A stretch of DNA of 57,392 nucleotides from Prorocentrum cordatum (lineage: Eukaryota). The DNA is taken from contig CAUYUJ010000032.1 in the NCBI GenBank assembly GCA_963575745.1, positions 62,001 to 119,392 on the forward strand. Direction: 5' to 3'. The notes beneath the pieces are model-generated. The model made no database searches and had not been told where the DNA came from. It saw only the letters and a list, made by a program, of their open reading frames with translations. This document shows positions 1 through 57,392 of this stretch, piece by piece. Numbering within the stretch: position 1 is the stretch's first letter; the number at the start of each line of letters is the position of its first letter. A program made the translations under genes and the position numbers.

Positions 1-179
1 CGCGAGAAGCGTGCCAACTCTGTGCCCGCGCGCCGCGCCGCGCCGCGCTCGGGCTCCAGGGTGTGGAAGAAGAGCCGCGCCCGCGTGCGCTCCTGGGGAG
101 TTCCAGCGTAGGCGCAGCGCCTCTTGCACCGTGCGTCTCGGCCGGCGCACTGGGGGGGGGGCAAGTTTGATCTGTGAGT

Positions 180-430
180 GGACCACTACACCTTTACACC
201 TTTACACCACTTTGGAAAAGGGTGCACTACAACATTGCACCATTTTGGAGATGGTGCAAGTTTGAAGATGATGTTATTATTAACCACTACACCATTACAC
301 CAGTTTGAAATTTGTGTAGGGTTTACACCACTACACCATTACACCATTTGAGAGATTGGGTCAAGCTTTACACCACTACACCATTTTGGGGAAGGGTGTA
401 AGCACTACACCTTACACCGTTCTAGGGAAA
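180..430 (+). repeat. Degenerate ACCACTACACCATT motif array
   Basis: Repeated ccactacacc/accatt motifs; the reverse-complement array occurs at 3390-3570. Confidence 0.7.
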
Positions 431-504
431 GGTGCAAGGTTTATTCTAGTGCGTTGCACCGCTGAGGGGGGCGGACTGGCTGGCTGGATCAGGCTTTTGA
501 GCGG

Positions 505-905
505 GGGGGCAAGCCCCCCCCCAAAGATCCTTAAGGGGAAAGGTCAGAAACAGAAACACCCTCAGCAGCCTGTCCAGCCAGCCGCCGGCTGGCCGGACGA
601 GTCTGCTGAGGGAGAGGGTCCAACTTCTGATGGGAGGGGAAAACCCCTAAGGATCCTTGGGGTTCCAGAAATATCCTCAGCAGCCTGTCCAGCCAGCCGC
701 CAGCTGGAGCAGCCGGCTGAGGGGGGTGGGTGTTGATCTCCCCGAAGGATCGCGGTGTGATGGCGTAGTGGTGTATTGGTACAGTGGGTTGCTGAGGGTG
801 TTTCTGACCCCCCCGCCCCAAAGGATCTTTATTGGGGGGGGTCCAGAAACACACTCAGCAGCCCATCGAGCCAGCCGCTGGCTGGACCAGTCTGCTGAGG
901 GAGGG
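505..905. repeat. Alternating palindromic units (CCCTCAGCAG...CTGCTGAGGG and CCCC-AAGGATCCTT-GGGG)
   Basis: Imperfect palindromes at 559-612, 675-723 and 854-900; GGATCC-like-centred palindromes near 513, 641, 806, 1287 and 1503. Confidence 0.7.
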
Positions 906-1785
906 GGTCAGGCGGCTGCTAATGGAGGGGGTCTACTGCTCGAGCCGGCAGGACAGAGGTTGGGAGTTTTCTGGCTCTCTGGAGCGCTTCTCGTCGCCAC
1001 GGCGGAGCGTAACCCGAACAACTCGTGCGCTTTGAAGCCCTTAGGAATCCGAGGGATATCAACGGCCAGGCACGACAGAGTCAAGGCGGAGTGGGGGAAG
1101 GGAAAGAATGGAGGAACGTAATGGAGGAAGGAGGATGAGACAGGAAAACTTATGATGCGTTTAGCAGGCGAACTGGTGTTGACAACTGAAACTTTCTATC
1201 ATAGCCGTCTTGGAGTTTTGATGGGCCGTCTTGGGGCCATGTTCGGCTATCTCTGAACCCTCTTGAGGGTCGCGGAATGCAGTTTTGACCCCCCCCCACA
1301 GGATCCCTTTGGGGGGTCAACAGCACGTTTGGGAGCATGATTTTGCTCGCTGATATACGACATGCATCTTCGCGCTAGATCGTGTCATGGAGTAGTAAGA
1401 CGTCTCAGGGATTTGCTGAACCGTCTTCAGACTGGTTGTCTCGCTTTGAAGCCATGTCCGGCCGTCTCTGAGCCCCCATGAGGCCGCAGAATGCGGTTTT
1501 GTTCCCCCCACCTAAGGATCTTCTGGAGGGAGGCAAGATTGCAGTTGCGAGTACGATCTTTGCTTGCAGATATGCAACATCCATCACCCGGTGGAGTAGT
1601 GGTGTAAAGCATACACCATCCCACAAAATTATCCCGGCAAAGCAACCTAACAGCGATGTGTAGGAGCATATCTGGAAGCATTCCCCTTAAGATTCGGATG
1701 AGAATCCAGTTGTAGAATTCTGCTGTTCTCGCAGTCGTAGTCGCATTCGCGATGACAGTCGCAGTGGCAACGGCAGTCGCAGTCA

Positions 1786-2680
1786 CAGCCTCAGCCTCAG
1801 CCTGCCTCAGCCTCAGCCTCAGCCTCAGCCTGCCAGCCTCAGCCTCAGCCTCAGCCTCAGCCAGCCTGCCTCAGCCTCAGCCTCAGCCTCAGCCTGCCTT
1901 CAGCCTCAGCCTCAGCCTGCCTGCCTCAGCCTCAGCCTCAGCCTCAGCCTGCCTCAGCCTCCTCAGCCTCAGCCTCAGCCTCAGCCTGCCTCAGCCTCAG
2001 CCTCAGCCTGCCTCAGCCTCAGCCTCAGCCTCTGCCTTCAGCCTCAGCCTCAGCCTGCCTCAGCCTCTGCCTCAGCCTCAGCCTCAGCCTGCATCAGCCT
2101 CAGCCTCAGCCTGCAGCCTCAGCCTGCCTGCATCAGCCTGCCTCAGCCTCAGCCTCCTCAGCCTGCCTCTGCCCAGCCTCAGCCTCAGCCTGCTTCAGCC
2201 TCAGCCTCAGCCTCAGCCTCATCAGCCTCGGCCTCAGCCTCGCCTGCCTCAGCCTCAGCCTGCAGCCTCAGCCTCAGCCTCAGCCTGCCTCAGCCTCAGC
2301 CTCCGCCTCAGCCTGCAGCCTCAGCCTCAGCCTCAGCCTCAGCCTGCAGCCTCAGCCTCAGCCTCAGCCTCAGCCTCAGCCTCAAGCCTCAGCCTCAGCC
2401 TCAGCCTGCCTCAGCCTCAGCCTCAGCCTCAGCCTCAGCCTGCAGCCTCAGCCTCAGTCTGCCTTCAGCCTCGGCCTCAGCCTCAGCCTCAGCCTCATCA
2501 GCCTCAGCCTCAGCCTCAGCCTGCCTCAGCATCAGCCTGCCTCAGCCTCAGCCTGCTCGCCTCAGCCTCAGCCTCAGCCTCAGCCTTCAGCCTCAGCCTC
2601 AGTCTGCCTTCAGCCTCGGCCTCAGCCTCAGCCTGCCTCAGCCTCAGCCTGCCTCAGCCTCAGCCTCAGCCTGCCTCAGC
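1786..2680. repeat. (GCCTCA)n hexamer microsatellite with GCCT interruptions
   Basis: About 900 bp of tandem gcctca. Confidence 0.97.
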
Positions 2681-3170
2681 ATTCAAAATGTGGCCCGGGA
2701 ATGGAATTCTGGAACTCGAAGAACACGAAGTGGCCTACAGTTGGCTCCGGGCATTCAAAATCATGCCCAGGAATGGAGTTCTGGGAACTCGAAGACCACG
2801 AAGTGGCCTACAGTTGGCTCCGGGCATTCAAAATGTGGCCCGGGAATGGAGTTCTGGGAACTCGAAGAGCACGAAGTGGCCTACAGTTGGCTCCGGGCAT
2901 TCAAAATGTGGCCCGGGAATGGAGTTCTGGGAACTCGAAGAGCACGAAGTGGCCTACAGTTGGCTCCGGGCATCCAAAATGTGGCCCGGGAATGGAGTTC
3001 TGGGAAATCGAAGAGCACGAAGTGGCCTACAGTTGGCTCCGGGCATCCAAAATGTGGCCCGGGAATGGAGTTCTGGGAAGTCGAAGAGCACGAAGTGGCC
3101 TACAGTTGGCTCCGGGCATTCAGAATGTGGCCCGGGAATGGAGTTCTGGGAGGTCGAAGAGCACGAAGTG
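2679..3170. repeat. 73-bp minisatellite, about 6.7 copies
   Basis: Units start at 2679, 2751, 2824, 2897, 2970, 3043 and 3116 (gcattcaaaatgtggcccgggaatggagttctggg...). Confidence 0.97.
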
Positions 3171-3389
3171 TGTGACTGTTTGCGAAAAGCGCATTCGGAC
3201 ACGAGTTCGGACACAGCTCCCCGGATGCCGCCCCGACCCCCCTGTGGAGTCATCTGCTGTTCTCTTTTGAGTCCACTAGAAACCTATCAGCAAAAGCTGT
3301 TAGGTAAAAAGGGAAAGGATATGGGTGTAACGCCCAAGGCAATCCGCAAAATTGCGTAATGCTTGTCAGGTAAAACCTACGCCAGCCCA

Positions 3390-3570
3390 CAACATGGTGC
3401 AATGGAGTAACGCGTACACCATTCGCATAATGGTGCAACGATGTTTGTACAGTTCAGCAAAGTTGCTTAACGGTGCAATGGTATAACGCGTACACCATTG
3501 TGTAAAACGGTGCAATGGTGTAATAGTGTAGCGTTTTCACCTCTTTCCATTTGTAGTGTAATGGTGTAGC
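3390..3570 (-). repeat. Inverted copy of the ACCACTACACCATT array
   Basis: ggtgcaatggtgtaatagtgtag / gtagtgtaatggtgtag motifs. Confidence 0.65.
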
Positions 3571-4273
3571 GAAGGAGAAAGGAGCGAGGAGGAGGAAGGA
3601 GGAGAAAGGAGGAGGAGGAGGATAATGAGAAATAGGAGGAGAAGGAGGGTGGGAGGAGGAGGAGGAGAAGGAGGAGGAGTAGAAGGAGGAGGGCGCCCTC
3701 ACGCTGGGCCAGTGTGCCGTCTTGCACGGCGAGGGGGACGTTCCAGCGCCACAGGTGAGCATCGAGGAAGCCCCACCGACCATCGACCTTCGATCCTCGG
3801 CTCTTGACCCATAAGTACGGTATTCGAGTAATTCGTGGGTGTATGTTGTTGATTATTTTCTTCCAGGATCTACCAGTGCTTTCTTCCAGGATCGACTGTT
3901 CCAGCGCCACAGTGAGCATCGAGGAAGCTCCACCGACCTTCAACCGTCCCCAGGAGCTCCCAGAGGTCTGGGCCCCATCCCTGGGACCGCCCTTCCATCC
4001 CGAGCCGATTTTTGCGGTGCCAGGGCCCAGCGAAGGCCCCCAGAGGCCCAGAAGCAGCCAAACGGATCCCGCGGCGATCTCTGTAGGAGAACTGAAGCGA
4101 AAGTCTTCCTGCCCTCAGGGCGCCCCTCGGCGCGCGCCCGCCAGCGCGCGCCCTGGCCAGGAGGACCGACGCGGCGGCGCCGAAGCGCGGGCCGGCAAGG
4201 CAGAGGCCGAGGGCGAAGCCCAAGGCACGGCCGAAGGGCGGGGCAGGGGCCCCAGCAGGTAGATGGGCGAGGG

Positions 4274-4565
4274 GAGGAGGAGGAGGAGGAGGAGGAGGAG
4301 GAGGAGGAGGAGGAGGAGGAGAGGAGGAGGAGGAGGAGGGAAGAAAGGCAGGAAAGAGGACGAGGAGGAGGAGGAGGAGGAGGGGAGAGAGGAGGGAGGG
4401 AGAGGAAGAGAGGAGAGGAGGGAGAGGAGAGGAGAGGAGAGGAGAGAGGAGAGGAGAGGAGAGGAGAGGAGAGTAGGGAAGGGGGAGCCGGAGGAGAAGG
4501 AGGAGGAGGAGAACGAGGAGGAGGAAGAGCACAAGGAGGAGGGATGTGGGAGGAGGAGGAGGAGA
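4274..4565. repeat. (GAG)n / purine-rich microsatellite
   Basis: Direct reading. Similar tracts at 8605-8690, 12558-12705, 14838-15116, 51060-51295, 51470-51524, 52473-52541, 56165-56255 and 56943-57026; (CCT)n at 15730-15881. Confidence 0.95.
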
Positions 4566-4664
4566 CCAGAGACGCGAGGTGCAGCAGAGTTCAACACGAT
4601 GGTCCAGCAGCACAGAGGCGTCGGGAACAGCTCGCGAGGGCCAGGAAAAGCAGGAGGAGGTGGA

Positions 4665-5420
4665 GAGACCAGTGCAAACCCAAGAGTCATCAACGATACT
4701 GCGAGACACCCTCCCTACAAGTTTCTCCGTCACAGGCCGCTACACGGGTGCATTTTCACTGAGGGAAGTGCCCCGCTGGAAGACATGTGTTCTAAAATCT
4801 TTGTGCCAGAACATTATTCTTGGGACTTCAACGCCGCGAATCACCGTTACGGTTGCGTTTTGACGGTCCTGAATCGTGCAGCACCATGCAACAGAAAATG
4901 TTGCGCCTTGACAGTCCAAGATCGTGCCAGCACACCATTTGTGTGACGCTAACCAGGAGAATCCTTGAAACTGCTGCGAACTGTTAAAACGAATGCGCAC
5001 GGCGCTGAGGCGAGAGCCGCAGTTTGAAAAGGAACCGCCTTCCATCCATTAAGCTCTTGCATGTTGTAAGACGAATGTGCGCGCTAAGGCGAAAGCCACA
5101 TGTTGAAAGCGGTCCGTCCTCCATCCGTGAAGCTTGTGCAATGTATTAAGACGAGCGCTAATGCGAGAGCCACACGTTGGAAACTACCCGCCCTCCATCC
5201 GTGAAGCTCAGCAAATGTTTAAGACGAGTGCGCGCGGCGCTCAGGGGAGAGTCGCATTTTGAAAACCGCCCCCCCTTTCCATCCGCGAAGCGGCTGCAAG
5301 CTGCAAGCTCTGAGTTTCAGGATCGTAACTGGTGACGAAGCCTCAGGGGAAACGCCAGGCCAGCCCTTTCGAGCTGCCTGGGGCGCGACAGGGAGGAGTT
5401 CTCTATAAGAAAAAGACATG
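4665..5420 (+). mobile_element. (GAG)n-flanked non-coding dispersed element with ~83-bp internal subrepeats, copy A
   Basis: Collinear with 51525-52470 and 56256-56945 from gaccagtgcaaacccaagagtcat through gggacttcaacgccgcgaat to gcgacagggagga; a truncated restart follows at 5512-5605. Confidence 0.75.
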
Positions 5421-5642
5421 AAGAAGTTGGAAATTGAATTGGGTATAAGACAGAGTCCAGGAAGGAGGGAGGGAGGAGGAGGAGGAGGAGTAGGAGGAGG
5501 AGAAGGAGGAGGACCAGTGCAAACCCAAGACGCATCAACGATGTTGCAGTAAACATTCTGCCCAAGTTCCCCTTCATAGGTCCCTTAAGAAAATGACTCA
5601 CATTATCTTGCACAAATGTCACCAGCTCTGACCAGTTTACGT

Positions 5643-5980
5643 CGGCACGCACGCACGGCACTGGCACCGCGCCCCCTCTCGCCCCCCAGCCAGCCCAGCT
5701 CCCCCTCGCCCCCCAGCCAGCGCGCCCCCTGCGCCCCGACCAACGAATTTCGGCACGCACGCACGGCAACAGCACCGCGCACCCCCCCCCCCCCAGCCAG
5801 CCCAGCCCTCCCCCCCGCCAGCCAGCGCGCCCCCTCCGCCTCGACCATTTCATGCGCCCCGACCATTTCATGTTGGCACGCACGCACGGCACTGGCACCG
5901 TGCCCCCTTTCCAACCACCGAGCCAAGCTCCCCCTCGCACCCAGCCAGCGCACCCCTTCCGCCCCGACCAATTTATTTCG

Positions 5981-6022
<42 letters not shown>

Positions 6023-6361
6023 TAGTGGCACCGCGCCCCGCCTCCCTCCCCAGCCAGCCTAGCTACCTTTCGCCCCCCAGCCAGCGCGCCCCCTCCGCTC
6101 CGACGAATTTATTCCAGCACGCACGCCCGGCACCGGCACCGCGCCCCTCCTCCACACCCAGCCAGGCGGGCCAGTTTTCCCCCGCCCCCCAGCCAGCGCG
6201 CCCCTCCGCCCCCATTTTTTCAGGCACGCGCGCACGGCACCGGCACCGCGCCCCGCTCACACCCTGGCCGCCCCAGCTCCCCCCTCGCACCCCAGCCAGC
6301 GCGCCCCCTCCGCCCCGACAATTTGTTTCGGGCGCGCACGCATAGCATTGGCACCGTGCCC
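5643..6361. repeat. C-rich minisatellite, units about 107-136 bp, about 7 copies
   Basis: Recurring ggcacgcacgcacggcactggcaccgcgcccc...ccagccagcgcgccccct; runs into the gap. Confidence 0.85.
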
Positions 6362-6461
6362 NNNNNNNNNNNNNNNNNNNNNNNNNNNNNNNNNNNNNNN
6401 NNNNNNNNNNNNNNNNNNNNNNNNNNNNNNNNNNNNNNNNNNNNNNNNNNNNNNNNNNNNN
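6362..6461. other. Assembly gap (100 N)
   Basis: Run of N. Confidence 1.
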
Positions 6462-7390
6462 TCCGTCGGTTGCTCTCGTCATTCTTTCCTGGTGCCACCT
6501 TGCGGGTCCCCCCCGAAGGCGTCCGATGCTCTCCTCGGGGCCTGGGGGGGTTGAGGAAAGCGCCGAGGAACCTCAGAGTATCCCCCACCACCCCAGGGCC
6601 CCAAGCTTCGAAAGACGACCTCTACGGGTTTCTCAGACGCCGCCCCCCCAGTCCCCAACCTGCCAAGATTGGCCCGAAGACGGTGGTGTCCAAATGTGCC
6701 CCTAGAGGGCACCAGACCGACTCAAATCTGACACGACACCAGTGCAAATCCGGGAATAGATTGTGTTAGATTTGTGTCGGCTTTGTGTTGGTATTGTGTC
6801 CGTCGTTCGCTCTTCTCGGGCATTCCTGGCGCTACCTGGCGGGCCCCCCGTGAGGTACCCGATGCTCTCCTCGGGGCTTGGGAGGGCTTGCCGAAAATCC
6901 CAAGGAGCTTCAGAGTTCCCACCCCCACGCCGAGGCTCCCAGCTCCCCACGGCGACCTCTGTAGGCTCCCAAGCCGCCCCAGCAGACGCCACCCAAGCTG
7001 CCAGCATTGCATCGGGCCCAAGATTGCTTCAAATGCGCCCCCAGAGGGCCCCGAACCGACACAACTGCGACAAACCAGCGCAATTTCTACAGTAGCCAGG
7101 CCCCGGCCCCCCTGGAGGCATCCAATGTTCTTCTCGCGGCGTGGAGGGGCTTCAGGAAAGCTGCAAGGAGCCTCAGCGTACCCACCCTCGCGCCACGGTC
7201 CTAAGCTCCCCCAGACGAACTCTGCAGACTCTCGAGGCGCCCCGCCAGACGCCGCTCCCACGTTGTCAGGATTGGCCCCAAGACGGATAGAAGTGCACTC
7301 CCAGAGGGCCCCGGGCCGACACAGATCAGGCACAACTTCCGCAGTACAATCTCTTAGGTTTGTGCTGGATTCGTGTTTTTGCATTGCGCC
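6462..7390. repeat. Diverged tandem repeat of about 320 bp (3 copies; a 4th at about 8130-8600)
   Basis: Recurring ccgatgctctcctcgggg...cccaag...cagagggc motifs near 6520, 6860, 7120 and 8190. Confidence 0.75.
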
Positions 7391-8233
7391 ACTTCGCGAT
7401 CGCTGTGTACGTGTTCAAGGGTAACCCCTCCACGGTCCTCGGCTCCAGCCACCGCTGCCAGTGTCGCAGCGGCGCCTTGGAGCCTTGCATTCCCAGGCAC
7501 GTCCGCGCAGACTGCACGTTCCGAGCGGTTCCTGCCCCGTGGCCTCTTCTCCGCTTCTGAGGATTCTACGCAGCCTCCGAGTGACCGCGCCTGCAGAGGG
7601 CGAGTGACACGAAGCGCTGCCGGCGCTGGGACGCGACCGAACCACTCGACGGGGCCTAGCGCCAGCGCCACTCGGAGGACACGACCCAGCGCAGGGCGGG
7701 AGGGACTGGGGTGCGCGAAAGACGGCCGCCAGCAGCCGCCGACGCCACCGGACAAGCCCGTGAGCCCCGCGGGACGAGCCCGCGAGCCCGGTACTTGCTA
7801 TCCCGCCCCGGAGTCCAGGCGGCGGCACCACACCGACCGCACGGCACAGCACGACACCAAGCACCAGGATTTCTTCCGACCCGCGTCCCGCCGAGGAGAC
7901 GAAGCGGGCAGTGCGACCGCGAAGCGGTGAAGCCACCGCCCCTCATGGGGCCAAGCGGAAGCCACAAATCGACCTCCCGAGAGCCTGCTGAATCCCCCCG
8001 CCCTCAAACCCAAGTGGGTTTAATGGTCATTCCTTCTCCGGCCTGTGCCCCAGTTGGTCCTCGGAACGTCCCGTCCGTGGCCCGACAGGCGCTTGCGCCG
8101 CTCGCGCAAGTTCAGGCTGTGCCCGTCCCCGTCGCTGGTTCTCTTCATTCGCTCCTGGTGCTCCCCGGCGGGTCCCCCCCTCTGGAGGCGTCCGACGCTG
8201 TCCTCGGGGCCCTGGGGGGGCTTGAGGAAAGCG

Positions 8234-8396
8234 TTGAGTCGGGCCTGTCCCTTTACAGGAGGAATATTCAAAAGTAGTCAAGAAATTCTTTGGGGATGAT
8301 TTCTTGAGCATTCATTTTAATCGGTTTGAGTATTTTTGGGGTATTTTTTTGTTTTTCGTCCAAAACCCCCCTGGTAGGGGGACATGCCCGACCTGA
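8234..8396. mobile_element. MITE family H (TT(A/G)(G/A)GTCGGGC...GCCCGACC(T/C)(G/A)A), 8-bp TSD
   Basis: TIRs; TSD ggaaagcg/ggacagcg; the empty site is visible in the paralogous repeat at about 6551-6572 (ttgaggaaagcgccgagg). Confidence 0.85.
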
Positions 8397-9109
8397 GGAC
8401 AGCGCCGAGGAACCTCAAGAGCACCCGCCGCCGCGCCGAGGGCCCAGACGCTCCCTGATACGACTTTGGAGTCTCCCAGGCCGCCCCCCAGACGCCCCCG
8501 AAACTGCCACGGTAGGCCCCGACACGGTTTCAAGTGAACCCTCAGAGCCCCCCAAACCGATGCAAATCCGACACGAAATCAGCGCAACTCCGCCCCGAAC
8601 AGGGGGAGGAGGTGGAGGAGGAGGAGGAGGAGGAGGAGGAGGAGGAGGAGGAGGAGGAGGAGGATGACGAGGACGAGGAGGAGGAGGATCGAAGGTTGAC
8701 GTTCGACGATCCTGGTTTTAGGGCTTCTTGAAGTTTCTGGATCCCAGATTATAAAGTGACGGTCCCGGGGGCCGGAAATTACCTTCCTCCTCCGCCCCCC
8801 TCCCCTTGTAAGTTTGGATTCGCTGGCTTGCGCAACACTACGCAGCTACGCGCGAAAGCAACTCACCCAAGCGCGTGTGTAAGCCCCTTCGGCCCCTTAG
8901 TCGGACTTGTGTTCACAATCTCGCAATGGAGTCCCCCACGTCTCAGTCGTTGTGAATGGGTGGTCGTGCCCACCTGCTGATGCTACACTGACTGGCACAC
9001 TACAATCTAAGCGCGCGAAGCGTGCGCGTTGCAGAAGTCCAGATATGTGCTTACATACTTAGATGTGCGTGTACACATATATATTTATAGGTATGGTCAT
9101 AATCATGCA

Positions 9110-9720
9110 GGCGGCATGGGGCAGTTTAGTGAGGAGCATCGCGGTAGAAGGCATCAGTTTGGCAAGCTGGCTGACATGTGCCAAGAGACTATGGAACTGG
9201 AGTTCCAAAATGTTGGAAGCATTTTCAGGGCCACCACAGCTGTCGTCATCCCAACTGCGGTGAGGATACTTATCAGAGGTAGGGGTAGCCAGATACATGC
9301 ACTCGACATGGGGCGCTTTTGCCAGAAACATCCCGGTGCAAGGCATCAACTTGGCAAGTTGGCTGAGTTTTGCCAGAAGACTCCCGGGCTAGAGCAACAA
9401 GAATATGGAAGCAGTATTAGGGTCACGTCATCTGTAGACATCCCATCGGCGCTGAGGAATGTTATCAGAGATAAAGATGGCCAGGTACATGCAAGCGACA
9501 AGGGGCACTTTTGCCAGACGCATCCCAGTGCAAGACAGCAGATTGGCAAGCACGATCAGTGTCATCGCTCCCGTCGGCATCCCAGCAGCGCTCAGGAAGT
9601 GGATCAGAGGCAAGGGTGGCCAGATGCATGCACGTGCCATTGGACCCTTCTGCAAGAAGCACCGCAGCGTAATGCAGCACACTGTCAAGCTGGCAGAGTT
9701 TTGTTTGAAGACGCTGGCTC
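9110..9720 (+). pseudogene. Degenerate tandem 64-aa (192-nt) repeat protein, possibly winged-helix/OST-HTH(LOTUS)-like
   Basis: Units at 9215, 9407 and 9546 with consensus IPxALRxxIRxxGxQxHAxxxGxFCQxHPxARxQxGKLAEFC; frameshifting deletion near 9546. Confidence 0.5.
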
Positions 9721-9752
9721 GGAAATGCGATCAAGATCACCACCCAACCCCT

Positions 9753-9774
9753 CCCGTAGCTATTTTGGCTCAAA
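9753..9774 (+). other. Relic dinoflagellate spliced leader (DinoSL)
   Basis: cccgtagctattttggctcaaa vs DCCGTAGCCATTTTGGCTCAAG (19/22 match), 33 nt before the ATG at 9808. Confidence 0.88.
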
Positions 9775-9807
9775 CCTTTTTCTGGCACCGGGCCACTGGT
9801 GCCACCA

Positions 9808-12063
9808 ATGGCTACGGGGCTCCAGTGCGACACGAGGACGGCACCCGCCACGGCCGAGCCCAGCCCAGGCGAGCCGGAGGAGCGCGCAAGTCTCGTCTTC
9901 GAGGAGCGCGAGCTGCAGGAGGCGCCGGCCGCGCGGCCCCCCGCCGCGAGTGGCGAGCCGCTGCCCGAGCGGCAGTGGGCGTGGCTGGCCGCCCGCTGGC
10001 TGCTGCTGGCGGCGTGCGGCGCCTGCCTCGTGGGCGTGGGGCTCTTCGGGGCCCCGCTGCTCGAGGGCAGGAGGTCGAGGCAGGAGGTGTTCCGGCGCGT
10101 GGAGGCCCCGCCCGTCGTGGAGAGCAGCACAACCAAGGTCGCGGTCCTGATCCAGGCCGCCCAGTGCTCCAAGTCCCCGCTGCTTCACGAGGGCGGCGCC
10201 GTCTTCGAAGAGCTCGTGTCCGAGTGCCTGGGCAGCATCGCCGCGGCAGCGGCAGAGCTGAACTGGACCGTCTCGGTGAGCTTGGCGGTGAGCCCAGAGT
10301 GCCACTCGGAGTTTCTGCCGGCCTTTGGGTCATTCCCTGTGCTCGGCGAGGCGAGCATCCACGAGGTGCCCGGCCACACCAACGCGGAGATGCTCGCCTG
10401 GCAGCTGGAGGAGGCCAAGGCCTCTGGCGCGGCCCACGATCTGGCGCTGCTGCTGGGCGCCGACGAGGGGGCCGACGTGGCGCGGCGGGCGGTGCAGTCG
10501 CTCTGCGGCACGCCGGCCCAGGTCCACTCGGTCCAGCGATTGTTCGCCGAGAAATGGACGCTTGGCCTGGTGGCCCCGTTGGGCACCGTGGTGACCAACA
10601 AAACGAGCACGGACGACATCCTGCCGTGGCTTCGGCAAAGGCGCTTCAAGGGCGAGGCGGCGTGCGACAGTGCCGTCAGCGGCGCCCGGCTGGCTCGCTT
10701 CGGGGGCAACTTGTCCGAGTGGGAGGGCGCTGTGGCCGTCGTGGGTGGCATGTACTGGGCTCGGTGGGGGCAGCTCGACTTGGGGCCGCGCCCTGCGGCG
10801 GGCGTCGTGGAGCTCAGCAAGGCGTTGAGGCTGCAGCTGGGCAGCCATACCCCTGACGGCAAAGACGCGCAGAAGTCTTTGCTCGAGGTCTACGTCCCGA
10901 CCGCCCTGCGGCTGCTGTCCCTGAGGCTGGCCGAGATACCGCCGGCGCCGAAGCCCATGGCCTTGTACTTTCCCCAGTACCACCCGATTCCCGAGAACGA
11001 CAAGTTCTGGGGGAAGAACTTCACGGAGTGGACGCTCCTGAGGCCTTGCCAGGTTGAGGGGATACGGAAGCCACTGGGGGTTGAAGCTGGGGGGTTGGGC
11101 TACTACGACCTCCGCGACGCGTCCGTGCGCGCGAAGCAGGCGGAGATGGCCAGGAAGTACGGCGTGCACGGCTTCGTGTACTACCACTACTGGTTCAGCA
11201 GCGTGGAGGGCGAGAAAGTTATGTTCAAAGTCCCGGAACTTCGACTCGAGGACGGTCAGCCCGACGTCCCTTTCATGTTGAGTTGGGCGAACGAGGCCTG
11301 GACCCGGCGCTGGGATGGCAGCACCAAGACGGACAACAACACGCTGTTGGCGCAGAGCTACGGCTCCGCCGACGACTGGGCCAGGCACTTCCGGTACCTC
11401 CTGCGATTCTTCAAGCATCCCAAGTACATCCGGGTGGAGGGCAAGCCCGCGTTCGCATTGTACAGGGCGGGGCTGATGGAGGACAGCCTGAAGCCCATGC
11501 TGAGGCTGTGGGAGGGCCTCGCGCGCGACAGCGGCCTGCCAGGATTGCACGTCATCGTTACGATGGCCGGCAAATTTGGCAAGAAGGACTCCGAGGAGCT
11601 GCGGTGGACGCACACGCCACTGATCGAGGCGGCGTTCCATTTCCCGTCGCTACAGTTCTGCTGCTGGGACGCGGATAACAAGTCCACGTGGCCCCCAGCG
11701 CCTGCTGAGGGCAAGCGCCCGTGCTCGACGGTGGCGAACAGCCCTGCAATGTCGCAGGCCACGCAGTACTGGGGCGCCACCGCTGGATTCGACAACCGCC
11801 CGCGCCACCCAGGGAGGAACGAAACTGATAATGGGAGCGTGCTGGAGCCGTGGATGTTCCGAGTGGCCGTTGAGGCCTCTTTGCAGTCGATGTCTCAGCA
11901 AGGGGGGAGAGACGTCCAGGACAACCTGTACTTCATCGGCTCCTGGAACGAGTGGAACGAGCAGAGCGTGCTGGAGCCGAGCGACGTCTTCGGGTTCGGC
12001 TTCCTGGAGGCCCTGCTCTCCGCGTTGCGCAGGGTCCCCGCGCGCATGCTCGAGGACTGGTGA
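9808..12063 (+). CDS. Intronless type II membrane protein (751 aa): N-terminal TM anchor, RgpF (rhamnan synthesis F)-like domain and WbsX-family glycosyltransferase/GH99-like domain; retrogene
   Basis: WbsX motifs ALYFPQYHPIPENDKFWGKNFTEW, LGYYDL, QAEMARKYGVHGFVYYHYWF, WANEAWTRRWDG, YIRVEGKP, GFDNRPR, SWNEWNE..LEP; RgpF-like KVAVLI, LGLVAP, GGMYWAR (weaker); TM segment WLAARWLLLAACGACLVGVGLFG; strong GC3 bias. Confidence 0.92.
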   Translation: MATGLQCDTRTAPATAEPSPGEPEERASLVFEERELQEAPAARPPAASGEPLPERQWAWLAARWLLLAACGACLVGVGLFGAPLLEGRRSRQEVFRRVEAPPVVESSTTKVAVLIQAAQCSKSPLLHEGGAVFEELVSECLGSIAAAAAELNWTVSVSLAVSPECHSEFLPAFGSFPVLGEASIHEVPGHTNAEMLAWQLEEAKASGAAHDLALLLGADEGADVARRAVQSLCGTPAQVHSVQRLFAEKWTLGLVAPLGTVVTNKTSTDDILPWLRQRRFKGEAACDSAVSGARLARFGGNLSEWEGAVAVVGGMYWARWGQLDLGPRPAAGVVELSKALRLQLGSHTPDGKDAQKSLLEVYVPTALRLLSLRLAEIPPAPKPMALYFPQYHPIPENDKFWGKNFTEWTLLRPCQVEGIRKPLGVEAGGLGYYDLRDASVRAKQAEMARKYGVHGFVYYHYWFSSVEGEKVMFKVPELRLEDGQPDVPFMLSWANEAWTRRWDGSTKTDNNTLLAQSYGSADDWARHFRYLLRFFKHPKYIRVEGKPAFALYRAGLMEDSLKPMLRLWEGLARDSGLPGLHVIVTMAGKFGKKDSEELRWTHTPLIEAAFHFPSLQFCCWDADNKSTWPPAPAEGKRPCSTVANSPAMSQATQYWGATAGFDNRPRHPGRNETDNGSVLEPWMFRVAVEASLQSMSQQGGRDVQDNLYFIGSWNEWNEQSVLEPSDVFGFGFLEALLSALRRVPARMLEDW

Positions 12064-12192
12064 TGCGGCGAAGCCGCCCGCCCGTCCGCCTGGCGCTGGA
12101 GCGGCAGCGCCCCGGTCTGCGCCGTCCTGCTTATCCTCATCCTCGTTCTCGTCCTCTTCCTCCTGCTGTCAACCTCGGGCCTTGTATAGTAA

Positions 12193-12364
12193 TCGGGGGT
12201 GGACAGAACCCCCAATAGTGACACGTCGATTAGTGAATCGTCCGTTTTCGGTTCTCGAGAGGGCGCCGCGGCCGTCATTTTCCAGGCTTGCGCCCGCCAG
12301 GTTTGGGCCCGAGGTCGTTTTCACTAAACCACGTTTTACTACAGGGGGGTCTGTCCATCCCCGA
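12193..12364. mobile_element. MITE with TCGGGG...CCCCGA termini, probable 5-bp TSD
   Basis: tcgggggtggacagaacccc vs gggggtctgtccatccccga inverted; TSD agtaa/ggtaa. Confidence 0.75.
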
Positions 12365-12904
12365 GGTAACTGCCTCGCGCCATGTCGAGAGCAACAGAGA
12401 ATCCAGGGCAGGACGAGCGGCCCTCGCTTGTTTCATGGCGCGCCACCGCGGCCCCTGGTGCCGGGGACAAGGTCGCCCCTGCCGCCGGTGTCGGCTGCGC
12501 CTGGCGCCGCCGCCGTGGGTCCACAGCAAGGGGGGGCGGGAGTCCACACGTCTGCTAAGGAGGAGGAGGAGGAGGAGGAGGAGGAGGAGGAGGAGGAGGA
12601 GGAGGGGGAGGAGGAGGAGGGGGAGGAGGAGGAGGAGGAGGAGGAGGAGGAGGAGAAGGAGGGAGGAGGTGCCTGTGGAGGAGGTGCCTGTGGAGGAGGA
12701 GGAGGGGGATCTTTGCATCGGTGCGCCCACGGCTCGCCCGGCACAGACGCGCCATAGGCGTGACCTTCTTGCCGCGGCGGACTGCACGAACAAAAAAAAG
12801 AAGAAGAAAAGGTCACCGCCCAAGCCCTCCACCGGCCCATCCCTCCCCGCCTTCCTCTCTCCCTCCCTCCCGTCTTTCCTGGAGCCGGAGAGCGAAGCAG
12901 TCGG

Positions 12905-13897
12905 AGAGCTGGTAGGCGGAAGGGCGGGAAGCTGGAAGGTTGCAGTCCGAAAGCTTAAGAATGAGGGACAGCTGGAATATGGGAAGCTCGGGAGCTGAAA
13001 GCCGGCAACAAGCTGCACGATGAGAAAATTGGAAAGCCATTGAGAAGGTTGAAAGCCGTCGAAAGCCGAGTTGAAAGCGGGAAAGCTAGAGAGCTAGAGA
13101 GCTGGAGAGCTGGAGCGCTGTAAAGCTGGAGTGCGGGAAGAAAGCTGGAAGACAGCTGGCACGCTGGAATGTCAGAAAGCTGAAAGCTGGCACGTTGGAA
13201 AGTTAAGCAATACGACATTTGGAAAGCCGAAAGTTGGAAAGTTGTAAAGCCGTGGAGTTGGAAAGCTGGAAACTTGGAAAACCGAGCTGAATGTTCGAAA
13301 GTTGTGAAGCGGAAGATTTGACCAATTGCAAAGCGGAGAGCTGATCACGTGTAGAGTCAGAAGTTAGACAGTTGGAAAGCTGAATCAAGTAACTGATGAA
13401 CTATGAAAGACGAAAGCTGGACAGCCAGAAAGCTGAAAGTTGAATATCTGTCAACCTGGAGCATTCAAAGTTGGAGAGCAGACGTTGGGAAAGTTGAGAG
13501 CTGAAAGTTGGATAGCTGGAAAGCTGCCCGCTGTCGTAAGCTGAAAGACGGTTAGCTGGACAGCCGGATAACAGAAATTTGGAACAACAGAAACATTAAT
13601 CTCAGACAGCTGGAGAGTTGAAAGAAAGCTGGAAATCCGAGACATGCAAGCAGGGACGCTGTAAAGCTGGAGAGCTGAAGTGCTGGAACACCGAGAGCTG
13701 GAAACTGCACTATGGTACATCTGGAAGCCAGGTAGCTGTAAGGCTGAAGCTCGGAAAGTTGAGATTTGAGAGCTGGAAAGTTGCCAGCAAGAAAGCGGGA
13801 CAACCGAAACATTAGGCAGTTGAAAAGCTGGCAATTCAGTTGGACAGCTGGAAAAAGCGAACCAGTTGGAAAGTTGGAAAGCATAAAACTGGGCAGC

Positions 13898-13937
<40 letters not shown>

Positions 13938-14115
13938 TATGCACATATATATACATATATATATAGAGCTTGTAACTTGGAAGGCTGTTAAGTTGGAACG
14001 TTGGAAAGCTGAAGCGTTGAACGTTAGAAAACTAGACCCAGAAAGCTGGAAGAATTTTGGAAGGCTGGGAAGCGGACAGCTGGAGAGCCAGACGTACAGG
14101 GGGTGTAAAGCTGGA
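12905..14115. repeat. Degenerate (GAAAGCTG/GAAAGTTG)n array with an internal (TA)n at 13901-13965
   Basis: Dense aagctgg/aaagttg motifs. Confidence 0.85.
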
Positions 14116-14413
14116 AGCAGTTCCTTGCTGCTCCAGGCTGAACGACGGCGGCTGGTCGGCCGATCGCCCGGGACGCCGAAAGACTGCGAGGGGACGGAAG
14201 GCTGGGGAAAGAGCTGGAGCGACCCCTCCCCTCCCTTCCCTGCGCCCCCTCCGCGAGGAGGCCAGGGCCGTGCAGCCGCCGCCGCCCCGGCTCTGCCCGG
14301 AGGGCGGGGAGGGCGGGTGGTGCGCGGGCAGGCAGGCCTGCTCTCGGGCGCGGACCTGCGAGACTCCGCGGCCCAGCCGGATCCGCTGATTGGCCCTGGG
14401 CGGGGCTTCCCCT

Positions 14414-14716
14414 TCCAGGCCTCCCGGGTGCGGTCCGAGCAGATGGGTCAGAGGACTGTGCCGCGTCGCCGACGTGTCGCAGCTGCGACTCGATGCGGAG
14501 CCCGATGTTCTCCGCGCTGGCTGGCCGATCCACCGCTGACGTCGCCGATGTGCCGCCGATGCGCCGCCGATGCATCGGCGATGCATCGGCGGTGCGGCGC
14601 GATCCTCCGACCCCATCTACTCGGAGCCCCTATTTGGGAGGCTTCTACGGTAGAGGTAGAAGCCTCCCAACCGGGCGGTTCGAGCAGACGGAAACGGATG
14701 TTGGGGGGAGCTTCCA
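14414..14716. mobile_element. Palindromic MITE-like element (14414-14648) plus a short adjacent copy (14656-14716)
   Basis: tccgagcagatgggtcagaggactgtgccgc is inverted to gcggcgcgatcctccgaccccatctactcgga; the junction forms a perfect 15-bp stem at 14634-14670. Confidence 0.6.
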
Positions 14717-15431
14717 GGGGTACGAGCAGAAGCCATCCTGGGGGACTCTGGGGAGGAAGGCAGAAGTTGCCCTCGCCAGGTCCGCCCGGGGCCCCGGGGC
14801 CGCTCCACGAACGGGTCAGGAGGAACGGGCAGCCCCAGGGAGGGAGGGAGGAGGAGGAGGCGGAGGAGGAGGAGGAGGAGGAGGAGGCGGAGGAGGAGGA
14901 GGAGGAGGAGGAGGAGGAGGAGGAGGAGGAGGAGGAGGAGGGAGGAGGAGGAGGAGGAGGAGGAGGAGGAGGAGGAGGAGAGGAGGAGGAGGGGAGGGAG
15001 GAGGAGGAGGAGGAGGAGGAGGAGGAGGAGGAGGAGAGGAGGAGGAGGCGGGAGGAGGAGGAGGAGGAGGAGGAGGAGGAGGAGGGGAGGAGGGAGGAGG
15101 GAGGAGGAGGAGGAGGGCTCAGGCCCGCTTGGCAGGGCTAACGCCTGGGGCCCAGGCCTCGCAGAGGGGTTGGGGCTCGGGGCTCGGGGCTCGAGGACCG
15201 AAGGTCCAGATCTTCTGGACGGCCCTGGGCGACGTCCGTGTACACTCTCGATCGTGTGAGTATCTGAGGCCGTCTGCGCCCTCCCTCTTCTCCTCCCCTT
15301 TCTCCCCCCTCCCAGTGGCGCCAGCTCGGGCAGCTCTTCAGCTGCGCTTCCGTTGCGTTTTCTGCCCACGCGTCCTTCACGGATGCACGGCTTTCTGGTT
15401 TTGTCTTGGGCCTCTGGGAGGCCTCTCTCAG

Positions 15432-15590
15432 GAGGGGAAAAAACACAGACACAATCAATCGTCGACTCCCAGGAAAATATGCGAAAATATGGGAAGTGGG
15501 GGGGAAGACGAAAGCCCAGACGATATGGGAAAAGGTGGGGAATCCTGTTATTGGTGTCTATCTATCTGTGTGTCCCAGGGCCCCTTCACT
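15432..15590 (+). repeat. Dispersed repeat of about 150 bp (second copy 16795-16937)
   Basis: gagggg..aaacacagacacaat...tatgggaagtgggggg...ctgtgtgtccc.gggcccc.tcac in both copies. Confidence 0.75.
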
Positions 15591-16363
15591 CTCGTCGCCA
15601 CGCCTGGCCCCCTGGGCCGATCTTTGAGGCCCAGGGCCCAGACCGACCCCTGGCGCCGCGCGGAGCAGCAGGGCGGCGGGCCCTTTCCTCCTCCTCGGCC
15701 TCACGAGGCCCGCCCCGGGCCCCCGGGACTCCCTCCTCCTCCTCCTCCTCCTCCTCCTCCTCCTCCTCCTCCTCTCCTCCTCCTCCTCGTCCTAGTCCTC
15801 CTCATCGTCCTAGTCCTCCTCCTGCTCCTGCTCCTCCTCCTCCTCCTCCTCCTCCTCCTCCTCCTCCTCCTCCTCCTCCTCCGGGGGTCCGCGTCGCGAA
15901 ACGACCCTGGCGTCGGACGCCTGGGTCAGAAGGGCTCCGAAGAGGGCTCTGGGCAGCCCCAGATCTCGGAGGCCGCCGGCTGTACGAGTGCACCAGTCCT
16001 GGCCAGTGCAGTCCTGGGCCAAAGATGTGTGTGTGTGTGTGTGTGTGTGCTGCGCTCCTGCCTCTGCGGGACGCCCGCACAGAGCGGCTAGTGCTCCTCG
16101 TGCCCGCCAACCGCGCCAGGTTGGCTATACGTGCTGCCGCCCATTGGTCTCGCGATGCGATCTCCGTGGGGCGCTCCCGTGGCGGGCACTGTCTCTTCTT
16201 TCCTCGCCATCCCCGCCCGGATGGCTATGCGCTGCCCACCCCCCAGGGTGGCACGTGCGGCGATCCAGGTTGATCCCGCCTGAGGGCCCGGCCACGCGCG
16301 CCCGCTCCTGTTGCTCTTCGACTTGCCCGCCTCGTCGCTGCGCGCGAGGCCGCGACCGCCAAA

Positions 16364-16623
<260 letters not shown>

Positions 16624-17615
16624 ACAGCCCTGGCCAGGGGATTCCTTTGGGAGCGACCTGGGGATGCCTTGGGGCAGCCGCGGGACTCCTGCAGAAGTCC
16701 TGCGCCATGGGAGGGCGCCCGCGCCGCGGCCCCGTCCGAGGGTAGGCCCGGCCAGGGCCGGCGTGTACCGCTGGCGCCTTCCTGCCATACTCGGGAGGGG
16801 AGAAACACACACAGACACAATTGATTTGGGAATCTATGGGAAGTGGGGGGGAAAACGACACCCCAGCAAGCATGGGGAAGTATGGGGGATCCTGGGATTC
16901 GTGTGCATTTCTCTGTGTGTCCCTGGGCCCCCTCACATGCCCCCGCACGCCCTGGGCGCCGAGGACCTCCCTGGGGGGGGCGCGTGCGGTGCCCAGGCGT
17001 GGCTCGAGTCTGACTGTTCAGGGGTTGTTCCCCCCCCCCCCCCCCTCCTTGCACGCCGGCCGATTCGCTAGTTGGTGCCCGTCTCTAGCTTCTCGCTGGA
17101 GCGGGGTTCGCCGCCGCGCCGTTGACGAAAAAAAAGTTCAGGGGTTCCTGCGAGCGGGGCAGCTGGCTTGGCTGGCCGGGGGGGCAGTGGGGGAGGGCGG
17201 GCAGCACAGGCAGCAGCGGGAGCACGAGCAGCTGGAGCTGCAGCCATGTGCTCCGCGGACTGGAGGCCTGAAACAGCCGGACTCATGTGGCCGCGATCAT
17301 GCAAGGCTTGCGGCTCTGGAGGTCCCGTCCAGGGAGTACGGGCCGTCCGCGATGCTTGGGTGGGCCCCTGGGTGCCAACCATGCCAGAAGTGCAAGTACG
17401 CTGGCCTGCGATGCCAGGCAAACGCCACGGGCGATTGGAGGTTGGGGGTGAGATCGAAGTGAAGCGGATTCGCCCAGCCGAGAATTTGATTTCAGTTTCG
17501 GTTCGTGCCGTGCATGACGCGCGCGCGGGCGCGGCGCAGCTGCGCGAGTTCCCGCCCCAGTCGAGGCCACGTCGGGCCAAAACGAGTCGCCCTGGTCTGG
17601 GCGTTGTGTCGCGGT

Positions 17616-17786
17616 TGGTTGTCCCGGTGGTTGTCCCGATGGTTGTCCCGATGGTTGTCCTTATGGTTGTGCTGACGGTTTTACCGATGGTTGTCTCGAT
17701 GGTTGTCCCGATGGTTGTTCGGATGGTTGTCCGGCGGTTGTCCCGATGGTTGTCCCGATGGTCATTCCGATGGTTGTCCCGATGGT
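17616..17786. repeat. 12-bp tandem repeat (GGTTGTCCCGAT)n
   Basis: About 14 copies. Confidence 0.92.
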
Positions 17787-18075
17787 TCTGTGATACCATA
17801 ATATGCAAACGTTCGCCCTCCGAGGCCACAATACCAAAACGTGCGCCTTGCGGGGCAAACACATAAAGCGTGCTTCGCGGAGCAACAAGATGGTAACACA
17901 TCGCCCCCTGGGCAAGCAACACGCAACGCATGATGGATAGCAAACGTACGGACACATTGACCTATGGAAGTAGGTGGACACATAGTGATATCGATGTATA
18001 CGTATATGTAAGGTTAAATATAGATTTCCCTGACAGTGCTTGCACATAGGGGTTCTGATTTCTTTTCTAGGGAGC

Positions 18076-18415
18076 TGGGCCTGCTTGGCGGTCAGGCGGC
18101 TATGTTGTCGCCGTCGCCGTCTCGTTGCCGCCCATACTGAGCCTGTCTGGCGGTCTGGCGGCTATGTTATCGCCGTCGCCACCACGTCGCCGCCTTGTCG
18201 CCGCCCGTCGTCTGGGCCTGTCTGGCGGTCTGGCGGCTATGTTAACGCCGTCGCCGCCCCGTCGCCGCCTCGTCGCCGCCCGTCGTCTGGGCCTGTCTGG
18301 CGGTCTGGCGGCTATGTTGCCGCCGTCGCCGCCCCGTCGCTGCCTCGTCGCCGCCCGTCGTCCGGGCCTGTCTGGCGGTCTGGCGGCTATGTTAACGCCG
18401 TCGCCGCCCCGTCCC
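18076..18415 (+). repeat. 75-bp GC-rich minisatellite (related copy 48775-48960)
   Basis: ctgggcctgtctggcggtctggcggctatgtt..cgccgtcgccgccccgtcgccgcc; both sites are followed by attgcaccac motifs. Confidence 0.88.
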
Positions 18416-18479
18416 GTTACCACCGCCCCGTTGCACGCCGTATTTTTCACGACTGCACTACATAGATTGCACCACATGG

Positions 18480-19174
18480 ATTCTCTTTTCTAAAACGAGA
18501 ATAGACTCTCCCCCCCCCCGGCGTTATCGCCCCCCTTTCGGGTATGTAAATCATATAGAATCATATATGATTGTGACCACATGTCCATCCTAAATGTGAA
18601 TTTGCACTATCCCCGGGGGGCCGGTATCGCTTCCCCTGAGGTTCCTTGGTAACAAAAAAACAATACGCGGGACATTTTTTGTTCTAGCATAAGACTTTTT
18701 CGCGAATCTTTTGCGAAACATTGGACGAAGTGCACACGCGCGCGTCGTCGCGCGCGCGTGCCGAAATCCTTCAAAAACCTTCGGTGCCGGAAGGATTTCG
18801 CAATCGAGTTTCCAAAAAACATACAACAACACAGGGTTTCGCAACATTGATTTGCTAAAAAGATTTACGCGCGAGCTCTTGCGAAATCTTGAGAAAACCA
18901 TGGGTTTTTCAATATTTTCGCAACGTGCTACCAAACGGGCTTCGCGCGCGCGCATGTCGAAATCTGTCGAGCGCCCTTGCGCGTGTGCCGTCGCGAGAAT
19001 CCTCTGCAAAAAAACGGAACGAAGTGCAGACGCGCGCGTCGTCGCGCGCGTATGCCGAAATCCTTCAAAACCCATCGGTTTCGGAAGGATTTCAAAATCG
19101 TGTGTCCAAACAACCTACAAAAACACAAGGTTTCGCAACACGGATTTTCAACAAAAGCGTGCGCGCGCGCTCTT

Positions 19175-19221
<47 letters not shown>

Positions 19222-22200
19222 CTCCCTCCTCCCGCGTCGTCGTCGTCGTCGTCGCCTACGTCGTCCTCTGTCTTTCCTCGTGTTTGTCGTCGTCGTCCTC
19301 TTTGGCGTCGTGGTCGTTTCCGTCGTCGTTGTCGCCGTGGACGTTCCTCCTCCTCCTCCTCCCTCGTCGTCGTCGTCGTCAGTCGTCGGCGTCTCGTCGT
19401 CGTCCCTCCTATTTCGTCGGCGTCATCGTCGTTGTCGTCGTCGTCGTTGTCGTCGTCGTCTTCCCTCCTCCCTCGTCGTTGTCGTCGTCGGCGTTGCCGT
19501 CCTTCCTCCTTCTTCGTCGTTCGCGTCGTCGCCGTCCTCCCTCCTCCCTCGTCGTTGTTGTCGTTGTTGTCGTTGTCGCCGTCGTCGTCGTCCCTCCTCC
19601 CTCGTCGTCGTCTTCGTTGGCGACGTCGTCGTCGGCTTCGTCGTCGTCGTCGGCGTCGGCGTCGTCGTCGTCTTCGTCGTCGTCGACGTCGGCGTCGTCG
19701 TCGTCGCCATCGTCGCCGCCGTCGTCGTCGACGACGCTGCGCGCGCGAGCATGCGCGGGCAAGCGCGGCGGCAGAGATGCACCAGCCAACACCCAGGACT
19801 CATCGCAATCGCTCCCGCATGGGTTTTGCAAACCAAGTTGCTGGTGGGTGGGTGGGATGATTACGCGAGCAGTGGAGCGGACAACTTCAAGTTCGGCAAG
19901 TGAATTCTCCTTTCTAAAAACAGAACAGACTCTACCCCCGCGGAGTTATCTCTCCCCCTTTCGGGTATGTAAATCACATATGATACTGACCACATGTCCA
20001 TCCTACATATGAAATCGCAATGTCCCAGGCCAGCCGGTATCCCCCCCCTGAGGTTCCCTTGTAAAACAACAGTATGCGGTGACATTTTTTGTTCTAATAT
20101 AGCACTTTTTCGCGAATCCTTTGCAAGACATGGGACGAAGTGCGCACGCGCGCGCCGTCGCGTGCGCATACCGAAATCCTTCAAAAACCTTAGGTGCCGG
20201 ACGGATTTCGCAATCGAGTTCCCACAAAACATACAACAACACATGGTTTCGTAGCACTGATTTGCTAAAACAGCTTACGCGCGAGCTCTTGCGAAATCTT
20301 GAGAAAACCATAGTTTTTTTTTTTTTTTCTTTTTCAATATGTTCACAACGTGCTACCAAACGGGCGTGTCGCGCGCGCATGTCGAAATCTGTCGAACGCC
20401 TTTGCGCGTGTGCCGTCGCGAGAATCCTCTGCAAAAAATGGGACGAAGTGCAGACGCGCGCGTCGTCGCGCGCGTATGCCGAAATCCTTCAAAAATCCTC
20501 GGCTTCGCAAGGATTTCAAAATCGTGTGTCCAAACAACCTACAAGAACACAAGGTTTCGCAATACGGATTTTCAACAAAAGCCTGCGCGCGCGCTCTTGC
20601 GTCGTCGTCGTCGTCGTCGTCGCCGTCCTCCCTCCTCCGTCGTGGTCGTCGGCGTCGTCGTTCTCTGTCTTTCCTCGTCGTCGTCGTCTTGGCGTCGTCG
20701 TCGTTTCCGTCGTCGTTGTCGCCGTAGTCGTCGTTTCCTTTTCCCTCGACCTCGTCGTCCGTCGTCGGCGTCTCGTCGTCGACCCTCCCATTTCGTCGCC
20801 GTCGTCGTCGTCGTCGTCGTCTTCCCTCCCTCGTCGTTGTCGTCGTCGGCGTCGCCGTCCTCCCTCCTTCTTCGTCGTTCGCGTCGTCGCCGTCCTCCCT
20901 CCTCCCTCGTCGTTGTCGTCGTTGTCGTCGTCGTCGTCCTCCCTCCTCCCTCGTCGTCGTCGTCGTCGTCGCCTTCGTTGGCGGCGTTGTTGTCGTCGTC
21001 GTCGTTGTCTTTGTCGTCGGCGTCGGCGTCGTCGTCGTGGGCGTCGTCGTCGTCGTCGTCGTCGGCGTTGTCATCGTCGTCGTCGTCGGCGTCGTTGTCG
21101 TCGTCGTCGTCGGTGTCGTCGTCGTCGTCGTCGTCGTCGTCATTGTCGTCGTCGAAGTCATTGGAGACGTCGTCGGTGTCGTCGTAGTCGGTGTCGGCGG
21201 CGCCGTCGTCGTCGTTGTCGCTGTCGTCGTCGGCGTCGGTGTCGTGGCCAAGTGCCATGTGGTACCTACCGTCACGGTCTTGTCTTTAGAGGTCTTGCGA
21301 CCAAGTTGCGGGTGGGAGGGTGGGATGTTTGCACGAGCCGTCGTCGTCTTCGTCGTCGTCGGCGTCGTCGTCGTCGTCGTAGTCGTCGGAGACGTCGTCG
21401 GTGTCGTCGTAGTCGTTGTCGTCGGTGTCGTCGTAGTCGGTCTTAAGAGGTTTTGCAAACCAAGTTGCGGGTGGGCGGGTGGGATGTTTGCAAGAGCGTG
21501 GGATGCGTCAAATCATGGGTACAAATCAATATTGCACCGCATAGATTGCTCCACATCGATTCCCCTTTCGTGCAAGAAGGTATATTCTACCCCCATCACC
21601 CCCCCCGGGGTTATCGGCCGCGCGTTTCAGTTGGAAATTCATCTATGATCGTGCCCCTTCATCTTCCCTATGAATTCATACCATCCCAGGCCAGCCGGTA
21701 TCGACCCCCCCCCGCGATCCTCTGCCAAAAATATTACGCGCGCGCACTCGCTTATTACAATTCATTGTTTTTGTTTCTGTTTTTTCCCTTCAAAAACCCC
21801 TTTCAAAACTTCGGACGAAGTGTGCACGCGCGCGTCGTCGCGCGCGCATGCCGAACTCCTTAAAACACCTTTGCTTCCGGAAGGATTTTTACATCGATTG
21901 TCCACACAACTTTTTTAAGAAGAAAAACAGCGTTTCGCATAACGGATTTTCAACACAAGCGTGCGCGCGCGCTCTTCCGAGTTCTTCAAAAAACATGCGT
22001 TTTTTTTAAACAAAATTTAACAACATGCTATCAAACGGGCTGCGCGCGCATGTCGAAATCGTTCGAACGTCCTTGCGCGCGTGCTGGGGTGGCACGATCC
22101 GTGTCAAATCATAACATGCGAACCACTCTCGCGCGTCTGCCGCGCGCGCATTTCGACCGTCGTCGCTGTCAGCATCGTCGCCAGGGTCGCTACTATCATC

Positions 22201-22485
22201 ATCGTGTCTACCATTGTCGACGTTGCTATGATACCGCGCTCGCCCAAGTCGCCGACTCGCACTGAAGTGCTCGTTGGGATGTGCCGAGCGGTCAGTACCA
22301 CCGCGTTCCCGCCGGTCGCGCCAAACTAGCTGGCCGCTGCGCGCGCGAGCATGCGCGGGCTAGCGCGGCCGCAGAGATGCAGCAGCCAACACCAAACACT
22401 CATCGCAATCGCTTCCGCATGGGTGGGTGGGTGGGATGTTTGCGCGAACAGTGGAGTGGACATCTTCAAGTTGAGCATTGGTGAA
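18480..22485 (+). repeat. Three tandem 1-1.6-kb macro-units, two containing expanded (CGT)n tracts
   Basis: Units at about 18480-19900, 19905-21520 and 21560-22485 share gcgcgtcgtcgcgcgcg..ccgaa and gggtgggatg segments; (CGT)n at 19175-19735 and 20600-21440. Confidence 0.85.
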
Positions 22486-22723
22486 TTGCGTAACATATAT
22501 TGCACCGAATTAACCGCGCACCACACATCGTGCACCGCATTCACCGCGCACCACAGATATTGCCTCACCACATATATAGCACCACATCTTTTGCACAACA
22601 AAGATCGCACAATCTAGATTGCAACACCTATATTGCACCACGCTGGTTGTTCCACATATACGGCGCGACACATACAGTTATTCACACTGGTTGAGGTCCA
22701 CGCGGGCGAAACCATATTTGTTT

Positions 22724-22767
22724 GTATGTATGTATGTATGTATCTATGTATGTACACATATACATAC

Positions 22768-22829
<62 letters not shown>

Positions 22830-22940
22830 GTGTATATGTATGTGTATGTGTATGTATGTATGTATGTATGTACGTATGTACGTATGTATGTATGTATGTA
22901 TGTTTGTATGTATGTACACACACATATATATGTATATATA
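22724..22940. repeat. (TATG)n/(TA)n microsatellite
   Basis: Direct reading. Confidence 0.95.
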
Positions 22941-24280
<1,340 letters not shown>

Positions 24281-24347
<67 letters not shown>

Positions 24348-24365
24348 GTTATATATATATGTATA
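24281..24365. repeat. (TA)n microsatellite, 5' flank of the LINE
   Basis: Direct reading. Confidence 0.97.
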
Positions 24366-24387
24366 TCCGTAGCCATTTTGGCTCAAG
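24366..24387 (+). other. Perfect dinoflagellate spliced leader TCCGTAGCCATTTTGGCTCAAG
   Basis: 22/22 match to the DinoSL consensus; followed by CCAAGG rather than the GT donor of an SL RNA gene. Confidence 0.97.
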
Positions 24388-24514
24388 CCAAGGCAGAGCT
24401 CAAGGCAAACCTGAGCCTCTCACTTTTCGGTCCGCCGATAGCTTCCCCTCGCGCGGTTCATTCCGCCACAAGCCAAAATGCAATTACATATTTGTCTTCG
24501 GGCGCTTTGCTGCG

Positions 24515-25469
24515 ATGGCCAACGTCGCCGGTCGTCCCAAGCGCGGTCGCGATGCCGGTTCCGCTGGGGCCGCAGACTTGGACATCGAGGACGGCGCGGA
24601 CGACCCGTTCGAGGCTTTCCGGTCGGAGATGTTGGGCCACGTGGGCGCCGCTGTCAAAGCATTCGCCGACAAGTCCATGGCCGCCACAGTCAAGCTGGTC
24701 AAGGCGACGGAGGAGAAGTGCGAGCGTCGCGTCCAAGGCCTGGAACGCGATCCTGCTGATGCGCGCCGGGCCCAGGCTGAGATCGAACACGCGCAGCAGG
24801 AACAGCGGGGGGCGTGCCGTCGCTGTCGCGGAGGCCACCGTCCCCATCAAGGACACCCTCGACCTCTCGGAATTCAACCGGCAGGTGGACAGCGCGATCT
24901 TGCGCCTCAACGTTCCAGAGCCCACGACCAAACTCGAAATCAAGACTGCCATCCGTTCTTGGCTTCATGATGCCGATTGCGGTTCTGATGATGGGGCTGT
25001 TCTTCTTGGTCCTTGCACCGGGAAGCGTTTTACAGTGTAGTTCAAGGGGAATGCCAGTCTCGCGGAGAATCGGGCTCGCAATTCTCGCGGAATACTCAAA
25101 ACCAATGCCGGCGAAGGGAGACCTTTCCCAAACTACAAGATTATATCTGGAGCCGCGCTCTCGACCATCTACATCGATTTCGACAGGAACCCCCGTCAGC
25201 AGAACCGTGGGCGCGATGGCAAGCGTCGTCGCCAAGCTCTCCAGCACGTGTGCCCTAATAAGCACTTCGCTTGGAACAAGGTTGACGGCCTTATCAAGTT
25301 CGACGGCGTCCCTTTGGCGATGCTGGAGCCACGCAGCGACGACAGCCCGTCCCACGTGCAGTGGAATTCGCATCAACTTGATGCCGTACAAGTCGTGCGC
25401 GAGACTGTTCGGCCCGAGTTTGAGAGCCGAGCCCGCCGGCCTGCGCAGCAGGTCGCGTGGTCTGGGTAG
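24515..25469 (+). pseudogene. LINE ORF1 (coiled-coil-like N-half), frameshifted
   Basis: MANVAGRPKRGR...EKCERRVQGLE, continuing in other frames ...FNRQVDSAILRLN... to QQVAWSG*; in-frame stop at 25038-25040. Confidence 0.75.
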
Positions 25470-28400
25470 CAGGGTTGCGCCCCCGTGGAAGCTTTCGCCT
25501 ACTTCGGTCGGCTTTGTCTCCTGGAACGCTCGTGCTCTTTGCCGCCACCTCCCCCGCCGTCGTCTTGTGACAACTCGTATTATCCAAGACCTTCTTCGTT
25601 CCCCTGACCGTATTCAGCATGTTGTTGCTCTCGAAGAAATACACGGCACTCCTGAAAAGGTTTCTCGCTTACTTTTTTCCTCTTCTCGGCCGCTGCAAGA
25701 TCTTCCATTCTTTCGCGCCCAGTGACGCGGCCAGCTACAAGGCGGACGAAGGTTCTGTCGTAACGCTCGTTCCGGCTCCCCCTCCTGGCTCCGACGTCAT
25801 ATTTGCCTCTTCCTCTCCGGTCCCCGGGCGCATTTTACGTGTTACTTCTTTCTGGAGTCCCCAAACGGTGCGGTGACGGACCGTGCGGTGACCTCGAAAT
25901 CCCCCAAAACCTCACCGCACGGTCCGTCACCGCACGGTCCGTCACCGCACGGTCCGTCACCGCACGGCCCCCGTCGCCCGAGACATCCTCGGAGAAGGAC
26001 TCGAGTCCCAAAACCGTGCGGTGACCCGGAATCCCCACCGACTCACCGCACGGTGTGATCACCACCCCGTTTGGGGGCCCCCGATTCTTCCATTGGTGGT
26101 TGCACTTGGGTGCACTGGAATATCCATAACTACGGTCTGACATGCGCGGACGTCCAGCGCGCCTCGGCGATGGTCGGCCGCGACGCGGCTGTCGTTCAGG
26201 CTGATCCGCGCAACAACTTTGTGATACCTTCTGGCGTCTTCAACTTTCCCGCGCCTGGCGATTTCCGACGATCTTTCTCGGACCATGGTTCAACCGCGCT
26301 CTCTCACCACAGCCTCCCTGCGGCGGGCCCCCGACAGGCAGCTTGGCAGAGCATGCTGGACCAGTTCGCGGAGATGCACCAACCTTTCGACGCGCATTTG
26401 AACTCTACTACATCATCTACTGGCCGGTTGGATCGGCTTTACGTTGCTTCGCCCGCGTGGCTTGTCCTACAGCTCGGGCTGCACGCGAAGTTGCTGCGTG
26501 ATCCTTTCCTTTGCCATCAACAGGAGATCAGCGATCATGCCCCCGTCGCTTTCTTCTTCACTTATCGCACCCCACTTCCGCAGCATCTTCGACCTATTCC
26601 TCGGCATATTGTTGATCGTCCTCTGCTTTCTGCGAATCTCGCATTGCTCTTGGATGCCACTGACCTCGATTACTTCTCTGTGCCATTGCGCCTGGCGGAG
26701 TTCAAGCGCCTAGTCAGAGTTGCAGCGCAGATCGCCAGGAAGAAACTACTCGCCCTACCCGATGCGGGGCCTGACGCTCGTGCTTCCGCGTGCTCATCAG
26801 TCGCGCGGGCTGTCTGGCACACTGGCGCCCGGTTCGCGTTCACCTTGTTTGGGGGCTCGGAGCTTGCCCGGCAACATCTCGGCGTCGAGAGCGGCCAGGT
26901 CGTTTTGCGTGATCCCTCCGCATTCGCTTCCTTGTGCGCCGACGTCAGGTACGCAGCTTTGGAGCGACGGTTTCGCGAACCAGCTGCGCCTTCTACCCCG
27001 TTGCGGGCGAGTCGTCGCAGACGCGCCGCTTTCGACAGACTCCGAAAGATCTTGTCGCTTTTCGGCAAGCAGTGCCACATCGCCGCCATCCGCTGCGGCG
27101 ACAAGACCATCGAGGAGGAGGGCGATCAGATGAAGACGCTCGCGCAAGCATGGGGGCCGGTATTTTCTGCAGTGACCCCTGTCAACACAGATTTTGCTCG
27201 CTCGGTTGCTTCGCGTTTCTCTTCCGATTTCTCCATGGACGATTACAGTGGTCCGCCATCTTCAATAGACATTCGCAGATTTCTTCGACATGTTCGGCAT
27301 GCGGCGCCAGGTATTGATGGTATTCCCTATTGCTTGGTTGCGTGCCGGACCTCGTGCGTGGACCCTTCTCCATCAAGTGGGCGCTTGGATGTCTTCCGGC
27401 CTGCACCTCCCAATCGGTTTCAATGACGCCCTCGCCATCTTCGCCCCGAAGGGCTCCGAGGAAGACGATGACCGTGCAGTTGTTCGGGGGCCCATGTGCT
27501 TTCGACCGATCGGGCTCAAGAACTCAGACGTCAAGATCATTAGCGGATCCGTCCACTCATCCATCAAAAACGCAGTCGCGGAGAAAGCTTCCCGCCTTCA
27601 AAATGGATTTAGTACTGGGCGAAATTCTGTGAACAACATCGTGGATCTTGATGCCCATGGTAGGGCATGCGCTTTGCAGCCAACCCCTCGCTGTCCATTT
27701 CTTCTCTTCACAGACTTCGGATGCGCTTTTTCTTCATGATTCACCAGTGGCTGTTCATCGTTGCTTCGGCCAGTCGGTTGCCGCAAGGCTTGATCAACGT
27801 CATTCGGGTCGTCCACGCGTCAGTTGTTGCAGTCGGGCGCTCTGGCGCCAAGATCGCGAACTTGTTTCTCATTTTACGTGGAGTCGTCCAGGGGTGTCCT
27901 CTGGCCAGCTTCTGCTCGTCCTTGCCTTTGACCCTTTCTTGAATTGGTTTGATCATGCCATTGTTTTCGGCAGGCCGGGGTATCGTGCGCGCCTGCGCTG
28001 ACGACGTTGGCTCTGCTTTTTCATCTTTGGATGTTCTCCCTACTATGGCAAGCATCTTCAGGTTTGCCAAACTCTTGGCAGGACCCACCCTCAAGTTCCG
28101 CAAGTGCTGTCCGGTCCCAGTGCGCCCTTGGTCGGATGACCTTGCAACGATGATCCGCACTTGGATTGCAGAGCGCATTCCCAACTGGATCGACATCGCG
28201 ACTGCGCCGGCTGCAAAGTATCTTGGGGCTCATCTGGGGACCACCGTCGGCGACCTCATGTGGCGCGCGCCTGCAGAGAAGTACCGCTCCCGGGTCGCCA
28301 TGATCGCTGCCACAGGTGCCCATCCTACTCCGGCGACCATTCGTTGCAACATCCATGCTCTACCTACTTTGTGATATCTTGGTCAATTTGCCCTCCCTCC

Positions 28401-29396
28401 CAAGCGCCTCTTTCGTCGAGAGCTTTGTGCCCTTCGTCGTCTCCTTCGCATTCCCCCAATTTTTCCCTCGCGAGGACATGTTCAGTCTGCATATTTGGGG
28501 TTCGGTGTCAATCGATAGCATGTTGGTCGACCTTATCTCGCGGTTGGTCCGAGCTTCTTTAACAGCGAGTACAGGTTGGCAAGCAAATTTGGATTCTCTT
28601 CGCGCTGCAGCTGCGGAGCATCTCTCTGTGATCGACGTTGCGGCCGGAGTGTTACCCCCTCGCCATTGGGACTCTGCTCCCATAGCTTTGATCCTGCACG
28701 ATGCCTCCGAAGGACTACCCAACCACAGCATTGTGGGCAGTATCTTGCCACCCATTGTTGCCGAGGCTCGCCATTTACTGCGGGGCCGACGCCGCCTGGC
28801 TGATCCAGCCGGCTGTCCAAAGGCGCAGATACAACGCTTTATCGCAGAGAAGCTTCGGTTGGCATTGCTGTCGGATTCTATTCCGGTTCTAATTGCACGT
28901 CTTTCTCGCCCTGCGTGGCCAAGCGTACCGAAGGGGCATATTTGATGCGCATGGCGTACGTCTTCTTACGCAGTCACTTTCCCCAGCATGGTCAGCAGCG
29001 ATCCTGAAGACTTGGGCCAATGCGTGGACAACCAGTGCTCGCCTCCACCTGGATGTCGTATCGCCATGTGTTTTCGGATGTGTGGGGTGTCTGGACGAGT
29101 TAAAGTATTATTTACTCTGTGTGCCGCTTTGGTCGATGGTTCTGGCCGCTGGAACACCAGGCCCCGGAGATGCAGTTCAACGAGCGGCTGACGCCCGACC
29201 AAGTCTTCCACTGCGGCTATTTCTTCTGGCGCCTACTCACACCAACGCGCACCAGCTGGTAACGGCTTGCCTGGCTTACCACGCCGTTCGCCATCTTGAA
29301 CCCCGCGTTCAACGTGACGGGCCGGCTTTACTTCGTGAACTTTGCGCTGCTTGGCTTCAGGCTACAACTACGGCGTCCAGAACATGGAGACTCTGA
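25470..29396 (+). pseudogene. LINE ORF2: AP endonuclease, reverse transcriptase and C-terminal Cys motif; multiple frameshifts and a MITE insertion
   Basis: APE: SWNARAL, VALEEIHG, GRLDRLY, ISDHAPV; RT: APGIDGIPY, FRPIGLKNSDVKI, QNGF..GR, TDFGCAF, RGVVQGCPL, ACADD, KYLG; C-terminal CVFGC...LLC. Confidence 0.9.
25851..26084. mobile_element. MITE with TC(G/T)GG...CCCCGA termini, 5-bp TSD TTCTT and internal 15-bp TCACCGCACGGTCCG repeats
   Basis: TSD at 25846-25850 and 26085-26089; removing it restores the ORF2 frame (RVTSSIGGCTWVHWNIH). Confidence 0.9.
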
Positions 29397-29469
29397 TCCT
29401 GATATGAGCTGGCCGCGCCCGGCTCCAACGTCACACACATATATATATATCTATATATAACAGTGCGTT

Positions 29470-29591
29470 TGTTGAAGATCCTCCCCATCATGCTCTCTAC
29501 TCTTCTGTATTCTATCTTCTTTTTCTTACTCTTACTTTGCTTTGCGCAATAGCCGTTTCAGCTTCGAGGAAAAATGGATTTTTCTTCATCG
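29470..29591 (+). repeat. 5' LTR
   Basis: tgttgaag...catcg; 7 mismatches to the 3' LTR by eye. Confidence 0.95.
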
Positions 29592-30095
29592 TGGCAGCGG
29601 AGCTCTGAGAGCTCAGCTCTGCGATCCACGGCAACGAGTTCGCGGTCAGACCCGCGGGCGCCACCTTGGCGCCAGCAGCGGGCGCCTACTCCGCCATCTT
29701 GGTCGCGGTCAGCCTCGCGGCCGAGGTTGCCGCCGCCGCCGCCGCCGCCGCCTGTGCCCCTTGCGGGGCGGCCTCGGCCGCCAGCGCCGCGGGGGGAGCC
29801 CGAGGAGTTCTCGGCTTTAGGCCCAGGCTTCGGACAGGCTTCGAGGAACCTCGCGGTGCAGAGGCGGATCTTGGAACAGTTCCCCTCGCAGGGCGTGGTG
29901 CGGCCAGGGGCGGCCAGCTACGTGGCCAAGAAGAGGAGCCGCGGCCAGCGCCCTAGGGGAGAGCGTCGCACGCAGGAGGCCCTCCAGAGAAGAGCATTGA
30001 AAGGTTCTGTGCTCAGAAAGGTGGACAGCGGCGAAGAGCTCACGGAGGAGGAAAAGACCTTCTACCACAAGTGGGTGAGGGAGCTCCTTGGGTGA
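29574..30095 (+). CDS. Extra leader ORF ('ORF0', 173 aa; Pro-rich then basic), unknown function
   Basis: ATG lies inside the LTR; protein-like C-half ...LRKVDSGEELTEEEKTFYHKWVRELLG. Confidence 0.4.
   Translation: MDFSSSWQRSSESSALRSTATSSRSDPRAPPWRQQRAPTPPSWSRSASRPRLPPPPPPPPVPLAGRPRPPAPRGEPEEFSALGPGFGQASRNLAVQRRILEQFPSQGVVRPGAASYVAKKRSRGQRPRGERRTQEALQRRALKGSVLRKVDSGEELTEEEKTFYHKWVRELLG
29592..29603 (+). promoter_or_regulatory. Putative primer-binding site TGGCAGCGGAGC
   Basis: Starts with TGG immediately after the 5' LTR. Confidence 0.65.
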
Positions 30096-30248
30096 GGGAC
30101 CTCCGCAGGGGCGCCATAGAGCACTGTGAGCGCAACAACGACCCACGGGTGCGAGCCAGCGCTCTCTTTCGCGTGCTGAAGGTCGCCGCTGGGAACGACG
30201 ACGCTTACGAGCACTACTTGACGCACGGCTGGTCCACCGCTTGCGACA

Positions 30249-31964
30249 ATGGCGATGGGGGAGGTGCTGGCGAGGCTCGCAGCCATGGAGGCTCAGCTCC
30301 AAGCAGTGAGCACAGAGAACCAACAGCTGCGGGCGGACCTCGCCGCAGCAGAAGCCTTTCGGGCAGGCGCAAGCAGCGCGGCGCAGACCGAGAGGAGGGA
30401 GCCAGACGACGAGGCGCGGAGGCTGGCAGCCGGGGCCGTGGACACCCGGGTCCTGAACAAACCCAGGATGTTCAGCGGAAAAGAGTCCGACTGGGCTCTG
30501 TTCAGCCTCGTGTTCCGCGCGTACGTGGGGGCCATCTCGCCGAGGATGCAGTCCCTGCTCCGGCGCGCTGAGGACTTGCAGCAGTCCATAGAGCGCGGAG
30601 ACTTAGCCCGGGGCGACGACGCCCTGGACAAGCAGCTGTATTACATCATCACTCTGATGGTGGAGGGCAACGCGCTGCTGAAGGTCAAGAAGGTGAGCGA
30701 GGGGGAAGGGCTGAAGCTGTGGGGGCTCCTGGCGCATGACTACGAGCCGAAGCAGTTCAAGAGCCGGCGGATGGTGCAGTGCCAGGCCGTTCTCGCTGAC
30801 GTCTGGGTAGTCTTAGACAAGTTTGAAGACTTAGTCAAGGAGTACGAAAACGGGTCCGGGAAGACCGTAGACGACGAAACGAAGGCTGGTGTGATTCTCC
30901 GTGCGTTAGCCAACGGAGACGCAGACCAGCGGGATCTGTCGAAACATCTCGTTCTGAACTGCAATCGGATCGAGACGTGCGAGCAGATCAAGCAAGAGTT
31001 GCGGGAAATCGTCGGCGCGAACCGGTTTCTCGGGCGGTCTGCGGGCGGTCTGCACGCTCTTGCTAAAGGGAGCCCGAAGGGGGTCGGACGAGGACAGGCT
31101 GGCGGGAAGGGCGGCGACGGTAAGTTGCAGCTTGCCATCAAGTTTTCGGGCGACTGTTGGGCTTGCGGCAAAACCGGCCACAGGGCCAGCGAGTGCCGGA
31201 GCAGCCCGGCAGCCAAGGCCAAGGCGAAACCAGCTGGGAAGGCAAAACAGAAGGCGGCAGCCAAGCGTTTTGCTGGGAACTTTTCGGGAAACTGCGACTA
31301 CTGCGGCAAACCAGGCCACAAGGCCGCAGACTGCCACAAGAAGCGCGCGGACGTCGCAGGAGCAACTAGGACAGGCACTGGGGAGCCGAGCAAGAAACGC
31401 ACTCGAGCAGAGATTTCCCATCTCGAACAGCAGCTGGCGGCGCTTTCGCTGCAGGTGCAGGGCCTTTCTGGGTCGTCATCCGGGGCGGCGGGGCTTTCGG
31501 AGGTGGGGAGTCTTGGGATCTCGGCAATCGAGGCTAGCGAGGTATCTGCTGTGTCGTACTCGCGGTCAGACCCGCGGGTTACGATTGGTCTCGGCAGCGG
31601 CGCGGAGATAACCGTCTGGCCCCCAGAGCTGGTCCCAGAAGTCCCAACCAAGGACTCCCCAGAGTCCCGCCGCGGCGTGAAGTACTACGGCCCTGGGGGC
31701 ACCGTCGCGCCGTCCTTGCCGAACCTCGGGAAGAGGGTGTACGAGTTAGACATTGGTGGTGTTCGCAGGCATGCTAATGTTCACATCGTCCCAGTCCGCA
31801 AACCTTTGTTAGCACTGTGTGATTTAGAAGATCACGGTCACGATGTTTTCTTCGTCGACGGTCGTCGGTGGGCTCGTCGCAGGGAGTCGGGCGAAGTCTT
31901 GGAGATGCATCGTAGAGGGGGCAGGTATGAGCTCGACGCAAGAGTCATCCTGCCGTCAAACTGA
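30249..31964 (+). CDS. gag: Copia Gag with two CCHC zinc knuckles plus aspartic protease (catalytic Asp replaced by Gly)
   Basis: KPRMFSGKESDW; CWACGKTGHRASEC; CDYCGKPGHKAADC; IGLGSGA in place of LDSGA; VRKPLLAL. Confidence 0.9.
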   Translation: MAMGEVLARLAAMEAQLQAVSTENQQLRADLAAAEAFRAGASSAAQTERREPDDEARRLAAGAVDTRVLNKPRMFSGKESDWALFSLVFRAYVGAISPRMQSLLRRAEDLQQSIERGDLARGDDALDKQLYYIITLMVEGNALLKVKKVSEGEGLKLWGLLAHDYEPKQFKSRRMVQCQAVLADVWVVLDKFEDLVKEYENGSGKTVDDETKAGVILRALANGDADQRDLSKHLVLNCNRIETCEQIKQELREIVGANRFLGRSAGGLHALAKGSPKGVGRGQAGGKGGDGKLQLAIKFSGDCWACGKTGHRASECRSSPAAKAKAKPAGKAKQKAAAKRFAGNFSGNCDYCGKPGHKAADCHKKRADVAGATRTGTGEPSKKRTRAEISHLEQQLAALSLQVQGLSGSSSGAAGLSEVGSLGISAIEASEVSAVSYSRSDPRVTIGLGSGAEITVWPPELVPEVPTKDSPESRRGVKYYGPGGTVAPSLPNLGKRVYELDIGGVRRHANVHIVPVRKPLLALCDLEDHGHDVFFVDGRRWARRRESGEVLEMHRRGGRYELDARVILPSN

Positions 31965-31990
31965 GACGGGCTGGCCTGGCCGTAAGTCCC

Positions 31991-33355
31991 GTGGAGGAGG
32001 CAGGCTCAGGTGCTCCAACGGTCGCGGGTAGCTCCGCGGCCCCTCCGGCAGCACTAGCAGCGGGGCCTCATGTTTCACAGTCAGTTTCACCAGGTGGCTC
32101 GGCGGACGGCCCCGCGAGCGCACCTGTGCCGGCCGCAGGGCCGAGGGCGCCAGCGGGCAGCCCCGCGGGCCAAGGAGGGGATTGCGGCGCTCATCTCCAG
32201 TCTCACATGGCCAACGCTGGAGGCGGGGTCATTCGAGCTCCCCCCTCCCAAAGTCTTCCTTCGGCGGAGGAGATTGCAAGGCGTAATGTTGATCATTGTC
32301 CGTGGCAGAGTTGGTGTAGATCGTGCGTGGCTGGTTGTGGGAAGGCAGACAGTCATTTTAGGCGGGAGAGCGACGATCTGAAAATGCCTTGTGTCTCTTG
32401 TGATTACTGTTTCATGGGGGAGTCGGTGGAGGAGGAGAGGATGTGTGATCGATGTTTATTTATAATTGTACATAAGTTTTTTCCAGGATAGGTGGTTGAC
32501 GTCACATGTTGTGAGGCGCAAAGGAGTAGATGAATGGGCCGTCAAAGTCACGGCGCACGACCTGGAGCAGAGTGGTCTGCAGCACTTCATCTACAAGTCA
32601 GACGGCGAAAACGCCATCAAGGTGCTCAAGACCGCAGCCGTCGAAGAACTTCGATCCAAATGTGGGGAGGCCATCACAGTTAAGATGGAGGAGAGTGGGG
32701 CCAGGGAGTCTCAACAAAATGGTGTGGTGGAGAGGGCCATCTGGGAGGTAGAGTCCAAAACCCGGACTCTGGTCCATGCGGCCCAGGAGTTCCATGGAGT
32801 AAAACTTCCTTTAACTCATCCTGTCCGTGTTTGGCAGTGGAGTACGCCTCACAGGTCATCGACAGAGGTCAAAAGGCTTTGAAAGATGGCCGCACCGCGT
32901 ACGAGCTGAGGAAAGGCAGACCGTACCGTCGCAAACTTCCAGCCTTTGCAGAAGCAGTGATGTTTCTGAGAGTAGCAGAGAAGCGGCAGAGGCGCAAATT
33001 CGAAGACCGATGGGAGACGGGAGTCTACCTTGGACTGGTAGAGCGCTCAAACATGGTCTTGATCGGGACGCCACAGGGTGTCCGGAAGGTGAACTGCGTC
33101 AAGAGATTGCCGCCGGTCCAGGCTAAAGACCCGGAGCTGGTGAAGGCCATCAGGGGGTATCCGTGGAGCCACTCCGAGGGTGTCGACGCGGAGGAGCCGG
33201 GGGGCGCGCCCGTGATGGCGGCGACGGAACCAGTCGTGCCTGAGTCGGAATTACCACCACACCTGCCACCGCCACCAGCGGCACCTTGGGTCCCGAGGCG
33301 CGTATACATTTTCAGCTTTTGGTCACAAGCCGAGGGCGCACACACAAGAGTGTAG
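31991..33355 (+). pseudogene. Copia integrase, frameshifted near 32480 and 32830
   Basis: HCPWQSWCRSC; DDE core CDYCF / KSDGE / QNGVVERA; TAYELRKGR; RWETGVYLG. Confidence 0.88.
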
Positions 33356-33911
33356 GAAAAGGATCGAAGACGCCATGGCTCAAGATACCGAGCTTGGCGT
33401 CCGTCTGGAGGAGGCGGAGCCGCACAGGGGGGCAGCAGGCGTCCCGGGGGCGCGAGCAGCGCCAGGGGAAACCCTGGAGCCTGGAGAGGTTTTGGGGCCA
33501 GACAGCACAACGGAGGAGCCTTCGCGGGAAGCCCCGCGGACGGCGCATAGGCAGGAGCAGGGGGAACCTTCGCGGGAAGCACCGCGGACAGCACCAAGGG
33601 AGGAGCAGGGAGGTATTGATTCGCAGCAGCCGAAGCGGCTCATCAATATGCCTGCTAGTAGACCGTCGCGGGGAGCGCCGCGGCTGTCTGCACCAGGCGC
33701 AGGAGGGGAGCCGGCAGCAGCGGCAGCCGATTCTGGGGTGACAGCTTCGGCTACAGCAGGGCCGGCTGCACCGCTAAGGCCTGGCAGCGTCGAGGCTGCG
33801 CTGGCCGGGTCAGAGCCAGTGTTGGTTCGAGACGGCGACAAAGGATAATCGCTTGGTAACGCAGACCCCAGCGCCGCGGATAGGCCAGTTCCTGGTCTAG
33901 ACGAGGACGAC

Positions 33912-36422
33912 ATGGATCTTGGTAGTATCCAGGCGAATCTTCGGCAGATGGGCGCGGCAGTTGGCCCGTCTATCAAGTCCGTGTGCTCGGTCGCGAGGGG
34001 CGGTCCGATTCCGGACAGCAGCTGGGAGGCAGCTGCGGGCGAGGTGTTCTGCAAGAGCAGGTTCACCACGCAGGTGGGCAAGTTCGGCCTTCACCCGGGC
34101 TACGTGCTTGACTTCACCGCAGGGTGGGACTTGGAGGTCCCAGGGCAACAGCAGAAGGCCGACGAAATGCAGGAGCAGATCCGGCCATGCCTGCTAGTGG
34201 GGGGCACTGACGGCCCTCCCTGGAGCCGGCAGCGCAGGGGCGACGCTGGCGCAGGCGCGCGGGGCGCGCGCGGGGCACGCAGCAGGCAGCAACTCCTGGC
34301 GTGTTGTCCGCTGTGCAGGAAGCAAATCGACGCTGCTCGATACATGCTACACGAGCACCGTGGCGGCGCGGCGTCTCTGCAGGAGCCGTGCGCGCAGGGG
34401 GTGTTAGAGCAGCCAGATGTGTTCTGGGTGCGCACTGGCGAGCGTGGGATGGGGCAGGCCATCGCCACCAAAGGAGGCGGGCGCGAGCTGGTGGCGCAGG
34501 GGGCCGGTTGGCTCACCAACAGCAGGTGTATCGCCGAGGAGCTTGCGACGTGCAAGTTTTGGAACAGAACGGGTTCCAAGGCTGCAGGGACAGGGGGGTG
34601 CGCGCCCGCGCTGGTATGTGCGGTGCTGCGTGGCCTCCGGCGGCAACTCCAGGAAGACGGGAAGTTGTCGTTGTCCTCCCTCGAGCCGGGGGTCGCAGGC
34701 CACGACCCCACAGAGTATCCAGAGGAAGACCTTGCGAAGTTTTACGACGATGTCTCTGGGAAGCTCTTACCAACGCCGCTGGTACGGAAAGCGAGAGTCG
34801 CCGAGTTGGATTTTCTACGCGGTTTCCCTGTGTACGAAAAGGTGCCAGCAGCACGGGCGAAAGGCAAGAACATGGTTTCTGTGCGTTGGTGTGATGTCAA
34901 CAAAGGTGATGATGATAATTTGGAGGTTCGCTCCCGGCTGGTCGGCAGGGAGTACAAGTGGCAAGACCCATTCATGCAAGGCACGTTTGCCGCGACGCCA
35001 CCACTAGAGAGCCTTAAATATCTGTTCCATTTCATGACAACCACGAGGCGGGTGCGAGGCGCCCCGGTTCGTTTGAAGATGTTGGTGATGGATGTGAGCA
35101 GAGCTCATTTCCATGCGCCGTGTGTGCGGGAGATGTACATCCGCCTCCCAGAGGAGGATGCTACCCCAGGGATGGTCGGAAAGCTTCTTCGCACCATTTA
35201 CGGCGCGCGCGACGCAGCGAACCAATGGGACAGTTTCTTTAACGACATCATCACAAAGCTGGGCTACGACGTTGGCGTGTCAAACCCATGTTTGTACAGA
35301 CACAGGAACAAACTGCCAATAGGGTGGAGGCACGGAGACGACCTTGTGTTCATAGGTGAAGCAGACCACATGTACAGCTTGTTTGACGGAATCGGCAAGC
35401 ACATGATCCTTAAGAAGAGAGGCGTGCTTGGTTTTGAGGATGGTGACGACACGCACATCACCATTCTGAACCGTTTGGTTGATTTCTGCACCAAGGACGG
35501 TGTGCCGACAGTCACTTACGAGCCTGATCCTCGACACGTGGATCTTCTAGTCGACCAGCTTGGACTGACCGGCAGCCGGGTCAAAGCAGTGGGCGCGCCA
35601 GGCGAAAAGCGCGGCGATTACCACTCGGAAGAGCCGCTCGCGGATAGCTCCGTGAGTTTGTACAGGTCATGTACTATGCGTATAGCGTACCTTGCGGCAG
35701 ATCTGCCGCGCCTACAGTTTTCTGCAAATCGACTGGCCCGTGGGATGAGTAAGCCCACTGTGGGCCACTGGAACCGGCTCAAGCGCGCGGTGCGCTACCT
35801 GAAGGGCCACCCCCGGTGGGTTCAGCAGTTCCAGATGCAGGAGCCTGTGGGGTATGTTGACGTAAGGACAGATTCTGATTGGGCGTCAGACCCAACAGAC
35901 CGGAAGTCTGTGAGCTGCACGGTAGTGATGATTGGCAATCACTGCCTACGATGTTCGACTGCTACACAGACGAGTCCAGCTCTGTCCTCAGGAGAGGCGG
36001 AATTTGTAGCGAACGTCAAAGGAGGGAGCCATTCTCTTGGCATGCAGTCCATGGCCCGGGACTTCGGCGACGAGCTGCGGATCCGTCTGCGGACAGACAG
36101 CACAGCTTCCAAGGGGATCGCTTCCCGGATCGGTCTCGGGAAGGTGCGACATTTGGACGCGGCATTTTTGTGGATACAGCGCCAGGTAGGAAAGGGGAAG
36201 ATCCAGATGCACAAAGTAGACGGTAAAACTAACTTAGCTGATCTTGGGACCAAGGACGTCGAGGAGGCTTTGATAGTTCGTTTTATGGGAGGCATGGGAT
36301 TCAAGGAGGAGGCCGGACGTCATCCAAAAACGTTGAAGGTTTCGCACGGCTTGGGCGGCTACGGGGAGGAGGACCTTCTAGCTCAGACGGATGATGTGGG
36401 AAACGAGAAGGAGCTCATCTAA
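33912..36422 (+). CDS. pol: Pol C-terminal part: degenerate DNMT-like domain, reverse transcriptase and RNase H
   Basis: RT: VRWCDVNKG, RSRLVGRE, MDVSRAHF, IYGARDA, HGDDL; RH: TDSDWA, SSGEAEF, TDSTA, KVRHLD; same frame as 33375-33848, separated by one TAA. Confidence 0.92.
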   Translation: MDLGSIQANLRQMGAAVGPSIKSVCSVARGGPIPDSSWEAAAGEVFCKSRFTTQVGKFGLHPGYVLDFTAGWDLEVPGQQQKADEMQEQIRPCLLVGGTDGPPWSRQRRGDAGAGARGARGARSRQQLLACCPLCRKQIDAARYMLHEHRGGAASLQEPCAQGVLEQPDVFWVRTGERGMGQAIATKGGGRELVAQGAGWLTNSRCIAEELATCKFWNRTGSKAAGTGGCAPALVCAVLRGLRRQLQEDGKLSLSSLEPGVAGHDPTEYPEEDLAKFYDDVSGKLLPTPLVRKARVAELDFLRGFPVYEKVPAARAKGKNMVSVRWCDVNKGDDDNLEVRSRLVGREYKWQDPFMQGTFAATPPLESLKYLFHFMTTTRRVRGAPVRLKMLVMDVSRAHFHAPCVREMYIRLPEEDATPGMVGKLLRTIYGARDAANQWDSFFNDIITKLGYDVGVSNPCLYRHRNKLPIGWRHGDDLVFIGEADHMYSLFDGIGKHMILKKRGVLGFEDGDDTHITILNRLVDFCTKDGVPTVTYEPDPRHVDLLVDQLGLTGSRVKAVGAPGEKRGDYHSEEPLADSSVSLYRSCTMRIAYLAADLPRLQFSANRLARGMSKPTVGHWNRLKRAVRYLKGHPRWVQQFQMQEPVGYVDVRTDSDWASDPTDRKSVSCTVVMIGNHCLRCSTATQTSPALSSGEAEFVANVKGGSHSLGMQSMARDFGDELRIRLRTDSTASKGIASRIGLGKVRHLDAAFLWIQRQVGKGKIQMHKVDGKTNLADLGTKDVEEALIVRFMGGMGFKEEAGRHPKTLKVSHGLGGYGEEDLLAQTDDVGNEKELI

Positions 36423-36558
36423 GTAATAGCTCGTGTATGTTCGTGGTGTGCAGTAAGAACGGTCTCGCGGCGAGCCCCGTGGGAGGTTCTGAACCACAGA
36501 GATGATTAGGAGCGTATAGAACATGTCACTGGTAGTGTACAGTCACCAGTTTCATGTT

Positions 36559-36566
36559 AGGAGGGG
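36559..36566 (+). promoter_or_regulatory. Polypurine tract
   Basis: AGGAGGGG directly before the 3' LTR. Confidence 0.8.
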
Positions 36567-36688
36567 TGTTGAAGTTACTCCCCATCATGCTCTCTACTCT
36601 TCTGTATTCTATCTTCTCTCTCTTACTCTCACTTTGCTTTGCGCAATAGCCGTTTCAGCTTCGAGGAAAAATGGATTTTTCTCCATCA
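36567..36688 (+). repeat. 3' LTR
   Basis: tgttgaag...catca. Confidence 0.95.
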
Positions 36689-37809
36689 GCGTTGGCGCTT
36701 AACGCCAAACACATTGGCCCTTCAAGTTTTGCATGCAGGCGGAAGTGCTGGCGGAAGGACAGGAAGGCAAAGCATACAAAATGGCGATCACTCCTCGTGG
36801 TCTTGTCCGACATCGTCCTCATAATAATGCCATTCGCTACCCTTCCCTGACGTGTCCTCTTCCCCTTCTACGTTCTGCGGTCCACGAAGGAAGTGGTGAC
36901 CGCCCCCAGTTGTGATCCCCCTCGGTGCTGCCCGATCCTCCTACTCCCTCCTCCTCCTCGTCTTCCTCCTCCTCGTCTTCCTCCTCCTCCTCGTCTTCCT
37001 CCTTCTCCTACCCACGTGCCTGGAGGGAACGTCGCGAAACTTGGATTCGGACATATTTGGTGGAAGTGCTGGACGAGGGCGCCAATGCGGGGTCGTACGT
37101 CGAAGGCCTCTTCGATGTGTTTGGGTCTGTGGGGAGGCGTCTCGGGGTCGTCGCGGAAACTATGTTGCTGGTTTGGGAGATAACTTGCGGCCCCCTTTGG
37201 TTGATTTTCGGTCTTGTTGGGGGCCTCGTGAACGCTGGTTGTGGCGTTTGGGCGCCTGTTGGCAGTTTCGTGGGTCCTTTCGGGATGGAGGGCTCGCGCC
37301 TGGTGGCGGTCTGAAGGTCCGTGTTGGGGCTTTCTTCAGGGATCGTGGGGGCATCTCGCCCGTCTTGGAGCCTTCTCGGGCCGTCTTGGGTTGTCCTGGG
37401 GCGATGTTGGGGGCCTTTTGGGCCTTCCTGGGGCGTCGGTGGCACGAAAAAACGATAATGCCAAAATACCGCAAAAAAACCATAGGAAACGCACAGGTTT
37501 TGCATTTCGAGGCCCACTTGGGGGTTGCTACCGCTGGCTCGTTTGCACGACGTGGCAGGGACCCCCAAAAGCACGGAGGTCTTATGGGACCTTCGGCGCT
37601 GGCGCCCAGGAGCTCCAAAAGGTAGGCAAATATAGGAGAGGGAATTCACACGTGTGTATATCGAGGACGCCGGCGGCGCATCACCGGCCGCTCCCTGGGA
37701 GTTTGCCGAAGTGGTGCGCAGCATCGAAAGTCGTGATGCGGCGCGTATGCCAGCTATCAAATGGCCGTCGGCCCATCCCGCGACCGCGCTTGGGTTTTGG
37801 GTCGGAGTC

Positions 37810-38420
37810 CTCATGGACGCTTCTTGGGTCTCTCGAGAGGGCTCTGGGGGGCCTCTGCGGGGGAGTTTAGGGGCCTCTTGGGGGCCTCCTGGGGGCTTCT
37901 TGGGAGCCTCTTGGGGCCCTCTTGGGGGCTCTTGGGGGCCTCTTGGGGCCTCTTGGTGGCTTCCTGGGGGCCTCTTAGAGCCTCCTGGGGGCCTCCTGGC
38001 ACCGAGAGCTCGGAATGTTCATTCGGGTTCCCCTTCTGTGCGCCCTCTTGGGGCCGTCCTGGGGCCCCTCTTGGGCCATCCCGGGGGCGTCTTCGGCCGT
38101 CTTGGGGCCCTCTTGGGCTGTCTTAGAGCCCTCTTGGACGCTTGTTTGGCCGTCGTGGGGCGATCTTGGGGGCCTCTTGGGCCGTCTTGGAGCGTGGGTA
38201 AGCCGAAATGGCGAGAACGTGAAAATCTTTCAAAAAAACATGTTTTTTGCGTCTTGGGGCTCTCTTAGGGGTGCTCTTCGAGGCCTCTTGGGCCGTCTTG
38301 GAGGCGTCTTGGGCCTTCTGGAGGCCATCTTGGGCTTCTTGGAGCGATCCGGAACCGTTGGGAGGCTCTCGCGGACTGCTCCGGACTCTCTTGGACCGGC
38401 TTGGGGCGCCCTGAGGCCGT
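37810..38420. repeat. Degenerate ~11-bp (GGGCCTCTTGG)n array (inverted relative at 52755-52855)
   Basis: Direct reading. Confidence 0.8.
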
Positions 38421-38689
38421 CCCCGGGCCGTTCGAGACCTGAAGGTCGGGGGGGGGGGGCCGGCGGCAGAATGGGGCACCCTCGGAGGGAATTTCAGGGA
38501 GGTTTTTGGCCAGGCACTGGCGAATAGGGCCAAAGACTGTGCCAAGCACTCTGTCAGAGAGGGCTCGCACGGCCCACACCGCAGGGCGGGAGCGGCCGGA
38601 TCCGTAGGGGCTTCGCTCCTTGCCGCGGGCCCCCTCTCTCGGAGAATGGGCAATGCAAAGCGAAATCATGAGGCCTTGGCGCGAATATT

Positions 38690-39060
38690 CTGTAATGTTC
38701 AAGGGTTTCTGGCTTCGGACACGCGATTATCGCGTAATTTACGAAGGTTTATGGCTTCGGGGTCGCAGATATTGCGCCACTTGCGGGTGTTTCTGGTTTC
38801 GGAGACGCAAGTATAAAGTAATTTACAAGGGTTTATGGCTTCGGGGACGCGCATATTCTGTGATTTGCGAGCGTTTGTGGCCTTGGGGACGCAAGTATTG
38901 TATATTTTACGAGGGTTTATGGGTACGGGGATACGAATATGGAGTATTTTGGGAGGGTTTATGGCTTCGGGACTATTGCGTAATTCACGAAGGCTTATGG
39001 CCTCAGGGACGCGAACCTTGCGTAATTTACGAGGGTTTATGGCCTCGGGGGCGCGAATAT
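38690..39060. repeat. 42-bp minisatellite
   Basis: ttacgagggtttatggcttcggggacgc...; period checked between 38823 and 38907. Confidence 0.85.
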
Positions 39061-39181
39061 AATGTATTTCCCAACCATCCTGTGGTGTTGGGTCCTCGTT
39101 TTGACGAGACGGTCCCCGCGTTCCTCTTCTCCTCTCCTCCTCCCCCGCCTCCCCCTCCTCCCCTCCCTCCTCCTTCTTCCA

Positions 39182-40175
39182 TGCGTTTCACCCACCCAGC
39201 ACAGCGTTTCGTGGCCCCACAGGGAGCTCCACCGAAGCCCCCGGTGGGACCGCCCGCATGCGTCCGCCACCACCCAGCACAGCCCTTGCTCCTTGCGTTT
39301 TACCCGCCCAGTACAGCGTTTCGTGGCCCCATAGGGAGCTCCACGGAAGGTCCCAGTGGCACCGCCCGCATGCGTCCGCCACCACCCAATACGGCCCTTG
39401 CTCCCTGCGTTTCACCCACCCAGTACAGCGTTTCGTGGCCCCATAGGGGGCTCCACCGAAGGTTCCACTGGCACCGCCCGCATGCGTCCGCCACCACCCA
39501 GCACAGCCGTTGCTCCTTGCGTTTCACCCACCCAGTACAGCGTTTCGTGGCCCCATAAGGAGCTCCACCGAAGCCCCCAGTGGGACCGCCCGCATGCGTC
39601 CGCCACCAACCAGCGCAGCCCTTGCTCCCTGCGTTTCACCCACCCAGTACAGCGTTTCGTAGCCCCGTGGGGAGCTCCACGGAAGGTTCCAGTGGCACCG
39701 CCCGCATGCGTCCGCCACCACCCAACACGGCCTTTGCTCCCAGTGGCACCGCCCGCGTGCGTCCGCCACCACCCAACACGGCCCTTGCTCTCTGCGCTTC
39801 GCCCACCCAGTACAGCGTTTCGTGGCCCCATAAGGGGGCTCCACCGAAGGTCCTAGTGGCACCGCCCGCATGCGTCCGCCACCATCCAGCACAGCCCTTG
39901 CTCCCTGCGTTTCACCCACCCAGTACAGCGTTTCGTGACCCCATAGGGAGCTCCACGGAAGGTCCCAGTGGCACCGCCCGCATGCGTCCGCCACCACCCA
40001 GTACAGCCATTTCTCCCTTCGTTTCACCCACCCAGTACAGCGTTTCGTGGACCCATAGGGGGCTCCACCGAAGGTGCCAGTGGCACCGCCCGCATGCGTC
40101 CGCCACCACCCAACACGGCCCTTGCTCCCTGCGTTTCACCCACCCAGTATAGCTTTTCGTGGCCCCATAGGGAGC
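39182..40175. repeat. 112-bp minisatellite, about 9 copies; its leader (39068-39180) and first unit recur at 57210-57392
   Basis: Units start at 39182, 39294, 39406 and onward. Confidence 0.93.
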
Positions 40176-40420
40176 GCCATCGAAGAAGATATTCAGAAGT
40201 GCGGTACTCACAACTGCATATGGTTGGGTCCTTCGCCAGGCTAATTCTTATGTGTCTCAAGCCTAATTTCGCCCCCCCCCCCCCCCCCCAGAAATTCTGA
40301 GAACCCCACCAGGAGACGCTAACCAGGCCACTTTTCGGCTCCCCCCCTCGCGCGGTCCATCAAGGAACAGTAAGCAGCAAGAAGCAGAACTGCAACAGTG
40401 GAAACTGGAAGCTGGAACTG

Positions 40421-41313
40421 GTGCAGGGAACAGCAAACCCTGGTCCTACAGCCTGGTGGCCCCACAGGGGGGGTTCTCAAGCGACAGCCCCCAAGGCCAC
40501 CAACCAAGTTCGCGCTCAACTCGAACAAGTTGCAGCGGTGCTTACTCGTTCTGTACCCGAGGCTCCAGAGGCTCCTGTTGTGACGTCTCCCTCGCAGTCG
40601 CCTCCTACCGACACCCGGAGCGCCAAGGCGAACATTCAGTCCCTCGATGCGGCCCTCCATGCCCTGCCGGAGGGTCCGGCCTTTGCCTCGTCGAGGGCAG
40701 CTCTCCAGGACAGCATCGACATGCAGAGAAACACCATCCGCGACTCCAAGCCGCTCGGGGCGCGGCTGGACGAGGCTCGCGCGGCATCGGCCCGAGCGCA
40801 GGCTCGACGTGCCGAGGCCGCCAAGGCCCTCGAGCTTGCCCAGGCCGCCATCGTGGCCTCGGAGATGGAGATCGCCAGCTTCACGGCCAACGTCGAGGAG
40901 CTGGAGAAGTCGACCAAGTCCGCGGGCGACGTGGCCGCAGACGTCGCCATGGACAGCCCCTCCGGCCCCAAGGACGTGCCTGCCTCCATCGGCACCCAGC
41001 TCCAGTCGCGGGTTGCCACCCTGCAGACCGACTCCCACGTGAACCCACTCCACACCGAGGCTGCCGGCAAGCGGGTGACTGCGCTCCTCCAGGGTTTCCA
41101 GCAGAAGATCGAGCTTGCTCAGGCCGCCCGCGGCGCTTCCGTGCCACGGCGGCTCCAGGGCAACCACCACGCAAGGACGACGTCTCCGACGAGGAGTTCA
41201 TCGAGGTCCCCTGGCTTCGCCACAGCACCAAGAAGCCGCCCCTCAAGCAGTCCACGCTCTTCGGCCATGGTTTCACGGCCGTCCGCAAGAGCGTGGCCAA
41301 GCCAAAAAACTAA
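40421..41313 (+). pseudogene. LINE ORF1 (coiled coil); start uncertain, frameshift near 41165
   Basis: KPLGARLDEARAASARAQARRAEAAKALELAQAA; ends ...RKSVAKPKN* with TAA at 41311-41313. Confidence 0.7.
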
Positions 41314-44300
41314 TGAAATCGGGGGCCGACGAGGCAGGCTCGAGCAGCCCGGCCACCCGATTGCATGCCTCTGTCAACGTTGCCACCCTCTATCCACGTG
41401 AACATACCCTGGCCTCTACACGTGGTTCCTTCGCCCTCATGCTGGGCAAGGTCCAGATGCTCGAGCTCGACTTCCACCGCTCCTCCCTGGACGTGGTCTG
41501 TATTCAGGAGGGCCGTGCTCCGCAGTGTGATGTCCACGATGGCGTCCACTACCGCATGTATGCTGGCTGTGCGGACTCAGACGGCCAGTACGGGTGCCAG
41601 GTGTGGATTGCCACCAGTCTCACCTTCCACCCGAAGAGCGTGCGCCACGTATCACCCCGCCTGATGACCGTCGCGGGGTATTCCGTGACATTGCAGCGCG
41701 GCCTCGTGGTGGTCAGCGCCCACGCTCCCACTGAGGCCAGCACCGCCCGGGTCAAAGACGACTTCTGGGACTCCCTCACCGCGGTTGTGCTCAACCTGCG
41801 CTCGCAGTTCCCAGCCTACGTGGTCCTGGCCGGACTGGACGCCAACGGGCGCGTCCAAGGCCACGGCGACGCGATCGGGCCGTGCGAGCCCGAACCGTTC
41901 ACTGACAACGGCAACCGCTTGCTGAGCCGCCTCGTTGCGTGCTCCCTGATGGCCGCCAATACGTTCTACGAGGCCGGCTACACTTGGCGCTCCAAGCACG
42001 GCACCACCGCCAGGATCGATTACACCCTCCTCGACATCGACCTCTTTTCCAGCTTGGTGGAGTCCCGTGTGCTCCCAGAGACGGTCCTCTCCTACACCCC
42101 GACTGAAGACCACCGCATGGTGATGAGCGTCGTCGAGGTCAGTGGTCACGACGGCGTCTATGCGGACCGGCCTCGGCGGGCCCCGCGAATCAACAAAGCG
42201 AAATGCTTCGACGCGGAGTGTTGCCGCCGTTTCCAGGACGCCACTGACCCTGAGCAGTACGCGACCGAACTCACCGACTACGTCCATGCATCTGCCCTCA
42301 AGTCGTTCGGCTCCTTCAAAGACACCCCGCGTAAGCCCTGGATATCACCACCTACGTGGCGCATTCTCCGTGGTCTAGCCCCGCTGCGCCGCGCTGCCAG
42401 CGTTGCTGGGGCACGCGCCGTTCAGGCGCTCCTGCATGCGGCCATGTACGCCTGGGCCAGCCTCGTCCCCAGCGCATCTGTCCCCGGACGGGTCCGTGGC
42501 CGACGCGGCGGCCTCGGGTGGCACTCTGGTGCGCGGTGCGGCGAGGATCGTCGCCGGCTCCACGTCCTCCGCCTCACCTCCACGATGGCGTGGCGTGCGG
42601 CCGCGGCGATCCGGCGCATGATCAAGCCCGTTATCGCTGAAGATCGCCGCGTGTTCATCGAGGCCAAGACCCTTGAAGCGCGCGACGCCCAGGCCAGAGG
42701 TGACACGCGCACCACGTCTGCCATCCTCCGTGCCCTCGGCGGTCGCTTCACCACTCAGCAGCCGCCGCACGTTCTACGTAAAGACGGCACCCTCACCACG
42801 TCCGAAGGGGAACGGCAGCAGAGATGGCTTGAGCACTTCACCGATGTGTTCCACGGCACGCCCATGACACTGGACGAGCTGCGCTCTATCCCTGTCGCCC
42901 CGCCGATGGCTGATCATCAAGTTCGTATCGGCCCTGCTCGCGTCGAAGGCGCCCTTGGCCGCTTGAAGAGCAACCGCGGGACAGGTCGGGACGGCATCTC
43001 AGCAGAAGTGCTGCGCGCTGGTGGCGGCGCTATGGCGGTTAAGCTCTCGGAGCTGTACCAGTGCGTAGTCGACTCCGAGGTCTGGCCAACGGCTTGGCCT
43101 GGCAGTCGTGTCGTCGGCGTCCACAAGAGGAAGGGCCCCAGGAATGACTGTGACGAGTACCGTGGCATCCACCTGGATAGCCACCTGGGCAAGGTCCTCG
43201 AGGATATCCTCAACGAGGACGTGAAGGAGCCGTACGAGGCCGGCATGCCGCCGTCCCAGTACGGCGCCGTCTCCAAGCGTGGGACCGACTTTGTGTCGCG
43301 CGTCCTCTTTACGTGGATTTGTGCAAGGCGTTCGATAGGGCGATCCGTGAACTGGTCCTCGGCATCCCTCACGACTGCGCCTACCCGTCCACTTACTTGG
43401 CGGGCCTGGGTCTTCGCGCCCATCAGGTGGAGTGGATCGTTGAGTTCATCGCCGTCCACGTGCCCCTCATGCAGCAGTGGGGTATTCCCGAAAAGATCGT
43501 GCGCCTTCTCAAGAATCTGCACTCCAAGAGTTGGCTTAGCTACGGCGACGTGGACACTGCGGTCAGCGTGCGCCTGGGGGGTAAACAAGGCTGCAAGTAC
43601 GGCAGTACGATTTTCAACGGATCGTACTCGGTCGGCCTGCTGCTCCTGAGGGACGCCCTGCTCAAGGCTGGCGCGACGTTGCGCATCCACGACCCTGGCC
43701 CTGACTTCGTCTCTCCTGGAGGCGTCCCTGCTGATCGCCGCCCGCCAGCGGCTGAAGGGGGGGCAGGATCTGTCCTCCCTCCCTCGCTCGACTCCGCCGT
43801 CCCCGTCATCGACGTGGCGTTCGTGGACGACGAGTGTTTGCTGCTTTGCGCTAAGACTCCCGCCATCCTAGATCGGAACATCGACGTCCTCCTCGAGTCG
43901 TTGTGTAGCGTATTCCGTATTCGACCTGCTGGGCTTCGTAATCAACTGGAAGCCAGGGAAGACGGAATGCAGCCTCATCTACAAGGGCCACAACGCAGCC
44001 GCCCATTACGCCGCCAGGAGAATTGGACCCCAGGGCGCTCTCCCGGTTGAAGGTACCTGGCTCCTCCGGCCACGTCACCGTGGTGCACCAATACATGCAC
44101 TTGGGGGGCATCGCCGAGGTCGGAGGCAACAACGTTCACGAAACTCGGGCCCGGGCGGTGTCGGCAGCAGAGGCGTGCAGCCCGCTGGCCGTGCGAGTTT
44201 ACGGCAACGAGGGTTACCCGCTCCTGGATCTTTGGAGCCTCATGTAGTCCCTGGTGTTCTCCAGGCTGTTCTTCAAAATGCACATCCGGGTGCTGTCCTT

Positions 44301-45195
44301 AGCTGCTTTGCGCGTCCTGAACACCATGTACATGCGATGCCTGCGCCGCTTTGCTGGCGAATGTAGGTTCGGCCCGAGTGTGGCTGACATCGACGTGCGT
44401 CGGCTCCTCAAGGCTCCGTCCGTGGATTGCGTCCTCATGCGGAAGCGGCTCGCGTATCTTGGCCGCGTCGTCCGGCACGGTCCTCCTGAGCTCCGCGCCC
44501 TCCTCGCTCATAGTTGTGACCACCCGCCAGTCCCTTGGGTTTCACAGCTTCTGGATGACCTCAAGTGCGTTTGGCGCATGGCCGCCTTATGCTCCACTCT
44601 CCCAGATCGGGCAAATGATTTTGGGCCCTGGCTGCAAGTTATAGTACGCAGGCCAGCCCGATGGTCCCAGGCATACAAGTGTATATACTTTGTTGAGTCC
44701 GCGTGCGACCTAGGGGCGGGCACCGTTCCTTCGCGCGACGCGCTTGTTACAGCGCACCAGTGCTCCCATTACTCCTTTGCATTTGCCACGTCTCGAGCTC
44801 TGCGCTCCCATATGCGCACGAAGCACGGTACCAAGGCACTTCAGCGAATCTTCTGCCTGCCCGATGGCGTTTGCCAAGTGTGCAAGACCCACTTCAGATC
44901 GAGGCTCCGCCTGCTTGCACACCTGTGCGACAGCAGGCGCACGAAGTGCTGGGACGCCATGCGTTCTTCCCCCATCATTCTTCAAGCGCCTCACACCCTC
45001 CCTGTGTACAGAGCATGGTTCTTTGGACAATGTGCAGGGGCGCGACGCTCGTCGCGCCGGCCACTCCCATGCACTAGCCGTGGGCCAGGCTTACACCACA
45101 TTTGGTCGAGCGATAGGGTGTGCCAGGAGGTGACGGCTCCTCTTGCGCACCTTCGCGTTTGCCGTTCTCTGCGCGCGGCCTCCGCGTCTGCTTAG
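41313..45195 (+). pseudogene. LINE ORF2: APE, RT and two C2H2-like zinc fingers; frameshifts near 43310, 43920 and 44020, stop at 44245
   Basis: VVCIQEGR, SAHAPTE, GLDANG, DNGNRL, TWRS...RIDY, EDHRMV; GRDGISAEVL, YRGIHL, DLCKAFD, GGKQGC, FVDD, YMHLG; CSHYSFAF..LRSHMRTKH, CQVCKTHF..LLAHL. Confidence 0.92.
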
Positions 45196-45399
45196 CCTTG
45201 CATGTTAGTGTACTTGCGACGGACATGTTCCAAGCCTCGAGGAATAAACTATATATAAGGCTTGCGACTACCAGGCCTTAAGGCATAAACCAGATAACGC
45301 ACGTATGTGTGTACATATATATATATATGGATATGTGCCAATCTATACAAAAAGGCATATCGACCAGTTGTCCCGATGGTTGCCCCCACGCTTCAAAAC

Positions 45400-46010
45400 C
45401 GGCACCGGGCGGCAACGGGCGGCAGTGCGGCGAATCCTTGGCGGACCCTCCAAGCGGCAATGAGGCGGCAATGGGAGGCAACGGCGAAAATGGGCGGCAA
45501 TGTGCGGAAAACTCGGCGGACCCCCCAACAGGCCACGAGGCGGAAACGGGCGGCAACGTAGAGAATCCTCGGCGGACCCCCCCGAATGGCAACGAGGCGG
45601 CAACGGGCGGCAGCGGGCGGCAGCGTGGCGAACCCTCGGCGGACCCCGTCCATTCCTTGGTGACAGGACGCGCCCCCTACGTGTAGCCTCTGTTTGGGGA
45701 CCCGGAGCGCCGAAGTGCAAGCGCAGCGCAGGTGCGCGCCAACGAGGTGGCCACGGGCGGCCACGCGGCGGAACCTCGGCGGACCCCCCCCGAGGTGGGC
45801 GGCAACGAGGCGGCAGCAGAGCGGCCACGGGCGGCGGCGCGGCGAGACCACGGCGGACCCCCCCCCCCACTGGGCGGCAACGGGGCGGGCACGGGGCGGC
45901 CACGAGGCGGCGGCGCGGCGAAGCCTCGGCAGACGCACCCCAAGTGGGCGGCAACGAGGCGGCCACAAGGCGGCCACAGGCGGCCACGCGGCGAAACGTC
46001 GGCGGACCCA
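45400..46010. repeat. Degenerate GC-rich repeat (cggcggacccc / ggcaacgaggcggc)
   Basis: Recurring motifs every 55-75 bp. Confidence 0.75.
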
Positions 46011-46018
46011 TCCAGGTC

Positions 46019-46216
46019 TCGGGCCGAACGAAAGGGGGGGGGATAGGGAAAGGGGGGGTTACGAAATCTGCTGCATGCAGCTGGTTTCGGCTCCGCCGCG
46101 GGGCCCATTCCTCGATACGTGGGCGCCTCCTGGCGCCGGGATGCGCCGGGAACATCAGCTACGTGAGCTGATTCTCACCCCCCTTCTTTGCTATCCCCCC
46201 CTTTCGCCCGGCCCGA
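46019..46216. mobile_element. MITE with TCGGG...CCCGA termini, 5-bp TSD AGGTC
   Basis: TIR tcgggccg..cgaaagggggggg(g)atag; perfect TSD at 46014-46018 and 46217-46221. Confidence 0.9.
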
Positions 46217-46619
46217 AGGTCCTTCGTGGCACAAGTGAGAACCCCAAAGTGCCAGCACTGTTTGGGGAATATACCGGTTCTATGAGAGTGCATGCTGGTA
46301 TCCCGATGTGTGTCCATTCGTGAGCTGGATTGTGTGTCGAATGCAGATCACAGATGACATTACCCCCCAACCTCCTTATCACCCGAAGGGTGGTCTATGA
46401 GGTAATGAACGTGGGCCTGCGGCTGCTGCAGGGGTTCCACACGCTCTGAGTGTGGGGATCTCCAGGCGGGGGATGAAAGTAGCACGAGGGGGCGAACAGA
46501 TAGGATGTGGGAGTAGTCTGGAGGTGGAGTGCTGGGGGTGGGTGGGTATCAGTCGTGGACTGAAGGAAGAGCTTTGGACGCGAGGGAGGTGCGTGTGCCA
46601 GCAGAGCAGAGACGGGTGT

Positions 46620-47650
46620 CCGTTGAACGATTGTCGTGCCAGGCCAGAGTGGACCGTCCTTACTGTCTCGTCTTGAGAGGGTTGATGTTGCGGGCAGACG
46701 CTCAGCCCGCACAACCAGGGCGCGCAGTTCCAGGCGGTGCGCTGGTCTTTCTCAGCAGGCTTTGCTTCGTGTGGTCCGCTCCCTTGGCGACTATTGGGGG
46801 AAGGCCGTGATTCGGGCGGAAAGCAGACACTGAACAGCATGGGAGCATGGGCTCGGAATCCACTGTTCAGAAGCCAGGTGCCCAACACGGTGAGTTACCT
46901 TGAGATGTCGTTGTATCAATGGACGGTCGGTAGGCTGGCTCTCACAAGGGGATGAATTCGCAATTAAACCCGCCGCTGACGGCACGATCTCGGAGTCTCG
47001 GTGAGCGCACGCATCCATGTCGGCAGCTAGATCCCGACGAAGTCTTCAAAACCCTTAACAGTACGGTATATCCCCAGGACGATTTTTTTCCTATTGAGGT
47101 TTGAAGTTTGAAGGTGGGCCCGGAACGACGGCTTGAAGTTTTGAGCAGACGTGTATGAGATAACCGCCGTGGGATTCAATTCAGTTCGCGCGGATCCAAT
47201 TTTGGTTTTGCTTTCTGTTTCGGTGGATCCGATTTCCGTCCGCACGGATCTGATTTCGGATTTTCTGGATCCGCGTCCGTTTTTTTTTTTCACGGCGGAT
47301 CCGATTTCTATCCCGTTTGAAATATGAATTAAATACGAAAATAAAAGCGGGGAACCAGAAGAAACAGGATCCGCGGACCCCGGAACCCGCCTGTGTGAAG
47401 ACTCAACGGGGGAGGGGGGTTTTGTCATCAACCTCCCAAGATGGGTTCTGCGCTGTCTTGCGCAGTCCCATCAACTTTCCGCGCGTCCAGGCCCCATTCA
47501 ACATGCATACATCTCTCTCCTCCCGGTTGCTGCGCGCAGCTCGTCCAGACGCCTTCAGTTCGGCGGTGCCGATGTTACCTCGTGAACTCCTCATCGCCAT
47601 TTTCAGCGCAAGAGGAACATTTTTCTTCCTGCGTAGCCTCATCCCGCATT
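46620..47650 (-). pseudogene. Possible ancient relic of an RNase-H-bearing non-LTR element
   Basis: Fragments in the expected order on the minus strand: CMLNGAWTRGKL (about 47500), ACAHRDSEIVP (about 47000), AHRLELRALVV...RDSKD (about 46740-46650). Confidence 0.3.
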
Positions 47651-47729
47651 GAAGAACCCCCCCTTCTGGCACAAGGATAACGCTTATCCCGCACCGGAAG
47701 CGTTATCCCAGGAGCGCAAGGATGATGTG

Positions 47730-48445
47730 GCTATCGCCTTAGCGCCGCGCGCATTCGCTTCAAAATTTTGCAAGAGTTTCACGGGTGGAGGCCGTTTGTG
47801 GCTCCCGTTTTAAGGCCCCGCACATTCGCTTCAAACAGTTGCAAGCGTTTCACGGATGGAGGGCGGTATTTTTCAAAATGTGTTTCACGGATGTGCGCCG
47901 CGCTAAGGCTAGAGCTATATCTCTAAACGGAGCCGCCCACAAATTCGTGAAATTCGTGCAATGTTTTATAGCTAGTGTGTGCGGCGTTAAGGCGAGAGTC
48001 ATATTTTGAAACCGAGGCGCCCTCAATCCGTGAAATTCTTGCACAAATTTTAAAGCGAGTGTGCGCGGCGCTAAGGTGAGAGCTAGATTTAGAACACGAG
48101 CCGACTTCAATCCGTGAAACTTCGTGCACATGTTTATAAACAAAAACCAATGTGGGCGGCTCTACGGTTAGAGCTATATTTTGAAACCGAGCCGCCCTCA
48201 ATCCGTGACATCCATGCATTTTGATAGCTAATGTGCTCGGCGCTAAGACGAGAGTAACATTTTAAAACCGAGTCGCCCTCAATCCGTGAAGCTCGTGCAC
48301 ATACAAATGAAACAAACGAGTGCGCGCGGCGCTAAGGCGAGAGGTATAGTTTGAAACCGATCCGCCCTCAATCCGTTTAAGTCGTGTCGTTTTGAAAGCG
48401 AATGTGCGCGGCGCCAAAGCGAAACATCGATTTTGAAAACACGCC
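47730..48445. repeat. ~83-bp subrepeats of the GAG-flanked element in opposite orientations (switch near 47885)
   Basis: cgccttagcgccgcgcgcattcgc (reverse) followed by gtgcgcggcgctaaggcgag (forward). Confidence 0.75.
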
Positions 48446-49728
48446 TTTTTTTGTTTTGTTTTTTTGTGTTCGGCGCGGTGCTAAAGTTATCAATTCGCTT
48501 AAACCGCGCTCGACAATTTATCTGTTGTGCGGTGCTAAGATAACGGGGGGGGGGTCCGTAGATGCTTCAGGAGGTTAACTAGGGCAGCCGATCAAGGAAA
48601 TCGTTCAATGGGCGGCTCTTGGCGCAATCCCACCAGGTGTTAAGTACGCATCTTTCACGGCGGCATTGCCATCCACCGAGGGACGCCCATCGGGCTTAGT
48701 AGTTACAATGGCTCCCCATAGAGTGTTTGCACTTAGGGGTTCTTGCATCTGTTCTAAGGAACGTTTTGGGGGGATGTCGGTCTGGCGGCTATGTTGTCGC
48801 CGTCGCCGCCCCGTCTCCACCTCGTCGCCGCCAGTCGTCTGGGGGGGGTTGTCGGTCTGGCGGCTATGTTGTCGCCGTCGCCGCCCCGTCGCCGCCCGTT
48901 GTCAAGGCCTGATTGTCGGTCTGGCGGCTGCGTTATCGCCGTCGCCGCCCCGTCGCCGCCTAACTCGCACAACGTAGATTGCACAGCATACACTGTTCAC
49001 TATAGATTGTACAACATACAACTCCGCAGAAGTATGCTGCACCGCTTATATTGCACCACGTAGGTTGCACAGCATATATTGCACCACGTTGATGACACCA
49101 TATATAGTTTGCACCACTTGTCACTTAGATTGGCATTGTACCGACCGCGTAAGTCGCGCACCCCATCTATTACACTACGTGTATTGCACCTCGTAGAGTG
49201 CACGACATCTACTGCACCACATGTATTGCACAATATGGATTGCACAACATAGATTGCATACCAGACATTGCACCACATCGTTTGCGCAACATACTTGCTT
49301 CACATCTGTTGCATACCATTTGTTGCTAGAAACACACTGTTTGGGGTCCACTCTGGCCAACACGTTGTATCCAATGATCTGTGTACAGCCGTGTTGCAAC
49401 GATGAGGAGTTCTCCTTCTCTGACTGGGCCCGAGATTTCAATAATGGCTTCGAGCATGTGGACATTGGATGGTAGATGTCTGAGAAGCGAGGGTTCTTTC
49501 GGGGCTTGCCGCATGATCTCTGCGTTCGGACGAGAAAATGCTTCCCCGAGCGCTGTGAACCGCAGACCTCTCGCTCGCGACTTTCTTGTTCGCTCGCTCG
49601 AGCGAGCGAGCAGGCAAGTGAACACCATGCACTGCATGTCCCGCTCGCCCGACCCGCCCCAGCCGTTCGCTCGCTCGAGCGAGATGGCCCCTTCCCGCCC
49701 TCTCCGCTCGCTCTCCCACTCGCTCGCT

Positions 49729-49905
49729 TTGAGTCGGGCCTGTCCCTCTACAGGAGGAATATTCAAGAATAGCTCAAGCATAGTCTGGGGACGATTCTTT
49801 TTTCTGGGGGGGGGGCATTTTTAAAAATTCTTTTTGGATATTTTCGGGGTGTACCAATACTTTTTCACCAAGAATGCCCCTGTATGGGGGACAGGCCCGA
49901 CCTGA
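49729..49905. mobile_element. MITE family H
   Basis: TIRs; TSD cgctcgct/ggctcgct. Confidence 0.85.
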
Positions 49906-50826
49906 GGCTCGCTGCGTCGCCTTCCCCCCCCCCGCCCCGCGCTCGCCGGCCCGCTCTCTCGCGCGCCCGCCGAAGCGGGCGAGCGGGCAAGCGAGTCACC
50001 GAGCCAGGTGGCGTGCGAGCGACCGCCGTTTCGCTCACTCGCTCCACAACCGCCCCGCTCGACGGCCCGCGCGCTCGCTCGCCCGACCCTCCGCCTCGCG
50101 GTGCCCGACTCCCTCGCCCGCCCGCGCGAGCGATCGAGCGAGCGGGCGACGCGGGGTTCTCGCCCTCGGAGGAGGGCGAGGCAGCCATGCCACTGCCCTT
50201 CGCCCGCTCTCCCTTCTCTTTGGGCCTCGTGGGAGGCCCTCGTCGCCACCGCTGGACCCTGGCCTCGGAGTTTTGGTCAGGACGCACCCAGGGAGAGGTC
50301 CGGGGAGTAGCGCTCCCAGTGCCTTTTGGTTTCCCCATGCCCTGCCCGACATCTGAGTTTCGGTGCTCCGGCGCTCCCGCCGAGCTCGAGGAGGGCCGCC
50401 CCTCCGGGGCACACATCGGCGCCTGGCTTTGCCTTGCCTTGCCTTGCCATGCCCTGCCCGACGTAGGAGCGCCCCCCGAAATTTCAAAGTTGGCACGCGC
50501 GGGGAAGACTGCGGTCGAAGTGCAACTCCTCCAGCCCACCGCCAACCTTGATCACCCGGGGGAGGGGCATTGGCACGTGACTGTGGCATGCGTGCTCGCT
50601 GATTCTGAATCGGGCGTGTCCCTCTGCAGGAGGAGTATTCAAAAGTAGTCCAAACATAGTCTGGGGACGTTCTTTTGTTTTTTGTTTTTTGTTTGTTTGT
50701 TGTTTTTTTCTTTTTGAGGCCTGTTGCACCGAGCTGTGCATCCGGTCGGGCCCCGGGCGTGTGCTCTGGAGGGGCCCGCGGCCGTGCCCTGGGTCGGCAC
50801 CGCCCGGCCGCATGGATGCGACAGGT

Positions 50827-51009
50827 TTAGGTCGGGCGCGTCCTTCTGCAGGAGGAATAGCCAAGAATAGTAAAACTATAGTCGGGGGGCGTTTTTTTTG
50901 TTTGCGTTGTCGGGGGATGGAGAAAAGAACCCCAAAACTATGTGTGGGTATGTTTGGGGTATTTTTTTTTCGTCCAAAATCCGCCTGGAGGGGGGCATGC
51001 CCGACCTAA
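50827..51009. mobile_element. MITE family H (partial copy also at 50605-50715)
   Basis: Perfect TTAGGTCGGGC/GCCCGACCTAA ends; TSD cgacaggt/cgatgggt. Confidence 0.85.
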
Positions 51010-51524
51010 CGATGGGTGCGCCAGCCACGCTAGGGTGGCGCGCACGCGGCGGGGGGGGGAGGAGGAGGAGGGGTGGAGGAGGAGGGGGGAGGCGGAGGAG
51101 GAGGAGGAGGAGGAGGAGGAGGAGGAGGAGGAGGAGGAGGGGAGGACGGCCACGCCGGGGTGGCGCGCACGCGGCGGGGGGGAGGAGGAGGGTTGAGGAG
51201 GAGGGGGAAGGAGGGGGAGGAGGAGGAGGAAGATGAGGAGGAGGAGGAGGAGGAAGAGGAGGAGGAGGAGGAGGGGGAAGGAGGAGGAGAAGGAGAGGCA
51301 CTCCCCTAGAGGCCCCCCGCTTCGTCGGGCATCTTGCGGTCTAGAAGCTCCTGGCGGGCGCTCTCTGGCCGCACCGCTCGGGAAGCGATGTGCCACAGGA
51401 TTCTGTGCTGCACGTGCGGGTCGGGCGTGCGTCTCCAACGTCATGCGTTGGCCTCTCCATTCCTCGGAAGAGGAGGAGGAGGAGGAGGAGGAGGAGGAGG
51501 AGGAGGAGGAGGAGGAGGAGGAGG

Positions 51525-52470
51525 ACGGACCAGTGGAAACGCAAGAGTCATTAACGATGTCACCCTCCCTCCAAGCTCCCTCTTCACAGACCCCTACAAA
51601 GGTTCATTTCCATTGAGGGAACTGCCTCGTTGGAAGACAACAGTTTGCAGATCCTGAAGCGTGCCAAAACATTGTTCTCGGGATCTCAACGCCACGTATC
51701 AACTTGACTGCTGCGTCTTGAAGATCCAGAATCTTACCAGGACGCCTTTTTGGGACTTCAGCACAGCGAATCGACATAACTACTGCGCCCGCATAATCCG
51801 GAATCCATTCAAAACACAATTTCTGGTACGTTGATCATGGGAATCCGTGAAACCCTTACACTTTTGAAACGAATGTGCGCGACGCTAAGGCGAGAACCAC
51901 ATTCTGAAAAGGAACCGCCTTCAATCCGTGAAACTGTTGCACATTTTGAAAGCGAAGCTGCGCGGCGCTAAGGCGAGAGCCACATTTTGAAATCCACCCG
52001 CCCTCAATCCGTAAAACTGCTGCAAATTTTGAAACATAATGTGCGCGGCGCTAAGGCGACAGCCACTTTTTGAAAACCACCCGCCCTCAATCCGTGAAAC
52101 TCTTGCACATGTTTAAAACGAATGTGCGCGGCGCTAAAGGGGAGAGTCACATTTTGAAAACCACCCGCCCTCAATCCGTGAAACTCTTGCAAATTTTGAA
52201 AGCGAATGTGCGCGGTGCTAAGGTGAGAGCCACATGTTGAAAATCACCAGCCCTCAATCCGAAATTCTTGCATTTGTTCAAGAGAATGTGCACGGCGCTG
52301 AGGCGAAAGTCACATTTTGAAAACGACCCGCCCTCTATCTGTGAAACTGCTGTCACTTTTTAAGCTTCATAATCAAAAATGGTGAGGAACTCTCAGGCGA
52401 AACGCCAGGCCCGCCCCCTAAGAATTGGTCTCGGGGTGCGACAGGGAGGAGCTATCTATAAGGAGAAGGA
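51525..52470 (+). mobile_element. (GAG)n-flanked element, copy B
   Basis: Homologous to 4665-5420; subrepeat starts at 51958, 52041, 52124 and 52208. Confidence 0.8.
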
Positions 52471-53723
52471 ATGGAGGAGGAGGAGGAGGAGGAGGAGGAG
52501 GAGGAGGAGGAGGAGGAGGAGGACGAGGAGGAGGAGGAGGAGAACGGTGCGGCTAGATGTGCTATGCGTTGTGCGTCCCACATTATGCGAGGATTTTGTC
52601 CACTGCTGCTCTGGCTGCCCTTTTGCAGCTGGGGCTCGGCGCGTGTAGACCCCGGGCAGGCGGCGCGAGGCGAGGCGATGGGGCTCCCGCAGTCCACCGC
52701 TCTCTCTGGCTCCGGCGGCGAGCTCGAACATGACCTCCATCGCCGAGGTTAGGACAGCCCAAGCCCCACGAGACGGCCCAAGAGGGCCCCCAGGACGACC
52801 CAGGAGAGCCCCAGGACGACCTCCCAAAAGCCCCCACGAGGGCCCCCCAGAGGTCCTGCGCCAGCGTCGTCCTTGTTCTGGGGGTCGGCGGAATGGCGTA
52901 AGTGTCTTGGATATGACCACCATCGCCGATATTGGTGTCGGTGCCACCCTCTGGGCCTTCGCCTTCTCTTGGCGGCGAGCGAGGGGGGGAAGTGAGAATG
53001 AGAGGGCCTTCTCGGAAGGCGGCGGGGCTTCTTAGAAGCCCTCGCGCCTTCTGAGAAGCTGTTTGTGCCTTCGGGGAAGGCTTAGAAGACTTTTCAGAAA
53101 GCCTTGGGCCCTCTGAGCCGTCCGAGAAGGCCCGCCCCTTCTCATTTCCCCCCTCGCTCGCTGCCAATGAGCCGCTCTGCATGGCTGGGTACTGGGCGGG
53201 CTGGTACAGAACTGGCTCGCCCGCAGATGCACATTCATGACAGATGTCTGCTATCCGAGCTGACACCTCCCTCCTTCTCCCCCCCCGCGCCTGCCGCTCT
53301 CTCCTCCCTCTCGTTCTCTTGCACGCCGGACACTTTGCCTGTCGGTGACCCCGATTGGCCCGACGCTGGTGCGGATCGCCTGCACCTCGCCGCCGACGGA
53401 CAAAAAGCTTTCCAAGCTGAGCTTGTGGCGGCATGTTCAGATGTGGCTGCAGAGTTTGCTCGAGAATTGGCCTGCTCCACGCGGTGGTGAGGGGAGTCGT
53501 TGGCACTTGTATCGATGAGGCAACCTGGGGCGGCAAGCAGAAACAGAAACGATCTCCCTCAGTACTTGAAGCTTAGAGTGCAGCGCACCGTCGGGAGCCG
53601 ACCTGGGCTCTGGCCGGCCGAGCCGCCGACTGCGGCAAGCAGCTGCAGCAGCACCACCGGCCCAGACAGGCTGGGCCCGAGCCCCTCCACACGAGCCTCT
53701 CGCGCGCCGCCTCGCGCTCTCGC

Positions 53724-53754
<31 letters not shown>

Positions 53755-53772
53755 CGCACACGGTGCCCAAGA

Positions 53773-54067
53773 AGCTGCCGGGAGGCCGAGGCCGCCCTCG
53801 CCCAGGTGGTCTCGGCCACCAGGCCCGTGCGGCTGCCTGCATCGGCGGTGTTCTTCTTCTTCTGCTTCTCCCTCGGCCCCCCGCCGTGGCCGCCGCCGTA
53901 CGTGGCCGCCACGACCGTCGCCCTGGCCGTCGCCGTCGCCACCGCCGCCGTCGTCGCCGCCGTCCCCGCGGGCCTGGGGCCGGCGCAGCGCAGGGGGCCG
54001 AGCGGCGGCGGCGGCCCCGGCGGCTGCCCGGAGGTGGGCATGGACGCCCTCCAGCTGCTGAGGCAGG
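53773..54067 (+). CDS. Putative exon of a fragmented host gene (hydrophobic, membrane-like)
   Basis: Strong GC3 bias in the frame EAEAALAQVVSATRP..VFFFFCFSLG..VALAVAVATAAVV; preceded by (CT)n and AG; boundaries uncertain. Confidence 0.3.
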
Positions 54068-54104
54068 GGATCTCCCCGGCGCAGGCTCGCGCTGGGGGCG
54101 AAGG

Positions 54105-54310
54105 TTGAGTCGGGCACCTCCCTCTGTAGGAGGGATCTTCAAAGTAGGAAAGAAATGCTTTGGGGAAGATGTATGGACTATTCTTGACAATTCTTGAATA
54201 TACATCTTTTTTTTGTTCTTTATTTTTGATGTTATACATTTTTTATGTTTTTTGTTTTGTTTTGTATTTTTCGTCCAAAATCCGCCTGCAGGGGGACACG
54301 CCCGACCCAA
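54105..54310. mobile_element. MITE family H
   Basis: TIRs; TSD ggcgaagg/ggctaagg. Confidence 0.85.
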
Positions 54311-55450
54311 GGCTAAGGAAGGGGGGGACGGATCCATGAAGCGCAAATGTGGATGCAGGCGCGTGGATTTGCGACGGGCCCCTTTTCCGTGCAGACTCGA
54401 CGCGATCCGTCGCCAAGCGAGGCGGCGTTGGCTTCAGGTTTCGGGGGGGGGGGGGGGGGTACTTTGCCCGATCCGTGCCTCTGGCGCCCAGCGCGCCAGA
54501 TCCACGGATGCCTGATCCATTTTAGCGTGTGCCCGAACGGAGTGGGAGAGGGGAGGGTGGGCGGGGGTAAGCGCCCTGGAGAGGGACGATCAAGGAGGGA
54601 GGGAGGGGGCGAGTGGAGGGAGGGAGGGAGGGGTATATGTGTGTGTGTGTGTGTGCGTGTGTGTTTGAGTGTGTATAATTTGCTCAGGGTGCCGCGTCGC
54701 TGTTTCTGGCCCGCTGTGCTTCAGCGCGACACGCTGGCCGCGCAGCGCCCCACTGGCCGCAGCGTCTCCCGAGCTGTTCCCGGCCCCCCGAGCTGTCCGC
54801 GGGGCAGCGCGATGGGCTCTCCCTCCCCTCGTGCAGGGCACGGCGCGTCGCCTGGGCCGCCGCCGCGACGCGCTGCGCGAGATCTCCCCGACTGCAGATC
54901 TCGTCGCCCTACCGCTCCTGCTCCATCGCGCTCTTCCTCCGCCCGCTGGCCGCGGCGAGCTTGCCGCGTGCGTTCCAGGTCGAACGCCGCCCGTGGCCCA
55001 GGAGCGGTCAGCATGGAGCGATCCGGCTGGCGATCGTTTCGGGTTGAACGATCCACGCGGTGTCAGAGAATGGTGGCGGGGTCGTGACGACACGAACCTG
55101 CCCGAGATCTCGTCGCTCTACCTCTGCTGCTCCATCGTCCTCGTCCTCCCTCCGCTGGCTGCCCCGTCGTGCTCGCGCTCCTCCCGCCGACCGCGGTGGC
55201 GTGACGAGGTGGATCAAGCAGTGGCGAAGCGTCCCGAGCTGCCTGTTGGCCCGTCGCGACATGTTCTTAGAACAGTTCTGGGATGTACTTTCCTGTTATA
55301 ATGCGACGGCTGTATGTTCTCAGAGTGTTGCTTGTGTTACTCGAGTGCCCTTCCGTTCTAAGAGCAAATAGTGGTGGGCCTATAGGTATGCTGGGACGGT
55401 CGTTTCCCGCTCAAATCGTGCTCGCGCTCCTCCTGCTGGCCGTGGCGGCG

Positions 55451-55627
55451 TGACTCACCACCCACCAAACCACCCCAACCCAACCCGAAGGCCCAAACTT
55501 GCCCTCCATTCCCAGTGGGGGGAGGCGTCGGGAAACATAGAAAAAACACGTGTGGAACCCGTACCCCCCTTAATCCGACATTCAGGTCTTCGGGTCGGGT
55601 TGGGGTGGTCTGGTAGTTAGGCAGTCG
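55451..55627. mobile_element. MITE with ~45-bp TIRs and a probable 9-bp TSD (Mutator-like)
   Basis: accaaaccaccccaacccaacccgaag is inverted to cttcgggtcgggttggggtggtctggt; TSD gtggcggcg/gtggcgggg. Confidence 0.65.
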
Positions 55628-55795
55628 GTGGCGGGGCGGAGGCGGGGACGCGGCGGCGACGGGGAGGGGCCCTCCCTGGGCGGGCAGAAGCGGGGCGCGC
55701 AGCGGCGGCGCAGCCTCCCCCTCCCGGCTGCGCAGGTCGCGGGGCCGGCGCATGCTCCGCAGCTGCACGTGGGGGGGGGGTGGGGGGGTCCTTTG

Positions 55796-55990
55796 TAGGG
55801 GAATAGAAAGCGACATGAACATGAAAACTCGGAGGTCCGCGCGGATGACTCGGATCGGCGCTGGGGCCCCCCGACGGCGCCTCCGGCGCCGCCCCTGGCG
55901 CGCTCCGCGCGCCATGGGAGGGAGTCCAGCGCCGATCCGAGGAATCCCTGCGGACCTCCGAGTTTGTTTATGCCACTTTTTGTTCCCGTA
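55796..55990. mobile_element. Hairpin MITE with ~65-bp TIRs, 5-bp TSD CTTTG
   Basis: aaactcggaggtccgc..ctcggatcggcgctgg is inverted to ccagcgccgatccgag..gcggacctccgagttt; TSD at 55791-55795 and 55991-55995. Confidence 0.85.
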
Positions 55991-56255
55991 CTTTGCCAGG
56001 GGCAGCGTTCAGGTGGGGGGGGCGTGGGCTCAGGAGAGGCTCGAGGTGCGAGGTCTTCGTGCGCGGTCGTCGGTCCATGGGCAGTTTCCAGCCTCGGGGT
56101 GCGCTCCAGTAGCTGCGCCTCGCAGTTCCGGTGCTGCCCGCATCGTCCCGAACGGCTGCCAGAGAGGAGGAGGGAGGAGGAGGAGGAGGAGGAGGAGGAG
56201 GAGGAGGAGGAGGAGGAGGAGGAGGAGGAGGAGGAGGAGGAGGAGGAGGAGGAGG

Positions 56256-56945
56256 CGACTCAGCAATGACATTGTAATTTACCCTCCCTCCAAGTTCCCA
56301 CAGGGGCCACTACACGGATTCATTTTTATTTAGGGAAGTGCCCCGTTGGAAGTCAACCGTTTGAAAATCCAGAACTGTGCGAGAACACCATTCCTGGGAC
56401 TTCAACGCCGCGAATTACCGTTACTGTTGCGTTTTGACGATCCTGAATCGTGCCAGAATGCAATTCCTGGGACTTCAACACCGTGAATCAACGTAATTGT
56501 TGCACCCTGACAGTCCGACATCGTGCCCAAACACCATTTCTGGGACGTTCACATTGAAAATCCATGAAACTGTCGTTAGCTCTTAAAACGAATGTGCGCC
56601 TGCGCCAAGGCGAGAGCCAAATGTTGAAAACGGCCCGCCCGCCATCCGTGAAACCCTGTCAGTTTTTAAGACGAATGTGCGCGGTTCCTCGGGCGAGAGC
56701 CACATTTTGAAAACAGTCTGCCCTCCATCCGTGAAGCGTTTGCAAGTTTTTGAGGCGATTGTGCGCGGTTCCAAGGCGAAAACCACATTTTGCAAACGGC
56801 CCGCCCTCCATCCGTGAAATTCTGGCAAGTTCTCAGCTGAAGGATCATACATCGTGAGGACGTCTCAAGCGAAACGCCCGGCCCGCCCTACCGACAGGCC
56901 TCGGGGTGCGACAGGGAGGAAATGTTTAGCAGGAGAAAGGATGGA
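56256..56945 (+). mobile_element. (GAG)n-flanked element, copy C
   Basis: Homologous to copies A and B; GAG tracts on both sides. Confidence 0.78.
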
Positions 56946-57392
56946 GGAGGATGGGGAGGAGGAGGAGGAGGAGGAGGAGGAGGAGGAGGAGGAGCAGGAG
57001 GAGGGGGAGGAGGAGGAGGAGGAGGGACGCCAGACCCGATGCAGGCCTGGGCGGTTTGCGCGTTTTCAATAGGCATCCTTCTGTGGAGGCCGAACGAAAC
57101 CGAAAACGGATCAGAAAACCAAGCAACCACAACCCCCCCCCAAAAAAAAACCCAAACAAACTTTCGAATCTAATCTGGCGGTCGACCACGGAATTGTACC
57201 TGAAAGTTTTTCCCAACCATCCTGTGGTGTTGGGTCCTCGTTTTGAAGAGACGGTGCCCCGCGTTCCCCTCCTCCTTCCTCCTCCCCCTCCTCCCTCCTC
57301 CCCCTCCTTGCCTCTGCTCTCGGCACACCTCTCACGCGTTTCGTAGCCCCATAGGGAGCTCCACCGAAGGCCCCAGTGGGGGTGTTCGCATG

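Follow-up and report, generated by a model that had tools for sequence, protein, structure and literature searches.

The window analysed here, a 57,392-nt stretch of Prorocentrum cordatum DNA, carries on its + strand a LINE-type retrotransposon headed by the host's own spliced leader (SL). A (TA)n-like microsatellite (24281..24365, start 24279/24281) lies directly 5' of the element and also borders, as its outer flank, a large palindrome (22942-24280). It is followed by a copy of the DinoSL exon (24366..24387, + strand), whose 21-nt core CCGTAGCCATTTTGGCTCAAG is exact at 24367-24387; this core has 0 mismatches, and any match at all appeared in 0 of 100 shuffles. The T at 24366 fits D, the variable first base of the 22-nt DinoSL, but it would serve just as well as the final base of the TA tract. 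Of the exact 22-nt leader claimed in a first-pass annotation, 21 nt are therefore certain and the 22nd is consistent. Downstream on the + strand come a 127-nt 5' leader (24388..24514, between DinoSL and the ORF1 ATG), ORF1, an ORF2 with APE-type endonuclease (APE) and reverse transcriptase (RT) motifs, and another TA-type repeat at the 3' end. This list of parts is the one that the annotation had given, and each was found where it had been placed.

ORF1 spans about 317 codons (24515..25469, + strand) from the ATG at 24515 to an end at 25467-25469, and an out-of-frame upstream ATG lies ahead of it at 24478. The frame is broken twice, by a frameshift near 24805-24815, where there is a G6 run at 24805-24810, and by an in-frame TAG at 25038-25040, a position at which both known relatives have Q. 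These two proteins, P0151 and P0152, are 44-46% identical to ORF1 over 100% of the query. The ORF1 ATG and first residues (MA..., with a basic/acidic N-terminus) agree with the start of P0152, which indicates that ORF1 is complete at its N-terminus. Pfam contained no family matching ORF1, its C-terminal piece had no relative among proteins of 250-2000 aa, and searches of metagenome contigs with the ORF1 N-terminus and P0152 returned pattern matches and no relative. An AlphaFold model built from 3 sequences (mean pLDDT 45.8, low confidence) predicts that a long helix at the N-terminus precedes a beta-alpha-beta-beta-alpha unit.

ORF2 (25459..29396, + strand; stop 29394-29396) carries seven frameshifts, and its relatives align to 25459-29315. 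The APE-type motifs ..EIHG, WN.HN and SDH.PV are present (VSWNARAL 25516, ALEEIHG 25627, SDHAPV 26530), as are the RT motifs FRPIGL, F.DF..AF, QGCPLS and ACADD (APGIDGIPY 27304, FRPIGLKN 27500, FTDFGCAF 27707, VQGCPLAS 27886, ACADD 27991). Near the C-terminus there is a Cys-rich motif (29067-29132), and the 26 long ORF2 relatives share a conserved C-x3-C-x7-H-x3-C (CCHC-like) motif. A 455-aa piece of ORF2 found 657 relatives at E<=1e-3, and the same piece found no relative in viral contigs. Seven of eight long relatives combine Exo_endo_phos with RVT_1 and the eighth has RVT_1 only; RVT_1 scored above the Pfam cut-off in all eight, and Exo_endo_phos fell below it in two of the seven. The endonuclease part of the relatives aligns to 25459-26560. 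On the window's own broken pieces Pfam found no endonuclease, and RVT_1 (E 0.0094 on 27269-27736) was below the cut-off. The best relatives of solved structure are human L1 ORF2p, a weak match with E values of 3.6e-7 to 1.3e-6, and then R2. Full-length ORF2 sequences in the protein collection reach no more than 45% identity, so that the element has no known intact close relative. With these ORF2 relatives and the two ORF1 relatives, the earlier identification as a LINE holds, and an L1-like domain order, ORF1 followed by an APE-RT-CCHC ORF2, is the best explanation of the coding part.

A MITE-like element of 218 bp with inverted ends of ~18 nt is nested within ORF2 (25859..26076). It is present in very high copy, with a word depth of 6285 in run X1 and 26966 in run X2 in the bin 25878-26049, and X2 contigs that skip from 25847 to 26087 and from 25850 to 26093 represent other LINE copies without it. 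Downstream of ORF2, a 3' untranslated end of 35 nt (29397..29431, + strand) has neither poly(A) nor AATAAA and leads into (CA)4(TA)n (29432..29459), which represents the tail of the element or else the second half of its (TA)n target. After this come ACAGTGCGTT and the 5' LTR of a copia-like element. Self-BLAST of the window revealed no repeat linking the element's two ends except the TA tracts, and a target-site duplication is unreadable because the ends sit inside a microsatellite; the 3' repeat is (CA)4(TA)n, not poly(A). With one frameshift and one CAG-to-TAG stop in ORF1, and seven frameshifts and the MITE in ORF2, this LINE copy is dead although full-length, and what it records is therefore a past event rather than a cycle still at work. 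This broken state did not figure in the first-pass annotation.

The SL at the 5' end has none of the traits of an SL gene. The exon is directly followed by CCAAGG, not GT, which excludes an SL RNA gene, as had been argued before from the missing GT intron. Rfam gave no SL RNA match at E<=1 over 23500-30000, although a dinoflagellate SL RNA model may not be in Rfam. By comparison, GT follows in 8 of 28 SL occurrences at a local GC of at least 0.35 in other DNA, mostly as GTAC, and such SL + GT(AC) junctions are gene-type junctions. The annotation's second exclusion, that of an insertion into an SL gene, also stands: a LINE of the SLACS/CZAR/NeSL kind is rejected by the whole exon on the 5' side only, by the lack of any SL-gene remainder on the 3' side, where (CA)4(TA)n, ACAGTGCGTT and the copia-like LTR follow, and by the APE type of the endonuclease. 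DinoSL abuts the (TA)n tract on one side and the ORF1 leader on the other, and a TA-type repeat recurs at the 3' end, so that SL and LINE look like one inserted unit. Given this exon-only SL at an exact boundary, without SL-gene traits, we conclude that the SL most likely arrived on an RNA template.

The neighbourhood shows that SL-tagged retroposition operates in this genome. A second SL relic, with 2 mismatches, lies at 9754-9774, 35 nt before an ATG at 9809 that opens a coding sequence in a long intron-free frame (9760-12060) encoding Glyco_tran_WbsX (E 6e-78). At <=5 mismatches the window holds 2 SL-like sites on the + strand and 0 on the - strand, with none upstream of an 856-aa ORF (41079-43646) or of the copia-like element. 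This ORF was considered as a second LINE and rejected, since its one match, to Exo_endo_phos, stays below threshold and RT is lacking; self-BLAST detected no second LINE copy within the window. The region around the LINE is a nest of mobile elements, comprising the palindrome, the LINE with its nested MITE and a copia-like element (RVT_2) with the target-site duplication GCGTT. All recognisable nearby coding features, the WbsX gene and the copia-like element, lie on the + strand like the LINE.

We propose that the locus is a LINE copy whose template was an mRNA trans-spliced to the 22-nt leader of the host, and that this copy was inserted into (TA)n; we give this reading a probability of roughly 0.72. 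The DNA itself shows an SL exon without its intron, set precisely at the 5' boundary, together with flanking repeats of the TA type, LINE proteins and decay, and behind these we infer transcription, trans-splicing and target-primed reverse transcription. A source copy would have been transcribed, probably within a longer sense transcript, and DinoSL would have been joined by trans-splicing to an AG acceptor immediately before CCAAGG. The element's own endonuclease would then have nicked the (TA)n tract, and its reverse transcriptase, starting at the 3' end of the RNA, would have run through to the extreme 5' end, leader included. A LINE-encoding mRNA would thus have been SL-capped and copied in full by LINE-type insertion. 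Some findings speak against this reading. The copy lacks the poly(A) tail expected from a processed mRNA, unless the family's own 3' end primes on TA repeats, and only one copy with this 5' end was observed.

Other copies were sought in sequencing contigs and at other SL sites. Contigs of runs X1 (possibly DNA) and X2 (possibly RNA) carry related sequence but cannot reveal transcript starts; 49 of 590 aligned contigs in X1 and 78 of 891 in X2 are at least 99% identical to the window, and runs X3 and X5 contributed no contigs. In the first bin of the element (24330-24501) contig depth was 0 in X1 and 0.89 in X2, compared with 1.6-9 in the next six bins. This near-zero depth over the first ~170 nt means that copies reaching this 5' end are rare and that the leader could be private. 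Scans for the exact SL found 119 stretches in viral contigs, 80 of which were taken with flanks, and 20 in genome contigs. At the resulting 139 loci, tblastn with 28 proteins revealed no LINE relative, an HMM built from the 26 long relatives matched none of 3071 ORFs, and Pfam, applied to 20 long ORFs that follow GC-rich SL sites, identified neither RT nor endonuclease.

The sparse coverage of the leader, in two runs whose contigs cover the rest of the LINE, is also what would be seen if the reverse transcriptase, at the 5' end or at an internal point of the LINE RNA, had jumped to another SL-capped mRNA, making the SL and part of the leader foreign. U6-L1 chimeras are a precedent for such template switching, and the ORF1 relatives P0151 and P0152 tell nothing of their upstream DNA. 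However, ORF1 is complete and its start agrees with that of P0152. Had the switch fallen precisely on the natural 5' end, an SL-capped partner would be required all the same, and the foreign sequence it added would not be recognisable here; a switch to the SL RNA itself would carry the intron, which is absent. We therefore consider a chimera unlikely, even as the strongest competitor of direct copying from an SL-capped LINE mRNA.

Copying of the LINE mRNA in trans, as a processed pseudogene made by another retroelement's machinery, is a lesser contender, and we judge it improbable. LINE proteins tend to work on the RNA that encodes them, and this cis preference is joined by TA-repeat ends that look LINE-type, not LTR-type. 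In favour of a foreign machinery, a second retroelement family, the copia-like one with RVT_2, is present in the window, and the enzyme behind dinoflagellate retroposition is described as unknown in reviews (PMC6050394). It is slightly less probable still that the LINE or its 5' part landed beside a pre-existing SL relic, or that a rearrangement joined the two. A nest of mobile elements with an SL relic elsewhere would offer such neighbours, but with only 2 SL-like sites in 57 kb it is improbable that one of them would meet, to the base, the point where a complete element begins, and no remnant of another gene lies between SL and ORF1. An assembly artefact joining an SL-bearing read to the LINE is the least credible account: there is a microsatellite at the junction, and an X1 contig differs from 27654-28055 by one gap, a hint that the window may contain variants or indel errors, but that contig is otherwise identical over 403 nt, further X1 and X2 contigs match at 99% or better, and the SL-leader-ORF1 stretch contains no N, the only N run being at 6362-6461.

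The preferred origin, from an SL-capped LINE mRNA, would set this element apart from the LINEs compared here. It shares with L1-type LINEs the domain order, the CCHC-like motif and human L1 ORF2p as best solved relative, but it lacks poly(A) and its 5' end is a host leader, not an internal-promoter UTR. SLACS, CZAR and CRE of trypanosomatids and NeSL-1 of nematodes insert inside SL RNA genes using a restriction-like endonuclease. Like them, our element physically adjoins spliced-leader sequence; unlike them, it has the exon on the 5' side only, without intron or gene remainder, and an APE endonuclease, whereas theirs have SL-gene sequence on both sides. The trypanosomatid L1Tc/ingi elements also live in hosts whose mRNAs are normally SL trans-spliced, and their internal promoter, Pr77, is reported to drive abundant unspliced transcripts (PMC1874656, PMC8190864), which solves the problem in the opposite way from an element that bears the host's SL. 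An SL-headed LINE copy would be a third answer to the problem of LINE 5' ends under SL trans-splicing, beside internal promoters and insertion into SL genes.

Selfish elements with the host leader at their 5' end are also found among dinoflagellate viral sequences. A dinoRNAV assembly with a 5' dinoSL has been described, together with SL relics near EVEs, and LINEs were proposed there as mediators (PMC10235124). Our exact-SL scan of viral contigs found the SL behind a conserved motif in AT-rich giant-virus contigs, as promoter + DinoSL cassettes of lake giant viruses. In these viral cases the SL is encoded behind a viral promoter or gained on integration, whereas here it heads a copy of a cellular non-LTR retrotransposon.

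The closest parallel is with DinoSL-tagged retrogenes. As in these, an intron-less genomic DinoSL immediately precedes an intron-free coding unit, an arrangement described as a reverse-transcribed trans-spliced mRNA (PMC12014239, PMC7245778, PMC5585692, PMC6050394), and SL relics are treated as a mark of retroposed mRNAs (PMC5585692; PMC12014239). The difference is that the tagged RNA here is a retrotransposon's own bicistronic message (ORF1 + APE-RT), with TA-repeat ends. On our reading, the process is the known one that tags retrogenes with DinoSL relics, here acting on a retrotransposon of a kind that could drive it. The literature consulted held no explicit account of an SL-capped LINE; the nearest is an enrichment of RT-type genes among SL-tagged retrogenes, reported for the GO term 'RNA-dependent DNA replication' (PMC5585692; PMC12014239). 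In the relevant passages of these sources, RT genes among the retrogenes appear as a GO enrichment only, not as LINE 5' ends. Evidence against our reading comes from a preprint on two Symbiodinium genomes, according to which the enriched functions of DinoSL-relic genes and those of RT genes do not overlap (10.1101/783902). The enzyme that makes the retrogenes is given as unknown in reviews, one of which favours LTR elements (PMC5585692, PMC6050394); the same SL tag on an APE-RT LINE copy as on retrogenes offers a concrete candidate for this machinery.

More tentatively, and with odds that we place well below even, the copy may belong to a promoter-less lineage of dinoflagellate LINEs. In such a lineage, read-through transcription and host SL trans-splicing would provide a capped, exact 5' end, every new copy would bear the SL, the internal AG of the SL would serve as the next acceptor, and the same TA- or microsatellite-seeking machinery would make the SL-tagged retrogenes, about a fifth of dinoflagellate genes. 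If true, a promoter-less, SL-renewing LINE lineage would put a name to the long-unknown driver of retroposition in dinoflagellates.

The first-pass annotation had further suggested that the 17 nt behind the SL (24388..24404, CCA...GCTCAAG, + strand) may be an older, decayed SL. Of its overall interpretation, the LINE and the exon-only SL at the 5' boundary are borne out more firmly than this relic. Compared with a tandem truncated relic (CCATTTTGGCTCAAG) behind a full SL, which would point to repeated cycles, the segment agrees at both ends only, matching SL positions 8-10 and 16-22, and 7 nt stand in place of the 5 nt between them, as one block and not as scattered decay. An equal or better anchored alignment exists at 1234 of 114506 window positions (p ~0.011), and on this alignment we regard a relic of an earlier SL at 24388-24404 as suggestive only.

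The window's LINE opens with an exact host spliced leader. In our reading of positions 24000-29800, a TA-type microsatellite (24281-24365) directly adjoins, on its 3' side, the 22-nt spliced leader of dinoflagellates (DinoSL) TCCGTAGCCATTTTGGCTCAAG, at 24366-24387 on the + strand. The 21-nt DinoSL core is matched exactly; when the window was shuffled 100 times with dinucleotides preserved, no match at three or fewer mismatches arose. The T preceding the core is compatible with the variable first base of the leader; alternatively, it is the final T of the repeat. CCAAGG, not GT, lies directly 3' of the SL, and the 5' leader of 127 nt (+ strand) ends at the ORF1 ATG at 24515. The first ATG downstream of the SL is at 24478, in a frame that differs from that of ORF1. 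With the core exact, the shuffles empty and each part found as claimed, the layout of TA tract, SL, leader and LINE described in the first-pass annotation is confirmed.

Three-frame translation and tblastn of relatives were used to delimit both reading frames, which lie on the + strand. ORF1 (24515-25469) has about 317 codons, and two relatives, P0151 (46% identical) and P0152 (44%), cover 100% of a 217-aa ORF1 query. The N-terminal start of P0152 resembles that of the window's ORF1, and by these comparisons the predicted product belongs to a genuine protein family. The damage to ORF1 consists of a single frameshift, located at a G6 run, and a TAG codon at a position that is Q in both relatives. 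A predicted model of P0152 (3 sequences), poor at a mean pLDDT of 45.8, suggests at low confidence a long N-terminal helix followed by a beta-alpha-beta-beta-alpha unit.

ORF2 spans 25459-29396. Its 455-aa open piece at 26059-27423 found 657 relatives at E<=1e-3 among 1.84 billion representatives. All eight long relatives scanned carry RVT_1 above the Pfam cut-off and seven carry Exo_endo_phos, two of these under the cut-off; the window's own pieces yielded RVT_1 alone (E 0.0094). Endonuclease motifs (VSWNARAL, ALEEIHG, WNIHNYG, SDHAPV) and reverse transcriptase motifs (APGIDGIPY, FRPIGLKN, FTDFGCAF, VQGCPLAS, ACADD) are legible, and since the ORF2 motifs are spread over three frames, the reading frame contains seven frameshifts. 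A Cys-rich stretch lies at 29067-29132, and a C-x3-C-x7-H-x3-C motif is kept across 26 long relatives. ORF2 is full length, since the alignments of relatives begin at their first residues and reach close to their ends (for example, residues 95-1125 of 1192 for P0002 in tblastn). Against solved structures, the relative P0009 matched human L1 ORF2p best (E 3.6e-7 to 1.3e-6), with R2 proteins next, and the closest full-length ORF2 among 90% clusters is only 45% identical. On sequence grounds, the element is a LINE of complete length, but a dead one.

Assembled contigs from two sequencing runs, X1 and X2, match the LINE at identities from below 90% to above 99%, showing that it is multicopy. One X1 contig equals 27654-28055 with no other letters and one gap; therefore, most frameshifts in this interval are real and at most one reflects an assembly or strain difference. 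In the first bin (24330-24501), word depth was 0 for X1 and 0.89 for X2, which means that copies extending to the 5' end of the window's LINE are rare; these are contig data, uninformative on transcript ends. A MITE-like element of 218 bp (25859-26076) sits inside the endonuclease region; about 18 nt at its ends are inverted (CCCCAAACGG...), and its interior includes a short tandem repeat. Depth in the bin 25878-26049 reached 6285 in X1 and 26966 in X2, other bins having single or double figures, and two X2 contigs jump from 25847 to 26087 and from 25850 to 26093, omitting it. It is therefore a small element of very high abundance, which entered this LINE copy once the LINE itself had inserted.

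How did the SL come to head this element? It could be an SL RNA gene, and GT does adjoin the SL at 8 of 28 exact sites in other public DNA with local GC of at least 0.35, mostly as GTAC, the SL RNA gene type; in the window, CC adjoins the exon instead, and we reject this reading. Insertion into an SL gene is likewise rejected: on the 3' side of the LINE, 35 nt are followed by (CA)4(TA)n at 29432-29459 and then by ACAGTGCGTT, without the remainder of an SL gene. An Rfam search returned no relevant match. The earlier exclusion of both readings is thus upheld.

That the SL arrived on an RNA template, as had been proposed, is well supported, because an intron-less SL exon stands precisely at the edge of a complete element, enclosed by TA repeats. 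The LINE would have been transcribed, its mRNA trans-spliced with the SL before copying, and reverse transcription, probably primed at a nick within the TA tract, would have proceeded to the capped 5' end. Available text of published studies explains DinoSL retrogenes by reverse transcription of trans-spliced mRNA (PMC12014239, PMC7245778, PMC5585692, PMC6050394). The SL-headed LINE is a variant of this known retrocopy phenomenon, the same process probably acting here on a retrotransposon's own message. It suggests LINEs as what drives retroposition in dinoflagellates and offers a direct route to testing this. The adaptive, promoter-less cycle that had been proposed is still a hypothesis, built on one dead copy.

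The surroundings bear on the order of events. A large palindrome occupies 22725-24365, with arms at 23209-23393 and 24046-24230 that are 100% complementary, further arms at 96-97% and a (CCAGAA)n-type core near 23720-23860. TA/TATG microsatellites flank it on the outside at either end, one being the LINE's (TA)n tract and the other 22725-22941; the TA tract was therefore probably present before the LINE arrived. A second SL relic, CCGTAGCTATTTTGGCTCAAA (two mismatches; 9754-9774), lies 35 nt upstream of the ATG at 9809 of an intron-free WbsX gene (open frame 9760-12060, region 9754-12063; Glyco_tran_WbsX, E 6e-78), an ordinary SL-tagged retrogene. Ten nucleotides past the TA tail of the LINE begins a copia-like LTR retrotransposon (29470-36689) with LTRs of about 121 nt that are 95% alike, a 5-bp target duplication (GCGTT), and zf-CCHC (ORF 30222-31961) and RVT_2 (ORF 33849-36419) domains. 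The WbsX gene, LINE and copia-like element share the + strand. Three tandem-repeat arrays (37366-40244; periods of about 11, 42 and 112 nt) separate the copia-like element from an 856-codon open frame (41079-43646, +) whose only match, to Exo_endo_phos, falls below threshold (E 6.8e-4); neighbouring frames showed no RT, and the upstream DNA no SL-like motif. A run of 100 N at 6362-6461 marks an assembly gap.

The 17 nt past the SL match its positions 8-10 and 16-22, with the middle TTTTG swapped for AGGCAGA. The anchored alignment score was equalled or beaten at 1234 of 114506 window positions, true SLs included (p ~0.011). Three SL-tagged contigs from other sources (L123, L130, L135) likewise continue CCA... 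or CCATT... directly 3' of the SL, and at a contig end L131 displays repeated retroposition in textbook form, with a full DinoSL and, after it, two perfect relics in tandem, CCATTTTGGCTCAAG. Given these parallels, it is plausible, though not established, that the 17 nt are a decayed older SL.

Searches of JGI metagenomes, IMG/VR and 139 public loci with an exact DinoSL recovered no other copy of the LINE. In the available text of the literature searched, supplements excluded, a LINE that has the DinoSL as its 5' end is nowhere explicitly described. In the portions available, Song et al. (2017) report SL-tagged retrogenes enriched for 'RNA-dependent DNA replication' (PMC5585692), a preprint finds no overlap between the enriched functions of relic-bearing genes and RT genes (10.1101/783902), and trypanosomatid L1Tc has an internal promoter that yields unspliced transcripts (PMC1874656, PMC8190864). 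The main text of de Mendoza et al. (2018) covers LINEs of Symbiodinium, and 'spliced leader' occurs in it zero times.

At four loci (L120, L123, L133, L135), a (GT)n-like, (TCA)n, (GA)n or (ACAG)n microsatellite lies immediately 5' of the SL, resembling the window's (TA)n/SL junction. These GC-rich contigs, filed under bacterial MAGs, are probably misbinned dinoflagellate DNA. When a fixed rule was applied to the 17 non-GT junctions with sufficient upstream sequence, 3 had such a microsatellite, against a background of 0.9% of positions in the loci of these junctions (156/17537) and 4.9% in the window. In the 119 IMG/VR loci (mostly GVMAG bins, GC 0.15-0.30), many exact DinoSLs stand directly behind conserved AT-rich motifs (such as ...AAATATAAATTTTA, ...TTTTACTAAACCA and ...TAGTA) and are each followed by unique sequence, some being arranged in tandem units of 50 nt; they resemble leaders encoded behind viral promoters. 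One IMG/VR contig (L067; 5319 nt) has the DinoSL at its very start and, after it, a frame of 788 codons with viral RdRP_1 (E 4.9e-7). This contig is similar to the SL-headed dinoRNAV assembly in the available text of PMC10235124, which proposes that SL-bearing viral RNAs are integrated via LINEs.
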